Source of the DNA: Mobula birostris
Taxonomy: Eukaryota
DNA: 64,000 nt
Assembly (NCBI RefSeq): GCF_030028105.1
Contig: NC_092381.1
Coordinates: 42,323,474-42,387,473 of the forward strand
Direction: 5' to 3'
A program made the translations under genes and the position numbers. The notes beneath the pieces were generated by a model. The model searched no databases. It was not told where the DNA came from and was given only the letters and a program-made list of their open reading frames with translations. This document shows, piece by piece, positions 1-64,000 of the stretch; the first letter of the stretch is position 1, and each line of letters begins with the position of its first letter.

Positions 1-547
1 AACTTTCAAATTAATTCAACCCAGAAAACACTGTAACTAGCATATCAAACAGGCCATAGCTGTCTTTCTTTAAGAATATTACAATACTTCATACCTTTCG
101 TAGTAACTTCTACTTTGAAAAAGGATCACTCGACAACTTCATGTCCAAAGGAACAACTTTATCTGGGACGGCAAAACCAATACGGCAGAGGGGTTTATAC
201 ACACATGCGCAGAAAAGACCGGAAGTAAAACCCCGCAACCCCGGAAACAACAACCTCTGTTTACAAACAGCTTTCCGTAGCGGGAGTATTGCTATATTAC
301 CATTATCCTAATTGGTACTAACTTACCTTTATAATGCTCACATTACAATACTTGCCCCCCTTTAAATTCCAACATTCTCCAAATGTAAAAGAACTGGGAA
401 ACAAAAAACAGTGGTGTCATTAGTTTGCGTACCCCTGAAACTTATACTAGTGTCTCAGTAAGTTTACCAATACAAAACACCTGAAAATCGTGGCAGATTC
501 AACATTCAGTCTAACAAAGGAAACCGTCCATTCGAATATTCAGTCTG

Positions 548-1831
548 TCAGGAGGTTTGCGAGGGCACTGTGCTGCAACAGTCTGTTGACTTGCTGCCTG
601 AGATAAAGAAGCGAGGAGCACGAGGAACTGTCAGATGATGCGTGCTATTGGATTTAGGGTTTCTGACAGACCTAATGGCTAAATTAAACGCACTCATGGG
701 AAACCAGCTCATGGGAAAAGACCGACACCTGCCCCACATGATAAGCACAGTAAATGCGTTTAAGGCCAAGTTCGGTGTTTGGATTTCAAATTTAAAGAAT
801 GGGAGGCTGACACACTTTCCCAACTTGGAAAACTGTTATAGGCCGTCAAGGGAAAAAAAATGCTTTTCACCCTGAGCAGTACTGTGCTTACCTAGACAAA
901 CTGGCAATAGAGTTCAATCAGCGTTTTGGGGAGTTAAACGTCATGAAAGATATTGCTGCATTTATTTCAAACCCATTTCTGCTGATCGAAATAAAACAGA
1001 TAGCAGCCAAATTCCAGCAAGTATTTGGTGTGCCAAGTGATATTGAGATAGAAATAATTGAGTTGCAAAATAACATTGAGCTTAAAGCAAGATCAAGGGA
1101 CGGTGACTTTTGTGGGCTTGTCAGCAGGGAGAACTTTCCTCATCTCACCACAAGTGCACTAAAAGTTAGTGCCTACTTTGGGTCAACTTATCTACATGAA
1201 ATTGCATTTTCACAGATGAAAACTATTAAATCTAAGTACAGGAGTTGTCTTACTGACAGACACCTCACAGACCGTCTCAAACTGCCTGACTGTAGTTATG
1301 AGCCAAATTTCAAGGAACTAGCGGAAAGTGTTCAGCCCCAGTCATCACACTGAGTGCAACAGTCAATTTTTATTCATTTATTTTTCATGTTGAAATAAAA
1401 CTAAATAATGAACCTTAGAATTAAAGGTGTTGTAATGTGAGCATTATAAAGATAAGTTAATACCAATTAGGATAATGGTAATATAGCAATACTCTCACTA
1501 CGGAAAGTTGTTTGTAAACAGAAGTTGTTTCCGGGGTTGCGGGGTTTTACTTCTGGTCTTTTCTGCACATGTGTGTATAAGCCCCTCCACTACATTGGTT
1601 TTGCTGTCCCAGATAAAGTTGTTCCTTTGGGCACGAAGTTGTCGAGTGGTCCTTTTTCAAAGTAGAAATTACTACATATGACTCACATATGCGCTCTAGG
1701 GGTAAAATTTGCTTTTCCATCAAAAGGTTTATCAGGCATAATGTATTTATGTATTTTATTTTTTCTTGGGATCTACTGGGAAAGTCTCAAAGATCGACCA
1801 GTCGATCGCAATCGAGGGGTTGGCGACCACT
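548..1831 (+). mobile_element. Decayed hAT (Charlie/SPIN/GTF2IRD2-like) transposon, 3' part
   Basis: Broken ORFs 642-875 and 943-1353 with hATC motif FGSTYLHEIAFSQMKTIKSKYRS; right TIR-like GGTTGGCGACCACT near 1818-1831. Confidence 0.85.
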
Positions 1832-2419
1832 ACCATAGATAGTACAAATGCACGTTGGGAATGGAGTGAATGGCCTGCTCTCATAGCCAAACTGTAGATA
1901 TGGCTACCTCAGTTCAATTTCTGGCACAGAAAACAACACTAATTCAGGTGTTAACGTAATAGAAAAAGAGTTCAGAATCTATGAGTAATGAATTATCCTT
2001 CTTGTAAAAGAGAAAGAAGCAGGCTGTGTGAAGTTGGGGGAATGAAGTTGCAAGCATGCAGCAAAGCTCTCCTGAGGAAGTAAGGTCAGTAACTGTCCAG
2101 GAGGTGATGATCTGGTCATGGGGTTATGGTCCAGAGTGACATGAAATTTCTGAGAGCTCCCATTAACCCTTTGCAAGATGGAAGTTAGTTTGCAAAAACC
2201 AGACTAAGTGCTGCTTACAGTGAATAAGGGCAGTAGAAAAATTTTAATTTTCAATGTCAGTCTTGCAATAAGCTATGAACAGATAGCTTTATTTCTCACA
2301 TGTACATTGAGAGATCAAAACACAGTGAAATATGTCATTCATAGCAATGACCAATATAGGATGTGCTGGGGGCAACGCACAAGTGCCATCATGTTTATAG
2401 CGGCAACGTGATATGCCTA

Positions 2420-2578
2420 TAACTTACTAACACTAACCCATACATGTTTGAAATATACAAGGAAACCGGAGCACCAGGAGGAAACCCACACAGTTACAGG
2501 GGAGAATGTACAAACTCCTTACAGATAGTGGCAGGAATTGAAACCCAGTCACTAGCACAGTAAAGTGTTACGCACAGT
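2420..2578 (-). mobile_element. tRNA-derived V-SINE-like element
   Basis: ggaaaccggagcacc..ggaaacccac..cacaggg.agaatgtacaaactcc core typical of fish/shark V-SINEs. Confidence 0.7.
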
Positions 2579-3061
2579 AAACGGTTTCCCTCTTCTGAGA
2601 TACAGAATCAAAGAGGAGTGCCATCTATGCGCATGAAGTGAGTAACCAAGAATGAGCTAGTCCAGTATCTCAAACTGCTCACTTGTAGAATTGAACCATG
2701 CTACAATGCTACTGCTTCCTTGCACAATCATCTGGGCCAACATTATATGTTGCAGACCTTGCATGACTATCTACACTAATAAGTAAAGAAAATTGTTTCT
2801 TTATAATCTGGTAAACACACTATTTTGTAGCCAACTGGGTCATCTGTATTGCAAAAGTCAAAATTTTATGCTACTGACATGACTCTATTTTTCAGAAAAA
2901 TAAAGGCATGCTGTTCCATGAGAATGTTCACACAACGTTATATTGATGAGAAAATCCAGAAGCTAAAATAAAAACACTTAAATCTACATCTCTAGATGTC
3001 TTTGAAAATTGCAATTTAAACATTGGATAAATTGATTAGGAAACAAAGTAGTGCTACGTAC

Positions 3062-3215
3062 CAAGCTAAATGAGCAAAATGGGAATCTGTAGAAGCAGCA
3101 ATTATTTCACAATTAACCTTGTTGAAATCTTCTACACGATCACTAAAAGCAATAATCTCAGTTGGACATACATAGGAGAAATCAAGTGGGTAGAAAAAGA
3201 AGACTACATATTTTC
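3062..3215 (-). CDS. PRDX1: PRDX1 second coding exon with the peroxidatic Cys
   Basis: [21 protein letters not shown] motif; 154 nt with AG/GT ends. Confidence 0.95.
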
Positions 3216-4049
3216 CTGTGAAGAAAATGAACAAGTTAATTTATAAATACCACACTGTGCAATCAAAACCATTAGGCAGTCTTTCAACATATTCCGGCAT
3301 TTTTCTCATGTTTTGGTTGATCTTCCAAAGTTTAAAAGATTCTAAGATTTTATTACAATCAAGGTATATGGGATCATTATACCAAAGACCTCCAAGAGGA
3401 CCACAACCTTGTCATGGTTTGGAGGCTTGCATGCTTCAAAGACCTGGAGAACTATGCTGGCTGGAGTCAGGGCCTTATGCTTTGCCTTTGGTCACCCATG
3501 CCAGTAAGGTCAAAGCATAGAGGCCAGACTAAGAATGGTCCATCTGTCCCCCAGTTTTGCAGATTCAGCTCAGGGATAACAACCTTAATCAGTCAAAGAA
3601 AGCTATTGCAGAAACAGCAATGAAGAATCCTTCAACATCTGGATGGCCAAGGAGGACCTTCATCACTGCGCTAAACATCAGCAGTGTACTGGGTAGGAAT
3701 TAAGTACAACAAAGATAAAAGACCTTATTGAATAGAAGAGCAGGCACAAGGAGCCACATGCCATACACCTGCTTCTACAATATTCTATCACTGTGTTTTA
3801 TGAAGTTAGTTTTCCTCTCCCATGGCCTGTTCGGAGCTTTGACATTCTTTATTCAATTCTAATGTGCTAGAGAAGAGAAGTTCAAAGGGGGAAGGGGCTC
3901 ATTAATAGGGTGCCAAACTGGGTGCAACTGTCATTATGTTTACCTCTGTATTTAGATAGTTGGAGTTGTTCAAACTGTCCATTAGGCATCACAGCTGTAG
4001 CTTCAAAATCAGGAGCTAACTTCCCAATCACAGCTCTTCCAGAAGTCAT
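3062..4049 (-). CDS. PRDX1: Peroxiredoxin-1 (typical 2-Cys Prx), 5' part; coding exons 4049-3944 and 3215-3062, remaining exons lie left of the window
   Basis: Spliced translation [87 protein letters not shown]; GT-AG sites; 106- and 154-nt coding exons as in vertebrate PRDX1; synteny with AKR1A1 and NASP. Confidence 0.93.
3944..4049 (-). CDS. PRDX1: PRDX1 first coding exon (exon starts at 4060, ATG 4049)
   Basis: cag|GTTGATTCAGAATG acceptor, AG|gta donor; [22 protein letters not shown]. Confidence 0.92.
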
Positions 4050-4584
4050 TCTGAATCAACCTGAAAAAATAATTTTTGAATAAACAGGTTGTCCTGTTAA
4101 ATTTTGCTTTGACATCTTCTTTACCTCATATGGTGACCTAAAACTTCCTTGACACATTGAAGCATAGGTTAGAATACTTGACTGCTGCAAGACAATGAGG
4201 TGATATTCTAAAGCACTCATCATGTAAGCAAATATACAACTGAATCTGAAACACTGGGTCTTCTGGCCTTAACATATAGAAATTCTGAACACATCTTCCT
4301 GGTTCAGACCCATCATCTCCAATCACCATTTGCACTCACCCTTTATCTCATATTTACCTGATCCTAATCCAGAGGGTTTTATTAACTGATTCAGTTAAGT
4401 GTTGGATTCTATCATCCTGATTTAAATAACTACAAGATTTCCAAGGAAGATGCCCCATTGCCAAAGACCTCAAAGTTCTGACAACCAAGAAGTACCTACA
4501 CCTTGTTTTGCTAGCTGTTGAAAATGTTTTTGGTATTAAAAAGACTATTGTACTGTATAGCACAGAAAAATGTTCCATTACAAT

Positions 4585-6123
4585 GTTGTGTCTTCTGGAA
4601 GTAAAGGAGACGACGGAGACATAAGAGAGGCTTTACTGCAATTAGCGGCTGAACTAAGAAAATTAAGAACAGAGCTTAGAGACGTGAAGATGTGTTATGA
4701 TAAAGCTATGAAAAGACAGGATAAAATGGATAAGAAACTTCAGAAGATGGAAAGAACAATGGAGCATATTAACGATAGAGTGGAAAAAACAGAAAATAAT
4801 GTGCTTGTCTGGAACACTGAAAGAAATCGACTCTTGGAGAAAGTGGACGTGTTGGAAAATTTTAGTCGACATAATAACATTAAAATTGTTGGTCTTAAAG
4901 AAGGTATAGAGGGAGATAATCCAATAGAATTTTTTCAAAGATGGATCCCGAAAACCTTGCAAATGAAAGAGGAAGACCGATCAATTGAAATTGAGCGGGT
5001 ACATAGAGCTCTAAGACCAAAACCACAAGATGACCAATATCCATGATCAATTTTAATAAAATTCTTAAGATTTCAAGACAAAGAAAGGATTCTACAGGCG
5101 GCTGCCCAAGCTGCCAAGAAGAGAAAAGGGCCACTGAAGATAGAAGGAAAGAAAATTTTTTTCTACCCTGACATAAGTTATGAACGTTTGAAAAGAAGGA
5201 AGAAGTTTAATCCAGTGAAAAAAGCCCTATGGGATCACGGTTATCAATTTATATTGCGTTATCATGCAACCTTGAAGATTTTTTTGCCTGGTGGAGAAAA
5301 AAGATTTTTTGACAATTACCGGAAAGCGGAGGAGTTTGTGCGAGATTCTTTGAATATTCACCAGATACAAGAACAAACTTAAGGGAGCGAGATGGATTGA
5401 AGATGAAGACTGGATCAAGGATTAGGCCTGTTGAATTTTTAGGCGGATGAATATACAAATACATTATTAATTATATGAGGGAGGGGAAGAAAGGCTAAAA
5501 TTTGAGGAATATTAGCTGAGAATAATATTAATTTTTATATATATAATTTTTTGTTACGGGGGAGCTGGAAGAAATACTGACCAATCGCTACGTTATTCAT
5601 GTGTGCAAGCGTGGAAACAGCCACGACCCGCACAATGGAGGGGGGTAGTGTTGTGTATCTTTTCATTCACAACATTAGTGGGGGGGGGTATTTTGTTTTT
5701 TCTTTTTTTGTATCTTATCTATCTTTTTTTTCTTTTTGCCTGGATGATTGGGAGGGAAACACATAGCAACATGGTGAAGTTCAGAGATTCCCCAGGGAAC
5801 TATGAGAGTTGAGAAGCTAAGTAATGTTTTAGATTTTAAGAGATAAATATGTAACATTTTTGAATATTTGGAGCACTTATTTATAGCTGCGATGATGAAG
5901 ATGTTGGTTCCTTGGGGGAAAGTAACAAATCTGTATTAAATTTATTTAATGTGCAAACCTTCCAATATTCAAGCGGTTCCTTTTTTTTTTCTTTTTTTCT
6001 TTTCTTTTTGGGTGGGAGTATATATCGGGGTGGGAGGGTTAAGGAGAGGGGGGAGGGGGAGGGTAGATTTTTTTTCCTCATGTATCACTTTGAAAACTCA
6101 ATAAAAATTATATTAAAAAAAAC
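4585..6123 (+). mobile_element. LINE-1 derivative: ORF1 (one premature stop) plus the last codons of ORF2 and 3' tail
   Basis: ENFSRHNNIKIVGLKEGIEG, IEIERVHRAL, P*SILIKFLRFQDKERIL, IFFYPDIS in one frame 4570-5382; G-rich 3'UTR, AATAAA and A-tail at about 6100-6123. Confidence 0.88.
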
Positions 6124-6124
6124 C

Positions 6125-6620
6125 TAACAGGAACATAAAGATTCTGTACTCTCAAAATTTCACCTTTAAATCTCCATTTCTCTATTACATCCTTCCCATA
6201 AAACAAACTGTCCTAATCCACTCCTTCTAAATCCTTTCACATCTCCTCAAAGTTAGCTTTTCTCCAATCAAAAATCTCAACCCTGAGTCCAGATCTATCC
6301 CTCTCCATAACTATATTGAAACTAATAGCATTGAGATCACTGGACCCGAAGTGCTCCCCAACACAAACCTCTGTCACCTGACCTATCTCATTCCCTAACA
6401 GGAGATCCAACACTGCCCCTTCTCTCGTTGGTACCCCTACGTATTGCTGCAAAAAACTATCTTGCACACATTTTACAAACTCCAAACCATCCAGCCCTTT
6501 TACAGTATGGGCTTCCCAGTCTATGTGTGGAAAATTAAAATCTCCCACAATCACAACCTTGTGCCTACTACTGATATCTGCTATCTCCTTACAAATTTGC
6601 TCCTCCAATTCTCGCTCCAT
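6125..6620 (-). mobile_element. CR1 LINE endonuclease fragment
   Basis: VIVGDFNFPHIDW, PTREGAVLDLLL, GSSDLNAI. Confidence 0.88.
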
Positions 6621-7814
6621 ATTATATATACATATATATACATATAAAATTCAATAAAAATATTGTTTTAAAAAATCTGGCATTGCAGCTGTGCTTAGCC
6701 TCAGTTATAAGTGTAAAGTGAGTAGAGCAGGGGACTAAGCACACAGCTTTGTGGTGTACCTGTGCTGTTGAAGATTGCAGAGGAGCTGTTGCTGTCAATC
6801 TGAACTGACTGGGTCTTCAAGTGAGGAAATTGAGGAAGCAATTGTACAGGTGGTTATAAGCCCCTAAAAAAAAGGTCCAAGGCATGGGAATATTTGCTGA
6901 CCAAAAAAAGCTACTACTATGGTGTCAGATGTATAGCAGACTCAGAAGCAATACTGATTCTAAGTAAATAACTTGATTAATAATGGCAAGACGGAAATCT
7001 TTAGAAACTATTCACTGCTCTAGAGTAGTACAGTTTCAGAATAGTCAGAATGTCAGCTGAATTTAACAATGGCATTATCAACGGTAATGCCTAACTCAGT
7101 TGTGAAGTTTTGAATAGGGATTATTCATCTCTTTGTCCAGTAAGGAAATTAGACTTATGAAGGAATAGTATTCTTCATTAAACAAATCTACATTTATATA
7201 CTTCAGCCTTGGATAATCCACAAGCCCTAAACAATTCTAAGTAACAGCCACAGCCCATCCATTGATTTCATGGCCTCGCCTAACTATCAAACTTGGACAG
7301 AATTTCAACTCTCTTGCAAGTAAAGCTCAAGGTACATCCATCATATTCCATATTCAATCAATGGGCCTGATCACATGCAGAAATCCTAAACTTACTCATG
7401 GACAGTTCCATATTTGTCAATGTGCTCTACCCAGTAGCAAAGCTGCAACCTGTTAATCCAATTATTTACATTGGAAAGTTACTAGAACAAGTGATTTCAA
7501 CTGGGATTGTTGGGCATAGTAAAGGAAAATTACTTATTTCTTTGATTTAAGGTTTTTAAACCACATAATTTTTTAAAAACATCTCTCATGGGCTTGTGTA
7601 TTTACTTCATTATTTGTAGTTTCAAATATCTCTCGATGTCTGAGGTATTTAAAAACTAAAATTCTCACAGATCTGAAAACAAGCAAAGCTGGGAGTAGCC
7701 TTTTGCCTGTCCATTTTAAAGGCAGTGTCCCCAATGAACCTTTAGCTACATGGACCAAGTCACAGGAATCCTGGACCTTCCAGTTAAGCAAGGTTGACCA
7801 GTTCACTTGTACTC

Positions 7815-8270
7815 AAAGACATAGAGCACTACAACACAGAAACAGGCCCTTTGGCCCAACTAGTCTATGCCCAGACTGGTTTTCTACTTCATCCCATCGA
7901 CCTGCACCCAGAGCATAGCCCTTCACACCTCTCTTATTCATGTACTGTATCTGTCCAAACTCCTCTTAAATATTGTAATTGAACCTGCATCTACCACTTC
8001 TGCTCTGGCAATTTGTTCCACATTCACACCACACTCTGAGTGATTACATTCACCCCTCAGATTCCCCATAAAATACGAAACAATGACCTCCAGTTCTACT
8101 CACCCGAGGATGAAAACCTTATTTGCAGCCCCCCGCCCCCATTGTGTATACCTCTACCATCCCCCTTCATTGTCCTGCACTATGGAATAAAGTCCTAACC
8201 TATTCAACCTTTCCTTGTAACTCAGGACCTCAAGTCCCAGCAACATCCTTGTAAAAATTTCTCTGCAATG
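7815..8270 (-). mobile_element. CR1 LINE 3' end fragment
   Basis: acatagagcactac..acaggccctt.ggccca tail and RT C-terminal remnant. Confidence 0.65.
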
Positions 8271-8384
8271 AGATAGTGGGAAAACATGTGCCATTCAGGT
8301 AGCTCATGGAATATGTAAATACATTGAGATAATGACAGAAACCAGATTGCAGAATATAATCAAGCTTATTGTCGTTCAACCATA

Positions 8385-10750
8385 CAAGTACGATAGATAA
8401 AGGAGATGCGGTGGATGTTGTATACCTGGACTTTCAGAAAGCCTTTGACAAAGGGTGTCACACGAGGCTGCTTACCAAGTTAACAGCCCATGGTATTACA
8501 GGAAAGTTACTAACATGGTTAGAGCACTGGCTGATTGGAAGAAGGCAGTGTGTGGGAATAAAAGGATCCTTGCAACACACATCAAAGTTGCTGGTGAACG
8601 CAGCAAGCCAGGCAGCATCTCTAGGAAGAGGTACAGTCAACGTTTCAGGCCGAGACCCTTTGTCAGGACTAACTGAAGACAGAGCTAGTAAGAGATTTGA
8701 AAGGGGGAGGGGGAAGGGGAGATCCGAAATGATAGAAGACAGGAGGGGGAGGGATGGAGTAAAGAGCTGGACAGTTGATTGACAAAAGAGATATGAGATG
8801 ATCATGGGACACAAAAAGGGTATGAGAGGATCATGGGACAGGAGGCCCAGGGAGAAGGAAAAGGGGGAGGGGTGAAGCCCAGAGGATGGGCAAGGGGTAT
8901 AGTGAGGGGGACAGAGGGAGAAAAAGGAGAGAGAGCAAATGAATGTGTGTATATAAATAAATAACGGATGGGGTACGAGGGGGAGGTGGGGCATTAGTGG
9001 AAGTTTGAGAAGTCAATGTTCATGCCAGACAGAATATAAGGTGTTGTTCCTCCAACCTGAATGAGGCCTTGGATAGACATGTCAGAATGGGAATGGGATG
9101 TGGAATTAAAATGTGTGGCCACTGGGAGATCCTGCTTTCTCTGGCGGACAGAGCGTAGGCGTTCAGCAAAATGATCTCCCAGTCTGCGTCGGGTCTTGCC
9201 AATATATAGAGGCCACATTGGGAGCACCGGACGCAGTATATCACCCCAGTCGACTCACAGGTGAAGTGTCGCCTCACCTGGAAGGACTGTCTGGGGCCCT
9301 GAATGGTGGTAAGGGAGGAAGTGTAAGGGCATGTGTAGATGTGTAGCACTTGTTCCGCTTACACGGATAAGTACCAGGAGGGAGATCGGTGGGGAGGGAT
9401 GCAGGGTATGAATGGACAAGGGAGTCGCGTAGGGAGCGATCCCTGTGGAAAGTGGGGGGGGGGGGGGGAGGGAAAAATATGCTTAGCGGTGGGATCCCGT
9501 TGGAGGTGGCGGAAGTTACGGAGAATATGTTGGACCCAGAGGCTGGTGGGGTGGTAGGTGAGGACCAGGGGAACCCTATTCCTAGTGGGGTGGCAGGAGG
9601 ATGGAGTGAGAGCAGACATGCGTGAAAAGGGGAAGATGCATTTGAGAGCAGAGTTGATGGTGGAGGAAGGGAAGTCCCTTTCTTTAAAAAAGGAGGACAT
9701 CTCCCTCGTCCTGGAATGAAAAGCCTCGTCCTGAGAGCAGAAAAGGATCCTTGTCTAGTTGGCTGCCAGTAATTAGAGGTGTTCTGCAGGCGTCGATGTT
9801 GGGGCCACTTCTTTTTATGCCGTATATCAATGAAATAGATGGTTTTGTTGCCAGGTTTGCAGATTATACGAAGATTGGTGGAGGGGCAGGTAGTGTTGAG
9901 AAAACAGTTACAATGCAGAAGGACTTAGACAGATTAGGAGAATGGGCAAGAAAGTGGCAAATTAAATACAATGTTGGAAAATGCATGGTCATGCACTTTT
10001 GTTAGCAGAAATAAATGTGCAGAGTATTTTCTAAACGGGGAGAAAATCCAGGAATCTGAGATGCAGAGGGACTTGAGAGTCCTTGTGCAGAACACCCTGA
10101 AGGTTAATGTGCAGGTTGAGTTGGTGGTGAAGACAAATGCAATGTTAGCATTAATTTCAAGAGGTCTAGAATACAAGAGCAGGGATGTGATGCTGAAGCT
10201 TTATAAGGCACTGGTGAGACCTCACCTTGTGTATTGTGTACAGTTTTGGGCCCTTCATCTTAGAAAAGATGTGCTGGCATTGGAGAGCATTCAGAGGAGG
10301 TTCACAAGGACGATTCCAGGAATGAAAGAGTTATCATACGAGGAATGTTTGATGGCTCTGGATCTGTACTCACTGAAATTTCGAACGATGAGGGGGGATC
10401 TTATTGAAACCTTTTGAATGTTGAAAGGCCTAGACAGAGTAAATGTGGAAAGGATGTTTCCCATGGTGGGAGAGACTAGGACAAGAGGGCGCAGCCTCAG
10501 GATAGAGGGGCACCCTTTCAAAACAGAGGTGTGGAGAAATTTCCTTAGCCAAAGGGTGGTAAATTTGTGAAATTTGTTGCCACAGGCAGCTGCGGAGGCC
10601 AAGTCGTTGGGTGTATTTAAGGCAAAGATTGATAAGGTCTTGATTGGACATGACATTAAAGGTTACAGGGAGAAGGCTGGGAAATGAAAAAGGATTGGCC
10701 ATGATTGAATGGCAGAGCAGACTCCATGGGCCAGATGTCTTATGGTCTTA
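8385..10750 (+). mobile_element. CR1 LINE (RT half), interrupted by a Penelope-like insertion
   Basis: VDVVYLDFQKAFDK, LGPLLF, FADYTKIGG, RGLEYKSRDVMLKLYKALVRPHL; tail (tcttatgg)n. Confidence 0.9.
8573..9740 (-). mobile_element. Penelope-like retroelement, 5'-truncated (GIY-YIG endonuclease end)
   Basis: [50 protein letters not shown]; flanked by direct repeat AAAAGGATCCTTG (8560-8572, 9741-9753). Confidence 0.9.
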
Positions 10751-11700
10751 TGCACATGTATACTGCCAAATGAGACAATGCTCCTCCAGACCAACTGCAC
10801 TACACAGTACATATAACTTGTACACACAACACAAGGTAATATTACCACAAATAACATGAGCATATATAACACAAATTACAAACAGTATATAGTTACTGTC
10901 ACTTCATACATGATGAGACTTGGGGGGTGGTGGTAGGGAGTTTAAGATACTTACGGCCTGGGGAAAGGAGCTGTTTCCCATCCTAACTCTAATGCCACCA
11001 GCAACTTTTATGTGTGTTGCTTGCATTTCCAGCATCTGCAGAATTCCTGTTGTTTGCCTAATGCCACCATGCCTAACGCCTGGTGGTAGAGGGTCAAAGA
11101 TGGGAGGGATCATTGACAATGGCAAGGGCCCTGCATCCACCGTGCTCCTGATACTATCTCTAATGGATGGAAGAGACACCCAGGTGACCTCTCAGCAAGC
11201 AAGAGAGCATCTTCAAAAGCTGGAAATCCCAGCAACTCACACAAGCAGCATTTAGGAAATGAGTACAACACACACAGACCGATGGAGGAACTCAGCAGGC
11301 CTCCCCAGCTTTTTTCTACTCCAGCCCTGCCAAAGAATTTCAAAACATCGACCGTACTCTTTTCCTAAATGCTGCCTGGCCTGCTGAGTTCCTGCAGCAT
11401 TTTGTGTATGTTGACCTCTCAGTAAATCTTTGAAGATGGTTGCCGTCAGATATCTTGTAATTCTCGTACCAGCTGGTCAGGACACGCTAGATGGTACTGT
11501 TATAATATAGCAGTTAGCTTAAAAAATGATAAAATACAGATTTCTTCTCTCTCTCTCTGAAAATATCCACTACCACACACTTCCAAGAACAACATTCGTC
11601 TCACTATTAACCGTCCCTTTTCCTTTCTATGTGGTTTTAAAGGTGCATTTCCTCACAGACTGACCAGAGAAACCAACCTTCGCTCGCCGTTCTCACTAAC

Positions 11701-11750
11701 CTGTTCGGCGCCTTCACTGAAAACCGTTGAACACGTGCAAAGCGCATCAC
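11701..11750 (-). other. PRDX1: Probable non-coding exon 1 of PRDX1
   Basis: Strong minus-strand donor CAG|GTTAGT at 11701/11700 at the edge of the CpG island; 5' boundary not determinable. Confidence 0.55.
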
Positions 11751-11758
11751 ACCTTCTG

Positions 11759-11973
11759 CACGCGCCCCGACCCCCCACCCCGGCCACCGCCCCTCCACGC
11801 GCCCCGACCCCCCACTCCGGCCACCGCCCCTCCACGCGTCCCGACCCCCCCACCCCGGCCACCGCCCCTCCACGCGCCCCGACCCCCCCACTCCGGCCAC
11901 CGCCCCTCCACGCGCCCCGACCCCCCCACCCCGGCCACCGCCCCTCCACGCGCCCCGACCCCCCCCCCCCGGC
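11759..11973. repeat. GC-rich minisatellite, 37-38 bp unit, about 5.7 copies
   Basis: Unit cacgcgccccgacccccc(c)acYccggccaccgcccctc repeated in tandem. Confidence 0.95.
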
Positions 11974-12199
11974 TCCTGCTGTTTTGCCCGCCGGCACTCC
12001 ACTTTAAGGGCTGGACCCAGCGTCTTCCCTGCTAAAGATAAATGTGACTGCCTATCGTGTGAAAGCTATCGGCAAGTTGAGTCGGTGCACGCGAGCTGTT
12101 TAAAGACAAAAGGCTTTATTTCCTTAAAATGTGTAAGTAATAAGAAGTCTGGTGACGGCGACGTAAGGCGGCAGCAGCAGCTGATTGGTCGGGTGAGAC

Positions 12200-12269
12200 G
12201 GCTGCGCGGAGTGAGAGTGACGCTGTCGCGCTGGAGAAGGAGGGGTGAGGACCTGGAGGCGCAACGTTG
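12200..12269 (+). other. AKR1A1: Probable non-coding exon 1 of AKR1A1
   Basis: Donor TG|GTAAGG at 12269/12270 downstream of a CCAAT box in the CpG island; the first coding exon has an acceptor 6 nt before ATG; 5' boundary approximate. Confidence 0.6.
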
Positions 12270-14222
12270 GTAAGGCGCTTTTGTGTGGATGCTATAACTA
12301 CCTTTATATGTTTCTCAAGTCTGAAAAATGTATACTGTTCGATTTAATGATAAGCCTTTCTGTTCAATACACTCTGTGTACGATTGAGGTGCATCATTAT
12401 TACAGACGCTCTTCTGGGCTGTACCAGAAAATCCAGGCGGACCCAAGGTGTATTGCAAGTTTCCTTGGGAAAAGCGCTGCATCCCTTTTGACTCCTGAGA
12501 ATCCTGGGCGCGTGTTTGAACGTAGCGAGGAGCTTTTGGTTTCCTTTAAGAAATTGTTACTTAGAGAGGATAGAAGCTGGAGGCGATTCTGCCACCAGAC
12601 CGTCTACCCAACTGCCTGTTCATCTGTGAAAGGGACTGGTTCCCTCATTGGTCTCGGGCATCTCAAATCCTCGAAGGTGGTCTTGGACGCAAGTCGTCAT
12701 AATTCCTGAGCGCCTAGCAAAGAATATTACATTTTGAGCTGCTGACGCTGCAAATCCAAAACTAAACCAGAGAAAATGGCAGAAGTACTCAGCAAGTTAA
12801 ACAGTGTTAATGGAGATTAAAGCAGTCAATGGTTCAGGTTAAAGATCCTTCATCACAATCCACAGATTTTACTTGATTTTTGAGCACTTCAATTTTTGGC
12901 ATTCTTTAATTTGATTTCAAAAAATTAAATAGTATTAGATGCCATGTAAAAGTGCTTCGGCGAAGTCAAGCTATGTCCTGATGTGATCATACTTGAGAAA
13001 TTGATTTATGCTTCAGAGAAGTCTCTTTGGTCAAAATGAATTGCAGTCACATCTTGACTACCCCAAATCTAGTTTTAATGTTGAGCACTTTTACACTTAG
13101 TATATCCAAATTTGATCAAAACTGAAATATATTTTCTGCTTCCCTTTTTCAGTGTGCCATTTTATCAATCCTAGGAATGCACTGAGATAATTTATGACAA
13201 TAGCAGGATGTTTCTGAGTATTTTCAAAAACACTGTGTCCTTTTTATAGGATTTCAGTTATTTGAAGCTGCACGGGAATTGGTTTGATAATCTGCAACAG
13301 AATAAAAGTCTAGTAAGAAATGAATGTAGCAAAATAATTTTAACTCTGCATGTCCATGAAATCTATCCTCCTGAATATTATTTATCCTAGAGAAGGGAAA
13401 TTAGAAAGTTGGAGATGCCGTTCATTCACAAGTATTTTGTTTCAATTTTGAAGGGGCAACATGCAAAGGATTTTAACCCAAATTTTAAGGCCAAAGCAAA
13501 TCTGCAGAAACTACTGTAAGGTAAAACATAGGAATGTACCTTTATTGCAAGTATTTGGTACAAAAGAATTTGTATGAATAGTTTACTTGTTCAGGCTTTA
13601 AGCCCATCCTGTATAGTTTGTGGCAAAATAAAAAAACACTGGGAGGTTCTTGTGGCCCAGACCATTCCTTTCAGTAATCCATTCAGGTTTTTACCAGTAC
13701 ACCTCGGTCCAATACTTTTTATTTTGAAAAACAACTTCCTTAATGGAAAAATTATTTTATTTTCTGTTACACAAATAATAACTTCTTCCCTCAATATAAT
13801 GAAGGTAAATAGCAGCACGTAGTACAGAGAAACTTTTGCTCAAATGAGATCTTATTGACATCCAATTTGCAGTAATTTTGCTGCACAGTAACCAGGAGAA
13901 GCCGTAAAATTTATTGGGCTGGATTGGGGGTTACCAACCTTTTTTTATGCCGTGGATCCCTACCATTAACTGAGGGGTCCGTGGGCCCCCAGATCAGGAA
14001 CCCCAGGAACTAGATCGTTCTAACACAGGTTGTAACCTCAGGGAATTTCTGCTTAACTTCCATTTGAATTACACTCCTGTGCTTTGCAGCAAGGAATTAT
14101 GATACACATTAGACATTGGTTGCCACCACATCCAAGCAACTGTTCTGCTGCTGGACTCAGCATTGGCACTTAGACCCAAAGACTGAGAAAATTGTAGAAA
14201 CACGCAACAGGTTTGGCAGCAT

Positions 14223-14432
14223 ACAGAGGTGCTAGAAAGTTTGTGAACCCTCTAGAATTTTCCCTTTCTGCGTAAATATGACTTAAAATGTGATCAGATC
14301 TTCATTTTCCTGGAAACTAGATAAAGAGAACCCAATTAAGTAAACAACACCAAAAGCATTATACTTTTTCCATTTATTGAGAAAAATGATCCACTATTCA
14401 TGTATTTTTGGGAAAAGTATGTGAACCTCTAG
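14223..14432 (+). mobile_element. Tc1-like left IR/DR fragment
   Basis: TA-CAG..GAAAGTTTGTGAACCC and inner repeat GAAAAGTATGTGAACC. Confidence 0.6.
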
Positions 14433-14730
14433 GGTATTTAACCTGCAACCTTAATTCTGTTTCTCTTCATGGATGCTGCCTGGCCTGCTGAGTCTCTTCA
14501 GTATTTTCTCTTCTAGTTTCAGATTTCCAGCATCTGCAGATTTCTTTCATTTGCAGAGTATATAGTGTATGCGTCTCCAAAATGATTTGCGTGGTTTTCT
14601 TTACCAACTAATGTATGTATTATTAATAGTACATTGATAGTATTAATACATGGATTTAAATGGTTTCTGTAATAATTGTCATTTAAGATTTTCAGAATTT
14701 TAGGAACGTTCTCTCTTGTTTTAGGATAAA

Positions 14731-14817
14731 ATGTCTACTTCTGATTATGTTCTGCTCAACACTGGACAAAAGATGCCTCTCATTGGGCTGGGGACATGGA
14801 AAAGTAGACCTGATGAG
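14731..14817 (+). CDS. AKR1A1: AKR1A1 coding exon 1
   Basis: [29 protein letters not shown]. Confidence 0.93.
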
Positions 14818-17800
14818 GTAATTTGTCTAATTGTCCAATTACATTGACAAAATTAGATTAACCTTACCTTGAGTCGCCCAAAGGTGTTCCTTTTATGTCT
14901 GTTTTGTTATATTGTCCTTCAACAGGCCCCTTATTTTGTGTATGACTTCATCCAGAGACTTGTAGCTTGAGGATTTGGAATTGTCATGGATCACTTGAGT
15001 CCAAACTTAAATCCAAGCCATTTAGGAAGACAGAAGTAGGGCATTGACAGTACAGCATAGTGCCTACACTTCAGCAAACAATATTGGGCCAACCTTTTAA
15101 TGCAAGCAGCTAATCTTTCCCTTCCACTTAGGTCTCCATTTTTTTCATCCAAATGTCTATTTGAAAGCCTTAAATGTCCCTAATGAATCTGCCTCTGCCA
15201 TCACACCTGACAGTGCACTTTTCATTCCCCTGGCAGTGCATTACATGTACTTGCCACTCTGTAAAAATTTTTAAAAAAGCCTTCCTCTTAAATCCGCCCC
15301 CCCCCCCCCAATTTTCCCCTCCAAAATCACCTTTTTAAAAAAAGATGTCCTGTTGTATTAGCCATTGCCGTCATGGAAAAAAGCACTGGCTGTTAGTTCT
15401 ATCTATGCCTCTTGTACATCTCTATCAAGCCTCTTCTCATCCTAATTCACTCCAAAGAGAAAAGACCTAGCTATTCAACCTTTCCCTACAAGGCAGGCTG
15501 GCTAACATCTGGGTAAATTTCCTCCAAAGACATGTTAACATGTACACAATAGAACGACTCCAAAGCTGAATTTTGATTTGAAGAGTACACATGTAGCACG
15601 TCTCCATTCCAGGGATGACTAAGTATTATCTCTCTTTAGTCCATAACTTTTCTCAACCAAGGTCTTTCACATTGTTACTTAAGCATGTGTACCTCAAATT
15701 CTTAAGGATGCAAGGGATTATCACCTTCCAGTTTTCAGCAATAGTGACTGACTTGGGTGTGGGTGGCAGTTTGGAAATGCAGATGCCTTTTTAAAGATGT
15801 GATCTGACACAAAAAAATGAACTAGGTAAAAGTCTAAGCACATTATCATGTGAACTTTCTCAACTGGTTACTCAATCTCTCTTGTCATAGAGGGATCAGG
15901 CCCCTCTGCGACGCCCCAGACGCGTTCTCTCGAGCCTGGTGGCAAGCAAGCGCAATGGATCATACAAGCGACTCTCAGACAGGCATAGCCCTGGGAAGAA
16001 CCCAGGCAGGGCCAGACAGTGTCAATGATCAATGTGTCCTGCAATTCACATTAATTCTCGCAGATGAGAATCCATCAGTATTTGGAATGTTTTACTTAAG
16101 GTCCTGGCTAATGCCCCCTTTGGCCCCTGTTCTGGGGCATACCCATCTTCTGCCATCAATGTAATGGCACTAAACCAAGCTGCAGTTACCTTTGGCAAAG
16201 TATCCTTGGAATTAACTAGGTAATTACTCAAATACTATTTTGCATCCACACTCAGCATTTACTGTTAACTAAAAGGCAGTGAGTACGTGGAGATTTTCAC
16301 TATTTTTGTATCATACAAAAATTAACATTCTATATGCTACTATTTTTACAATGCATCCTTGTGTTTTTTCAGTTAGTCTTTGCAGCTAACTTACAGGAAC
16401 GATCAACTTTGTAAATACTCATGGTATATCGATATATTCTGATGTGCTTCAAACAATTATTTATGAATCTTTAATAATAAAATAATTGTTCATTTAGTAT
16501 ATTAAACTGGCAATTCTTATTTATCAGGAGATAAAATGGGATGCTTAATATTATAATACATCTCCATACATTAGTGTTATGGTTTGTTTCCTCCCAAGTC
16601 AGTGCCAAAACTTAACTGTTTTTTGTCATTATCTCTTCCTATTCTCTTACATTTATTCAAAAATAGTCACTAGTATGCGTTAAGAATATTACTCTGTATC
16701 CTTGTTTTTACTAATAACAAAATGTTGGAAATATCAGAAATTGTGCCGGCTGGCAAAGTACCAGTAAAGCTGACTGGCAAAATAACATACTGTTGAAAAC
16801 AGGAAACTGTCTAGTTTCTGTTTCTTGCTTTTGCATTTTTTCTGGTATTTGCAATTTTCATATGGAAATTTCTTTCAAAAAAAAAGAACTTGCCGGCAAT
16901 TTGGTATAATTGAGTGCAAAAGATCACTTCCAAGAGAAAATCTGGAGATGCTGAAAATCCAAGGAACATGCACAAAAACTGTGGGAACTCAACAGGCCAG
17001 GTAGCATTTGTGTAATAGAGTAAACAGTTAATGTTTCAAGCCGAGACCCTTCAACAGAACTCCTGCCCCCTCTCCTGCCATATTAACATTTTCCCTTTTA
17101 GGAATTCTTGCAGATCAGGTATGCAGAGTAAATATCAGTCAGCTGTGCCTCAAAGTCCTTTAGCACCATCTAGTTAGAATTTTCCATTTTCCACTCCAAG
17201 ACGTACTTGAAAATTTATTCATCTTAACTTAATTGAAGTTGCCGAAACTTGGCTGCAAACACTAACTTAATTGTCAATGTCAGCTGAATTTAAACTTTCT
17301 TATAAAGGTGACAATTCATTGTCTAATGATCTAACAATTTTTGCATTGATTTTGTTTTTTAACGAAAGAAAATATCTACTTGAGTGCTGAAATTAGCATT
17401 GATTAATGGGGTGGGTATTTATCTCTGGTATAGAGTTTTGAACTCCAGTTCCTTTGACTCCTGCCATAGACTGCATGAAACTTATTTGACATGTCTTAGC
17501 TAACTGCTGAAGAAAGAGTTTACTTCAGTTCAAAAATTCCTGTTCAGTAAAAGAAATTATTCTTTTAGCCAGAGGTTACATAGGTTCAAAATTATTTTTT
17601 TATATCCCCAATTCCTCAGAGTGACCACCAAATTGCTCAGTAAACTGAGGAAACTATTAAGAATTATGCAAATTTTATTTAAACTATTAATGCATATTAA
17701 TTTGGGCACTCAACGTCAGTAAGATGAAAGAGCTGATTGTGGACTTCAGGCAGGGTAAGACGAAGGAACACATACCAATCCTCATAGAGGGATCAGAAGT

Positions 17801-20800
17801 GGAGAGAGTGAGCAGTTTCAAGTTCCTGGGTGTCAGTATCTCTGAGGATCTAACCTGGTCCCAACATATCGATGTAGTTATAAAGAAGGCAAGGCAGCGG
17901 CTATACTTCATTAGGAGTTTGAAGAGAATTGGTATGTCAACAAATAAACTCAAAAACTTCTATAGATGTACCGTGGAGAGCATTCTGGTAGGCTGCATCA
18001 CTGTCTGGTATGGGGGGTGGGGTGGTGGTCTACTGCACAGGACCAAAAGAAGCTGCAGAAGGTTGTAAATTTAGTCTGTTCCATCTTGGGTACTAGCCTA
18101 CAAAGTACCCAGGACATCTTCAAGGAGCGGTGTCTCAGAAAGGCAGCGTTCATTGTAAAGGACCTCCAGCACCCAGGGCATGCCCTTTTCTCACTGTTAC
18201 CATCAGGTAGGAGGTACCCAGAAGCCTGAAGGCTCACACTCAGCGATTCAGGAACAGGTTCTTCTCCTCTGTCATCCAATTCCTAAATGGACATTGAATC
18301 TTTGGACACTACCTCACTTTTTTAATATATAGTATTTCTGTTTTTTGCACAATTTTTAATCTATTCAATATACGTATGCTGTAATTGGTTGTTATTTATT
18401 TATGATTATTTTATTTTGTTTTTTTTCTTCTATATTATGTATTGCATTGAACTGCTGCTAAGTTAACAAACTTCATGTCACATGCTGGTGATATGAGCAG
18501 AGCTCACTAAAGTCACAGTGTGGAATACTTTAGTAATGCATACTGTCAGCATTAATCAGTTAAGATTAACTGAAGAGTTATTGAGGAGATACATTGTCAC
18601 AAGAAAAGATGCTGGAAATCCAAAGCAGCGCGCACAAAATGGGAGTCCTGATGAAGGGTCTCTGCCTGAAATGTCGACTGTTTACTCTTTTCCGTAGATG
18701 CTGCTTAGCCAGTTGAGTTCCTCCAGCATTTTGTTTGTTGTAAGATATAATCTCTGTCTGCTCTAAGCAACAAGCAAATTTCAGACAAATATTCCTACGG
18801 CAGCCAAAGCTTTTTGTTCGCTGTACCAACTTTTCATGGTGTACTTGAATAATTTTTAACTGCCCAAAATATTAAGGTGACACGTTTATTTCACTGACTT
18901 GTAGTTGAGTGAACTTGATCAAGAATGCAGTGATGGTATGCTAACCAGATAAAATATGTACTTTCTCTGAGGAAGATAGGAGGGAAAGAGTATTTAGTTT
19001 TATTAATAGACTGACAACTACGCTGCTCCAGAGTGCAATAGGAGGTCATTCTTGCCCTCCGCCATTAGGTCCTATAATAAATCAACCTATTGCCGGGGAG
19101 GCGATGACCCCCTCCTGTTGGACTATTTGAAGGAGCTTATTTTCTATTTTTTCTTACTTTTCTTCTAATATTTGTATATCTATGCATTCATAATGCTATT
19201 GTGACACTAATTTCCTTCAGGATCAACAAAGAATCTGTCTATTTCTAACTTAATGACCTAGTCATGCTCTTCCCTTCCAGCACTTGCCAAGAATCTACAT
19301 CCGTTGTCTCCCCATTACCTATTCTCACCTGTTCCAGATAAAGAAACCCCTAACCCTACCTTCATAGTATTTTGACAGGCTTACAGGAGTACATTAAAGT
19401 AGCCAATTCCTGAATGGACATGAAAGCTTTTTTTTTTGTTTAATCATTTTTAATGGTCTCTGACATTCAGATAACATTTTAAAGTAAAATTGAAAAAAAT
19501 AAATTTTTTATTAAAAATGATCGGTTAAAACACTAAAATAATCTCCCTTGAAATTAATGTTGTTTTGGATCCTTTACTCTAACTTGGTGGAGGACCTAAG
19601 AAGCATATAGTGTTTTTCTTTCCCTGCCACATCAGTCCAGCAAAAGAGGCTTTGTCAGGTGTAGGACCGCTGGTCAATTATATTCAAAAATATGTCTACA
19701 GGAATACTGGACTAGCTATTGCTTAAAAGGTAGATATTATTTATTATGAATATCCACCTCATTCTAGTGGACTTATTGTGAACAATCCGAGAAAAATGTT
19801 GAGCCTAAAAACAGTACTGAAACACTTATGGTGAAAGTTGTTTATGTTGTGTATGAATGAATGACAAAACCCAGCACCATTGCTCTGTGATGTTTGTGTG
19901 TACATTAGTAAATTTGTTTTACGTGGGTGTCTCCTTTTTTTACAATACATTGTTTATGCATTGAATAATCGAGATCCACTCATCCAGTTTTCCTTTGATT
20001 TAAAATCTGTAGTCCCCCAAGGGATTTTTTTTCTTGAATTTTCTAGAATGGTAGATTTTTAGAACATAGAACATAGAATAGTACAGCATAATACAGGCCC
20101 TTCGGCCCACAATGTTGTGCCGACCCTTAAACCCTGCCTCCCATATAACCCCCCACCTTAAATTCCTCCATATACCTGTGAAGAATACTATATTAGTACT
20201 CCTTTATGGGGATGTGTATCGGTGAGGTTATGTTCAACAGCTATCAATTAAAGCAATAAGCAATACCAGCGGAGAAGAAATCCGAAACTTCGGTATTTTG
20301 TTCTGCCATTCTTCCTTAAGACAATAATTCAATTATCTCCAGACCAATGTTGCCTTCTATTGAATTTAGTCAATAAGAGATATAAAAATGGCTGCAAATG
20401 ACTGTTACAGCCTCTGTATCATCTTTGCTCTGTATACAATGTCACTGTCAAGAAATGTCTTGCTTCTTTAGAGTGATAAAGTGGACAAATTTTTGAGATG
20501 GTAATTGATCCTCAATATTCATATTCATGCTGAAAGAGAACTTGATTGTAGACAATGATTATGTTTGCTCTTTTGCTAAGGTAAAAACAGCTATCCTGAA
20601 TGCATTAAAGAGTGGTTATCGTCATGTGGACTGTGCTACAGTGTACAATAATGAAGCTGAAATTGGAGACCTCTTTAAAGAAGTAGTTGGCGTTGACAAG
20701 GTATGATCTAAGAAATTAAATGTTGCGTGGATATGAATCACATTGCACAAATTTGTGTTTGGAAGTATCCTTCAAAAAATGACATGCAAGAATCCATCTT

Positions 20801-23800
20801 CTAGAATAAGTGTAACGAGCCATGTACAATGTCTTTCCCCATTAAAGTATATAGATAGAACTCTGCAATTGAATGTATCACTGCAATTATTTAATTGCAA
20901 ATTTGTGGGTCCAGGTTAAAAATCAGATAATAATTTAACTTGAGGATTTTCATATTATTAAGAATCCTTTTTGGAATTGGTTTATTATGGTCAAATGTAC
21001 CGAAATACAGTGAAAAGTTTGTTCATACAGATCCAATCATGATACAGTGCATGGAAGTAGTACGGGGTAAAATAATGCAGAATAAAGAATTTAACAGCTA
21101 TAGTGAAAGTGCTGGTGAACAATAAGGTGCAATATCATAATGAGGTAGGGTTCATCTTCCTGAACCAGTGAACAATTTAATTGTCTTTTAACAGTGGGGT
21201 AGAAACTATACTTGAGTTGGTCTTGGATCGTCTGCCTGGATGAGGTCCTTGATTATCCTGGCTGCTCTACTGAGATAGCAAGAAATGTATAGAAGGTCTA
21301 TGGAGGGGAGGTTGGTATCTGTAATTTTCTTGAGCTGTGTTCATAGCTATCTACAATTTCATGCAGCTGCAATTACAGGCAGAACAGTTGCTATTCCAAT
21401 GCTGTTATACATCCAGATAAAATGTTTTCTCTAGTGCATGGATTAAAAATTGGTAATAGTTAATGGGGACATGAGGAATTTCTTTAGCCTCCAAAGGAAG
21501 TAGAGGTAGTGATGAGTTTTCCTGACTGTGACGTCAACATGGTGGAACCAGGGCAGGCTATTGGTGATGTTCACTCCTAGGAAGTTGAAATTTCAACACT
21601 GTTGATATGGACAGGAGCATGTGCACACCCCCTTTCTGAAGTCACTGACCAGCCCTTTTGTCTTCCTGACATTAAGGAAATGATTGTTGTCATGACACCA
21701 TATTATTAAGCTCTCTATATCCTTCCTATACACTGTCTTGTCATTATTTCAGCTATGGCCCACTGGCAGTATTGTCTGCAAATTTGTAGATAGAATTAGA
21801 GCACAATCTAGCTATACAGTCACAAGTGTACAGGGAGCAGAATAGGGGCTGAGAGGTTTTAACATTGTGGAGCACCAGTGTTTAAAATAGTTGTGTTGTG
21901 GGAGTTGCTACTTCATCTTACTGATGGTCAGGAAGTCAAGGATACAGTTGCAATTGTTGATTCTCAGGGTCAAAGTGTGTATGCAGAATACATCTCTGAG
22001 ATTTGTCTTCTCCAGATGGCCATAAAATACAGTAAGATCATAGAAGTAGTTGAAAGAAAAGACATCAATCCCCCCCACACATGAAAAGAAAAAGAAACAA
22101 AAACTCACAAAACCCAAACCCCTCCAACCCCTCCCTCGCACAAAAACTAATGTCACTCATACAGAGAAACAACAATAAGAACGTCAAACCCCAAACCCTC
22201 ACCCACCAATTGGCAACGAGAAAGAATAGGCAAGAATGTGAAAAAATAGCATTGAAGAGGCCATTATGAACTATAGTTGGGTTGAGCTACAGTCCAATCC
22301 ATATATCTCAGAATTTTCATGGCATCTCCGGAGCCTTGGGGAGAGCCTCAACTGAATCCTCATGACAGTGGATGTCCATCCATGGCCGCCTCCTTCGGGC
22401 CGAAATGTTAACTGTACTCTTTTCCATAGATGCTGCCAGGCCTGCTGAGTTCCTCCAACATTTTATGTTGTGTTGATTTGTAGTGGTTTATTTTAGCTGG
22501 AAAAATAACTTGACTGAAAGCTTGTTCCTGGTCTTGTACAAAAAAAAAGAAAGGCTGTTCTATTCCACAACAAATATTTCATGTTATTTTATTAGTGAAA
22601 ATGACATGACAGTATTAAATATTTTGGTTGCATTGCAACTTTTGCAAGTAAAATATTCAAAATGATTGGACTTTTTGATTCTTAGCATTCAGATACAGTC
22701 GGCTCTCCTTATCCACGAGTTCCGCATGTGCGAATTCAACCAACCGCGAATTGAGAAAACCTGGAAGTTCTCTTCCANNNNNNNNNNNNNNNNNNNNNNN
22801 NNNNNNNNNNNNNNNNNNNNNNNNNNNNNNNNNNNNNNNNNNNNNNNNNNNNNNNNNNNNNNNNNNNNNNNNNNNNNNNNNNNNNNNNNNNNNNNNNNNN
22901 NNNNNNNNNNNNNNNNNNNNNNNNNNNNNNNNNNNNNNNNNNNNNNNNNCGAAAAAAAAACTAAGTTCTCTTAGTAAGTAAGTCGGAACAGGTACATCCA
23001 GTATTATTTAGTGTCAGTTAGTCAAACGTTTGTCTTAGTATATAGTATATATTTTACCTTTCTATGCATGTAAAATACGCCGGGCTGAAACGTATGTTTC
23101 AGAGTTCAATCCAGTGACACATCACTCCCGAGCGCGCTGTCCATCCCTGCTGGGTTGATATGGAGGATGAAAACCCCAAAACCCAATATTAAACCACTGT
23201 GTTGCTTACTAATAATTGTAGTTTTAATCGGCCAGGGCCTTTCTCATTTTATCCTTTAAAATTATTCCGATCGTTGACCGACTGTAGCCTAATGCTTTTC
23301 CAATGACCGATGGCGTTTCACCTCTTTCTGATCACTTTATTAGTTCCACTTTATTTTCAATCGTGATCGTGACTATTTTCGTGAACAGAAACACTGCGGA
23401 TTCAGAGCTCCACCGCCATGTCCTAATGCCCACCAAACTGAGACAGGTTAAATAAGGTCCAGGGTTCTGCTGGGTCCTAAGGTCCACCACATTGAGTCAG
23501 GTCGATAAGGGACTTGAGCATCCGCGTTTTTTGGTATCCGCGAGGGGATCTGGAACCAATCCCTCGTGGGTAAGGAGGGCCGACTGTATTTGACAATATG
23601 AAATTGATTGGATATCCAAACTAACCAAGGGATTTAGCTTGTTTTATCACATACATTTACTTTTGCAGATTGTGAAACGTGAAGAACTTTTTGTAACCTC
23701 CAAGCTGTGGAATAATAAGCATCATCCTGAAGATGTGGAAGCTGCTTGTCGCAAATCTTTGGAAGACCTGAAGCTCACTTACCTGGATTTATACTTGATC

Positions 23801-26800
23801 CATTGGCCTTATGCGTTTCAGTAAAGTATAGTTTATATCTTAATTTTTTGTGCAGTTTGGAGGATTTTGTTTTTGGAAAAATGTGATTTTAATTTTGTAA
23901 ATTGCATACGGATGAAAATTTTATTTTTTCCAAATTGTAACATGCTCCTTGCCTTTTAAAATTTTCATAGGATTTTATCAAAATGGTTTTGTATTCATTG
24001 TATCTCCAGTGATGAATTTTTGAATGTTTTAAATAACTATAATTTTAATAAGATGCAAGTTTTCTATTTGTTGGTGTCTAAATTGTGTGTGCTTCATGTT
24101 TTGAACAATAAATTTTATTTGCAGAAAAGGTGACAACCCCTTCCCAGTGAATCCTGATGGAACAATACAGTATGATTATATTGATTATAAGGAAACTTGG
24201 AAAGCTATGGAGAAATTAGTAGAAAAGGGCTTGGTGAAAGCTATTGGCCTCTCAAACTTCAACAGTCGACAGATAGATGACGTTTTTGCTGCAGCTACTA
24301 TCAAGCCAGCAGTGCTGCAGGTTAGAAATTTTACTTTAATTGAAGTGCTTGCCAGTGAATTAGTTGTATATAACCTGTATCACTTCTGCAAAATCATAGA
24401 TATTTCGATGTTTTAACTCTTTAACAGTCAGACAAAATCATTACTATCGCACATCTGAATAATGTATTATGAAATCAATAGAACAAAGAAACTGCTTGAA
24501 CTAAATACGCAGGTACACATTGCTGTTAATTATTTTTCATACAAAGTGCCTATGACCAATAATTTCCATAATGAACTAATTTTGATGGTTTGTCGACATT
24601 TGAACAAAAAATCTGGTAAGTGGACTTCATTTTCTTGCTAAGGGCATTTGACAAGTAATCTTGCATTTAAATCAAAATGTCTTTAGATCCAACATCACAA
24701 GTCCTGATTACATTATTCATAGCATTTCTTTCTAAGGCATTTCATTCTGTCTTACACAGGTAGAGTGTCATCCATACTTGGCTCAGAATGAACTGATTGG
24801 GCATTGCCAGAAACTTGGATTGAAAGTGACTGCCTATAGTCCACTTGGTTCCTTTAATCGTACGTGGAAAGACACAGATGAACCAGTGTTACTTGAAGAT
24901 TCTGGTATTAAAGCAATAGCCAATAAACATGGAAAATCACCCGCTCAAGTGCTGCTTAGGTACAAGAGCTTAAAATCAGTAAACATGAGGCTTTAAATAA
25001 GTTAGATCAATAAACACAGCACAAAATAAATAACACATTAATTTATTTATTATAAGAAACAAGAATGACCGTCAGGAAGAATTTATATATTTTTGGTGAT
25101 TCCAGAAGATTTGAATAGTTATCAGGCATCAAAGAGAAAGTGACAACTATATCGATTCACATCAACATGGATATGTAGCTGTGGAGTCTGCCTATGAGAG
25201 AAATTTTCCCCCTCTCCAAATGCAATTTTTAAAATTGCTAATGCTACTTGTTCTTGTGGTTATTTTCTCCACATTCTTTCTGCAGAAGTGCATCCATTTA
25301 TGTGTTGAGAATATTTTTGATACATAAAAGCCAGGTTACCATCTGAGAGCTTGGAACTGTGAAAACACTAAAAACTTTGCCCAAAGAGCCCTGCTGCTTG
25401 ACTTCCAAATAAGGTTTCGGGCCATCAATGATTCTTTTCTGCAGCATGAAAGTCTCAAAAGATTCTATAATTACAGACACATTGATTCCAAAAGAATCCT
25501 GTCAGCTCTTAAAATGTTTCTGTCATGATCAGAACTAATTATTTTAGATGTGCACTAACTGTTTGAATAAAATGTGCCCATGCTGGGGGGGTTGGTGGGG
25601 GATGGGGAGATAACATGTCTAGAAATTTGAATTCCCATCTCAGTAGGGAATGGGGATTTAAATAAAGTCTTTCTATGTTTTTAACATAAAACCATAGAAA
25701 TTTGGAGTAGGACTTTGGCCTTTGAGCCTGTTCCATTTTACGATATGATCATGGTTGATTATCCCAATTCTAAACCCTGTTCTTGATTTCTCCTCATATT
25801 CTTTGATCTCTTTGGCCATTAGGACCATGTCTAAAACTTAAATGTATTCAATTTAAGTATTCAGTCAGAAGCTGACTGCTGTAGAGAATCCATAGGGTCA
25901 CCAGTATCTGGGTGAATAAGTTCCTCCTTGTAAGTCCAAAATAATCTGTCCTGTATCCTTAGGTTCAGCACCTTAGTTTTAAGCTTTCATGCTTTTTGAA
26001 AACATCCTCTTTGCATCTTGTCTGTCCAGTCCAGTCAGAATTTTCTAAGTTTCAATGTTCTCATTTTTCTAAACTCCTGACACTCAGCCTAATCACCCCA
26101 ATCTCTCTTCACTAGTCAGTCCTGCTATCCTAGAATAGTCTTCTGAATGTTTGCTACTCAGCTTCCACACCAAGCACATCCTTCCTTGGGTAAGGAAATC
26201 TGAACTTCTAAAACCCATAACACAAAATGCTGCCGGACCTGCTGAGTTCCTCCATCATTTTGTGTATTGCTTGGATTTCCAGCATCTGCAGATTTTCTCT
26301 TGTTTCTGAAAATTCATTCCTGGTGCAAAGTGAGGTACCATTAAAAGTATCTCCTGATAACAATGTTATATGCTCACTGCTATGAAATCCTTCATAACTT
26401 TAATAGTACTAGGTATCCTCACCCACCTCTATACATATAACTAGGGTCCCTCAAAGTTAGAATCATAATATAATTAGAAATTTCCTGTTTCCTCCAACTC
26501 TTCACATCCTTCCAAGTGCCCACATTTATACCAGTTGTGGCCAAAACAGTATTTTGTAAAGTTCATCGTGGCTTCTTGCTGTCATATTTTCTGCCTCTAT
26601 TAATAAAGCCTAGGATCCCACCTGTTTTTTATTTTAATCATTTCCTCAGCCTACTCTATTAAGAACTACAAATACTTCTAAATTTCTTTTTTTCTTGCAC
26701 TTGCTTAAAAAATATGCCCTCTAAATTGTATAGCCTCGTTCTCCAACCAAAATGTATCATAACATTTGTCGGTATTCTGATTTCATTTTCTATCGATTCC

Positions 26801-29800
26801 TCCTTGACGTCTATGGTCATCCACCTCAATTCACTTGGCTTCCATATCTGCAGGTAACACAAAATTTGCAAGTTGTCCTTTATCGGCTCACCATAATAGA
26901 TACACCTGCACGTTATTGCAAATATCCAATCAGTCAATCAAGTGGCAGCAGCTCAATGCATAAAAGCATGCAGACATTGTTGTTCAGACCAAACATCAGA
27001 ATGGGGAAGAAAGGTGCTTTTGACCAAGGAATGATTGTTGGTGCCAAATGGAGTGGTTTGAGTATATCAAAAACTGCTGATTTCTTTGGATTTTCATGCA
27101 CAACAATCTCCAGAGTTTACAGAGAATGGTGTGAAAAACAAAAAATATCCAGTGAGTGGCAGTTCTGTGGGCAAAAACACCTTGTTAATGAGAGGCCAGA
27201 GGATGGCCAGACTGATTCAAACTGACAAGACGACAGTAGCTCAAGTAACCACGCATTACAGCAGTGGCTGTGCAGAAGAGCATCTCTATACACACAGCAC
27301 TTCAAACCTTGAAGGGGATGTGGTACAGCAGCAGAAGACCATGAACATTCATTCAATAGCTATTAGGATAAATAGATACCTAATAAAGTAGCTACTGTGT
27401 ATATACTAATTCTACTCATTAATGTATCAGATCTGCAGTAGGTCCAGCACTAATCCCTCTGTAACTCCATTGTATGTTTTCCTTTAGTCCGAAAACAACC
27501 TTTCATCGCTGCTTCCTATTACAGTTTACTGTATGTGCTGCTAGAGCCCCGTTTATTCCCTGTCCTTGTAACTTTGTTTTTGTTATTTGCCTTGTCAGCT
27601 TCAATCATCTCATATAAAACCTTAAAGTTAGTTAGACACAAATTGCCTTCCATCAAACCCATATCCTTCCGAGTAACTGGTAATTTTGCCCTAATTTATG
27701 CTCCTAAACTTTTCCCCACCATGTTATGTGTCATCAACTTGTCTCACATCACTGAACATCTCCCTACATCCTATAAGGTCTGCAAGTTTCCATTCTTCAG
27801 GCACCAAGATTGTTACTAGGGCTTCTGCAATTCCTCCCTTTTCTCCAAAGTAATTTATCCACCTAAATACAAAGAGGCTTCTAATATGGCTCTCAATATT
27901 CAGCTTAACAAAAATCTCTCTTGCATCATTAAAGATTCAGCTGCAGCAACTTTTATCACATTTTTACCACTTATTGGGAATGAGCAGGCTTTCTTAGGTC
28001 CTTGACACAGAATATTATTCTACATATCTTAATGTGTATAAAGGATTACATTTTGAATTTGGAATTTTTTTACAAAAAGAATACTTTTTATCCAGAAAGC
28101 CTCTGTGCAACCTTTGCAATCTTTTTCAAATGTAGATGTCTGTTGTCTTCCTTTATGATTGACTAATGAATTTTGGTTAATGAATAAGCTTTTTTTGTAT
28201 CCATTAAAATATTTCTCTCTATAGGTGGCAGGTACAGCGTGGGGTAGTAGCCATTCCCAAGAGTGTCAATGCAGAACGAATTGCACAGAACCTGCAGGTA
28301 ACTTGATACTTAGCCAGTGAGTGTCGCTCATTATTTCATGACTAGTAAATGTTAGGATTGAAAATCCAATGGTTTTAGAAAGTTTTTTTTTGACGCAGTA
28401 ATCCCTACTGTCTTCTGAAAGTTGATTAACAGTGAGATGATTTATTCAGCTCTTGTTAATTGATTCATGCAGTGGAAAATTTAAAATCTTTATCGTTTGT
28501 AGCAACCAATAGTCTCCTGAATGATTTTGCTTTTTTCCAGAGTTGAATAAAGTATATCCAGACTTTGCTCATGTGCCACTTAGAATATTAGTATCATAGC
28601 TTTGCATTTCACCTGTTTGAGCAACTCTCTCTGGGATGCAAGATGATTTCTACCTATATTTCACTTTTATCATTGTAATTCAATACTTGCGTTTGTTTCC
28701 TACTAACCAACCCTATTTTCCATGTGAGAAATGGTTACAACTGAAGCAGAGCACGTATTAAATAATCACACTTAAAGGCAATGGCTTGCTCTAGGTGTGG
28801 TGTCTACTGTTCTATGTACCAAAGCTTCTGGCTACCCACCCTGCACCTCAAGAATGCTCTGGACTTGATCTGAGATGTCCCTGACCCTGGCACCTGGAAG
28901 GCAACATACTATCCTGGAGTATCTGTGTCATCCACAGAAATGCCTGTCTGTTCCCCTAACTATTGCATTCCATATAACCACTATTCTCCTCTTCTCCTTT
29001 TTCTTCTTCTGAGCCACAGAGCCAGATTCAGTGCCAGAGAGCTGGTTGCTCCAGTTTTCCCCTGGTAGGTCCTTTTTCGTGCCCCTTCCTGTCCCCACCA
29101 ACAATATCCAAAGCAGTATACTTATTATTCAGGGAATTGCCACTCTGTACTGTCTGCCTGTTTTCTTTCCTTCTGACAGTCACCCAGCAACCTGCCTCCT
29201 GCAACTTGGATGTGACTACCCCGTCGCTCTTGTCTATCAGCTTCTCCTCCTGAATGATTTGTAGGTCATCCTGCTCCAGTTCCCTAACATGGTCTGCAAG
29301 GAGCTGCAGACGAATGCACTTCTCACAGGTGTAGTCATCAGGGACACTAGACTTGTGGCATCACACAAGAGGAACACAACGGTGTCCTGGGTTCCATTTT
29401 CACTGCTCGATCTGTGCAATAGTAAAGAAGGACAAACTTGCAGAAACTCAACTCAACCTCCAATTCTTCTCAGTGAAGCCTCTTGAGGCGAACTCTTCAC
29501 TCTAACTATGTCCACTCTAACCCTAGTGCATCTGTCCTCACCCATGATTCCTTGTCCATTCATCAGTGGTCAAGGATGGGTGGACAATGGAATCATGGAG
29601 AGAATCCTTGTGGAAAGCAGAGAATGTGGGGGGGGTAAAGATGTGTTTGGTAGGATGCCATAAGTTGTGGAGAATGATATACCAAATGTGGAGGCTCATA
29701 GGGTGGTAGATAAGGACAAGAAGAATTCTGTCCCTTTGCGGGAACATTCTAATTCCATTCCTCATTCCCATTACGATATGTTGGTCCATGGTTTCACCTA

Positions 29801-31064
29801 CTGCCATGGTGAGACCACTCTCAGGTTGGGGAAGCATGCCTCAAATGTTTGGATAGCCTCCAACCTGACAACATAAACATCAATTTCTCCTGCTTCCAGT
29901 AATTTATCCCTCTTCCCCTTCTCCTGTCTTCCATTACCTATTCTGACACCCCTATCACCCCATCTTTTCTCCTCACCTGCCTATCATCTCCCTCTGGTAT
30001 CTCCTTCTCCCCTTTCTCCCATAGTCTATTCTCCTGTCCTCTCCTATGAGATTCCTTTTTCTTCAGTCCTTGCCTTTTGTACCCATCTCCTCCCAGCTGC
30101 TCACATCAACCCATTCACCTACCTTCTACCTCAGTTGGCTTCACCTGTTACCTTCCAGTTTGTACTCCTTCTTCCCCCACTTCCACCTTCTTATTCTGGC
30201 TTCTGGTCCTGCTGAAAGATCTCTGCCTGCAATGTCAACTCTTTATTTCTTTCCAAAGCTGCTGCCTGATTTGCTGAGTTCCTCCATTTTGTATATGTTA
30301 CTCTGTATTTTTGGCATCTGCGGAATCTCTTGTGTTTATAATTTGCTGCTCGGACCCTGGCCATTCCAACAATGGCTATTCTGCTTAAACCCAACTTCTT
30401 TTTGTTGTGACACATGCTTTTTCTGATGCTTCTCACACTCACAATCCTCAAGTAGAACTCATTTCCTCTTAATTTGTTTGGGTCAGTATAACTCAATTTC
30501 AAAACTTGAGTTCACTTTGCATATATGACTATGTTCCTTATGGTGTCCTCTTGACAATCCAGGCAGAGGTTACACCCCTGGTGCCTAAGCTCCATATTGT
30601 GGATATCATTGTTGAATAACAGATTCTGAATAGATTATTTGCAGTATATAAATATTACCATGTTCTTTCTCTCCCAGCTCTAATTGCAATTTGTTGTTTT
30701 TTTTTAAAGTGGTGTTCCTATTTCATGAAAAGTTTATTTATTTAGGAATCATTTTATCCACTGTTAACTGAGAAATCTCCGGTATGTAATTTTATATGGT
30801 TTTCTCTGTCCTCAACCAGGTGTTTGATTTCACACTGACTGAAGATGAAATGAAAATAATTGGAAGTCTCAATAGAAACTGCCGGTATATTGTTCCAAAG
30901 TTGAAGGTAGGTGTTCATGGCCTTCACTCCACATTGACCCAACAACAATTTCATTATTCCAAATAGTTAAATAATTATTACTTTTTTGTTGTTAACAGGT
31001 TGATGACAAATTTGTGCCGAGAGATGCACTGCATCCACATTACCCTTTCCATGATCCATATTAG
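14731..31064 (+). CDS. AKR1A1: Aldo-keto reductase 1A1 (aldehyde reductase), complete, 326 aa; exons 14731-14817, 20581-20700, 23669-23820, 24125-24320, 24760-24959, 28225-28297, 30820-30906, 30999-31064
   Basis: Exons total 981 nt in frame; [59 protein letters not shown] and C-terminal [16 protein letters not shown]; catalytic D/Y/K/H present; all introns GT-AG. Confidence 0.96.
15886..16063 (-). pseudogene. 5.8S rRNA 3' two-thirds plus ITS2 start (rDNA-derived fragment)
   Basis: Reverse complement reads CTGCGAGAATTAATGTGAATTGCAGGACACATTGATCATTGACACT...GGGCTATGCCTGTCTGAGAGTCGCTT (vertebrate 5.8S) followed by GC-rich ITS2-like CTGGGGCGTCGCAGAGGG. Confidence 0.9.
17703..18495 (+). mobile_element. 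Rex1/Babar LINE, 5'-truncated
   Basis: [66 protein letters not shown]. Confidence 0.88.
18605..18742 (+). mobile_element. Short PLE-derived element with a hammerhead-ribozyme motif
   Basis: AGTC-CTGATGA-AGGGTCTCTGCCT-GAAA-TGTC-GACT at 18644-18679, with tail matching the PLE 3' ends. Confidence 0.75.
20581..20700 (+). CDS. AKR1A1: AKR1A1 coding exon 2
   Basis: [40 protein letters not shown]. Confidence 0.94.
20975..21900 (-). mobile_element. Old Rex1/L2-type LINE fragment
   Basis: Reverse strand encodes degenerate [27 protein letters not shown] motifs. Confidence 0.6.
22696..23586 (-). mobile_element. Tigger/pogo non-autonomous DNA transposon (spans the assembly gap)
   Basis: TIR CAGTCGGCYCTCCTTA with TA target duplication at both ends; HTH remnant [24 protein letters not shown] on the minus strand. 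Confidence 0.85.
22778..22949. other. Assembly gap (172 N)
   Basis: Run of N. Confidence 1.
23669..23820 (+). CDS. AKR1A1: AKR1A1 coding exon 3
   Basis: [24 protein letters not shown]...LIHWPYAF. Confidence 0.95.
24125..24320 (+). CDS. AKR1A1: AKR1A1 coding exon 4
   Basis: [12 protein letters not shown]...[12 protein letters not shown]...PAVLQ. Confidence 0.95.
24760..24959 (+). CDS. AKR1A1: AKR1A1 coding exon 5
   Basis: [13 protein letters not shown]...AYSPLGS...KSPAQVLLR. Confidence 0.95.
26880..27402 (+). mobile_element. Tc1-derived non-autonomous element
   Basis: HTH remnant [37 protein letters not shown]; right end cctaataaagtagctactgtg-TA. Confidence 0.75.
28225..28297 (+). CDS. AKR1A1: AKR1A1 coding exon 6
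   Basis: [24 protein letters not shown]. Confidence 0.94.
28745..29500 (-). mobile_element. CR1 5' region (ORF1 SGNH-esterase remnant)
   Basis: Reverse strand [19 protein letters not shown]. Confidence 0.6.
29540..30340 (+). mobile_element. Old Penelope-like copy with an inverted 5' segment
   Basis: 29540-29745 matches the PLE on the minus strand (ILLVLIYHP); 29745-30340 matches the PLE GIY-YIG end and tail on the plus strand. Confidence 0.75.
30820..30906 (+). CDS. AKR1A1: AKR1A1 coding exon 7
   Basis: [29 protein letters not shown]. Confidence 0.93.
30999..31064 (+). CDS. AKR1A1: AKR1A1 last coding exon
   Basis: [21 protein letters not shown]. Confidence 0.94.
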   Translation, partial: VDDKFVPRDALHPHYPFHDPY

Positions 31065-31227
31065 TGATGGTGGGATGAGCCATTGCTGCCTCAGTATTTG
31101 TTGTATCGTTTGGTAAACCAATTCTGCTCATAAAATTGAATGTGTTGGCATTATATAGAAGGAACATGTAGTCACTCTTTAAGATATTCGTCTGCCAGTA
31201 ATTCATTCAAAAATTTAAATGTTTGGA

Positions 31228-31233
31228 AATAAA
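31228..31233 (+). terminator. AKR1A1 polyadenylation signal
   Basis: AATAAA about 165 nt after the stop codon, followed by a GT-rich stretch. Confidence 0.7.
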
Positions 31234-31539
31234 ATCAACTCTTGTAAGTCAAGTTATGGCGTGTTTATTGTCATGTGCACCATTACGATAAGGAACAGTA
31301 CAATGAAAAATGTGAATGCAGTCGTGTCATAGGCACATATGTACAGACTATACAGCATATAAATTGTACCTTACTGTGGTGGGAAACAAAACAACTGTGC
31401 AAGAGCAAGACTATGGTTTATATATATAAAAAAAAATACAGGGACTCAATCGATTATTTATACTTGAAATAATACTTAAATTTGTCAGAGGAAGTGATTC
31501 TATAGATAGGCATTTCCATTGGTCTAAAGCAGGTAACCT

Positions 31540-32410
31540 CATAAGACCATAAGATGTAGAAAACCTACAGCGAAATATAGGGCCTTTGGCCCACAAAGCT
31601 GTGCCGAACATATCCTTCCCTTAGAAATTACCTAGGGTTACCAATAGCCCTCTATTTTTCTGAGCTCCATGTACCTATCCAGGAGTCTTTTAAAAGACCC
31701 TATCATATCCACCTCCACCACCGTCGCTGACAGCCCATTCCACACACACACCACTCTGCATTTTTAAAAAAACTTACCTCCGACATCTCCTCTGTACCTA
31801 CTTCCAAGCACCTTAAAACTGTGCCCTCTCGTGCTAGCCATTTCAGCCCTATGGAACAGAAGTAGGCCATTCGGCCCATTGAGTCTGTTCCACCATTCAA
31901 TCATAGGCTGATCCAATTCTTCCAGTCATTCCCACTCTCCTGCTTTCAACCCATACCCTTTGATGCCCTGGCTAATCAAGAACCTATCTATCTATGCCTT
32001 AAGTACACCCAATGACTTGGGCTCCACAGCCGCTCATGGCAACAAATTCCACAGATTTACCACCCTCAAAGTAATTTTTCCACGTCTCAGTTCTAAAAGG
32101 ACGTCCTTCAATCCTGAAGTTGTGCCCTCTTATCCTAGAATCCCCTACCAAGGGAAATAACTTTGCCAAATCTAATCTGTGCAGACCTTTTAACATTCTG
32201 AGTGTTTCTATGAGTCCCCCCCCACCCCCTACCATTCTCCTGAACTCCAGGGAATACAGCCGAAGAGCTGCCAGACGTTCCTCATATGGTAACCCTTTCA
32301 TTCCTTCATCTCTGGACCCTCTCCAATCTCAGTATATCCTTTCTAAAGTAAGGAGCCCAAAACTGCACACACTGCTCCAAGTGTGGTCTCTCGAGTGCCT
32401 TATAGAGCCT
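31540..32410 (-). mobile_element. Two nested CR1 3' ends
   Basis: MKGLPYEERLAALRLYSLEFRRM, RGHNFRIEG; cataagacc tails. Confidence 0.8.
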
Positions 32411-33039
32411 CATGTGGCATAATAACTAAAAATGCTGGAAACACTTAACAGATCAGGCAACTCCTAGCAGATCTGTGAAAAGAGAAATTGTTACGGTTTC
32501 AGATACAGGACCCTTCATCTAGGAAAAAAAACAAGTTAGTTTTCAGTATCAAAGAAGGTGGAGGAGGGATTGAGAGAAGAACATGTTATAATAAGGATAG
32601 GGCGAGTCCAGCAGCTGAGGTTCATCATGTTTTTTTTATCTGTATTATTAATGACGGGGCTATAGGACATGCTCAGAAAAAGCATTATTCTATATGAATA
32701 GAGTAAGAAAAACAGCCAATATGATGACGGACAGAAATGACCAATTTTAATACACACAAAAAAGTGGTAGAATTCAATATTAAATCATGAGGGTTGAAGT
32801 GTGCATAAATGGAAGATTAGATGGTGTTCCTAAAGCTAGCACAGGGCCTCATTTTAACAATGCAGGAGTCTCAGAGCTTAAGTGGTACGGAGAAGTAAAG
32901 TGGCATGCAACTGGGATTTCAGAGTCAATCCTGTGGACTGAATGCTAGAGGGCTGCAAAGTGATCGCCCAGTCTGATTTGGTTACTCCACTCCAGGCGAG
33001 ACCATATGCTGAACACCCCATGGAGTCCACGAGATCAGA

Positions 33040-34270
33040 AGTGGACTGCAAAGTAAATACGAAAATTGGTGGTGGTGTGAGCGATCATGACTGGCAAAGA
33101 ATACAGCAGGATAAAGATCAGTTGCAGATATAGGTGGAGAAATGGCGGACTGAGTTTAACCCAGCCAAGTATTAAGTGATGCACCCTGGTAAATCAAATG
33201 TAAAGAGACAGTACATTGTTAAGGACGAGACTTAACAAGTTGATGAGCAGGAAAATCATGGGGTCCAAGTTCATAACTTCCTGAAGGTGGCTACGCAGGT
33301 TGATAGGACGGTTACGATGGCATATGAACTTTATTAGTCAAGGAATTCAGTTCAAAAGTCAGGAAATTAAGTTGTAGCTTTATAAACATTAGACCACATC
33401 TGAAGTATTGTATACAGTTCTAGTCACCCCATTATAGGAAGGATGTCAAGGCTTTGGAGAGGATGTAAAAGAGGTTTATCTGGATGTTGCCTAGATTAGA
33501 GGGCATGTGCTATAACAAGAGATTGGATGAACTTAAGTTCGCTTTCTCTGGAGTAGCAGAGGCTGAAGGGAGATCTAATAGATATTTATAAGATGATCAG
33601 AGGAATAGATAGAGTAGTCAAACAGTATCTTTTTCCTTGGGTTGAAATGTTTAATGCTTTGAAGGTGAGAAAAAGTAATTTCAAAGGAGCTATGAACAAT
33701 GTTCCCTCTAAATTGTAATGACCAGAGTGCGCAAAAATCTTGTGCAATTTTTTAACCAGCGACAGCACCATGTGTGCACTGAGTAATTTCTTCAGTAACA
33801 ACAGTAGAAATAAGCCAGTTCTAAAATCTGCAGACAAATCATTGCAAACTCCACATCGTCAACACTCCATATCGGAAACCAGAAAAGGAAATGTGATTGT
33901 GTACGATCGTGGAATATACTTAACATGCTAATAAGGTAGAGGGTGACAACTTTTTGTGTGCAGTTTAAATTCCTTTGTGCTCTGGTAGCAAAAGATGTGT
34001 GTGTGTGTGCACAAGTGCACACCTTAGCGGAACATTATGAGGGACAAGTTTTTGCACAGTGGTAGGTGCCTGGAATGTGCTGCCTCTGGTGGTGGTAGAG
34101 GCAGAAACAGGGATTTTTAAGAAATGTTTAGATAGGCACACAAATTTGAGGAAAATGGGCATTGTGTAGGAATAAGGGATTCATTTGGTTGGCCACTTCA
34201 TTAGTAATTTATTTGGTTCAGCACAACATTGTGGGCTAAAGGGCCTGTTCCTGTGTTGTACTGTTCTATA
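33040..34270 (+). mobile_element. Decayed CR1 RT/3' end, interrupted by a hAT MITE at about 33697-34037
   Basis: DTKIGG-like and RPHLEYC-like remnants; MITE TIR CAATGTTCCCTCTAA / TTAGCGGAACATT. Confidence 0.7.
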
Positions 34271-34384
34271 TTTGAAGTGCTATGTCACTGGAAGGGCTGC
34301 TTGGGTCCCTGGATGGTTGGTAATTTTAGATTGCCATTATCTACAGTACAGTATTTTGGTTTTCATTTTCAGTCAAAATTAATT

Positions 34385-34615
34385 TTCAGTCCATGCAGAA
34401 TCAAAAAATCCTTGGGCTGGAGTACTTGTTAAGAGAGAAGCAGTATACTGTACATAGCGTTCTTTACATACTTCTTTTAATGCAATTTTGTTCTGAGGTC
34501 TTCTGTCTTGTCCTGCAGTTATTGTACATTGGCCGAAAGGATGCTGGGGAAGGGTGGGAGTGTGGTCTTAAGCCCCTATGGTTCAGCTGGAACAATCTGA
34601 AGAAGATGGTGGACG
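34385..34615 (-). mobile_element. Rex1/Babar endonuclease N-terminal fragment
   Basis: Reverse strand PPFPSILSANVQ*LQDKTEDLRTKL. Confidence 0.65.
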
Positions 34616-35551
34616 TAGACAATGTTTAAAAGCATTTGGACAGATTCTTATATAGGGAAGAAGTAGAGGGATACAAGGCCTGACACAGCCAAATGGGACT
34701 AATGTAAACAAGCATTAAGGTTGGCATGGGCAAAGTGGGCTGTAAGGGACTGTTTCTGTTGTGTTTTGGCCATTTCTGTGAACACAACATGCCGTAGGAT
34801 TTTGAGGTCACTCAACATCAAAGACCTTAGTTCCCAAACTCCCTTTAAAGTAATTGAAGTCCCATTTTCATGTATTATTGGATTTTTAATTTATCGAGTT
34901 TGTTGGAAAATTTATACTATGATGTAAATGCTAATTAAAAACCTGAATTTAAAGTGCGTTGGAGTACTAACTAAAATAACATGGAAAATCAGCTAGTCCA
35001 GCATTATCAGCATCCTGAGCATGCACATTAATGGAGCTGTAATAAATGTAACAGTCCCAGTACGCTACTGTTTTCAAAAACATTCAATCTCAAACCTTCC
35101 TTCTTTCAAGTGTTTACCACATCCAATATCTTACATTCTACCTCTACAACTACTTATGTTCACAATCTAGTTAATGAAAAAAAATTCTCACAGAATTCAT
35201 TCCACCATGGTCCTTATAAGACCTTCAGTGCTACTTCTTAAAAAGACAGTAAACTGACACCAGGTCAATGTACCAAAAGTCAGACCATCTGGTAGCAAAG
35301 GAACACCAATATTCATGCCCATTACGCCCAACTTCATGTACAGATATAACAACAAAACTACTGTAAGTACTAGAAATCTGAAATAAAATGCAAAACTCAG
35401 TAGGTTGGGCAGATCAGAGGAAAAAACAGAAGTTTTCAAGAACCCAAGTTTTTCTTTCAATAGAGGCAGCTCACAATTCTAAGTACTTTCAACATTTTCT
35501 TTTTCCTTTCATAAATTACATCTGGGATCCCAGGGGCTATACATTCTATAC

Positions 35552-38500
35552 TAGTGGTTTCCAGAGTTGGTGGTATCACTTCCTGAAGGTGGTGGGTGTT
35601 TCTAAGTCAGCGATTAAGATAAAGGGAGGGGTGAGGTTGGGGACTCTCAGTAGCAAGGTGTGCAGCTAAGGGATTATTGGTTTAATAAGTGAATTAATGA
35701 TTATAAGCATTGACCTTCAATGATCAGTAATCACCTCATCTCTTGCTGACCCATCATTCTCCTAGACTTTGCTTAAAGCACATTATAGTTGTTGAAAAGC
35801 AATATGACACTTCTGTAATTGGCACATCATGAAAAATCTGGACTGAAAAAATTGAATTGTTTCTGGGTACAGCACGCACATTTTTGCAGCCCACTACTGT
35901 AATACAGTGTTAGCAGTTTGGTTCCTATACTCTAATCATGCAGTGGCACAATTTCTGTGAATTAAGGTATGGTGTTTAATGGGGTAAAGTTCACAATCTG
36001 CCCTTTCGAATGGTCTTGACAGCATTTCTCTAGCCCAGAGCCCAATCGAGATATTGCTGCCCACTTTTACGTACATTCAGTCAGAAAGTCAGGTTTTGCC
36101 TGAGCGATGATGACATCATAAATAGTCCCATTTTTTGATTACAGCACTTGAGATTGGACTTTAACAATAGGTGGTTGATTGTGGTCATTAATCCATAACA
36201 AAAATTGCAGAAGCAGACCAAATGAAAAAGAAAAGTAGACAGCATCATGTGGAGTATCCGAAATATGGATTTACACCAACACCAAGCAACCAAAGGCAGC
36301 AAATGTGTCTGTTGTGTGAAAAAGTGATTTCAAATGAGGCAATGCAACCATCCATGCTCCACAAACACTTGAAAATAATCCACTCTGATAAAGCAAAAAG
36401 TACTTATCAGTCACTTTGTGAAACCTTCCGAAAAACAGAAAAGACTTCAAAACATGTTTGCCAGCACTTCACAACATAGTGATGCTTTGCATACTTCATA
36501 CAGCATTTAATTGCTCATATCTAAATCTGGAAAACTCCATACAATTGGAGAAGAACTGATTCTGCCAGCAGTAAGGGAGGTTCTGAGTACAGTTTTCCAT
36601 AAATCATCAAACCAAATAATTAAAGTGATAGCGTAAAATGACAACTCTGTTCAAAGACGAATAGATGAAATACCTGAGAATGTGGAAGGTATATTGTGCA
36701 ACATACTTGGAAATTTACTCTGGAGTTGGATGAGTCCACTTTGCCAGGCAAAAAAACTTTGTTTCTTGGTTATGCTTGCTTCATCATAGACAACATCTTG
36801 TCGCCAAAAAATCTAAGTGATCAGCTGCACCAATCATTAAATACTGTATTGTTATCACAGTGGTAAACGAAATCAAGCCCCATGCTTTCAATTCTCAACT
36901 ATTTTGAAAGTTTTCATTTGGGAATGATGAACAGTTTGAACACTTGCTATTGCTGACCACCTGGACAAAACAAACACTATGTCAGGATGCTGTTCATTGA
37001 CTATAGCTCAGCATTTAATACAATCATTCCCACAATCCTGATTGAGAAGTTGCAGAACCTGGGCCTCTGTACCTCCCTCTGTAAGCGGATCCTCGACTTC
37101 CTAACCAGAAGACTACAGTCTTTGCAGATTGGTGATAACATCTCCTCCCCACTGACAATCAACACTGGTGCACCTCAGAGGGTGTGCTTAGCCCACTGCT
37201 CTACTCTCTATATATCCATGACTGTGTGGCGAGGCATAGCTCAAGTACCATCTATAAATTTGCTGACGATACAACCATTGTTGGTAGACTCTCAGGTGGT
37301 GACAAGAGGGCGTACAGGAGTGAGATATGCCAACTGGTGGAGTGGTGTTGCAGCAAAAGCCTGGCACTCAACGTCAGTAAGACAAAAGAGCTGATTGTGG
37401 ACTTCAGGAAAGGTAAGACGAAGGAACACATACCAATCTCATAGGCGGATGAGAAGTGGAGAGTGAGCAGTTTCAAGTTCCTGGGTGTCAAGATCTCTGA
37501 GAATCTAACCTGGTCCCAACATATCGATGTAGTTATAAAGAAGGCAAGACAGCGGCCATACTTCATTAGGAGTTTGAAGAGATTTGGTCAACAAATACAC
37601 TCAAAAACTTGTATAGATGTACCACAGAGAGTATTCTGACAGGGGGCTGCACAGGACTGAAAGAAACTGCAGTGGGTTGTAAATTTAGTTGGCTCCATCT
37701 TAGGTACTAGGACATCTTCAAGGAGCGGTGTCTCAGAAAGGCAGAGTAGATTATTAAGGACCCCCAGCACCCAGGGCATGCCCTTTTCTCACTGTTACTA
37801 TCAGGTAGGAGGTACAGAAGCCTGAAGGCACACACTCAGCGATTCAGGGACAGTTTCTTCCCCTTTGCTATCGATTCCTAAATGGACATTGAACCCTTGG
37901 ACACTACCTCACTTTTTTAATGTATAGTATTTCTGTTTTTTGCACAATTTTTAATCTATTCAATATACATATGCCGTAATTGGTTTATTTATTTATGTAT
38001 GATTATTTTATTTTGCTTTTTTTCTTCTATATTATGTATTGCATTGAACTGTTGCTGCTAAATTAACAAATTTCACGTCACATGCCGGTGATAATAAACC
38101 TGATTCTGATTTTGATATTGCACATGGAAGCGCTCAAAAGGAAATTGGCTGAGATATGTTTATGCACGTTTTGAAACTGATAAAATTCTTTGAAGACTCA
38201 AATGCTTCATTCAATAATCAACTCAAGAATATTAGGCATGATGTTGCTTATTTGTCAGAATTATTCACCACATTTAATGAAATCAATCTTCAATTGCAAT
38301 GAAAATATGCAAATCTTATCAAAATCAAATCAGTCTTCTCCACATTTCTTTTCAAGTTGGCCCTATCTAAGTGCAACGTTGGCTGTTGCGGCCTTTTCCA
38401 ATTTCTAAGCTTCTGTGAGTTAGAAGAGAAAGAAAGAACATTGGATGATGATCTTCAGGTATAGTGTGGCCAGTGGGGTGAGCTGCATTAAGACATGTCA

Positions 38501-39105
38501 GAGAGATTTCCGGATCTTCTGTTCAGGAATGGAGTTATTACCCTATTCCAGATTGGGTAATAAATCCATTCCTGAACACCTGTAATGAGGAATTAACAGG
38601 GACGATGAAAGAAGAACTGATCTCGCTACAAGATGAAGCTGAGTTTCAAAAACTCCTACCAAGACTTCCAGTTGCAGAAAGAAATGATCTTGCACTGTGG
38701 AAAAATGTCAAGATGTTCTTTATTGCCTAACGTCGTATTTAGTGGAATATGGTTTCAATTCAGTTGCACAACTCCTTTCAAAGCAACAAAACAGACTGCA
38801 AGTTACTGAATTTGGGGATCTGAAACCAAGCCCATCCATCTCCTTGAAAGGTGAGAAAGGAATTAAGTAGTGAATAGCTGGACTACTAATGTACACTCTA
38901 AAATTGTTGATGAAAATTGTTTTTACTGTAATTAAATGTTATTTGCAGCTTTAAATAAATGTAAATAATTCTTGCAATTATTTGCCACCACTTTGAGTTT
39001 GCAAAACTCCTAGTTTATTTCACTGTTTAGTTTTTATGCAATGGCCCGATTGGGTGCTGTGCATATGGTCTGGGTGTCACGAGGGTAAACCAAAAAGGTC
39101 TGGGA
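35552..39105 (+). mobile_element. Decayed hAT Buster/Charlie (ZBED5/SCAND3-like) transposon
   Basis: BED-finger remnant EYPKYGF..MCLLCEKVISNEAMQPSMLHKHL; KLHTIGEELILPA; LDEST; degenerate TIRs and (t/a)TCTATAC flanks. Confidence 0.8.
36954..38115 (+). mobile_element. Rex1/Babar LINE inserted in the hAT transposase
   Basis: [30 protein letters not shown]; (TTCTGA)n tail; TATTGC direct repeat at 36948-36953 and 38116-38121. Confidence 0.9.
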
Positions 39106-39489
39106 ATCTATACCGAAGCTCTTTACCTAGGATGCTGTTGAAAGTAGGTTTTCATTTGCACTGGTGTATACGCGTACTTAAGCATGTGACAATAAATTCG
39201 ACTTTGTCTTATTATTTATTTCCAGCATCTTTAGCTCTACTCTCTTAAGATTCTTTCTGCTTATTTACTATAAAGCATTTCTTGGTTTTATGTCTTAACT
39301 TTACTAACCACTCATTGTTAATAATTTTATCATCCTATTTTTTTTCTCATTGTATCTATGTCTCTCATTTTCGTTTTTACTTCCACAAGCAACTTTTGCA
39401 TCATTGTCGCAGCCCTATTTAACAAGTGATATCCTATTCTGAAGACAATGAACATATGACTCCCATTTTTGCTGCCACGTTACAACAGC

Positions 39490-39776
39490 GAACGTTTCAG
39501 TGCGCGAATAAATGAACCTCAATCTGCTAGGGTTAATTTTCCCGCCAGTCGCGCCGAGGTGAAAGGTAACCGGAAGTGATGTAAGGTGGGGTAAATAAAA
39601 AGCGGGAACAAGAGCCCTTTTTTTCCGCTGCCATATTTTGAACCGAAGGGGTTAGAAATCCAGTGAAATATCCGGAGTAATTTGTTGGCTCGGTTTATAT
39701 TCTTCTCGTTCGGCTCCTGCGGATTCGTTTTAATTTATAGGCGGCAAGCGTATAGGATCCTGAAGGAGCGTTTGAA
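39490..39776 (+). promoter_or_regulatory. NASP CpG-island promoter with E2F, ETS and CHR-like motifs
   Basis: TTTTCCCGCC 39537-39546, GCGCGAA near 39502, CCGGAAGT 39570-39577, GCGGGAA 39602-39608, GCCAT (YY1-like) and TTTGAA 39637-39642. Confidence 0.7.
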
Positions 39777-39832
39777 ATGGCGGATCAGGAACCGAGCGCC
39801 TCCACGTCCAGCATCGCGGGCAGTGCCGAAGG
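39777..39832 (+). CDS. NASP: NASP exon 1
   Basis: [18 protein letters not shown], donor GG|GTGAGT in the CpG island. Confidence 0.85.
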
Positions 39833-42800
39833 GTGAGTGAGTGAGTGAGTGAAGGGGGAGTACGCAGCCCTGGCCCGGCCCGGTTCTGTCCTACCTCGCC
39901 GCCCCGGGCTGCGTCGGCAGGACGCGCGCTCTCTTTATCTTTCCAGGCGCCCACCGTATTCCGCTTGCAACCAGCTCGGAGTCACGGTCACAGTTCGGAC
40001 AGCAGTCCGGTAAATGCACCGCTTCTGCTGGGCTGCCGCACTGTGCAAGTCCCCGTTTATTATCCCTGTCCTCCCAGTTTCATTCCGGATGACTGACACT
40101 TTTTTGTTTTGTCCGGAAAACGCGTCCCGATTATCGTCTCGCTAGCCGCGGTGTAATCTTGTAAACTTAAAAAATGGGTCCGTGGAAGTCGGCGTGATAT
40201 TGTTTCGGGCGATCGGCAATGATTATTCCGAACATTCAAATCACGAGCAAACGAATTGTTATCATTTGCGCTTGAAAGTTTTTTTCCCCCCTCGTGAAAC
40301 TGGCGGTTGAATCCGCTCTAAGTTTGATTGGTTGCATCTGTGAGTGATCCAATATGGATATTGTAGTTTCTGACCTGTTAGAAGGCGATGCACTACCATC
40401 GTGGAATTCAATTGCATTTTGAACATTGCCTTCGTTATTCCTCTACAGGAACTGGTATGTGGCTTTGCAGTCGCTTTTTAAAAAAAAATTCTATAGCGAG
40501 GTTGCATAGTGATTGCACTTAGAATTACAATTCCCCAATATCATAATATCGAAGTTGAATTGGTGACTGGACTGAAGTCTCCACGTTTTGATTCTGATGT
40601 GAGGCCTTAACTCAAAGCATCGCTACTTTCTTCCCTCCCCCGTCTGACAATCATTTACTCCAGCTGTTTGTTTTGCTGTCGATTCCAACGTCTGCATACT
40701 CTAATGTTACTGTAGCAATAGTTAGTGGTTGAGGTTTCACAAGGTTACTATTTTTCTTTTACAGTTGCAAGAAAGTTTGTGAACGGTTCGCAACTACCTG
40801 ATTTTCTACATTAATTACTCATAAAATGTAGTTTTTCTTTCCATCTGAGTCACAATAATAGACAATCTGCTTAAGCTAATGATGCGCAAACATTAGAAAT
40901 TCAGTACTGTTGCTGTTCTCCGTAGGAGTGGGCATCCTGCAAAGATCACATCAAGAGCACAATGAAGGAGTTCAAAAAGAACCCAGGGGTAACAACAAAA
41001 GACCTGCAGAAATCTGTAGAATTTGCTGAAGTCTCTGTTCATGTGTCCACTATAAGAAAAATACTGAACAAGAATGGTGTTCATAGAATGACACCATGGA
41101 AGAAACTACTGCCCTCTTTTTTTTTAAAAAAGAACCACATTGCTGCACATCTCAAGTTTGCAGAAGACCACCTGGATAATGCTTCTGGAACAATGTTCTC
41201 TGGACAAGTGAAATAGGAGGTGCACTTTTTGGCAGAAATGTACACTTCTATGTTTGGAGGAACAAGGGCCCTGCTCACCAACACCAAAACCTCATCCCTA
41301 CTCTGAAGCATGGTGGAAGGAACATCATGATTTGGGGCTGCATTGCTGCCTCGGGGCCTGGACTGCTTGCAATTGTTGAGGAAATAACGAATTCAAAATA
41401 GTATCGACAGGAAAATGTCAGGGTAGTTGTCTGTCACCTGAAGCTTAATAGAAATTGAGTGATACAACAAGACAAAGGTTCAAAACACAAGAGTAAATCA
41501 GCAACAGAATAATTTAAAAAGAAAAAAAAATTGTGTTTTGGAATGGCCAAGTCAGTTTGGACCTAAACCCAATTGAGATGCTGTGGCATGGCCTGAAGAG
41601 GGCGGTTTATACAAGGTATCCCAGAAATATTGATGAATTGAAACAAGAGGAATGGTCTAAATTTCCTCCTTGCCGAGGTTATTGCTGCTAACGTTAAAAA
41701 AAAATCTCAGGGTTGTATGTGGTGACATGCATGTACTCTGATAATAAGTTTTACTTTGAACTTCAAAGGAGGTTCTGCCAGTTATTAAATATAAGCTTTA
41801 ATACTACTTCCAGCCTGGACTGAATGAATAAACAATGTGTTCAATAAAGATGTGAAAAGTACAATTATTCTTGTGTTAGTAGTTTAGGCATATTGTTTGT
41901 CTATTAGTCTAATTCTGATGAAGATCAGACCACATTTTGAGTAATTAATGCAGAAAACCAGGTAATTGCAAAGGGTTCACAAACTTTTCCTTGCAACTAT
42001 ATACAAAATGTTTATTCTTTCTGGGTATTACTTTGCCTTAAGGACTAGATGAATTTTAGAACCGGGTATGCTGATGTGTGCATTCTGCTCCACCACCAAT
42101 AAAATGGAATAAATTACTGCATAATGGGGGCAACCAAATGGGCTTTGTAGACTGTAGTTTAGGCAGGTCAATGTTCAGCGCCTTCATTTGGTTTAGCCAG
42201 ACAGTTGTCTGGAGTAGTGTATTTATTGATTAGATGTTACCTTCATATTTCTGTGGTCTGGATAGAATTTCCATGGTTCTAGATGGCCATTAAAAGTTAT
42301 AGTAGAAGATTTTAGCGTGAAAAGAAGGTCAAATGCCTCTTAAACCAGTCCAAAAACAATCTAGCTCATTATCCTTTGAGGTTGTTTTTTTTTTAAGCAG
42401 CATTCAGTTTCAGACTTGATAGGCTTGGTCCAAAGATGGACAAAAGAACAAAGTGCAGTTGACACTTTGACAGCAAGGTGCCTTGTGATGTATGGTAGTA
42501 AAGAAGTTTTAGTGAAAATGCAGTCCTGTATATTGCAAAAGATGGTGAAAGTCATTTATTCCTGCAGTCTGGGTTTAACCATTTTGGAACATTATAGCTC
42601 AGTGCAGGACCTTTGGCCCTTGATGTTGTGCTGAATTTTTAACCTACTCCAAGATCAATCTCGGTTGGTTCTCATTTTTGTGTAGGTTGTGGAAACTCTT
42701 TGGGATGTCATTGGATAAGTCTCATCTTGCTCAATGACTGAAATTCCATAATGTCTGAATTCGTGATTTTATAGAGATTCAATACCCAATTTTTACGTTT

Positions 42801-45800
42801 TCAGAAACAAGCATTCAGTGTCTCCTTGAAGCAAGACCTTGAATATTGATCAACCAAAGTAACTTGGAGAAGTAGAAGCAGTACGGTAGCCTTTATGCCA
42901 GCACTTCACTCAAAAAGAATATGGCTGTTTTTTGTTTTACCCCAGCAATACTTTTCTCATCAGTCTCCAAATCTCTTCAGGTTCTTGATACTTAAAGGGA
43001 AAAAAATTTTATCTGCATTGAATTTTCTTCTAGGGTCTTCTTGGATAGAGTTGCAATAATTCATTGTCTTGAGATGAAGAACAGTCATTAATAGCTGAAC
43101 CCCTTGCTTTGAGATTGGCCCTGATTGTAGACGCCTCAGCCATGGGAAACACTCTGGGGGACAGTATTAATTAATACAGGACCTGTATTAATTTTGTATT
43201 TGTTTTGCAAAACATTAAATAAGTGTTCTATGAACATCACTGACGGTAACTTGACATGGATGACTTGATAGAAAAGCTTCTGCATCTGTAAGGAACAAAT
43301 TGTATGTAGAACATAGAATATTACAGCACAGTGCAGGCCTTTTGGCCCAAGGTGTTATGCCAACCTTTTAGCTTGCTCTGATATCCATCTAGCCGTTCCC
43401 TCCTACATAGATCTCCATTGTTTTAACATCCTGATTGGGTGTTTCATGCACCTGCTACTGTGCAAAGAAAAAGAATTTGCCTCTGACATTTCTCTCTCCT
43501 CCCCCAATGTACTTTCCTCTGATCACCTTAAAATTATCTCCCCTTGTATTAAGCCATTTCTGCTCTGAGGAATAAATACTGGCTACCCACTTGAACTATG
43601 CCTCGTGTCACCTGCACCTTTAAGTAACCTCTTCATCTTCCTTTGCTCCAAAGAGAAAAGCCCTAGCTTACTCAACTTGTCTTCATAAGACATGCCCTCT
43701 ACTCCAAATAGCACCCTGGTAATCTCTCTCTGTGCCCTGTCTAAATTTTCTACCTCCTTCTGTAATGAGGCACCAATTCTGAACACAACATTCTAATTGT
43801 GGTCTAATTAGAGTTTTATAGAGCTGTAACATTACTTTGTGGCCCTTAAACTCAAAACCCCAAATAAACATGCATGTTGGTGCACATGGCAGCATAGTCT
43901 CCATCTGTCTAGGTGCATGTAGCTCCACAATGCTTCAATATGTTTGCATCATAGCCTCTATTGACCTTTCTAAAAATTCACTCTATGCCATTGTGCTTTG
44001 GCTGCAGTGTATACCATCTCAAAGTGCATCGGTCATTTGCCTGACTGCTACGAAAGCATCTCTAAGCTCTTTGTAACCCAGGAGGACAAAGGGCAGCGTG
44101 TAGTGGAACTGTTCTAGCAGCACAAACTCCTGTCTTGAATATGTGTCTTCCTGTTCTTTTGTCACTACTAAGTCTAAATCCTGCAACTTGCCTCAGCATA
44201 GTTTTTGGAGTTGCTTCACCTAAGGAACTGCAGTAGTTCAAGGTGGAAGTGCACCAGCAGCTTAGAAACCAGGAATGGGCAGGAAGCGCTTACGTCCTAA
44301 TTTTTAAAATATATATATATATATATATATATTAAATCCATTGTAGGCTTGTTGGTTGCAGGAATTCAACTGTTCATCTAGCTAATTTAAACTGTTTCCT
44401 TTTTGACAGTGTTGTCAATCTCCATGCTTGGAAAATAGATCCTGCTTGGCCCTTGAATTTTTTTTTGAGATAGAGCTTCACTAGTGAAAGCAAGATTGGC
44501 CAATGTTAACTGTCTTTGTAATCCCTTCAACTGCTGTCTGAAGACCCTTCCAGGTTTAGCGCTCTCGTCTGCTAAGGTTTAGTTCTTCTGTCTTTTATAA
44601 TTTTATATAATCATTTTCTCTGAATTCCTCCTTCCCAAAGGAAAAAATCCTAGCCTAGCTAGTGCTGTTTCATAACTATACTTCAACCTGTGACATTTGA
44701 AATTTTCTTTACATCTTGTCTCTTATTATTCATGTGTGTAGCATTTGTTGGGGAAACTGTTGTTGGGGGAAGTGACAGATTCCAAGGAGATAATGGAGTG
44801 GGTACTGTGGATCTGTATTATTGCCTGCATCTCAGCGCACTGGTTCATGCGAGTTCCTGGCATAACAGCATGGAGCCTGAGATGTCTGTTATAAAAGCAG
44901 ATGCTAAAAATCCAGAGTAACACACAAAATGCTGGAGGAACTTAGCAGGTCAGGCAGCATCAGTGTAAAGGAATAAAGAGTGGGCATGTCCTGGTGAAGG
45001 GTCTCAGCTGAAACACTGACCCCTTTCTGTAAATGCTATCTGACCTGCTGAGTTCCACCAGCATTTTGTATTACTGAGTTGTCTGTTAAAGTGAGTGTTT
45101 GGACTGGAGGAAAAAAATGCTATAATGAATCATATACTCTTCAGTGTGAATCTATTGTCTCTTGCTTTAAACTTGTATCAGCTTGTTTTTAATACCCATG
45201 GAAAATGGCTCTATACCCTATCTATATACCTTAAGGAGACAACGGGGTGACCCGTTGGGGCACCCTTTGAGAGAAGGGTAGTGCAGTCTGATGTGACCAG
45301 AATGAACATTAAATTTTCCTGAATGCTATTGGTATCGCTTTGCTTTGGAAACTGAAGTAGAAAACTTCAGTTTATTAAAGAAGAACAACACGTGGCAAAG
45401 CAAATATAGCTGCTCCTAATTTAACGGACACTTGATGGCATCATTTCTGGTTTATCTGCCACGCTTGTGCCTCTCGTCAGTCTGGAGACGCACAGCCCTT
45501 TCATCCCCCGTCTCCATCTCTCCTACTGTTTGTTGTTTGTCTCTGATTCTGGAGATGTGCATGCCTCTCCTCCTCTGTCTCTTCTTCTCTCATCTTTTTT
45601 TGTCCTGACTCTTTGATCCTGGAGTCGTGCGGCCCTGGCTTCATCCGATTCTTGTTCTCTCCTTCTTGCCACTTCCTGACGACGTTTGGCGTCATCTCTT
45701 GACCATAATGTCCCCCTTCCCTTTCCACGCAGCATAATTAGGCTGACCATTTTTTTTTACCCTAATGCTGAATAGAAGATACGAAGCAATAACACCAAAG

Positions 45801-48800
45801 GATGCTGATTATTCTTGAAACGCAAACACAAGGAAATCTGCAGATGCTGGAATTTCAAGCAACACACATAAAAATTGCTGGTGAATGCAGCAGGCCAGGC
45901 AACATCTATAGGAAGAGATACAGTTGACGTTTCAGGCCGAGACCCTTTGTCGGGACTAACTGAAAGAAGAGATAGTAAGAGATTTGAGAGGGGGAGGGGT
46001 GATCTGAAATGATAAGAGAATACGTGAGGGAGAGGGATGGAGCTAAGAGCTGGAAAGTTGATTGGCAAAAGGGATATGAGAGGATCATGGGATGGGAGGC
46101 CTAGGGAGAAAGGAAGGGGGAAGCCCAGAGGATGGGCAAGGAGTGTAGTGAGAGGGACAGCGGGAGAAAGAGGGGGGGGGAAGAGAGAGAGAGAAAATAA
46201 ATAAATCACGGATGGGGTACGAAGGGGAGGTGGGGCATTAACGAAAGTTAGAGAAGTCAATATTCATGCCATCAGGTTGGAGGCTACCTAGACGGAAAAT
46301 AAGGTGTTGTTCTTCTGACCTGAATGTGGCTTCATCTTGACAGTAGAGGAGGCCAAGGATAGACATATCAGAATGGGAATGGGACGTGGAATTAAAATGT
46401 GTGGGCACGGGATGATCCTGCTTTCTCTGGCGGACAGAGCGTTAGGTGTTCAGCGTAACGGTCTTCCAGCCTGTGTCGGGTCTTGCCAATATATAGAAGG
46501 GGACGTCGGGAGCACCGGACACAGAAAATCACCCCAGCCGACTCACAGGTGAAGTGTCGTCTCACCTGGAAGGACTGTCTGGGGCCCTGAATGGTGGTGA
46601 GGGAGGAAGTGTAAGGGCATGTGTAGCACTTGTTCAGCTTACAAGGATAAGTGCCGGGAGGGAGATCGGTGGGAAGGGATGCGGGGGATGATTGGACAAG
46701 GAAGTCGTGTAGGGAGCAATCTCTGTGGAAAGTGGGGGTGGGGGGAGATGTGCTTAGTGGTGGGATCCTGTTGGAGGTGGCGGAAGTTACAGAGCATTAT
46801 ATGTTGGACCCGGAGGCTGGTGGGGTGGTAGGTGAGGACAAGGGGAACCCTATTGCTAGTGGAGGATGGGGTGAGAGCGGATGTGCGTGAAATTGGAGAG
46901 ATGCGTTTGAGAGCAGAGTTCATGGTGGAGGAAGGGAAGCCCCTTTCTTTCAAAAAAGGAGGATATCTCCTTCGTCCTGGAATGAAAAGCCTCATCCTGA
47001 GAGCAGATGCGGCGGAGACGGAGGAATTGCGAGAGGGGGATGGCATTTTTGCAAGAGACAAGATGAGAAGAGGAATAGTCCAGGTAGCTGTGAGAGTCTG
47101 TAGGCTTATAGTAGACATCAGTAGATAAGCTGTCTCAAGAGATAGAGACAGAAAGATCAAAAAAGGGGAGGGACGTGTCAGAAATGGACCAGGTAAATTT
47201 GAGGGCAGGGTGAAAGCTGGAGGCAAAGTTAATGAAGTCAATGAGCTCAGCATGCATGCAGGAAGCAGCGCCAATGCAGTCGTCGATGTAACGAAGGAAA
47301 AATGGGGGACAGATAACCGTATAGACTTGGAACATGGATTGTTCTACAAAGCCAACAAAAAGGCAGGCATAGCTGGGACCCATATGGGTGCCCATGACTA
47401 CACCTTTAGTTTGGAGGAAGTGGGAGGAGCCAAAGGAGAAATTATTAAGAGTAAGGACTAATTCTGCTAGACGGAGCAGAGTGGTGGTAGAGGGGAACTG
47501 GTAAGGTCTGGAATCCAAAAAGAAGCGGAGAGCTTTGGGACCTTCCTGGTGGGGGATGGAAGTATATAGGGACTGGATGTCCATAGTGAAAATAAAAATA
47601 AAACAAAACTGTGGGGGCCAGGGAACTTAAAATCATCAAAAAAAAAAATTCAGAGCGTGAGAAGTGTCACGAACATAGGTAGAACGGGATTGAACAAGGG
47701 GGGATAAAACAGTGTCGAGGTATGCAGAAATGAGTTTGGTGGGGCAGGAGCAAGCTGAGACAATGGGTCTACCTGGACAGGCAGGTTTGTGGATCTTGGG
47801 TAGGAGGTAGAAATGGGAAGTGCAAGATGTGGGAACTATAAGGTTGGTAGCAGTGGTGGGAGATCCTCTGAGCGTATAAAATTGGTGATGGTGTGTGAGA
47901 CAATGACCTGGTGCTCCTTAGTGGGGTCATGATCGAGGGGTAAATAAGAGGAGGTATCAGCGAGTTATCGCTGTGCCTTGGCAAGGTAGAAGTCAGTACG
48001 CCAGACTACAACAGCACCCCACTTATTGGTGGGTTAAATAGGTTAGGATTAGTACAGAGGGAGTGGAGAGCAGAGCGTTCGGAAGGAGTGAGGTTGGAAT
48101 GGGAACAAGGTGTGGTGAAGTTGAGACAGTTATTCTCAATTATTCTTGATGTGGTTGGCGCTCTCCTAAATAGACGTGATATAGTCACCATTGTCCTTTG
48201 ACTGCAGCAAAGGGTTTTATGCGTGTCTTGAAATACGTCATTACAATAAGATTTAATTATCTGTTATTGATGGGTGGCAGTTAGATCTGCCCCAATCCTG
48301 CACATGCTGATGGTGATTAGCAGAATGTGACCCTTCAAAATAGAGCTGCCCTGCCCTGCCCTTTTGCTCCGGTAGGTGTCGCTGCTGAGGCTGGCCATGT
48401 GCATGCGTCGGGCTGTCGCGTCTCGATTTCCATGATGGTGGATCAGCTTGCGGGTTAAGAGGGAGCCTGTTGAGTTTGGCGAATGAGCAATTTTATACAA
48501 ATATATAAATAACCCTGAACTTTGCCTGCATTCTGTAAGTTAGCGCATTTTAATTTGATTTAGCCAAATCAAGTGCTACTGTAATGCACCGTTTGCACTA
48601 ATTGGAGGTCACAGACAGCATGAGAGTTTTATTAGTATATAGGTAATCTTGTAAAGTTCTTGCAAACTTCAATCAGATCACCTCTTGGCCTTCTCAAAGG
48701 AAAATGAGCCCAGACTCCCAAAAGCCATCCACACAACATTCTGGTGAAACTCCTCTACACTCCAGTCCCTTATCTTCCATGAAGTATGGTATTGAGGTAG

Positions 48801-51800
48801 GTTATTTATGTTCATGTTGTATGGCAGAGCAGGCTCAAAGGATCAACTGGTGTTAATTCAATTCTTTTTTGTTATGTGGTCTGAAATTCAGAATGAGTGG
48901 TTTGTTGAAACCATCACTGCCTTCAAAAGAGTATGTTGCAGAAAGATTCTGATAAGAGACATGGGTCAGAGGAGCTTGAGGATGTTGTCAAAAGTTGTCT
49001 ATTTATTGAAGGAAAGACTGGTTGAGCTGTAATTTTCTTGAGTATGAAGTTAAGTGGGTGATCGAATGGGATTTAAAATTATACAGTAGCTTTCCCATTC
49101 TCAGTGGCAGTTTACTTCATAGTTTAAGTAATTTGGAGATGGATTAGAGAAGTGAGAAATTAGCCTCGGGATTCTCTGGATCCAGAAATGCTCATTACAT
49201 TTTAAAATTCCTTATCTTTTGAAATGCTATTGAAGTTTATTTTTGATGCTGTAACTATCTGCTCGAATGAGCATGGGAAGGTGAGCCATCACAGAAGAGA
49301 TTTGCAAAATGGTTATCCTGGTCCATAAATGTCCCATTCTGTGAAATTGTCAAACTAATGCACAAGATGTAATCACTCTGTTCATCAGGTTGCATTGTGT
49401 ATGTTGGCACAAAGATACAGCAATGTTCTGAATTGAAGTAGAAAGCCATTGATTCAGAATTGGTTTATCCAACATTTTAGCCTTTTCAGAACAGGAAAAT
49501 ACTCAAATCTTGTTGGATCCAAATGCAAATCTATTTTGTTCAGGTGCTTTAAGTTTAAACAGTTACCTCCTTAGCAAGTGTCACACTTGTCAACCACTCA
49601 TGGGTTATTGTGCATATTGGGATTTAAATGTATGAAAGCTTGTCTAGTTTTTTCCTCTTTCTATCACAGTGGGCTGCTCTAATGCAGGGGTTCCCAATCT
49701 GGGGTCCATGGACCCCTCAGTTAATAGTAAGGCTCCATGGCATAAAAGTTGGGAACCCCTGCTCTAATGGGTCACTATTTAGGCAGTGATAATCAACAAT
49801 GGATTGCTCCTGAAAAATTCTATTAAGAACCTTAGGATTTGCTTTTTTTAATGGAAGGTAATTGTGGTTTCATTTATTTTTAGATTGTGATTATGGGTTT
49901 TTAAAAAGCCAAAATAGATATTTCTCTCAATTTTCAAGTAGATATTCTTGTTTTAAGCATGTGGAAGTGGTAAATCCTTGTCAAAAACAGATTTGCTCAA
50001 TTAACAACACCTTTTATTTTATAGAACTGATGGAGTGGAAGCTATGAAGTTACTTGGGGCTGGCAAAAGGCACATGGTAATGGAAGACTTTGCAGCAGCT
50101 GTCAATGCCTTTCAGGATGCATGCAGGCTGTTGTAAGTATATTGTGGTAGTTCATGGACGTAAATTGGTTTATTATTGTCACAAGTAGGGAGGCACACTG
50201 GGAAAAACTACATGCCAACCATAAAATCAGTTCATTATAACAGTACATTGAGGTTGTCCAAGTTAAAGTAGTAACAGTGTTGAAGCTACAGAGAAAGTGC
50301 AGACGGACAATAAGGTGCAAGGCCATAGTGAGAGAGACTGGGTGAAGAGTTCATCTTGTCACTCTAGGAAATTTTTCAAGAGTTCCCTAGTTAGACAGCA
50401 GGGTAGAAGCTGTCCTTAAGCCTAGTTTTACTTTAAGGGTTTTGTATCTTCTACTTGATGGGGGTGGGGGGGGGGGTGGAAGAATGTCTGGTGTTTTTGA
50501 TTCAGGGCTACTTTACTGAATCAGGAGGAGGTGTAGACAGCCTGTCTGAAACTTGTGACCGTGAATAGAGTAAAACTGCTATTTGGGTATGTTTAGGACT
50601 TTACTGCCAGACTAGCAGATTTTTTTGAGATTACTGGTACTTAAGTGTTAAGACTGCAATACTTAATTTGCTCCACTTAACTGAAGCTTGCTTAACCTGG
50701 CAAGTTCCAATGAAGAATGGCATTTCAGGTTTTTGGTTTCAAGATGGGTGCCTTAATAGGTCATATATGCACAAGTTGTCTTTTGTGACATATCTTACTA
50801 ATGTGTATTTATTGGGTTTGTTTGCTGTTCTGATTTGTGCATGAAAGTGATCTTTTCCCCTTTTTACAAACAACTAGGAGTACTGCACATGGAGAAATAG
50901 CTGATGAATGTGGAGAAGCCTACTTCTGTTATGGAAAAGCTCTTCTAGAGTTGGCAAGGTTAGTTGACCAATCTGATCACTAACATTTGGGAAGAAAATG
51001 GAACAAAACATGTCATTGGTTAAAAGCAATCAAAATACATTTTTTTAAGCCATGGTGGATTTTTTGCCTGTTAAGGATTTTCACTCATTTCTTCCCCACA
51101 TCAATTTGTATAACATAGTCCCAACAGTTTTAAACATTATGTTCATTTAAAAAAAAATCAGCCATGAAGTAGATAATAAGCAGAAAGTTTAGAGGCTTTG
51201 GGTTTGAATCTGGATTAAATTGCTTCTGTTTCCATTTGGAATATGGGTCACATTTGTTTGGGTTCCTCAATCGTAGGTCTGATTGTTACAGTAGCTTTTT
51301 CTGGTATTGTTACAACTTGATGTAGACAGTTTGGGATAAAGGGATTTGAAAGAAAAATCTTACAGAATCTGAACTACAGAATACAGTTAATCTCTTGCAG
51401 AATGGAGAGGGGTGTGCTTGGCAATGCCCTTCAAGGAGTTCCTGATGATGAAGATGATGATGAGGATGAAGATGATCAAGAAACAGCAACAGCCGAGGGC
51501 CCCAAAATAGAAAATGCAGAGAATGTAGATGGTTAGTACCTAGAATTTTTTTTTGAGCGTTTAGAAGTTGCTTCAGTTTGGTACTTAAGCTTAGTTTATG
51601 CTGCACATTGTTTCTAGACCTACATGGAGCACAGTTTGGAGAAGAAGTGTTTGCTTTCCTTTTCTGTGGAACGATTTATTAAAAAAAAAAAAATTTGTGA
51701 CAGGCACAATTTTATAATTAAATCGACTTTAAATATTGAACGGTTAATGTAAAGGTTGCTTGCTTGGCCAAAATTTATTTCGTGGGGTTGTATTAGTGAA

Positions 51801-54800
51801 TCAAATGTAGGTTGACCTACATAGACTTTGCCTCTCAGTTTCTACAAAAACCTACTGCTGACTAATCTCAATTTATTATCAATCTGCCTCATTTGTGACT
51901 CTAAAGATTATAGCTGGGAACTTAACAAGCAAGGATACACATGTATTGAAAGATCAGGCACATGGAGGGGTGGTGTGGCTTTGTTGGTTTTTTAAAAAAA
52001 GAAATCAAATCCTTGCAGGTGACGTGGAATTGGAAGGTGTAGAATCATTGTGGATAGAGCTAAGGAACAGAAAGGTTTTAAAACTCCCTGATGGGAGTTG
52101 TATAGACCTCGCAAACAATAGTAAAGATGTGGCTAGAAATTACAAAGGGAGATAGAAAATGCACGTCAAAAGAGCAATGTTACAATAGTCATGGGGGGGG
52201 GGGTGGAATTTCAATATGCAGGTAGTTTGGGAAAATCAGGTAGATGCTAAATCCCAAAAGTGGTAATTTCTAGAATACCTACGAGGTGACTTTTTAGTGC
52301 TCATAGTTGAGCACACTATGGAATCACCTATTCTGGATTGGGTGTGTTTCAGTGAACTGGAATTGATTTAAAAAGTTGCAGAGAAAACTTACAGCACAAT
52401 ACATAGTCATACTTCATTGATCCTGGGGGAAATTGGTTTTTGTTACAGTTGCACCATATTTAATTAAATAGTAATATGTAAATTATGCCAGGAAATAAGT
52501 CTAGGACCAGCCTATTGGCATCAGCAAACTTACTAACCCATCCCTCCATTTCCTCATCCAGGTCATTTATAAAAATCACAATGAGTAAGGGTCCAAGAAC
52601 AGATCCCTGAGGCACACTACTGGTCACTGACCTCTATGCAGAATATGACCTGTCTACAACCACTCTTTGCCTTCTGTGGACAAGCCAGTTCTGGATCCAC
52701 AAAGCAATGTCCCTTTGGATCCCATGCCTCCTTACTTTCTCAATAAGCCTTGCATGGGGTACCTTATCAAATGCCTTGCTGAAATCCATGTACACTGCAT
52801 CTACTGCTCTACCTTCAATATGTTTAGTCACATCCCTAATTAAAAAAAATTAATCAGGCTTGTAAGGCACGAACTGCTCTTGACAAAGCCATGCTGACTG
52901 TTCCTCATCATATTATACCTCTCAATGTTCATAAATCCTGCCTCTCAGGATCTTCTCCATCAACGTACCAACCACTGAAGTAAGACTCACTGGTTTATAA
53001 TTTCCAGGGCTATCTCTACTCCCTTTCTTGAATAAGGGAACAACATCCACAACCCTCCAATCTTCCGGAGCCTCTCCCGTCCCCATTGATGATGCAAAGA
53101 TCATCGCCAGAGGCTCAGCAGTCCTTGCCTCCCAGAGTAGCCTGGGGTACATCTCATCTGGTCCTGGCGACTTACCCAACTTGATGCTTTCCAAAAGCTC
53201 CAGCACATCCTCTTTCTTCACATCTACATGCTCAAGCTTTTCAGTTCATAATCATAGTCATACTTTATTGATCCCAGGGGAAATAGGTTTTTGTTACAGT
53301 TGCACCATAAATAATAGTCATAAAACCATAAATAATAAGTAGTAATAAAACCATAAATAGTTAAATAGTAATATGTAAATTATGCCAGGAAATAAGTCCA
53401 GGACCAGTCTATTGGCTCAGGGTGTTTGACCCTCCAAGGGAGGAGTTGTAAAGTTTGATGGCCACAGGCAGGAATGACTTCCTATGATGCTCTGTGTTGC
53501 ATCTCGGTGGAATGAGTCTCTGGCTGAATGTACTCCTGTGCCCAACCAGTACATTATGTAGTGGATGGGAGACATTGACCAAGATGGCATGCAATTTGGA
53601 CAGCATCCTCTTTTCAGACACCACCGTCAGAGAGACCAGTTCCATCCCCACAACATCACTGGCCTTACGAATGAGTTTGTTGATTCTGTTGGTGTCTGCT
53701 GCTCTCAGCCTGCTGCCCCAGCACACAACAGCAAACATGATAGCACTGGCCACCACAGACTCGTAGAACATCCTCAGCATCATCCGACAGATGTTAAAGG
53801 ACCTCAGTCTCCTCAGGAAATAGACGGCTCTGACCCTTCTTGTAGACAGCCAGTCATCACTGCAAGTCATCACTATAATCACCAAGATCCTTTTCCATAG
53901 GGAATACTGAAGTAAAGTATTCATTAAGTACCTCTGCTATTTCTTCTGGTTCTGTACACACTTTACCACTGTCACACTTGATAGGTCCTACTCTTTCATG
54001 TCTTATCCTCTTGCTCTTCACATACTTTTAGAATGCCTTGGGGCTTTCCTTAATCCTGCCCACCAAGGCCTTCTCATGACCCCTTCTGATTCTACTAATT
54101 TCCTTCTTAAGCTCCTTCCTGTTAGCCTTGTAATCTTCTAGATCTCTAACATTACCTAGCTCTCTGAACCTTTTGTAAGCTTTTCTTCTTGACTAGATTT
54201 ACTACAGCCTTTGTACACCACGGTTCCTCTACCCTACTATAACTTCCCTGTCTCATTGGAACATACCTATGAGCACTCCACACAAATATCCCCTGAACTT
54301 TTGCCACATTTCTTCTGTACCTTTCCCTGAGGAACCCTTAAGGAACAGTGATCATAATATTATAGAATTCGCCCTGCAATTTGAGAGACAGAAGCTGAAG
54401 TCTGATGTATCACTATTACAGTGGACTAAAGGGAATTACAAAGACATGAGAGAAGCTGGCCAAAGTTGATTAGAAGTGATTGCTGGCAGGGGTGACAGCA
54501 GAGCAGTAATGGTTGGAATTTCTGGGAGCTATTTGGAAGGCACAGGATAAATGCATCCCAAAGAAGTATTCTAAAAATAGGACGATGCAACTGGCTGATA
54601 AGAGAAATCAAAGCCAACATAAAGGCCAAGGAAGGCATATAATAGAGCAAATATTAGTGGAAAGTTAGAGGATTGGGAAGCTTTTAAAAACCAACAGAAG
54701 GTAACTTTTATATGGGGGGAGGTTGGGGGGGGAGATAGAATACAAAGGTAAGCTGGCCAATAATATTAGAGGATACCAAAAGTTTCTTCAGATATAAAGA

Positions 54801-57800
54801 ACAAGAGGCAACAAATAGATACAAGACCAATGGAAAATTATGCTGGAAAGGAAGTAAGGGGGTGGGGTGGGGGGCCGCAAGGAAATGACAAACTGAATCC
54901 GTATTTTACATCAGTCTCCACTGTGGAAGATGAGCAGTATATATGCCAGAAGTTTAAGATTGTCGTGGGCAGAAATGAGTGAAGTTGCCATTACTAGGGA
55001 GAAGGTGCTTGGAAAACTGAAAGGTCTGCAGATATGTAAGTCAGCCGGACCAGATGAAATATACCCCAGGGTTCTGAAAGAGCTGGCTAAAGAGATTATG
55101 AAGGTATTCGTTATGATCTTGCAGGAATCACTAGATTCTAGATGGTTCTGGAGGACTGGAAAATTGCAATTGTCACTCCACTCTCCAGGAAGGGAGAGAG
55201 GCAGAAGGGAAATTATAGGCCAGTTAGTCTGACCTCAGTGGTTAGAAAACGTTGGAGTTGATTGTTAAGAATGTGGTTTAGGGGTACTTGGAAGCACATG
55301 ATAAAGTAGGTTGTAGTCATCATTGTTTCCTGAAGGGAAAATCTTGCCTGACAAAACTGAAAGAATTCTTTGAAAAAATAACAAGCAGGATAGACAAAGG
55401 AGAATTGGTTGTTGTTGTTTACTTGGATATTCAGGAGACATTTGACAAGATGCCACACATGAGGCTGCTGCACAACTTAAGAGCCCATGGAATTACAAGA
55501 AAGCTTTTAGCATGGATAGAGCACTAGCTGATTTGTGGGAGGCAAAGAGAGGGAATAAAGGGAGCCTTTTCTGGTTGGCTGCTGGTGACTAGTAGTGTTT
55601 TACAGAGGTCTGTTGGGACTGATTCTTTTTACGTTGTGTGTCAATGACTTGGATGATGGAATTGATGGTTTTGTGGCCAAGTTTGTATATGATGAAATAT
55701 AGCTGGAGGGATAGGTTGTGTTGAGGAATCAAAGGAGGCTTGGATAGATTAGGAGAATGAGCACAGCAGTGGCAGATGGAATAGTGTGGGGAAGTGTTCA
55801 TGCATTTTGGTAGAATAAATATGTATAGTCTATTTTATAAATGTAGAGACAATTCAAAATTCTGAGGTGCAAAGGGACGTGAGCTTCCTCGTGCAGGATT
55901 CCCTAAAGGTTAATTTGAAGGCTTAGTCGCTGGTAATAAAGGCAAGTGCAATGTTAGCATTTATTTTGTGAGGACTGGAGCATACAGTTGCAAAAAGTTT
56001 GTGAACCCTTTGCAAATTTTTTGCATTAATTACTCAAAGCTGTGGTCTGATCTTCATTTAAGCCACAATAATAGACTAATAATCTGCCTAAGCTAATAAC
56101 ACACAATCAAGAGAAAATCAGTAGATCCTGGAAATCCAAGCAACACACAATATTGGAGGAACAGGCCAGGCAGCATCTCTGGAAAAGAGTATAGTCAATG
56201 TTTCAGGCTGAAACCTTTTACAAACCTATTTGGAGTCTGATGTTCCAATCAAGGGATGATATTAGAGGTGAGGGTTGTAGAGGTAGCCTGCTGTATAGAA
56301 AAGACAAAGTTGGGTTAATGACAGAGCCTGTTCTTCTCAAGATAGATCTGTTTATGTGCACTGTGCCTCGATCAGACTTTCAGAGGACCTTAGAAGAATT
56401 GTAGTGTTACATGAAGTTGGAAAAGGCTGTAAAAGCATTTCTAAAGACCTGAGTGTTCATCAGTCCACAGTAAGAGAAATTGTCTACAAATGGAGGAAAT
56501 TCAGTACTGTTGCTACTCTCCCTAGGAATGGGTGTCCTGCAAAGATTGCACCAAGAGCACAATGAACAATGCTAAAGGAGTTCAAAAAGAACCCAAAGGT
56601 AACAGCAAAAGACTAACAGAAATCTCTAAAATTTGCTAAAGTCTCTCTGTGTCCACTCTAAGAAAAACACTGAACAAGAATGGTGCTCATGAAGAACACC
56701 ACGGAGGAAGCCACTGCTCTCCAAAGAAAACACTGCTGCACAAATTTTCAAAATACCACCTGGATGTTCCACAATGCTTCTGGAACAATGTTCTGTGGAC
56801 AGATGAGACAGATGTTGAGCTTGCGTACTGTTTGGAGAAAACAAATGCGTACTGTTCGGAGGAAAAGGGCACTGTACACCAACACCAAAATCTCATTCTA
56901 ACTGAAACATGGTGGAAGGAGCATCATGATTTGGGGCTGCATTGCTGCCTCGGGGTCTGGACAGCTTCCAGTTGTTGAAGGAACAATGAATTTAAAATTG
57001 TATTAGACATTTTACTGGTGAATGTCAAGGTAGCAGTCTGTCACCTGAAGCTTAATAGAAGTTGGATGATGCAACAAGATAATGATTAGAGAACAGAAGT
57101 GAATAAACAACAAAATGGTTTAAAAAGAAAATTTGTGTCAGAATTCAGACCTTAACCCAATTGAAATACTGTGGCATGACCTGAAGAGAGCTGTTCATGC
57201 GAGGTATAGTACAGGTTTCCCCCGCCATCCGGAGGTAGAGTGTTCCTATGAAACAGTTCATAAGCTGAAATGTCGTAAAGCGAAGAAGCAATTACCATTT
57301 ATTTATATGGGAAAATTTTGTGAGCGTTCGCAGACCCAAAAAATAACCTACCAAATAACACACACAACCTGAAATAACAGTAACATGGTAAAAGCAGGAA
57401 TGATATGATAAATACGCAGCCTATATAAAGTAGAAATAATGTATGTACAGTGTAGTATCACTTGCGGGAATCGGGAGGACAGTGCTGAGCACACTAATGA
57501 TGGTGAGACTGAGTTGGCGGTTGGGGTTGTGCAGTGGTCCCCACCCTCCGGGTAGCGAGTCGATACTGATCAGTGAAGCATGCAGGAGTACAGCGGTAGC
57601 CGGGAGGCACACAGCACTTTTAAGAAAAAAGCCAAAATAAACATGCTAATTAATTATGTGCCACCCGGCACGTAAATGTCGGCCCAGATCAGAGGTGATT
57701 GCCAATTGCATTGCCTCTGATCTGGGCCGACAGTTACGTGCTGGGTGGCACCTAAATAATCAGCATGTTTATTTTGGCTTTTTTCTTAAAGATGTGCTGT

Positions 57801-60800
57801 GTGCGTCCTGGCTACTGCTGCATTCTCCGTGAATCGGTATCTGTCCACGGCCTGGGGTTTGGGGTGGTGGGACACTGGGGTGTCGTCTATTTCCATTAGG
57901 GCAGGCAGCTCATCTTCTATGATTGCCCGCCATGGATGTCGAAGGTCGAGGTTTGTTGTCTGCTGTGGCCGATGTGGAAGGCTTGCTTGACTGCTTAGCC
58001 TTGTGCATTTTTAGATCATACAGTTCTTTGTACGGACTCAAACCATCCTACAAATATGCCCTAAACCGACGTACCCTTATCATTACTCATTCAGTTTCAA
58101 TTGTTATCCTTTCCTCTTCCAATTGCATCAGCTCTTCATCTATCAGTGCTTGGTCATGGGATGCTAAAACATCTTCAACATCATCTTCATCAACTTCCCC
58201 AAGCCAAACTCACTTTGTCCTTACTTCATTGACCACGATCGAAAGACTTAATTATGTCTAGTTTTACGCTAAGTGTAACACCCTTACGAGCTTCTTTTAG
58301 GCTTTTCCGATACCTTAGAACTCATCTTGCAAACGGCTGCTCACGGGCATGTGTTTAAGCAATGCCGGCTAGACTGCCGTTCCAAATCCGGGGAGAGCAG
58401 CTGTTATGGGCGCGTGCTGCCTTTTATTGTGCGCTGCCTTTTTTCGTAACAGTGAAAACACCTTCTGTTAGTGAAAACAGGGAACTAATGTAGGTCTTTC
58501 GTAACAGTGAGGTTTCGTAAAGCGAACGTTTATAAAGTGGGGGACACCTGTATCCCAGAAATATTGATGAACTGAAATAGTTTTGTATGGAGGAATGGTC
58601 TAAAATTTCTCCTCACTATTTAAGTCTAATCTGCAACTACAGGAAATATTTGAAAGTTATTGCTGCTACAGGAGGTTCTACCACTTATTAAATACAGGAG
58701 TTCACTTACTTTCTTCAGCCTGGACTGAATGACTAAACTGTATTCAATAAAGACATGAAAAGTACAATTGGTTGTGTGTTGTTAGTTTGGGCAAATTGTA
58801 TTTGTCTATTGTGACTTGTATAAAGATCAGACCACAGTGAATAATTAATGCAGGAAACCGGGTAATTGCAAAGGGTTCCCAAACTTTTTCTTGAACTGTA
58901 AAAGCAAAGATGTAATACTAAAGGCTTTAGAAGGCACTGGTGAATTTGAAGTATTGTGAGCAGTTTTGGGTGCTCACCATACTCCCAAGTGTTCTGATAA
59001 TGGAGAGGATTCAAAAGAAGGTCATAAGCTTGTCATATGAGGAGCATTAATTTAGAAGGGGGGGGGGAATCTCATCGAAACATATTGAAAGGCCTCGATA
59101 GAGTGGATGTGTAGAGGATGTTTCCTCGGTGGGGAGTCTCTGAGCAGAGGGCACAGCCACAGAATAGAGAGGTGTCCATTTGGAATGGAGATGATAATTT
59201 CTTCAGCCAAGAGTGGTGAATTTATTGCCACAGGTTGCTGTGGAGGCCAAATCATTTTTTTATATATAAGGCAGAGATTGGTAGATTCTTGATTAGTCAG
59301 GGAATGAATGGTTGTGGGGAGAGGGCTAGGGGTGGAATGACCAGCCATGGTGAAATTTCAGAGCAGACTTCATTAGCCAAATGGTGTAATTCTGCTCCTA
59401 TATCTTAATGGTCTCATCCTGTGTTTTTTTTTCCCACTTTGATCACCTTTTCAATTGTGACTATTTTTTAATTTGCTCATACCAGTCTTGGGAATTCCAA
59501 TTTTGTGCATTTTTCCCTTAATGCATGTAGAAAAAGAGAGGGAAGAATTGAGGGAACAGGTCTATGCAGCACTAGCTGAAGCCAATGTACAAGTTGAAAA
59601 CATTTCTAGTGATGAGGATGTAGACCATGAAGAAGGAATAAATCCTCCAGAGAAAGCTGATAAAGTGAACACTCTTGCAAAGGAGCTCCAGACAACTCAA
59701 AGTGAAATAAGGATGGAAACTGAATCCTTGGATGACCTCGATAAGGATGGTAAAAGTGAACCAATGGCTGAAGTGGGTTCTCATCAGGAAGATGTGGAGA
59801 AATTTCCAGAGGACAAAAACATTTTGGCTGAAGAGATTATTGTGCCAGAAGATGGGGATGAGAAGGCAATTACTGATGCATCAGTGGAAAGTGGTAAAAT
59901 TGACCTCGAAAGAAAAATCTGTCTTCCTTTGGAAAAAGACACCCAAAAGGTTCAAGACAAATTGAATGAGAAACCAGCACAAGAGAACATCAAAGGTGCC
60001 GACAGTGAAGGAAACAAAGTCACGGAGAAGACTGATAGCAAGCTAGAGGATGGAACTACAGGATGTGAGGAACCAATGGATGAGGGTGAAGGTATAAACT
60101 AAAGGACAAGTGTTCTGATTAACAAATTGGGTAAAATGGCACAAATCTCTTAAACTCTTTTGCATTCTTTTGTAAAACTTCCTACTTAATACTAACTATG
60201 AAGAGCATGGAGGAAAGTGGTATTTTTAAATGCTTACTATTTGCTGGGATAAAACTGACATCACGGGAGTTGCAAACTTTGTCACAAATCACTGGTGTAT
60301 GGTTCTTTTTGTTTTAAACATTTGTGTGGTATATTGTGCCTTTAGTGGAAAAGTCTAATAATTCGAAGTGGCTTTAACTTTGCATTAACTTGTGATTCAA
60401 ATGAATTAAAGGCCCAAGACCAACACTTAAGTCATAAGATTGTAATTTCCAGGGACAAGTTTAGTGGGTTACATAGTTAAATATTGTTTTGTTCTGCAGC
60501 ATTGGGAGCTTTTGTAAAATGGGATTAAGAATTGGTCAAAACATTTCTAGATACTGGCTGTGGTACTTGTTCAGTATTATTCTGGCACTTCATCCTTTGG
60601 ACAAAGTTCCTGGGTAGAAAAGTCTAGGTATTAAATTTAATTGAAGGACTTCTCTAAATTAAGTGACCAACCAATAATACAGCCAACTTCTATTATCACA
60701 AATTTTAAGCTCTACTTCCTAATTTACAAAATTTCCAGGTGCTCATGCAGCAGATGCTAGTGAAGGTGACGATGAGAATGAAGAAACTACAGAAAAGGTG

Positions 60801-63800
60801 GGTTTAATGCTTTATCTACAAAATCTATCTGAGATTTTAATCTGGAATTTAAAAAATCAACTATTTGTTACAGGATGGTGAAAGTGAAGAGGTGGACAAT
60901 TTGCAGTTAGCTTGGGAAATGCTTGAATTGGCAAAAATCATCTTCAAAAGGTAAATTTTCAGTATTTGGACTTTTAAATTTTATTTCTGAATAAGAATTG
61001 AGTACTTGTTGCACAAATCAGTTTACTTGTAATCTACATCACTCAATTTTGGTCAAATTTTCAGACAGGAAACCAAAGAAATACAACTCTGTGCGGCACA
61101 GGCTTACCTGAAGTTGGGTGAAGTGGGAATAGAATCTGGTAGGTTGAAAAACCTGTGGTCTGTGTTGGAAAAATTTTGGCATTGAGCAAGCTGAACATGA
61201 GGTTTATCATGTATTGCATTGGGTAGAATAATAACTACTGATTGAAATTTTTTTTCTGTTCTAGAGAACTATGTACAAGCTATTGAGGATTTTAATGAAT
61301 GCCTGACCATTCAGGAAAAACACCTTGATCCACACAACCGGCTGCTGGCGGAGACCCATTACCAACTGGGGCTAGCATACAGTTTTAATAATCAACATGA
61401 TTTCTCTCTGAAGCACTTCAAAGAGTCTTTCAGTGTTATAGAGAAAAGGTTAGGTAAGGAAAATAAACTTTCATTCAAACTTAAATTTTATGCCCTGTTG
61501 TCAAAAGAAGCTGGTTTTCATGGTTCCAGTAGGGATTGTGTTACTAGCCTAATGAGGTGTCCAGTTTTAGTTTACCAGATAAATTCCAAATGCAAAGTTC
61601 ATTAAGCTGTTTCTAGGGTTGGAATGATGGAATTGTTCTGTTGGGAGATTAACCAGCAAGGTTAATTTAAAAAAAGTGAAATTGGAGGTCATAAACAAGA
61701 GCTTATGTCAATATTGGAAATCCACACAAAATACTGGAGCAACTCAAAGTCGGGAGAAGAATATGCTGTTGATGTCATGGGCCAATACTCATCAGGAAAT
61801 GAGGTGATTTAAACAGAAAATAGAGCAGTTCACACTGGTTAACGATTGGAAAAGGGTCCTATTCTCAGGATATAGGGTGTGCCATCTAAGCTTAAAATTT
61901 CTGGTTGCATTGAGAAATCTTTGACACTTTTCCTAAAGGGTCGAATGCCCACTTGAAGCCAGAGATTTTTGGTAGGGAGGATGTACCAAAGGCATAGCAG
62001 TAGGCAAGAAAATTCTGTTCATGTCGTTTTTGCCCTTGGTTGGGGAACTTGTGGTTTGAGTGAGTAACTTGTGGCTACCAACCACTTGATTTTGGTGATG
62101 TTGGGGAAGAATTGTATTGGCCTTCAAGATTTGTGCTTTATTTGCAGCTATGTTAACAGAAAGAATTGAAAAAGCAGAAGAGAAAGGCAAATCGCCAGCA
62201 AAAGATAATGAGACAGTTTCTGAAGATAAGCAGGAAGTTGAAGAACTTAAAGAGCTGTTACCAGAAATAAAGGCAAAAATTGAAGATGCAGAAGAATCCA
62301 AAGATGGGAAAGCAACTAAGGCACTTCAGGAAACCTTGGTCAGTGTTTGTGTATGCAATTCATTAACTGGCAGGCTCTACACGACTAGTGTCTGAATAGA
62401 ATGATGTGAAGCTCTTTAGTGGCTTATCATTCAGTTATAGTGTGTGTGTATATATTTTTTTTTAATCCAATTTTCCATGCCTACGTTTGAAATCATTTGA
62501 TTTGTCTCACTTGAGTCTTGTGTTCACTGTTCATTATTGGATTTAACTGGTACGATTTATATTAGCAACTTGGCTTTGGATTCTCTTCAGTTGAGAACAT
62601 GTTCATTTCTTAATCAATTTAAAGGTTGCAACATTAAGCTAATTTTCTTTGCAGACAATTCTGTCCTGTGTACAGACCAAAACTCTATGTGGTTCTTGCG
62701 TTCTGTAAGAGAATCCATTACAAATGCCATGTTATCCTGTTTGGAGTTGTAATTAAATAGCAATACAATTTGCAATTTATCACTTTACCTAATAATCCTA
62801 CTGTTCTTTATTTCCTAAAGTGCAATTTTTTGTCATTTAATTTCACAAAGTTTATTTTCTGTATTAGCTTTACCCTAGTTTATACTATGAATTTCTTTTA
62901 TTAGTCAAGAACAACAGCATTTCCGGTGACAGAAGGCATCGCAAACAGTGCTCCAACATCAGCTGTGAGTATTTGTACTATATCTTCACTACAAATGTTC
63001 TGTAATTCTTTGGGTAGATTGTTAATATTACTTGTCTGAATTTTGTAGATTCAGGCTGGAAAAACGGGTGAAGCACCTACATCAAGTTCAAATTCTGTAT
63101 CCAACATCTCTCACCTAGTAAGGAAGAAGGTGCGTTTATTATTTGAACTGTTCTGTTTGGAATTGTTGTAACTTTTCTGTGCCATGGTTGTATGTTTTAG
63201 ACAAGTTTGTTGCACAAGAATTGGATTGTCGGCAAACTGGCTAAACAACCTTTAAATATACACTAGTTTTAGAAAAGGGGGTTTTAGCTTGCCAATGGAT
63301 ATGGAGAGACTAGAGGAGGAGGATGTAGTAAATTTCATTTTTTTTAAAACTATGCCATTTTTAGGCACTTAAAGACACCCATCTGTACTTCAGGTTGGCT
63401 GTGAAGATTCATTGCTCCTGAAATAAGTCAAGAGTTCGTCCCATCCAGCCCCCTATTGCCTCAGTTCAGTTAAAGGAGGTACTTTAATTTTTCCATGTCT
63501 AGTCTCATGGAAATCTGGTTAATAAAGTAAAATAGAGTTATTGCTCACACCTAAGTAATTGAATAGTTGTGACAACTTGCCTTTGTATGTGAAGCCCTGA
63601 ATTTGACATCTTCCCTCCTATCAAAAATACAGAAAACCAAATTGCCCAAATCAATAATTTGTTAAAAACTAACTGAAGGACAGTGTGACTAACTTGTGAA
63701 ATTGTAGAATAAAATTTTTTTCATGGCATCTATAAAGTTCCTGTATTGAAAATGCAAGGGAAAAAAAAATAGCAATTTGTAATTTGGACTGTTCTTTAAT

Positions 63801-63993
63801 CACGTGGTAGTATGGATGTGTATAGAATGTTTAAGTAAAAATATTTACAATTCTCAAGTCCTCATTACAGAGGAAGCCAGAAGACTCTGAGAGGGACACT
63901 AAGGATCCTAAAAAAGCGAAGCAGGAGGAGTCTTCAGTGAATGGTGGCTGTGGTGATGCCCATGACAAGAATGGAGTTCCTGCGAAAATGGAA
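39777..63993 (+). CDS. NASP: Nuclear autoantigenic sperm protein (H3-H4/H1 chaperone, SHNi-TPR), 3'-incomplete; exons 39777-39832, 50025-50132, 50878-50958, 51401-51531, 59531-60091, 60739-60797, 60874-60950, 61065-61138, 61265-61453, 62148-62338, 62905-62964, 63049-63129, 63871-63993
   Basis: Exons join in frame (1791 nt): [105 protein letters not shown] (NLS). Confidence 0.95.
40762..41999 (+). mobile_element. Tc1/mariner transposon, internally deleted and decayed
   Basis: TIR CAGTTGCAAGAAAGTTTGTGAAC at both ends with TA; transposase remnants [35 protein letters not shown]. Confidence 0.9.
43310..43860 (-). mobile_element. CR1 3' fragment
   Basis: [35 protein letters not shown]. Confidence 0.8.
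44897..45075 (+). mobile_element. Fold-back PLE-derived mini-element with a central hammerhead-like relic
   Basis: Arms acaaaatgctggaggaacttagcaggtcaggcagcat / atgctatctgacctgctgagttccaccagcattttgt around GTC-CTGGTGA-AGGGTCTCAGCT-GAAAC. Confidence 0.75.
45235..48643 (-). mobile_element. Non-autonomous Helitron (about 1.1 kb) carrying a nested PLE
   Basis: Minus strand begins A|CCTATATACTAATAAAA (TC-type start) and ends with hairpin GGGTGCCC-CAAC-GGGTCACCC then CGTTGTCTCC|T; no TSD; 23-aa STPR-like repeats. Confidence 0.75.
45819..48138 (-). mobile_element. Penelope-like retroelement (RT plus GIY-YIG), 5'-truncated and decayed
   Basis: [49 protein letters not shown]; TSD ATTATTCTTGA (45808-45818, 48139-48149). 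Confidence 0.92.
49685..49761. mobile_element. 77-bp hAT (Charlie-type) MITE
   Basis: TIR CAGGGGTTCCCAA / TTGGGAACCCCTG with 8-bp TSD CTCTAATG; related copy at about 13925-14005. Confidence 0.88.
50025..50132 (+). CDS. NASP: NASP exon (TPR1)
   Basis: [32 protein letters not shown]. Confidence 0.93.
50878..50958 (+). CDS. NASP: NASP exon
   Basis: [24 protein letters not shown]. Confidence 0.94.
51401..51531 (+). CDS. NASP: NASP exon (acidic)
   Basis: [25 protein letters not shown]. Confidence 0.93.
52525..54330 (-). mobile_element. Second CR1 family copy, antisense, nested
   Basis: [44 protein letters not shown]. Confidence 0.85.
53247..53845 (-). mobile_element. Rex1/Babar LINE 3' fragment nested in CR1 (a tail copy also at about 52400-52520)
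   Basis: [51 protein letters not shown]. Confidence 0.85.
55985..58898 (+). mobile_element. Tc1 transposon (same family as 40762-41999) inserted in CR1
   Basis: TA-CAGTTGCAAAAAGTTTGTGAACCC ... AAACTTTTTCTTGAACTG-TA; [40 protein letters not shown]. Confidence 0.9.
57212..58550 (-). mobile_element. Tigger/pogo non-autonomous element nested in the Tc1
   Basis: TIRs CAGGTTTCCCCCGC / GTGGGGGACACCTG with TA; minus-strand remnant [29 protein letters not shown]. Confidence 0.85.
59531..60091 (+). CDS. NASP: NASP large acidic exon (tNASP-type)
   Basis: [16 protein letters not shown]...; 561 nt, phase 1-1. Confidence 0.9.
60739..60797 (+). CDS. NASP: NASP exon
   Basis: [19 protein letters not shown]; restores frame between neighbouring exons. 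Confidence 0.85.
60874..60950 (+). CDS. NASP: NASP exon
   Basis: [21 protein letters not shown]. Confidence 0.94.
61065..61138 (+). CDS. NASP: NASP exon
   Basis: [24 protein letters not shown]. Confidence 0.94.
61265..61453 (+). CDS. NASP: NASP exon
   Basis: [16 protein letters not shown]...[14 protein letters not shown]. Confidence 0.95.
62148..62338 (+). CDS. NASP: NASP exon
   Basis: [22 protein letters not shown]. Confidence 0.93.
62905..62964 (+). CDS. NASP: NASP exon
   Basis: [20 protein letters not shown]; phase 0-0 with good splice sites. Confidence 0.8.
63049..63129 (+). CDS. NASP: NASP exon
   Basis: [14 protein letters not shown]. Confidence 0.92.
63871..63993 (+). CDS. NASP: NASP exon
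   Basis: [26 protein letters not shown]. Confidence 0.9.
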
Positions 63994-64000
63994 GTGAGTT

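What the first reader, a model, noticed from the sequence alone, without database searches (positions are those of the whole stretch)
18644..18679. Dispersed minimal hammerhead-ribozyme motifs carried by a Penelope-like family
Seen: AGTC-CTGATGA-AGGG.TCTCTG.CCT-GAAA-TGTC-GACT. This is a type I hammerhead layout: helix I AGTC/GACT, core CUGAUGA, short helix II, GAAA, a near-absent helix III (ACGT palindrome in the consensus) and a GUC cleavage triplet. The same motif lies in the 3' tail of both long PLE copies (8635-8670 and about 45922-45957, minus strand). Decayed versions occur at about 12822-12856, 17025-17060, 30206-30240, 32490-32520, 44988-45020, 56193-56218 and 61767-61797. Established: PLE pseudo-LTRs encode minimal hammerheads with a palindromic helix III that are thought to cleave as dimers. 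Inference: about ten relics in 64 kb point to a very large self-cleaving-RNA repeat family. Most differences fit CpG decay of a consensus CTGAYGAAGGGTCTCGGCCCGAAACGTCGACT. The best copy is sense within the AKR1A1 pre-mRNA.
Basis: partly seen in the sequence, partly recalled or inferred. Interest (0 to 1): 0.8.

Follow-up and report, generated by a model that had tools for sequence, protein, structure and literature searches.

The report
Hammerhead-headed Penelope retroelement stubs
The motif is a real minimal hammerhead-ribozyme sequence of a known kind, carried by a Penelope-like jumping gene with roughly half a million relic copies in this genome; the copy in the AKR1A1 intron is likely inert, and many short copies begin at the motif's first base rather than at its predicted cut site, which suggests the element's RNA starts there.

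Summary
Confirmed, but a known kind. 18644-18679 is a minimal type I hammerhead, the only descriptor match in the window (shuffle mean 0.005). It heads a ~100-nt stub of a Neptune/Nematis-type Penelope-like element (PLE), sense in AKR1A1 intron 2. Two exact 28-nt patterns give 40,006 genomic hits (controls 0); sampling suggests ~0.5 million relics, against 4,000-9,000 motifs reported for coelacanth and Xenopus. Corrections: both long window copies have lost core G8; the focal copy has lost its ACGU palindrome and has no intact sense partner; copies decay nearly neutrally, about half by CpG loss, with no real covariation. Added here: 20 of 99 tail-picked young copies start at positions 0 to +3 of the ribozyme (~35x background) and none at the cut site; genome-wide counts give roughly 25:2:1 for +1, cut site and control. 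An older endonuclease-linked subfamily amplified with an A6C core. Likely reading: the transcript begins at helix I, internal priming copies only this leader, and cleavage is not needed for stubs. The scan noted the same 5' clustering earlier in other genomes. Neither cleavage nor RNA ends were tested.

The parts
18644..18679 (+). Minimal type I hammerhead motif, core intact; G10.1-U11.1 wobble; palindrome ACGT changed to ATGT; predicted cut 18675|18676
   Evidence: helices I and II form with probability about 0.6 in the isolated 38-mer, but flank-inclusive MFE folds differ
18680..18741 (+). Rest of the pLTR 3' module up to the first (short) tail end; older subfamily A2
   Evidence: A2 copies elsewhere carry the PLE endonuclease upstream in 13 of 70 cases
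18601..18643 (-). Inverted tail piece joined to +1 of the hammerhead, apparently through an AG microhomology; only a degenerate possible TSD
8573..9740 (-). 5'-truncated young PLE copy (subfamily B) with 13-bp TSD, inserted in another LINE-like element; hammerhead 8635-8670 with G8>A
45820..48130 (-). 5'-truncated young PLE copy with broken RT and GIY-YIG frames and 11-bp TSD; hammerhead 45922-45957 with U4>C and G8>A
29540..30337 (+). Older PLE 3' remnant in AKR1A1 intron 7 (start approximate): endonuclease relic plus hammerhead 30205-30240 with A6C core and GAAA>GCAA
16931..17061 (-). Decayed stub, antisense in AKR1A1 intron 2; hammerhead ~17026-17061
12772..12860 (-). Decayed stub, antisense in AKR1A1 intron 1
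22395..22476 (+).
11328..11414 (+).
32427..32520 (-). Very decayed stub downstream of the AKR1A1 stop
   Evidence: E 0.007
44897..45069 (.). Head-to-head pair of stubs; forward hammerhead relic 44988-45020
56101..56218 (-). Stub starting at about +11 of the hammerhead
61710..61797 (-). Very decayed stub; weak support
12200..31070 (+). Host gene AKR1A1: putative non-coding exon ending ~12268, coding exons ~14725-14817, ~20590-20710, 23669-23820, 24125-24320, 24760-24959, ~28225-28300, 30820-30906, ~31000-31065 (approximate)

Best explanation
The motif is the minimal hammerhead of a Neptune/Nematis-type Penelope-like retrotransposon, left here as a likely inert ~100-nt stub in AKR1A1 intron 2, and it was likely made when the element's reverse transcriptase primed just inside the 5' leader of an uncut RNA that begins at the first base of helix I. 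Shown: full elements are pLTR-ORF-pLTR units of ~3.5 kb with the hammerhead in both pLTRs, ~130 nt before the predicted ATG; 3' ends fall mostly at two sites ~40 nt apart (the PLE tail); 5' junctions pile up at 0 to +3 and not at the cut site; copies decay nearly neutrally. Inferred: +1 is the transcription start of an internal promoter (context YYAGTCC fits the initiator pattern YYANWYY, recalled); priming at the leader's tail sites runs off after 100-140 nt; the cDNA end then joins the target or folds back by 1-4-nt microhomology, giving stubs and inverted pairs. In master elements the ribozyme would cut only as a dimer or with the element's protein. Stub formation does not need cutting, and at least one lineage amplified with an A6C core. 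Identity and inertness about 0.9; RNA 5' end at +1 about 0.55.
For: Element anatomy: (RVT_1, GIY-YIG, linker CX4CXXC, CCHH). Family size. Junctions: 20 of 99 tail-picked young copies at 0..+3, 18 at +4..+21, 0 at +22..+33; hazard 0.075/nt vs 0.001-0.003 elsewhere. 7 of 61 copies without an inverted partner also start at 0..+3, all 7 with a TSD. Genome-wide: 1,733 hits with a non-T before +1 (29 of 30 inspected are real junctions), 141 with a purine before the cut site (8 of 30 real, 3 of them fold-backs from a +1 end), 27 at control +36 (19 real); normalised ~3,160: 250: 125. Many 5'UTR-picked copies end 100-300 nt into the element, i.e. primed in the leader. Frangieh 2024 (PMC11167929, main text parts 1-2 read): internal priming at two tail sites, hammerhead protein-assisted, core mutants do not block insertion, no RNA-seq ends at the cut site. 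Decay: G8 20/245, like other CpG sites; T, C and G core positions mutate like non-core. A6C: 15 of 39 in one spacer-defined subfamily vs 8 of 328 elsewhere, p 4e-11; 8 of 29 A6C copies have endonuclease sequence upstream.
Against: No RNA end was observed: only assembled contigs of guessed-RNA runs were available. An extra cap-derived G is not shown: first 100 hits read by eye gave G 42, C 39, A 19, many G templated by an inverted partner; extras between TSD and +1 vary. 13 of the 20 hot-spot junctions have an inverted partner, so fold-back biochemistry may contribute. The same place looks like a branch point plus 3' splice site. In 52 copies picked by the 5'UTR the ends are more spread: 4 at 0..+3, 2 at +33/+34, 8 reaching the upstream limit of the reference. 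Core A positions mutate less than non-core A (6/1225 vs 17/1225, p 0.03, one of four tests; non-core columns may include subfamily differences). Cut-and-religated circles would leave no mark at the cut site, so the missing peak does not show the ribozyme is unused.
Confidence: 0.72

Rival explanations
1. There is no RNA end at +1. Reverse transcriptase pauses or is released on leaving the hammerhead hairpin or entering the upstream pyrimidine tract, and the cDNA folds back on its own helix I complement (AGTC/GACT).
For: 13 of 20 hot-spot junctions have inverted partners. Exact fold-backs through helix I occur (about 10 of the first 100, read by eye; 3 of 30 classified). Intact copies are predicted to fold as a stable rod in which core GAYG pairs with CGUC.
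Against: A structural block should stop RT at the 3' foot of the hairpin (+33 to +37), where there is no peak. 7 non-inverted, TSD-flanked copies also start at 0..+3. The boundary is sharp upstream (none at -1 to -4) and tails off downstream. About half of copies read straight through.
Confidence: 0.22
2. The hot spot is a 3' splice site: branch point TACT(A/C)AC, polypyrimidine tract and the AG of helix I, as in Drosophila virilis Penelope where an intron ends at helix I. Stubs would derive from spliced or splicing-intermediate RNA.
For: The upstream sequence has that shape in all subfamilies. Cervera 2014 (PMC4209133, parts 1-2 read) places the D. virilis intron end at helix I; Schostak 2008 (PMC2377424, passages) maps that intron 46 nt after the start.
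Against: Splicing predicts junctions at +3 preceded by a constant or exonic sequence. The peak is at +1, TSDs abut it within 0-6 nt, and no shared upstream exon is seen. No GT..AG joint into +3 among the joints shown (15 shown and 151 hidden; 2 shown).
Confidence: 0.1
3. In master elements both pLTR hammerheads cut as a dimer and the unit-length RNA is religated into a circle that templates longer-than-unit copies (Cervera model). This concerns long copies and is compatible with the best explanation for stubs.
For: The motif is kept across subfamilies whose flanks diverge. Partial tandems exist (L104, L107; 8 of 52). Religation leaves no scar at +33.
Against: No direct evidence here. An endonuclease-linked A6C lineage and an older A9C group (7 of 14 vs 5 of 353) amplified. 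Core mutants do not block insertion in vitro (PMC11167929). Naiad PLEs thrive without hammerheads (PMC8557442, passages).
Confidence: 0.25
4. The 18644 copy is an active or co-opted intronic ribozyme that cuts AKR1A1 pre-mRNA and tunes its expression.
For: It is sense, has an intact core and both helices, and is the only such copy in the window.
Against: 18 of 89 sampled copies are equally intact, so one in ten is expected by chance. Its palindrome is lost (self-duplex +2.6 vs -1.7 kcal/mol). No sense partner in the gene has an intact core. Single min-HHRs did not cleave in vitro (PMC4209133). Orthologous conservation was not tested.
Confidence: 0.03

Closest known systems
Minimal hammerheads (min-HHR) in pLTRs of metazoan PLEs (Cervera and De la Pena 2014, PMC4209133)
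   Same: Type I; CUGANGA plus one unpaired base; G10.1 start of helix II; GAAA-C-G-U-C with palindromic ACGU and no helix III loop; 3-5 bp helix I; both pLTRs of full elements; mostly single dispersed copies.
   Different: Helix II only 4 bp. Copy number 10-100 times the 4,000 (coelacanth) and 9,000 (Xenopus) reported, though counted differently. No shark, skate or chimaera name found in 2 of 3 supplement files searched. The young lineage has G10.1-U11.1 in 185 of 245 copies; an older lineage has A6C.
Poseidon PLE of Anolis (PAc; Frangieh et al. 2024, PMC11167929)
   Same: Hammerhead near the start of the ORF-bearing region; two internal priming sites giving the tail; no evidence of ends at the cut site.
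   Different: Different clade (linker zinc finger here). The ATG lies ~130 nt after the ribozyme rather than in stem II. The parts read do not report a pile-up of 5' junctions at helix I.
Non-LTR retrozymes of animals (bioRxiv 10.64898/2026.07.22.740005, part 1 and passages)
   Same: Short non-coding PLE-derived units with a type I hammerhead; reported in one chondrichthyan.
   Different: Retrozymes are tandem arrays. These stubs are dispersed single or head-to-head copies with TSDs and variable ends, i.e. truncated PLE insertions.
A6C hammerhead of phage Bcep176 (Naghdi et al. 2020, PMC7151607, passages and Table 1)
   Same: CUGCYGA core.
   Different: There a single phage ribozyme with Mn2+ preference (A6C cut a model ribozyme's rate from 0.3 to 3.6e-6 per min at 0.3 mM Mg2+); here a vertebrate retroelement lineage with an estimated tens of thousands of copies.

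Membership tests
Metazoan PLE minimal hammerhead | Core C3-U4-G5-A6-N7-G8-A9, G12-A13-A14, A15.1-U16.1, H17 | tested here: met
   Met in the focal copy and 189 of 245 young copies; not met in either long window copy
Metazoan PLE minimal hammerhead | Helices I and II can form; unpaired base between 9 and 10.1 | tested here: met
   Pair probabilities 0.5-0.66 in the focal copy, 0.85-1.0 in intact copies; A at that place in 87 of 89
Metazoan PLE minimal hammerhead | Palindromic 15.1-16.1 segment for dimer helix III | tested here: met
   ACGT is the family majority; lost in the focal copy (ATGT)
Metazoan PLE minimal hammerhead | G10.1-C11.1 pair | tested here: inconclusive
   G-C in 108 and G-U in 214 of 367 copies; G-U is fixed in most young copies and present in the focal copy
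Metazoan PLE minimal hammerhead | Covariation in helices | tested here: not met
   Among 367 copies of this one superfamily, double changes: 7 at the CpG pair, 1 and 1 elsewhere; U-G to U-A in 23. Expected for neutrally decaying copies of near-identical masters.
Metazoan PLE minimal hammerhead | Self-cleavage at NUH as dimer or with protein | not testable with these tools
   No raw RNA reads
EN+ Penelope-like element | Single ORF with RT and C-terminal GIY-YIG | tested here: met
   1064-codon natural frame with RVT_1 E 4e-5 and GIY-YIG E 8e-4, both below Pfam cut-offs; window copy
EN+ Penelope-like element | pLTR partial tandem, inverted 5'-truncated partners, 30-40 bp tail | tested here: met
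Neptune/Nematis clades | CX2-5CXXC linker zinc finger and CCHH in the endonuclease (PMC8557442) | tested here: met
   CX4CXXC before the GIY-YIG, CXXC and two His within it
Neptune (versus Nematis) | RT phylogeny with reference elements | not tested
   No reference sequences held; Neptune favoured only from the vertebrate host (recalled)
Non-LTR retrozyme | Tandem arrays of hammerhead-bearing units | tested here: not met
   Window copies and the 99 tail-picked copies are single, inverted pairs or PLE partial tandems; arrays elsewhere in the genome not searched
Rfam hammerhead families | Covariance-model match | tested here: not met
   No match at E up to 10; the motif lacks helix III and loop 1

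The most novel reading that the evidence does not exclude
In this vertebrate PLE the hammerhead is the very first 36 nt of the transcript. The same bases serve as initiator and internal promoter, the ribozyme is uncut on the templates that transpose, priming in the leader has scattered well over 100,000 leader-only stubs, and catalysis is dispensable, since an endonuclease-encoding lineage with an A6C core amplified to tens of thousands of copies. The motif would then be kept mainly as a promoter, cap-removal or translation switch rather than as a processing step.
Probability: 0.4. Interest if true: 0.62.

Novelty: new member of a known kind. Interest (0 to 1): 0.4.

Why it matters
What PLE hammerheads do in vivo is an open question (PMC8557442, PMC11167929). 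A family this large works as a natural experiment. Its junctions can be mapped to the base and show a pile-up at the ribozyme's first nucleotide and little or none at its cut site, which matches the in vitro finding that uncut RNA is the template. It yields sharp, cheap predictions (cap at +1; A6C lineage slow in Mg2+). It also puts an estimated 60,000-160,000 core-intact hammerhead motifs in one vertebrate genome, far above published counts. The single copy in AKR1A1 matters little.

Tried and rejected
Rfam scan: no hammerhead hit. Thermodynamic z-scores of five copies were uninformative (-0.3 to 0.5). Search for RNA evidence: no RNA holder listed as such; 20 runs were contigs with RNA status guessed or unknown. 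Two layings could not show ends, strand or level; their loose ends before +1 partly reflect other subfamilies, so they were not used as evidence. Cap-G test inconclusive. Cut-site pile-up rejected as a strong signal: at most about 2x control; 0 of 99 alone is no deficit, since 0.6 are expected. A raw lower mutation rate in core columns (1.1% vs 2.0%) mostly disappeared on base matching, except for A. No clean TSD for the focal stub. Lunse et al. 2017 was not held; it is known here only through a review passage (PMC6765202), so whether it lists cartilaginous-fish examples is unchecked. One of three supplement files of PMC4209133 could not be searched, and bioRxiv supplements were closed. Literature searches found no paper describing this family's hammerhead, a junction pile-up at helix I, or an A6C PLE lineage; most subscription papers are not in the library. 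The Perreault 2011 text was not read.

Full report
Numbering. Positions in the motif are counted from the A of the 5' strand of helix I (+1 = window 18644); the predicted cut lies between +32 and +33. Core names (C3, A6, G8) follow standard hammerhead numbering (recalled; as used in PMC7151607).

1. Observation. The quoted sequence is at 18644-18679. It is the single hit of a structure-only minimal-hammerhead descriptor in the window; shuffles give 0.005 on average. A profile from 67 natural copies recovers 9 of the 10 listed places and several more pieces, and none in reversed DNA; 61767-61797 is weak. Rfam has no matching model. Three details need correcting. Both long copies have lost G8, and one also U4 and a helix I pair. 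The focal copy is the only one of 10 aligned window copies with an intact core, but its palindrome reads ATGT. CpG-type transitions explain 40 of 70 window differences and 276 of 534 in sampled copies.

2. Host context. The genome is 4.01 Gb; a cartilaginous fish is inferred from recalled repeat content and is not shown by any search. The surrounding gene is an aldehyde reductase of AKR1A1 type, on the + strand, with exons mapped by translation. The focal copy is sense in the intron between ~14817 and ~20590. It is a ~100-nt stub with an inverted tail piece at 18601-18643 joined at +1. Other sense pieces in the gene (14443, 22395, 26214, 30205) lack an intact core.

3. The element. The RT fragment of the window's long copy has 42,486 first-look candidates in the genome. 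Twenty long-frame loci, chosen for frame length, all have the motif downstream of the ORF; L104 and L107 have it in both flanks ~3.5 kb apart. L104 shows pLTR-ORF-pLTR with the motif ~130 nt before the predicted ATG. [quoted passage not shown] The focal stub belongs to an older subfamily than the long window copies; that subfamily is also a PLE end, since 13 of 70 copies have endonuclease sequence within 700 nt upstream.

4. Size. Exact 28-nt patterns give 9,134 (C11.1 form) and 30,872 (U11.1 form), with reversed controls 0. Tail patterns give 55,762 and 13,277. In 72 stretches of 10 kb taken at round coordinates on large contigs there are 133 hits, 89 covering the motif, 28 with an intact core, 18 with core plus both helices and 9 also with ACGT. 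Scaled: ~0.50 million relics (Poisson 0.40-0.61), ~100,000 with core and helices (59,000-159,000), ~50,000 complete. Counts are overdispersed (variance 3.4, mean 1.8), so true intervals are wider. Cervera 2014 reported ~4,000 and ~9,000 min-HHRs in coelacanth and Xenopus by descriptor search.

5. Evolution of copies. In 245 young copies from loci not picked by a ribozyme pattern, G8 is changed in 20, like other CpG positions (17-28). Base-matched, T, C and G core positions behave like non-core; A positions are lower (6/1225 vs 17/1225, p 0.03). Compensatory pairs are absent apart from CpG doubles. Between subfamilies the motif is kept while upstream and spacer sequences diverge; N7 and loop II vary and helix II pair 4 alternates U-G and U-A. 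Two lineages carry core changes. A6C occurs in 15 of 39 copies of one spacer class vs 8 of 328 others (p 4e-11), and A9C in 7 of 14 vs 5 of 353. Genome-wide, non-A letters at A6 in otherwise perfect motifs were C 47, G 36, T 17 in the first 100 of 199 (read by eye). C at this place is in 11 of 89 sampled copies, i.e. of the order of 50,000. Eight of 29 A6C copies have endonuclease sequence upstream, including window 30205. A6C slowed a model hammerhead ~100,000-fold at 0.3 mM Mg2+ but little at 10 mM or in Mn2+ (PMC7151607).

6. Junctions. The first 100 genomic hits of a tail-only pattern were fetched, giving 99 distinct copies after removing 2 duplicate rows. 5' junctions: 4 at +34..+54, 0 at +22..+33, 18 at +4..+21, 20 at 0..+3, 9 at -1..-61, the rest spread upstream. 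Hazard per base is 0.075 at 0..+3 against 0.001-0.003 in other bins (p ~1e-24 against 0.002). An independent set of 30 young copies from the sampled stretches had 4 at +1..+3. These 99 all come from the first 5.5 Mb of one contig, so a genome-wide test followed. Non-T before +1: 1,733 hits, 29 of 30 inspected real junctions. Purine before +33: 141 hits, 8 of 30 real, 3 of these fold-backs of a cDNA ending at +1. Purine before control +36: 27 hits, 19 real. Normalised for pattern prevalence (32, 15, 15 of 99) and using a by-eye purine share of 0.61, this is ~3,160: 250: 125. In 52 copies picked by the 5'UTR the ends are broader, with 4 at 0..+3 and 2 at +33/+34, and many stop 100-300 nt into the element. 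3' ends fall mostly at two sites ~40 nt apart.

7. Mechanism. Frangieh 2024 showed in vitro that a PLE primes at two internal tail sites near the ORF start, that its hammerhead cuts only with protein, and that core mutants insert normally. Applied here (inference): an RNA starting at +1 and primed at the leader's tail gives exactly the 100-140-nt stubs seen, whereas priming at the 3' pLTR gives long copies that read through an uncut ribozyme. +1 is a YA dinucleotide in an initiator-like context in all subfamilies (pattern recalled), and D. virilis Penelope has an internal promoter (PMC2377424). A cap-derived G could not be shown. Intact monomers are predicted to fold into a rod with the core paired to the cleavage strand (open-core probability about 0.001-0.02), which fits low unaided activity. 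Rivals are RT pausing with fold-back, a 3' splice site at helix I, cut-and-religated circles for long copies, and a co-opted intronic ribozyme; each is weighed in its field.

8. Comparison and verdict. The motif fits the min-HHR consensus of Cervera 2014 (supplement file 2, part 2 read) and the element fits EN+ PLE structure, so this is a new member of a known kind. The searches named found no paper on this family, on the +1 pile-up or on an A6C lineage. The scan's own notes record the same 5' clustering and fold-back position in other genomes (e1-7858714, e1-9963876); these are unchecked AI notes seen after my analysis and are not counted as evidence. Cleavage and RNA ends remain untested. 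Interest 0.4: ordinary as a single motif, useful as a large natural data set on an open question.

Noticed in passing
window 15969-16103 (-): Decayed 5.8S rRNA-like sequence (27 bits, below the gathering score of 42) in AKR1A1 intron 2; likely a pseudogene fragment.
   Followed up: no
window 11756-11973: GC-rich tandem repeat (~37/74-nt period) just upstream of the putative AKR1A1 first exon.
   Followed up: no
window 100-351 and 1427-1675: 250-bp inverted repeats at 91% identity around a hAT-like transposase remnant (811-1353; weak Dimer_Tnp_hAT hit).
   Followed up: no
window 57662-57747 and 38520-38580: Two near-perfect hairpins (MITE-like), matched only weakly to plant miRNA models.
   Followed up: no
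window 59461-62325: NASP-like exons (SHNi-TPR hit) on the + strand downstream of AKR1A1.
   Followed up: no
window 4561-5382 (+): Coiled-coil ORF resembling an L1-type ORF1, split by one stop (family name recalled).
   Followed up: no
motif positions +24/+25 across the family: The young lineage fixed a G10.1-U11.1 wobble (185 of 245), apparently by CpG decay in a master element.
   Followed up: partly
L104 positions about -350 to -240 relative to +1: A second, weaker cluster of 5' junctions around the ORF stop and pLTR start; could mark another start site.
   Followed up: no
G000, one search list: C17>G outnumbers C17>A among point changes at the cleavage nucleotide in otherwise intact copies; may be a small sub-lineage or a CpG transversion bias.
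   Followed up: no
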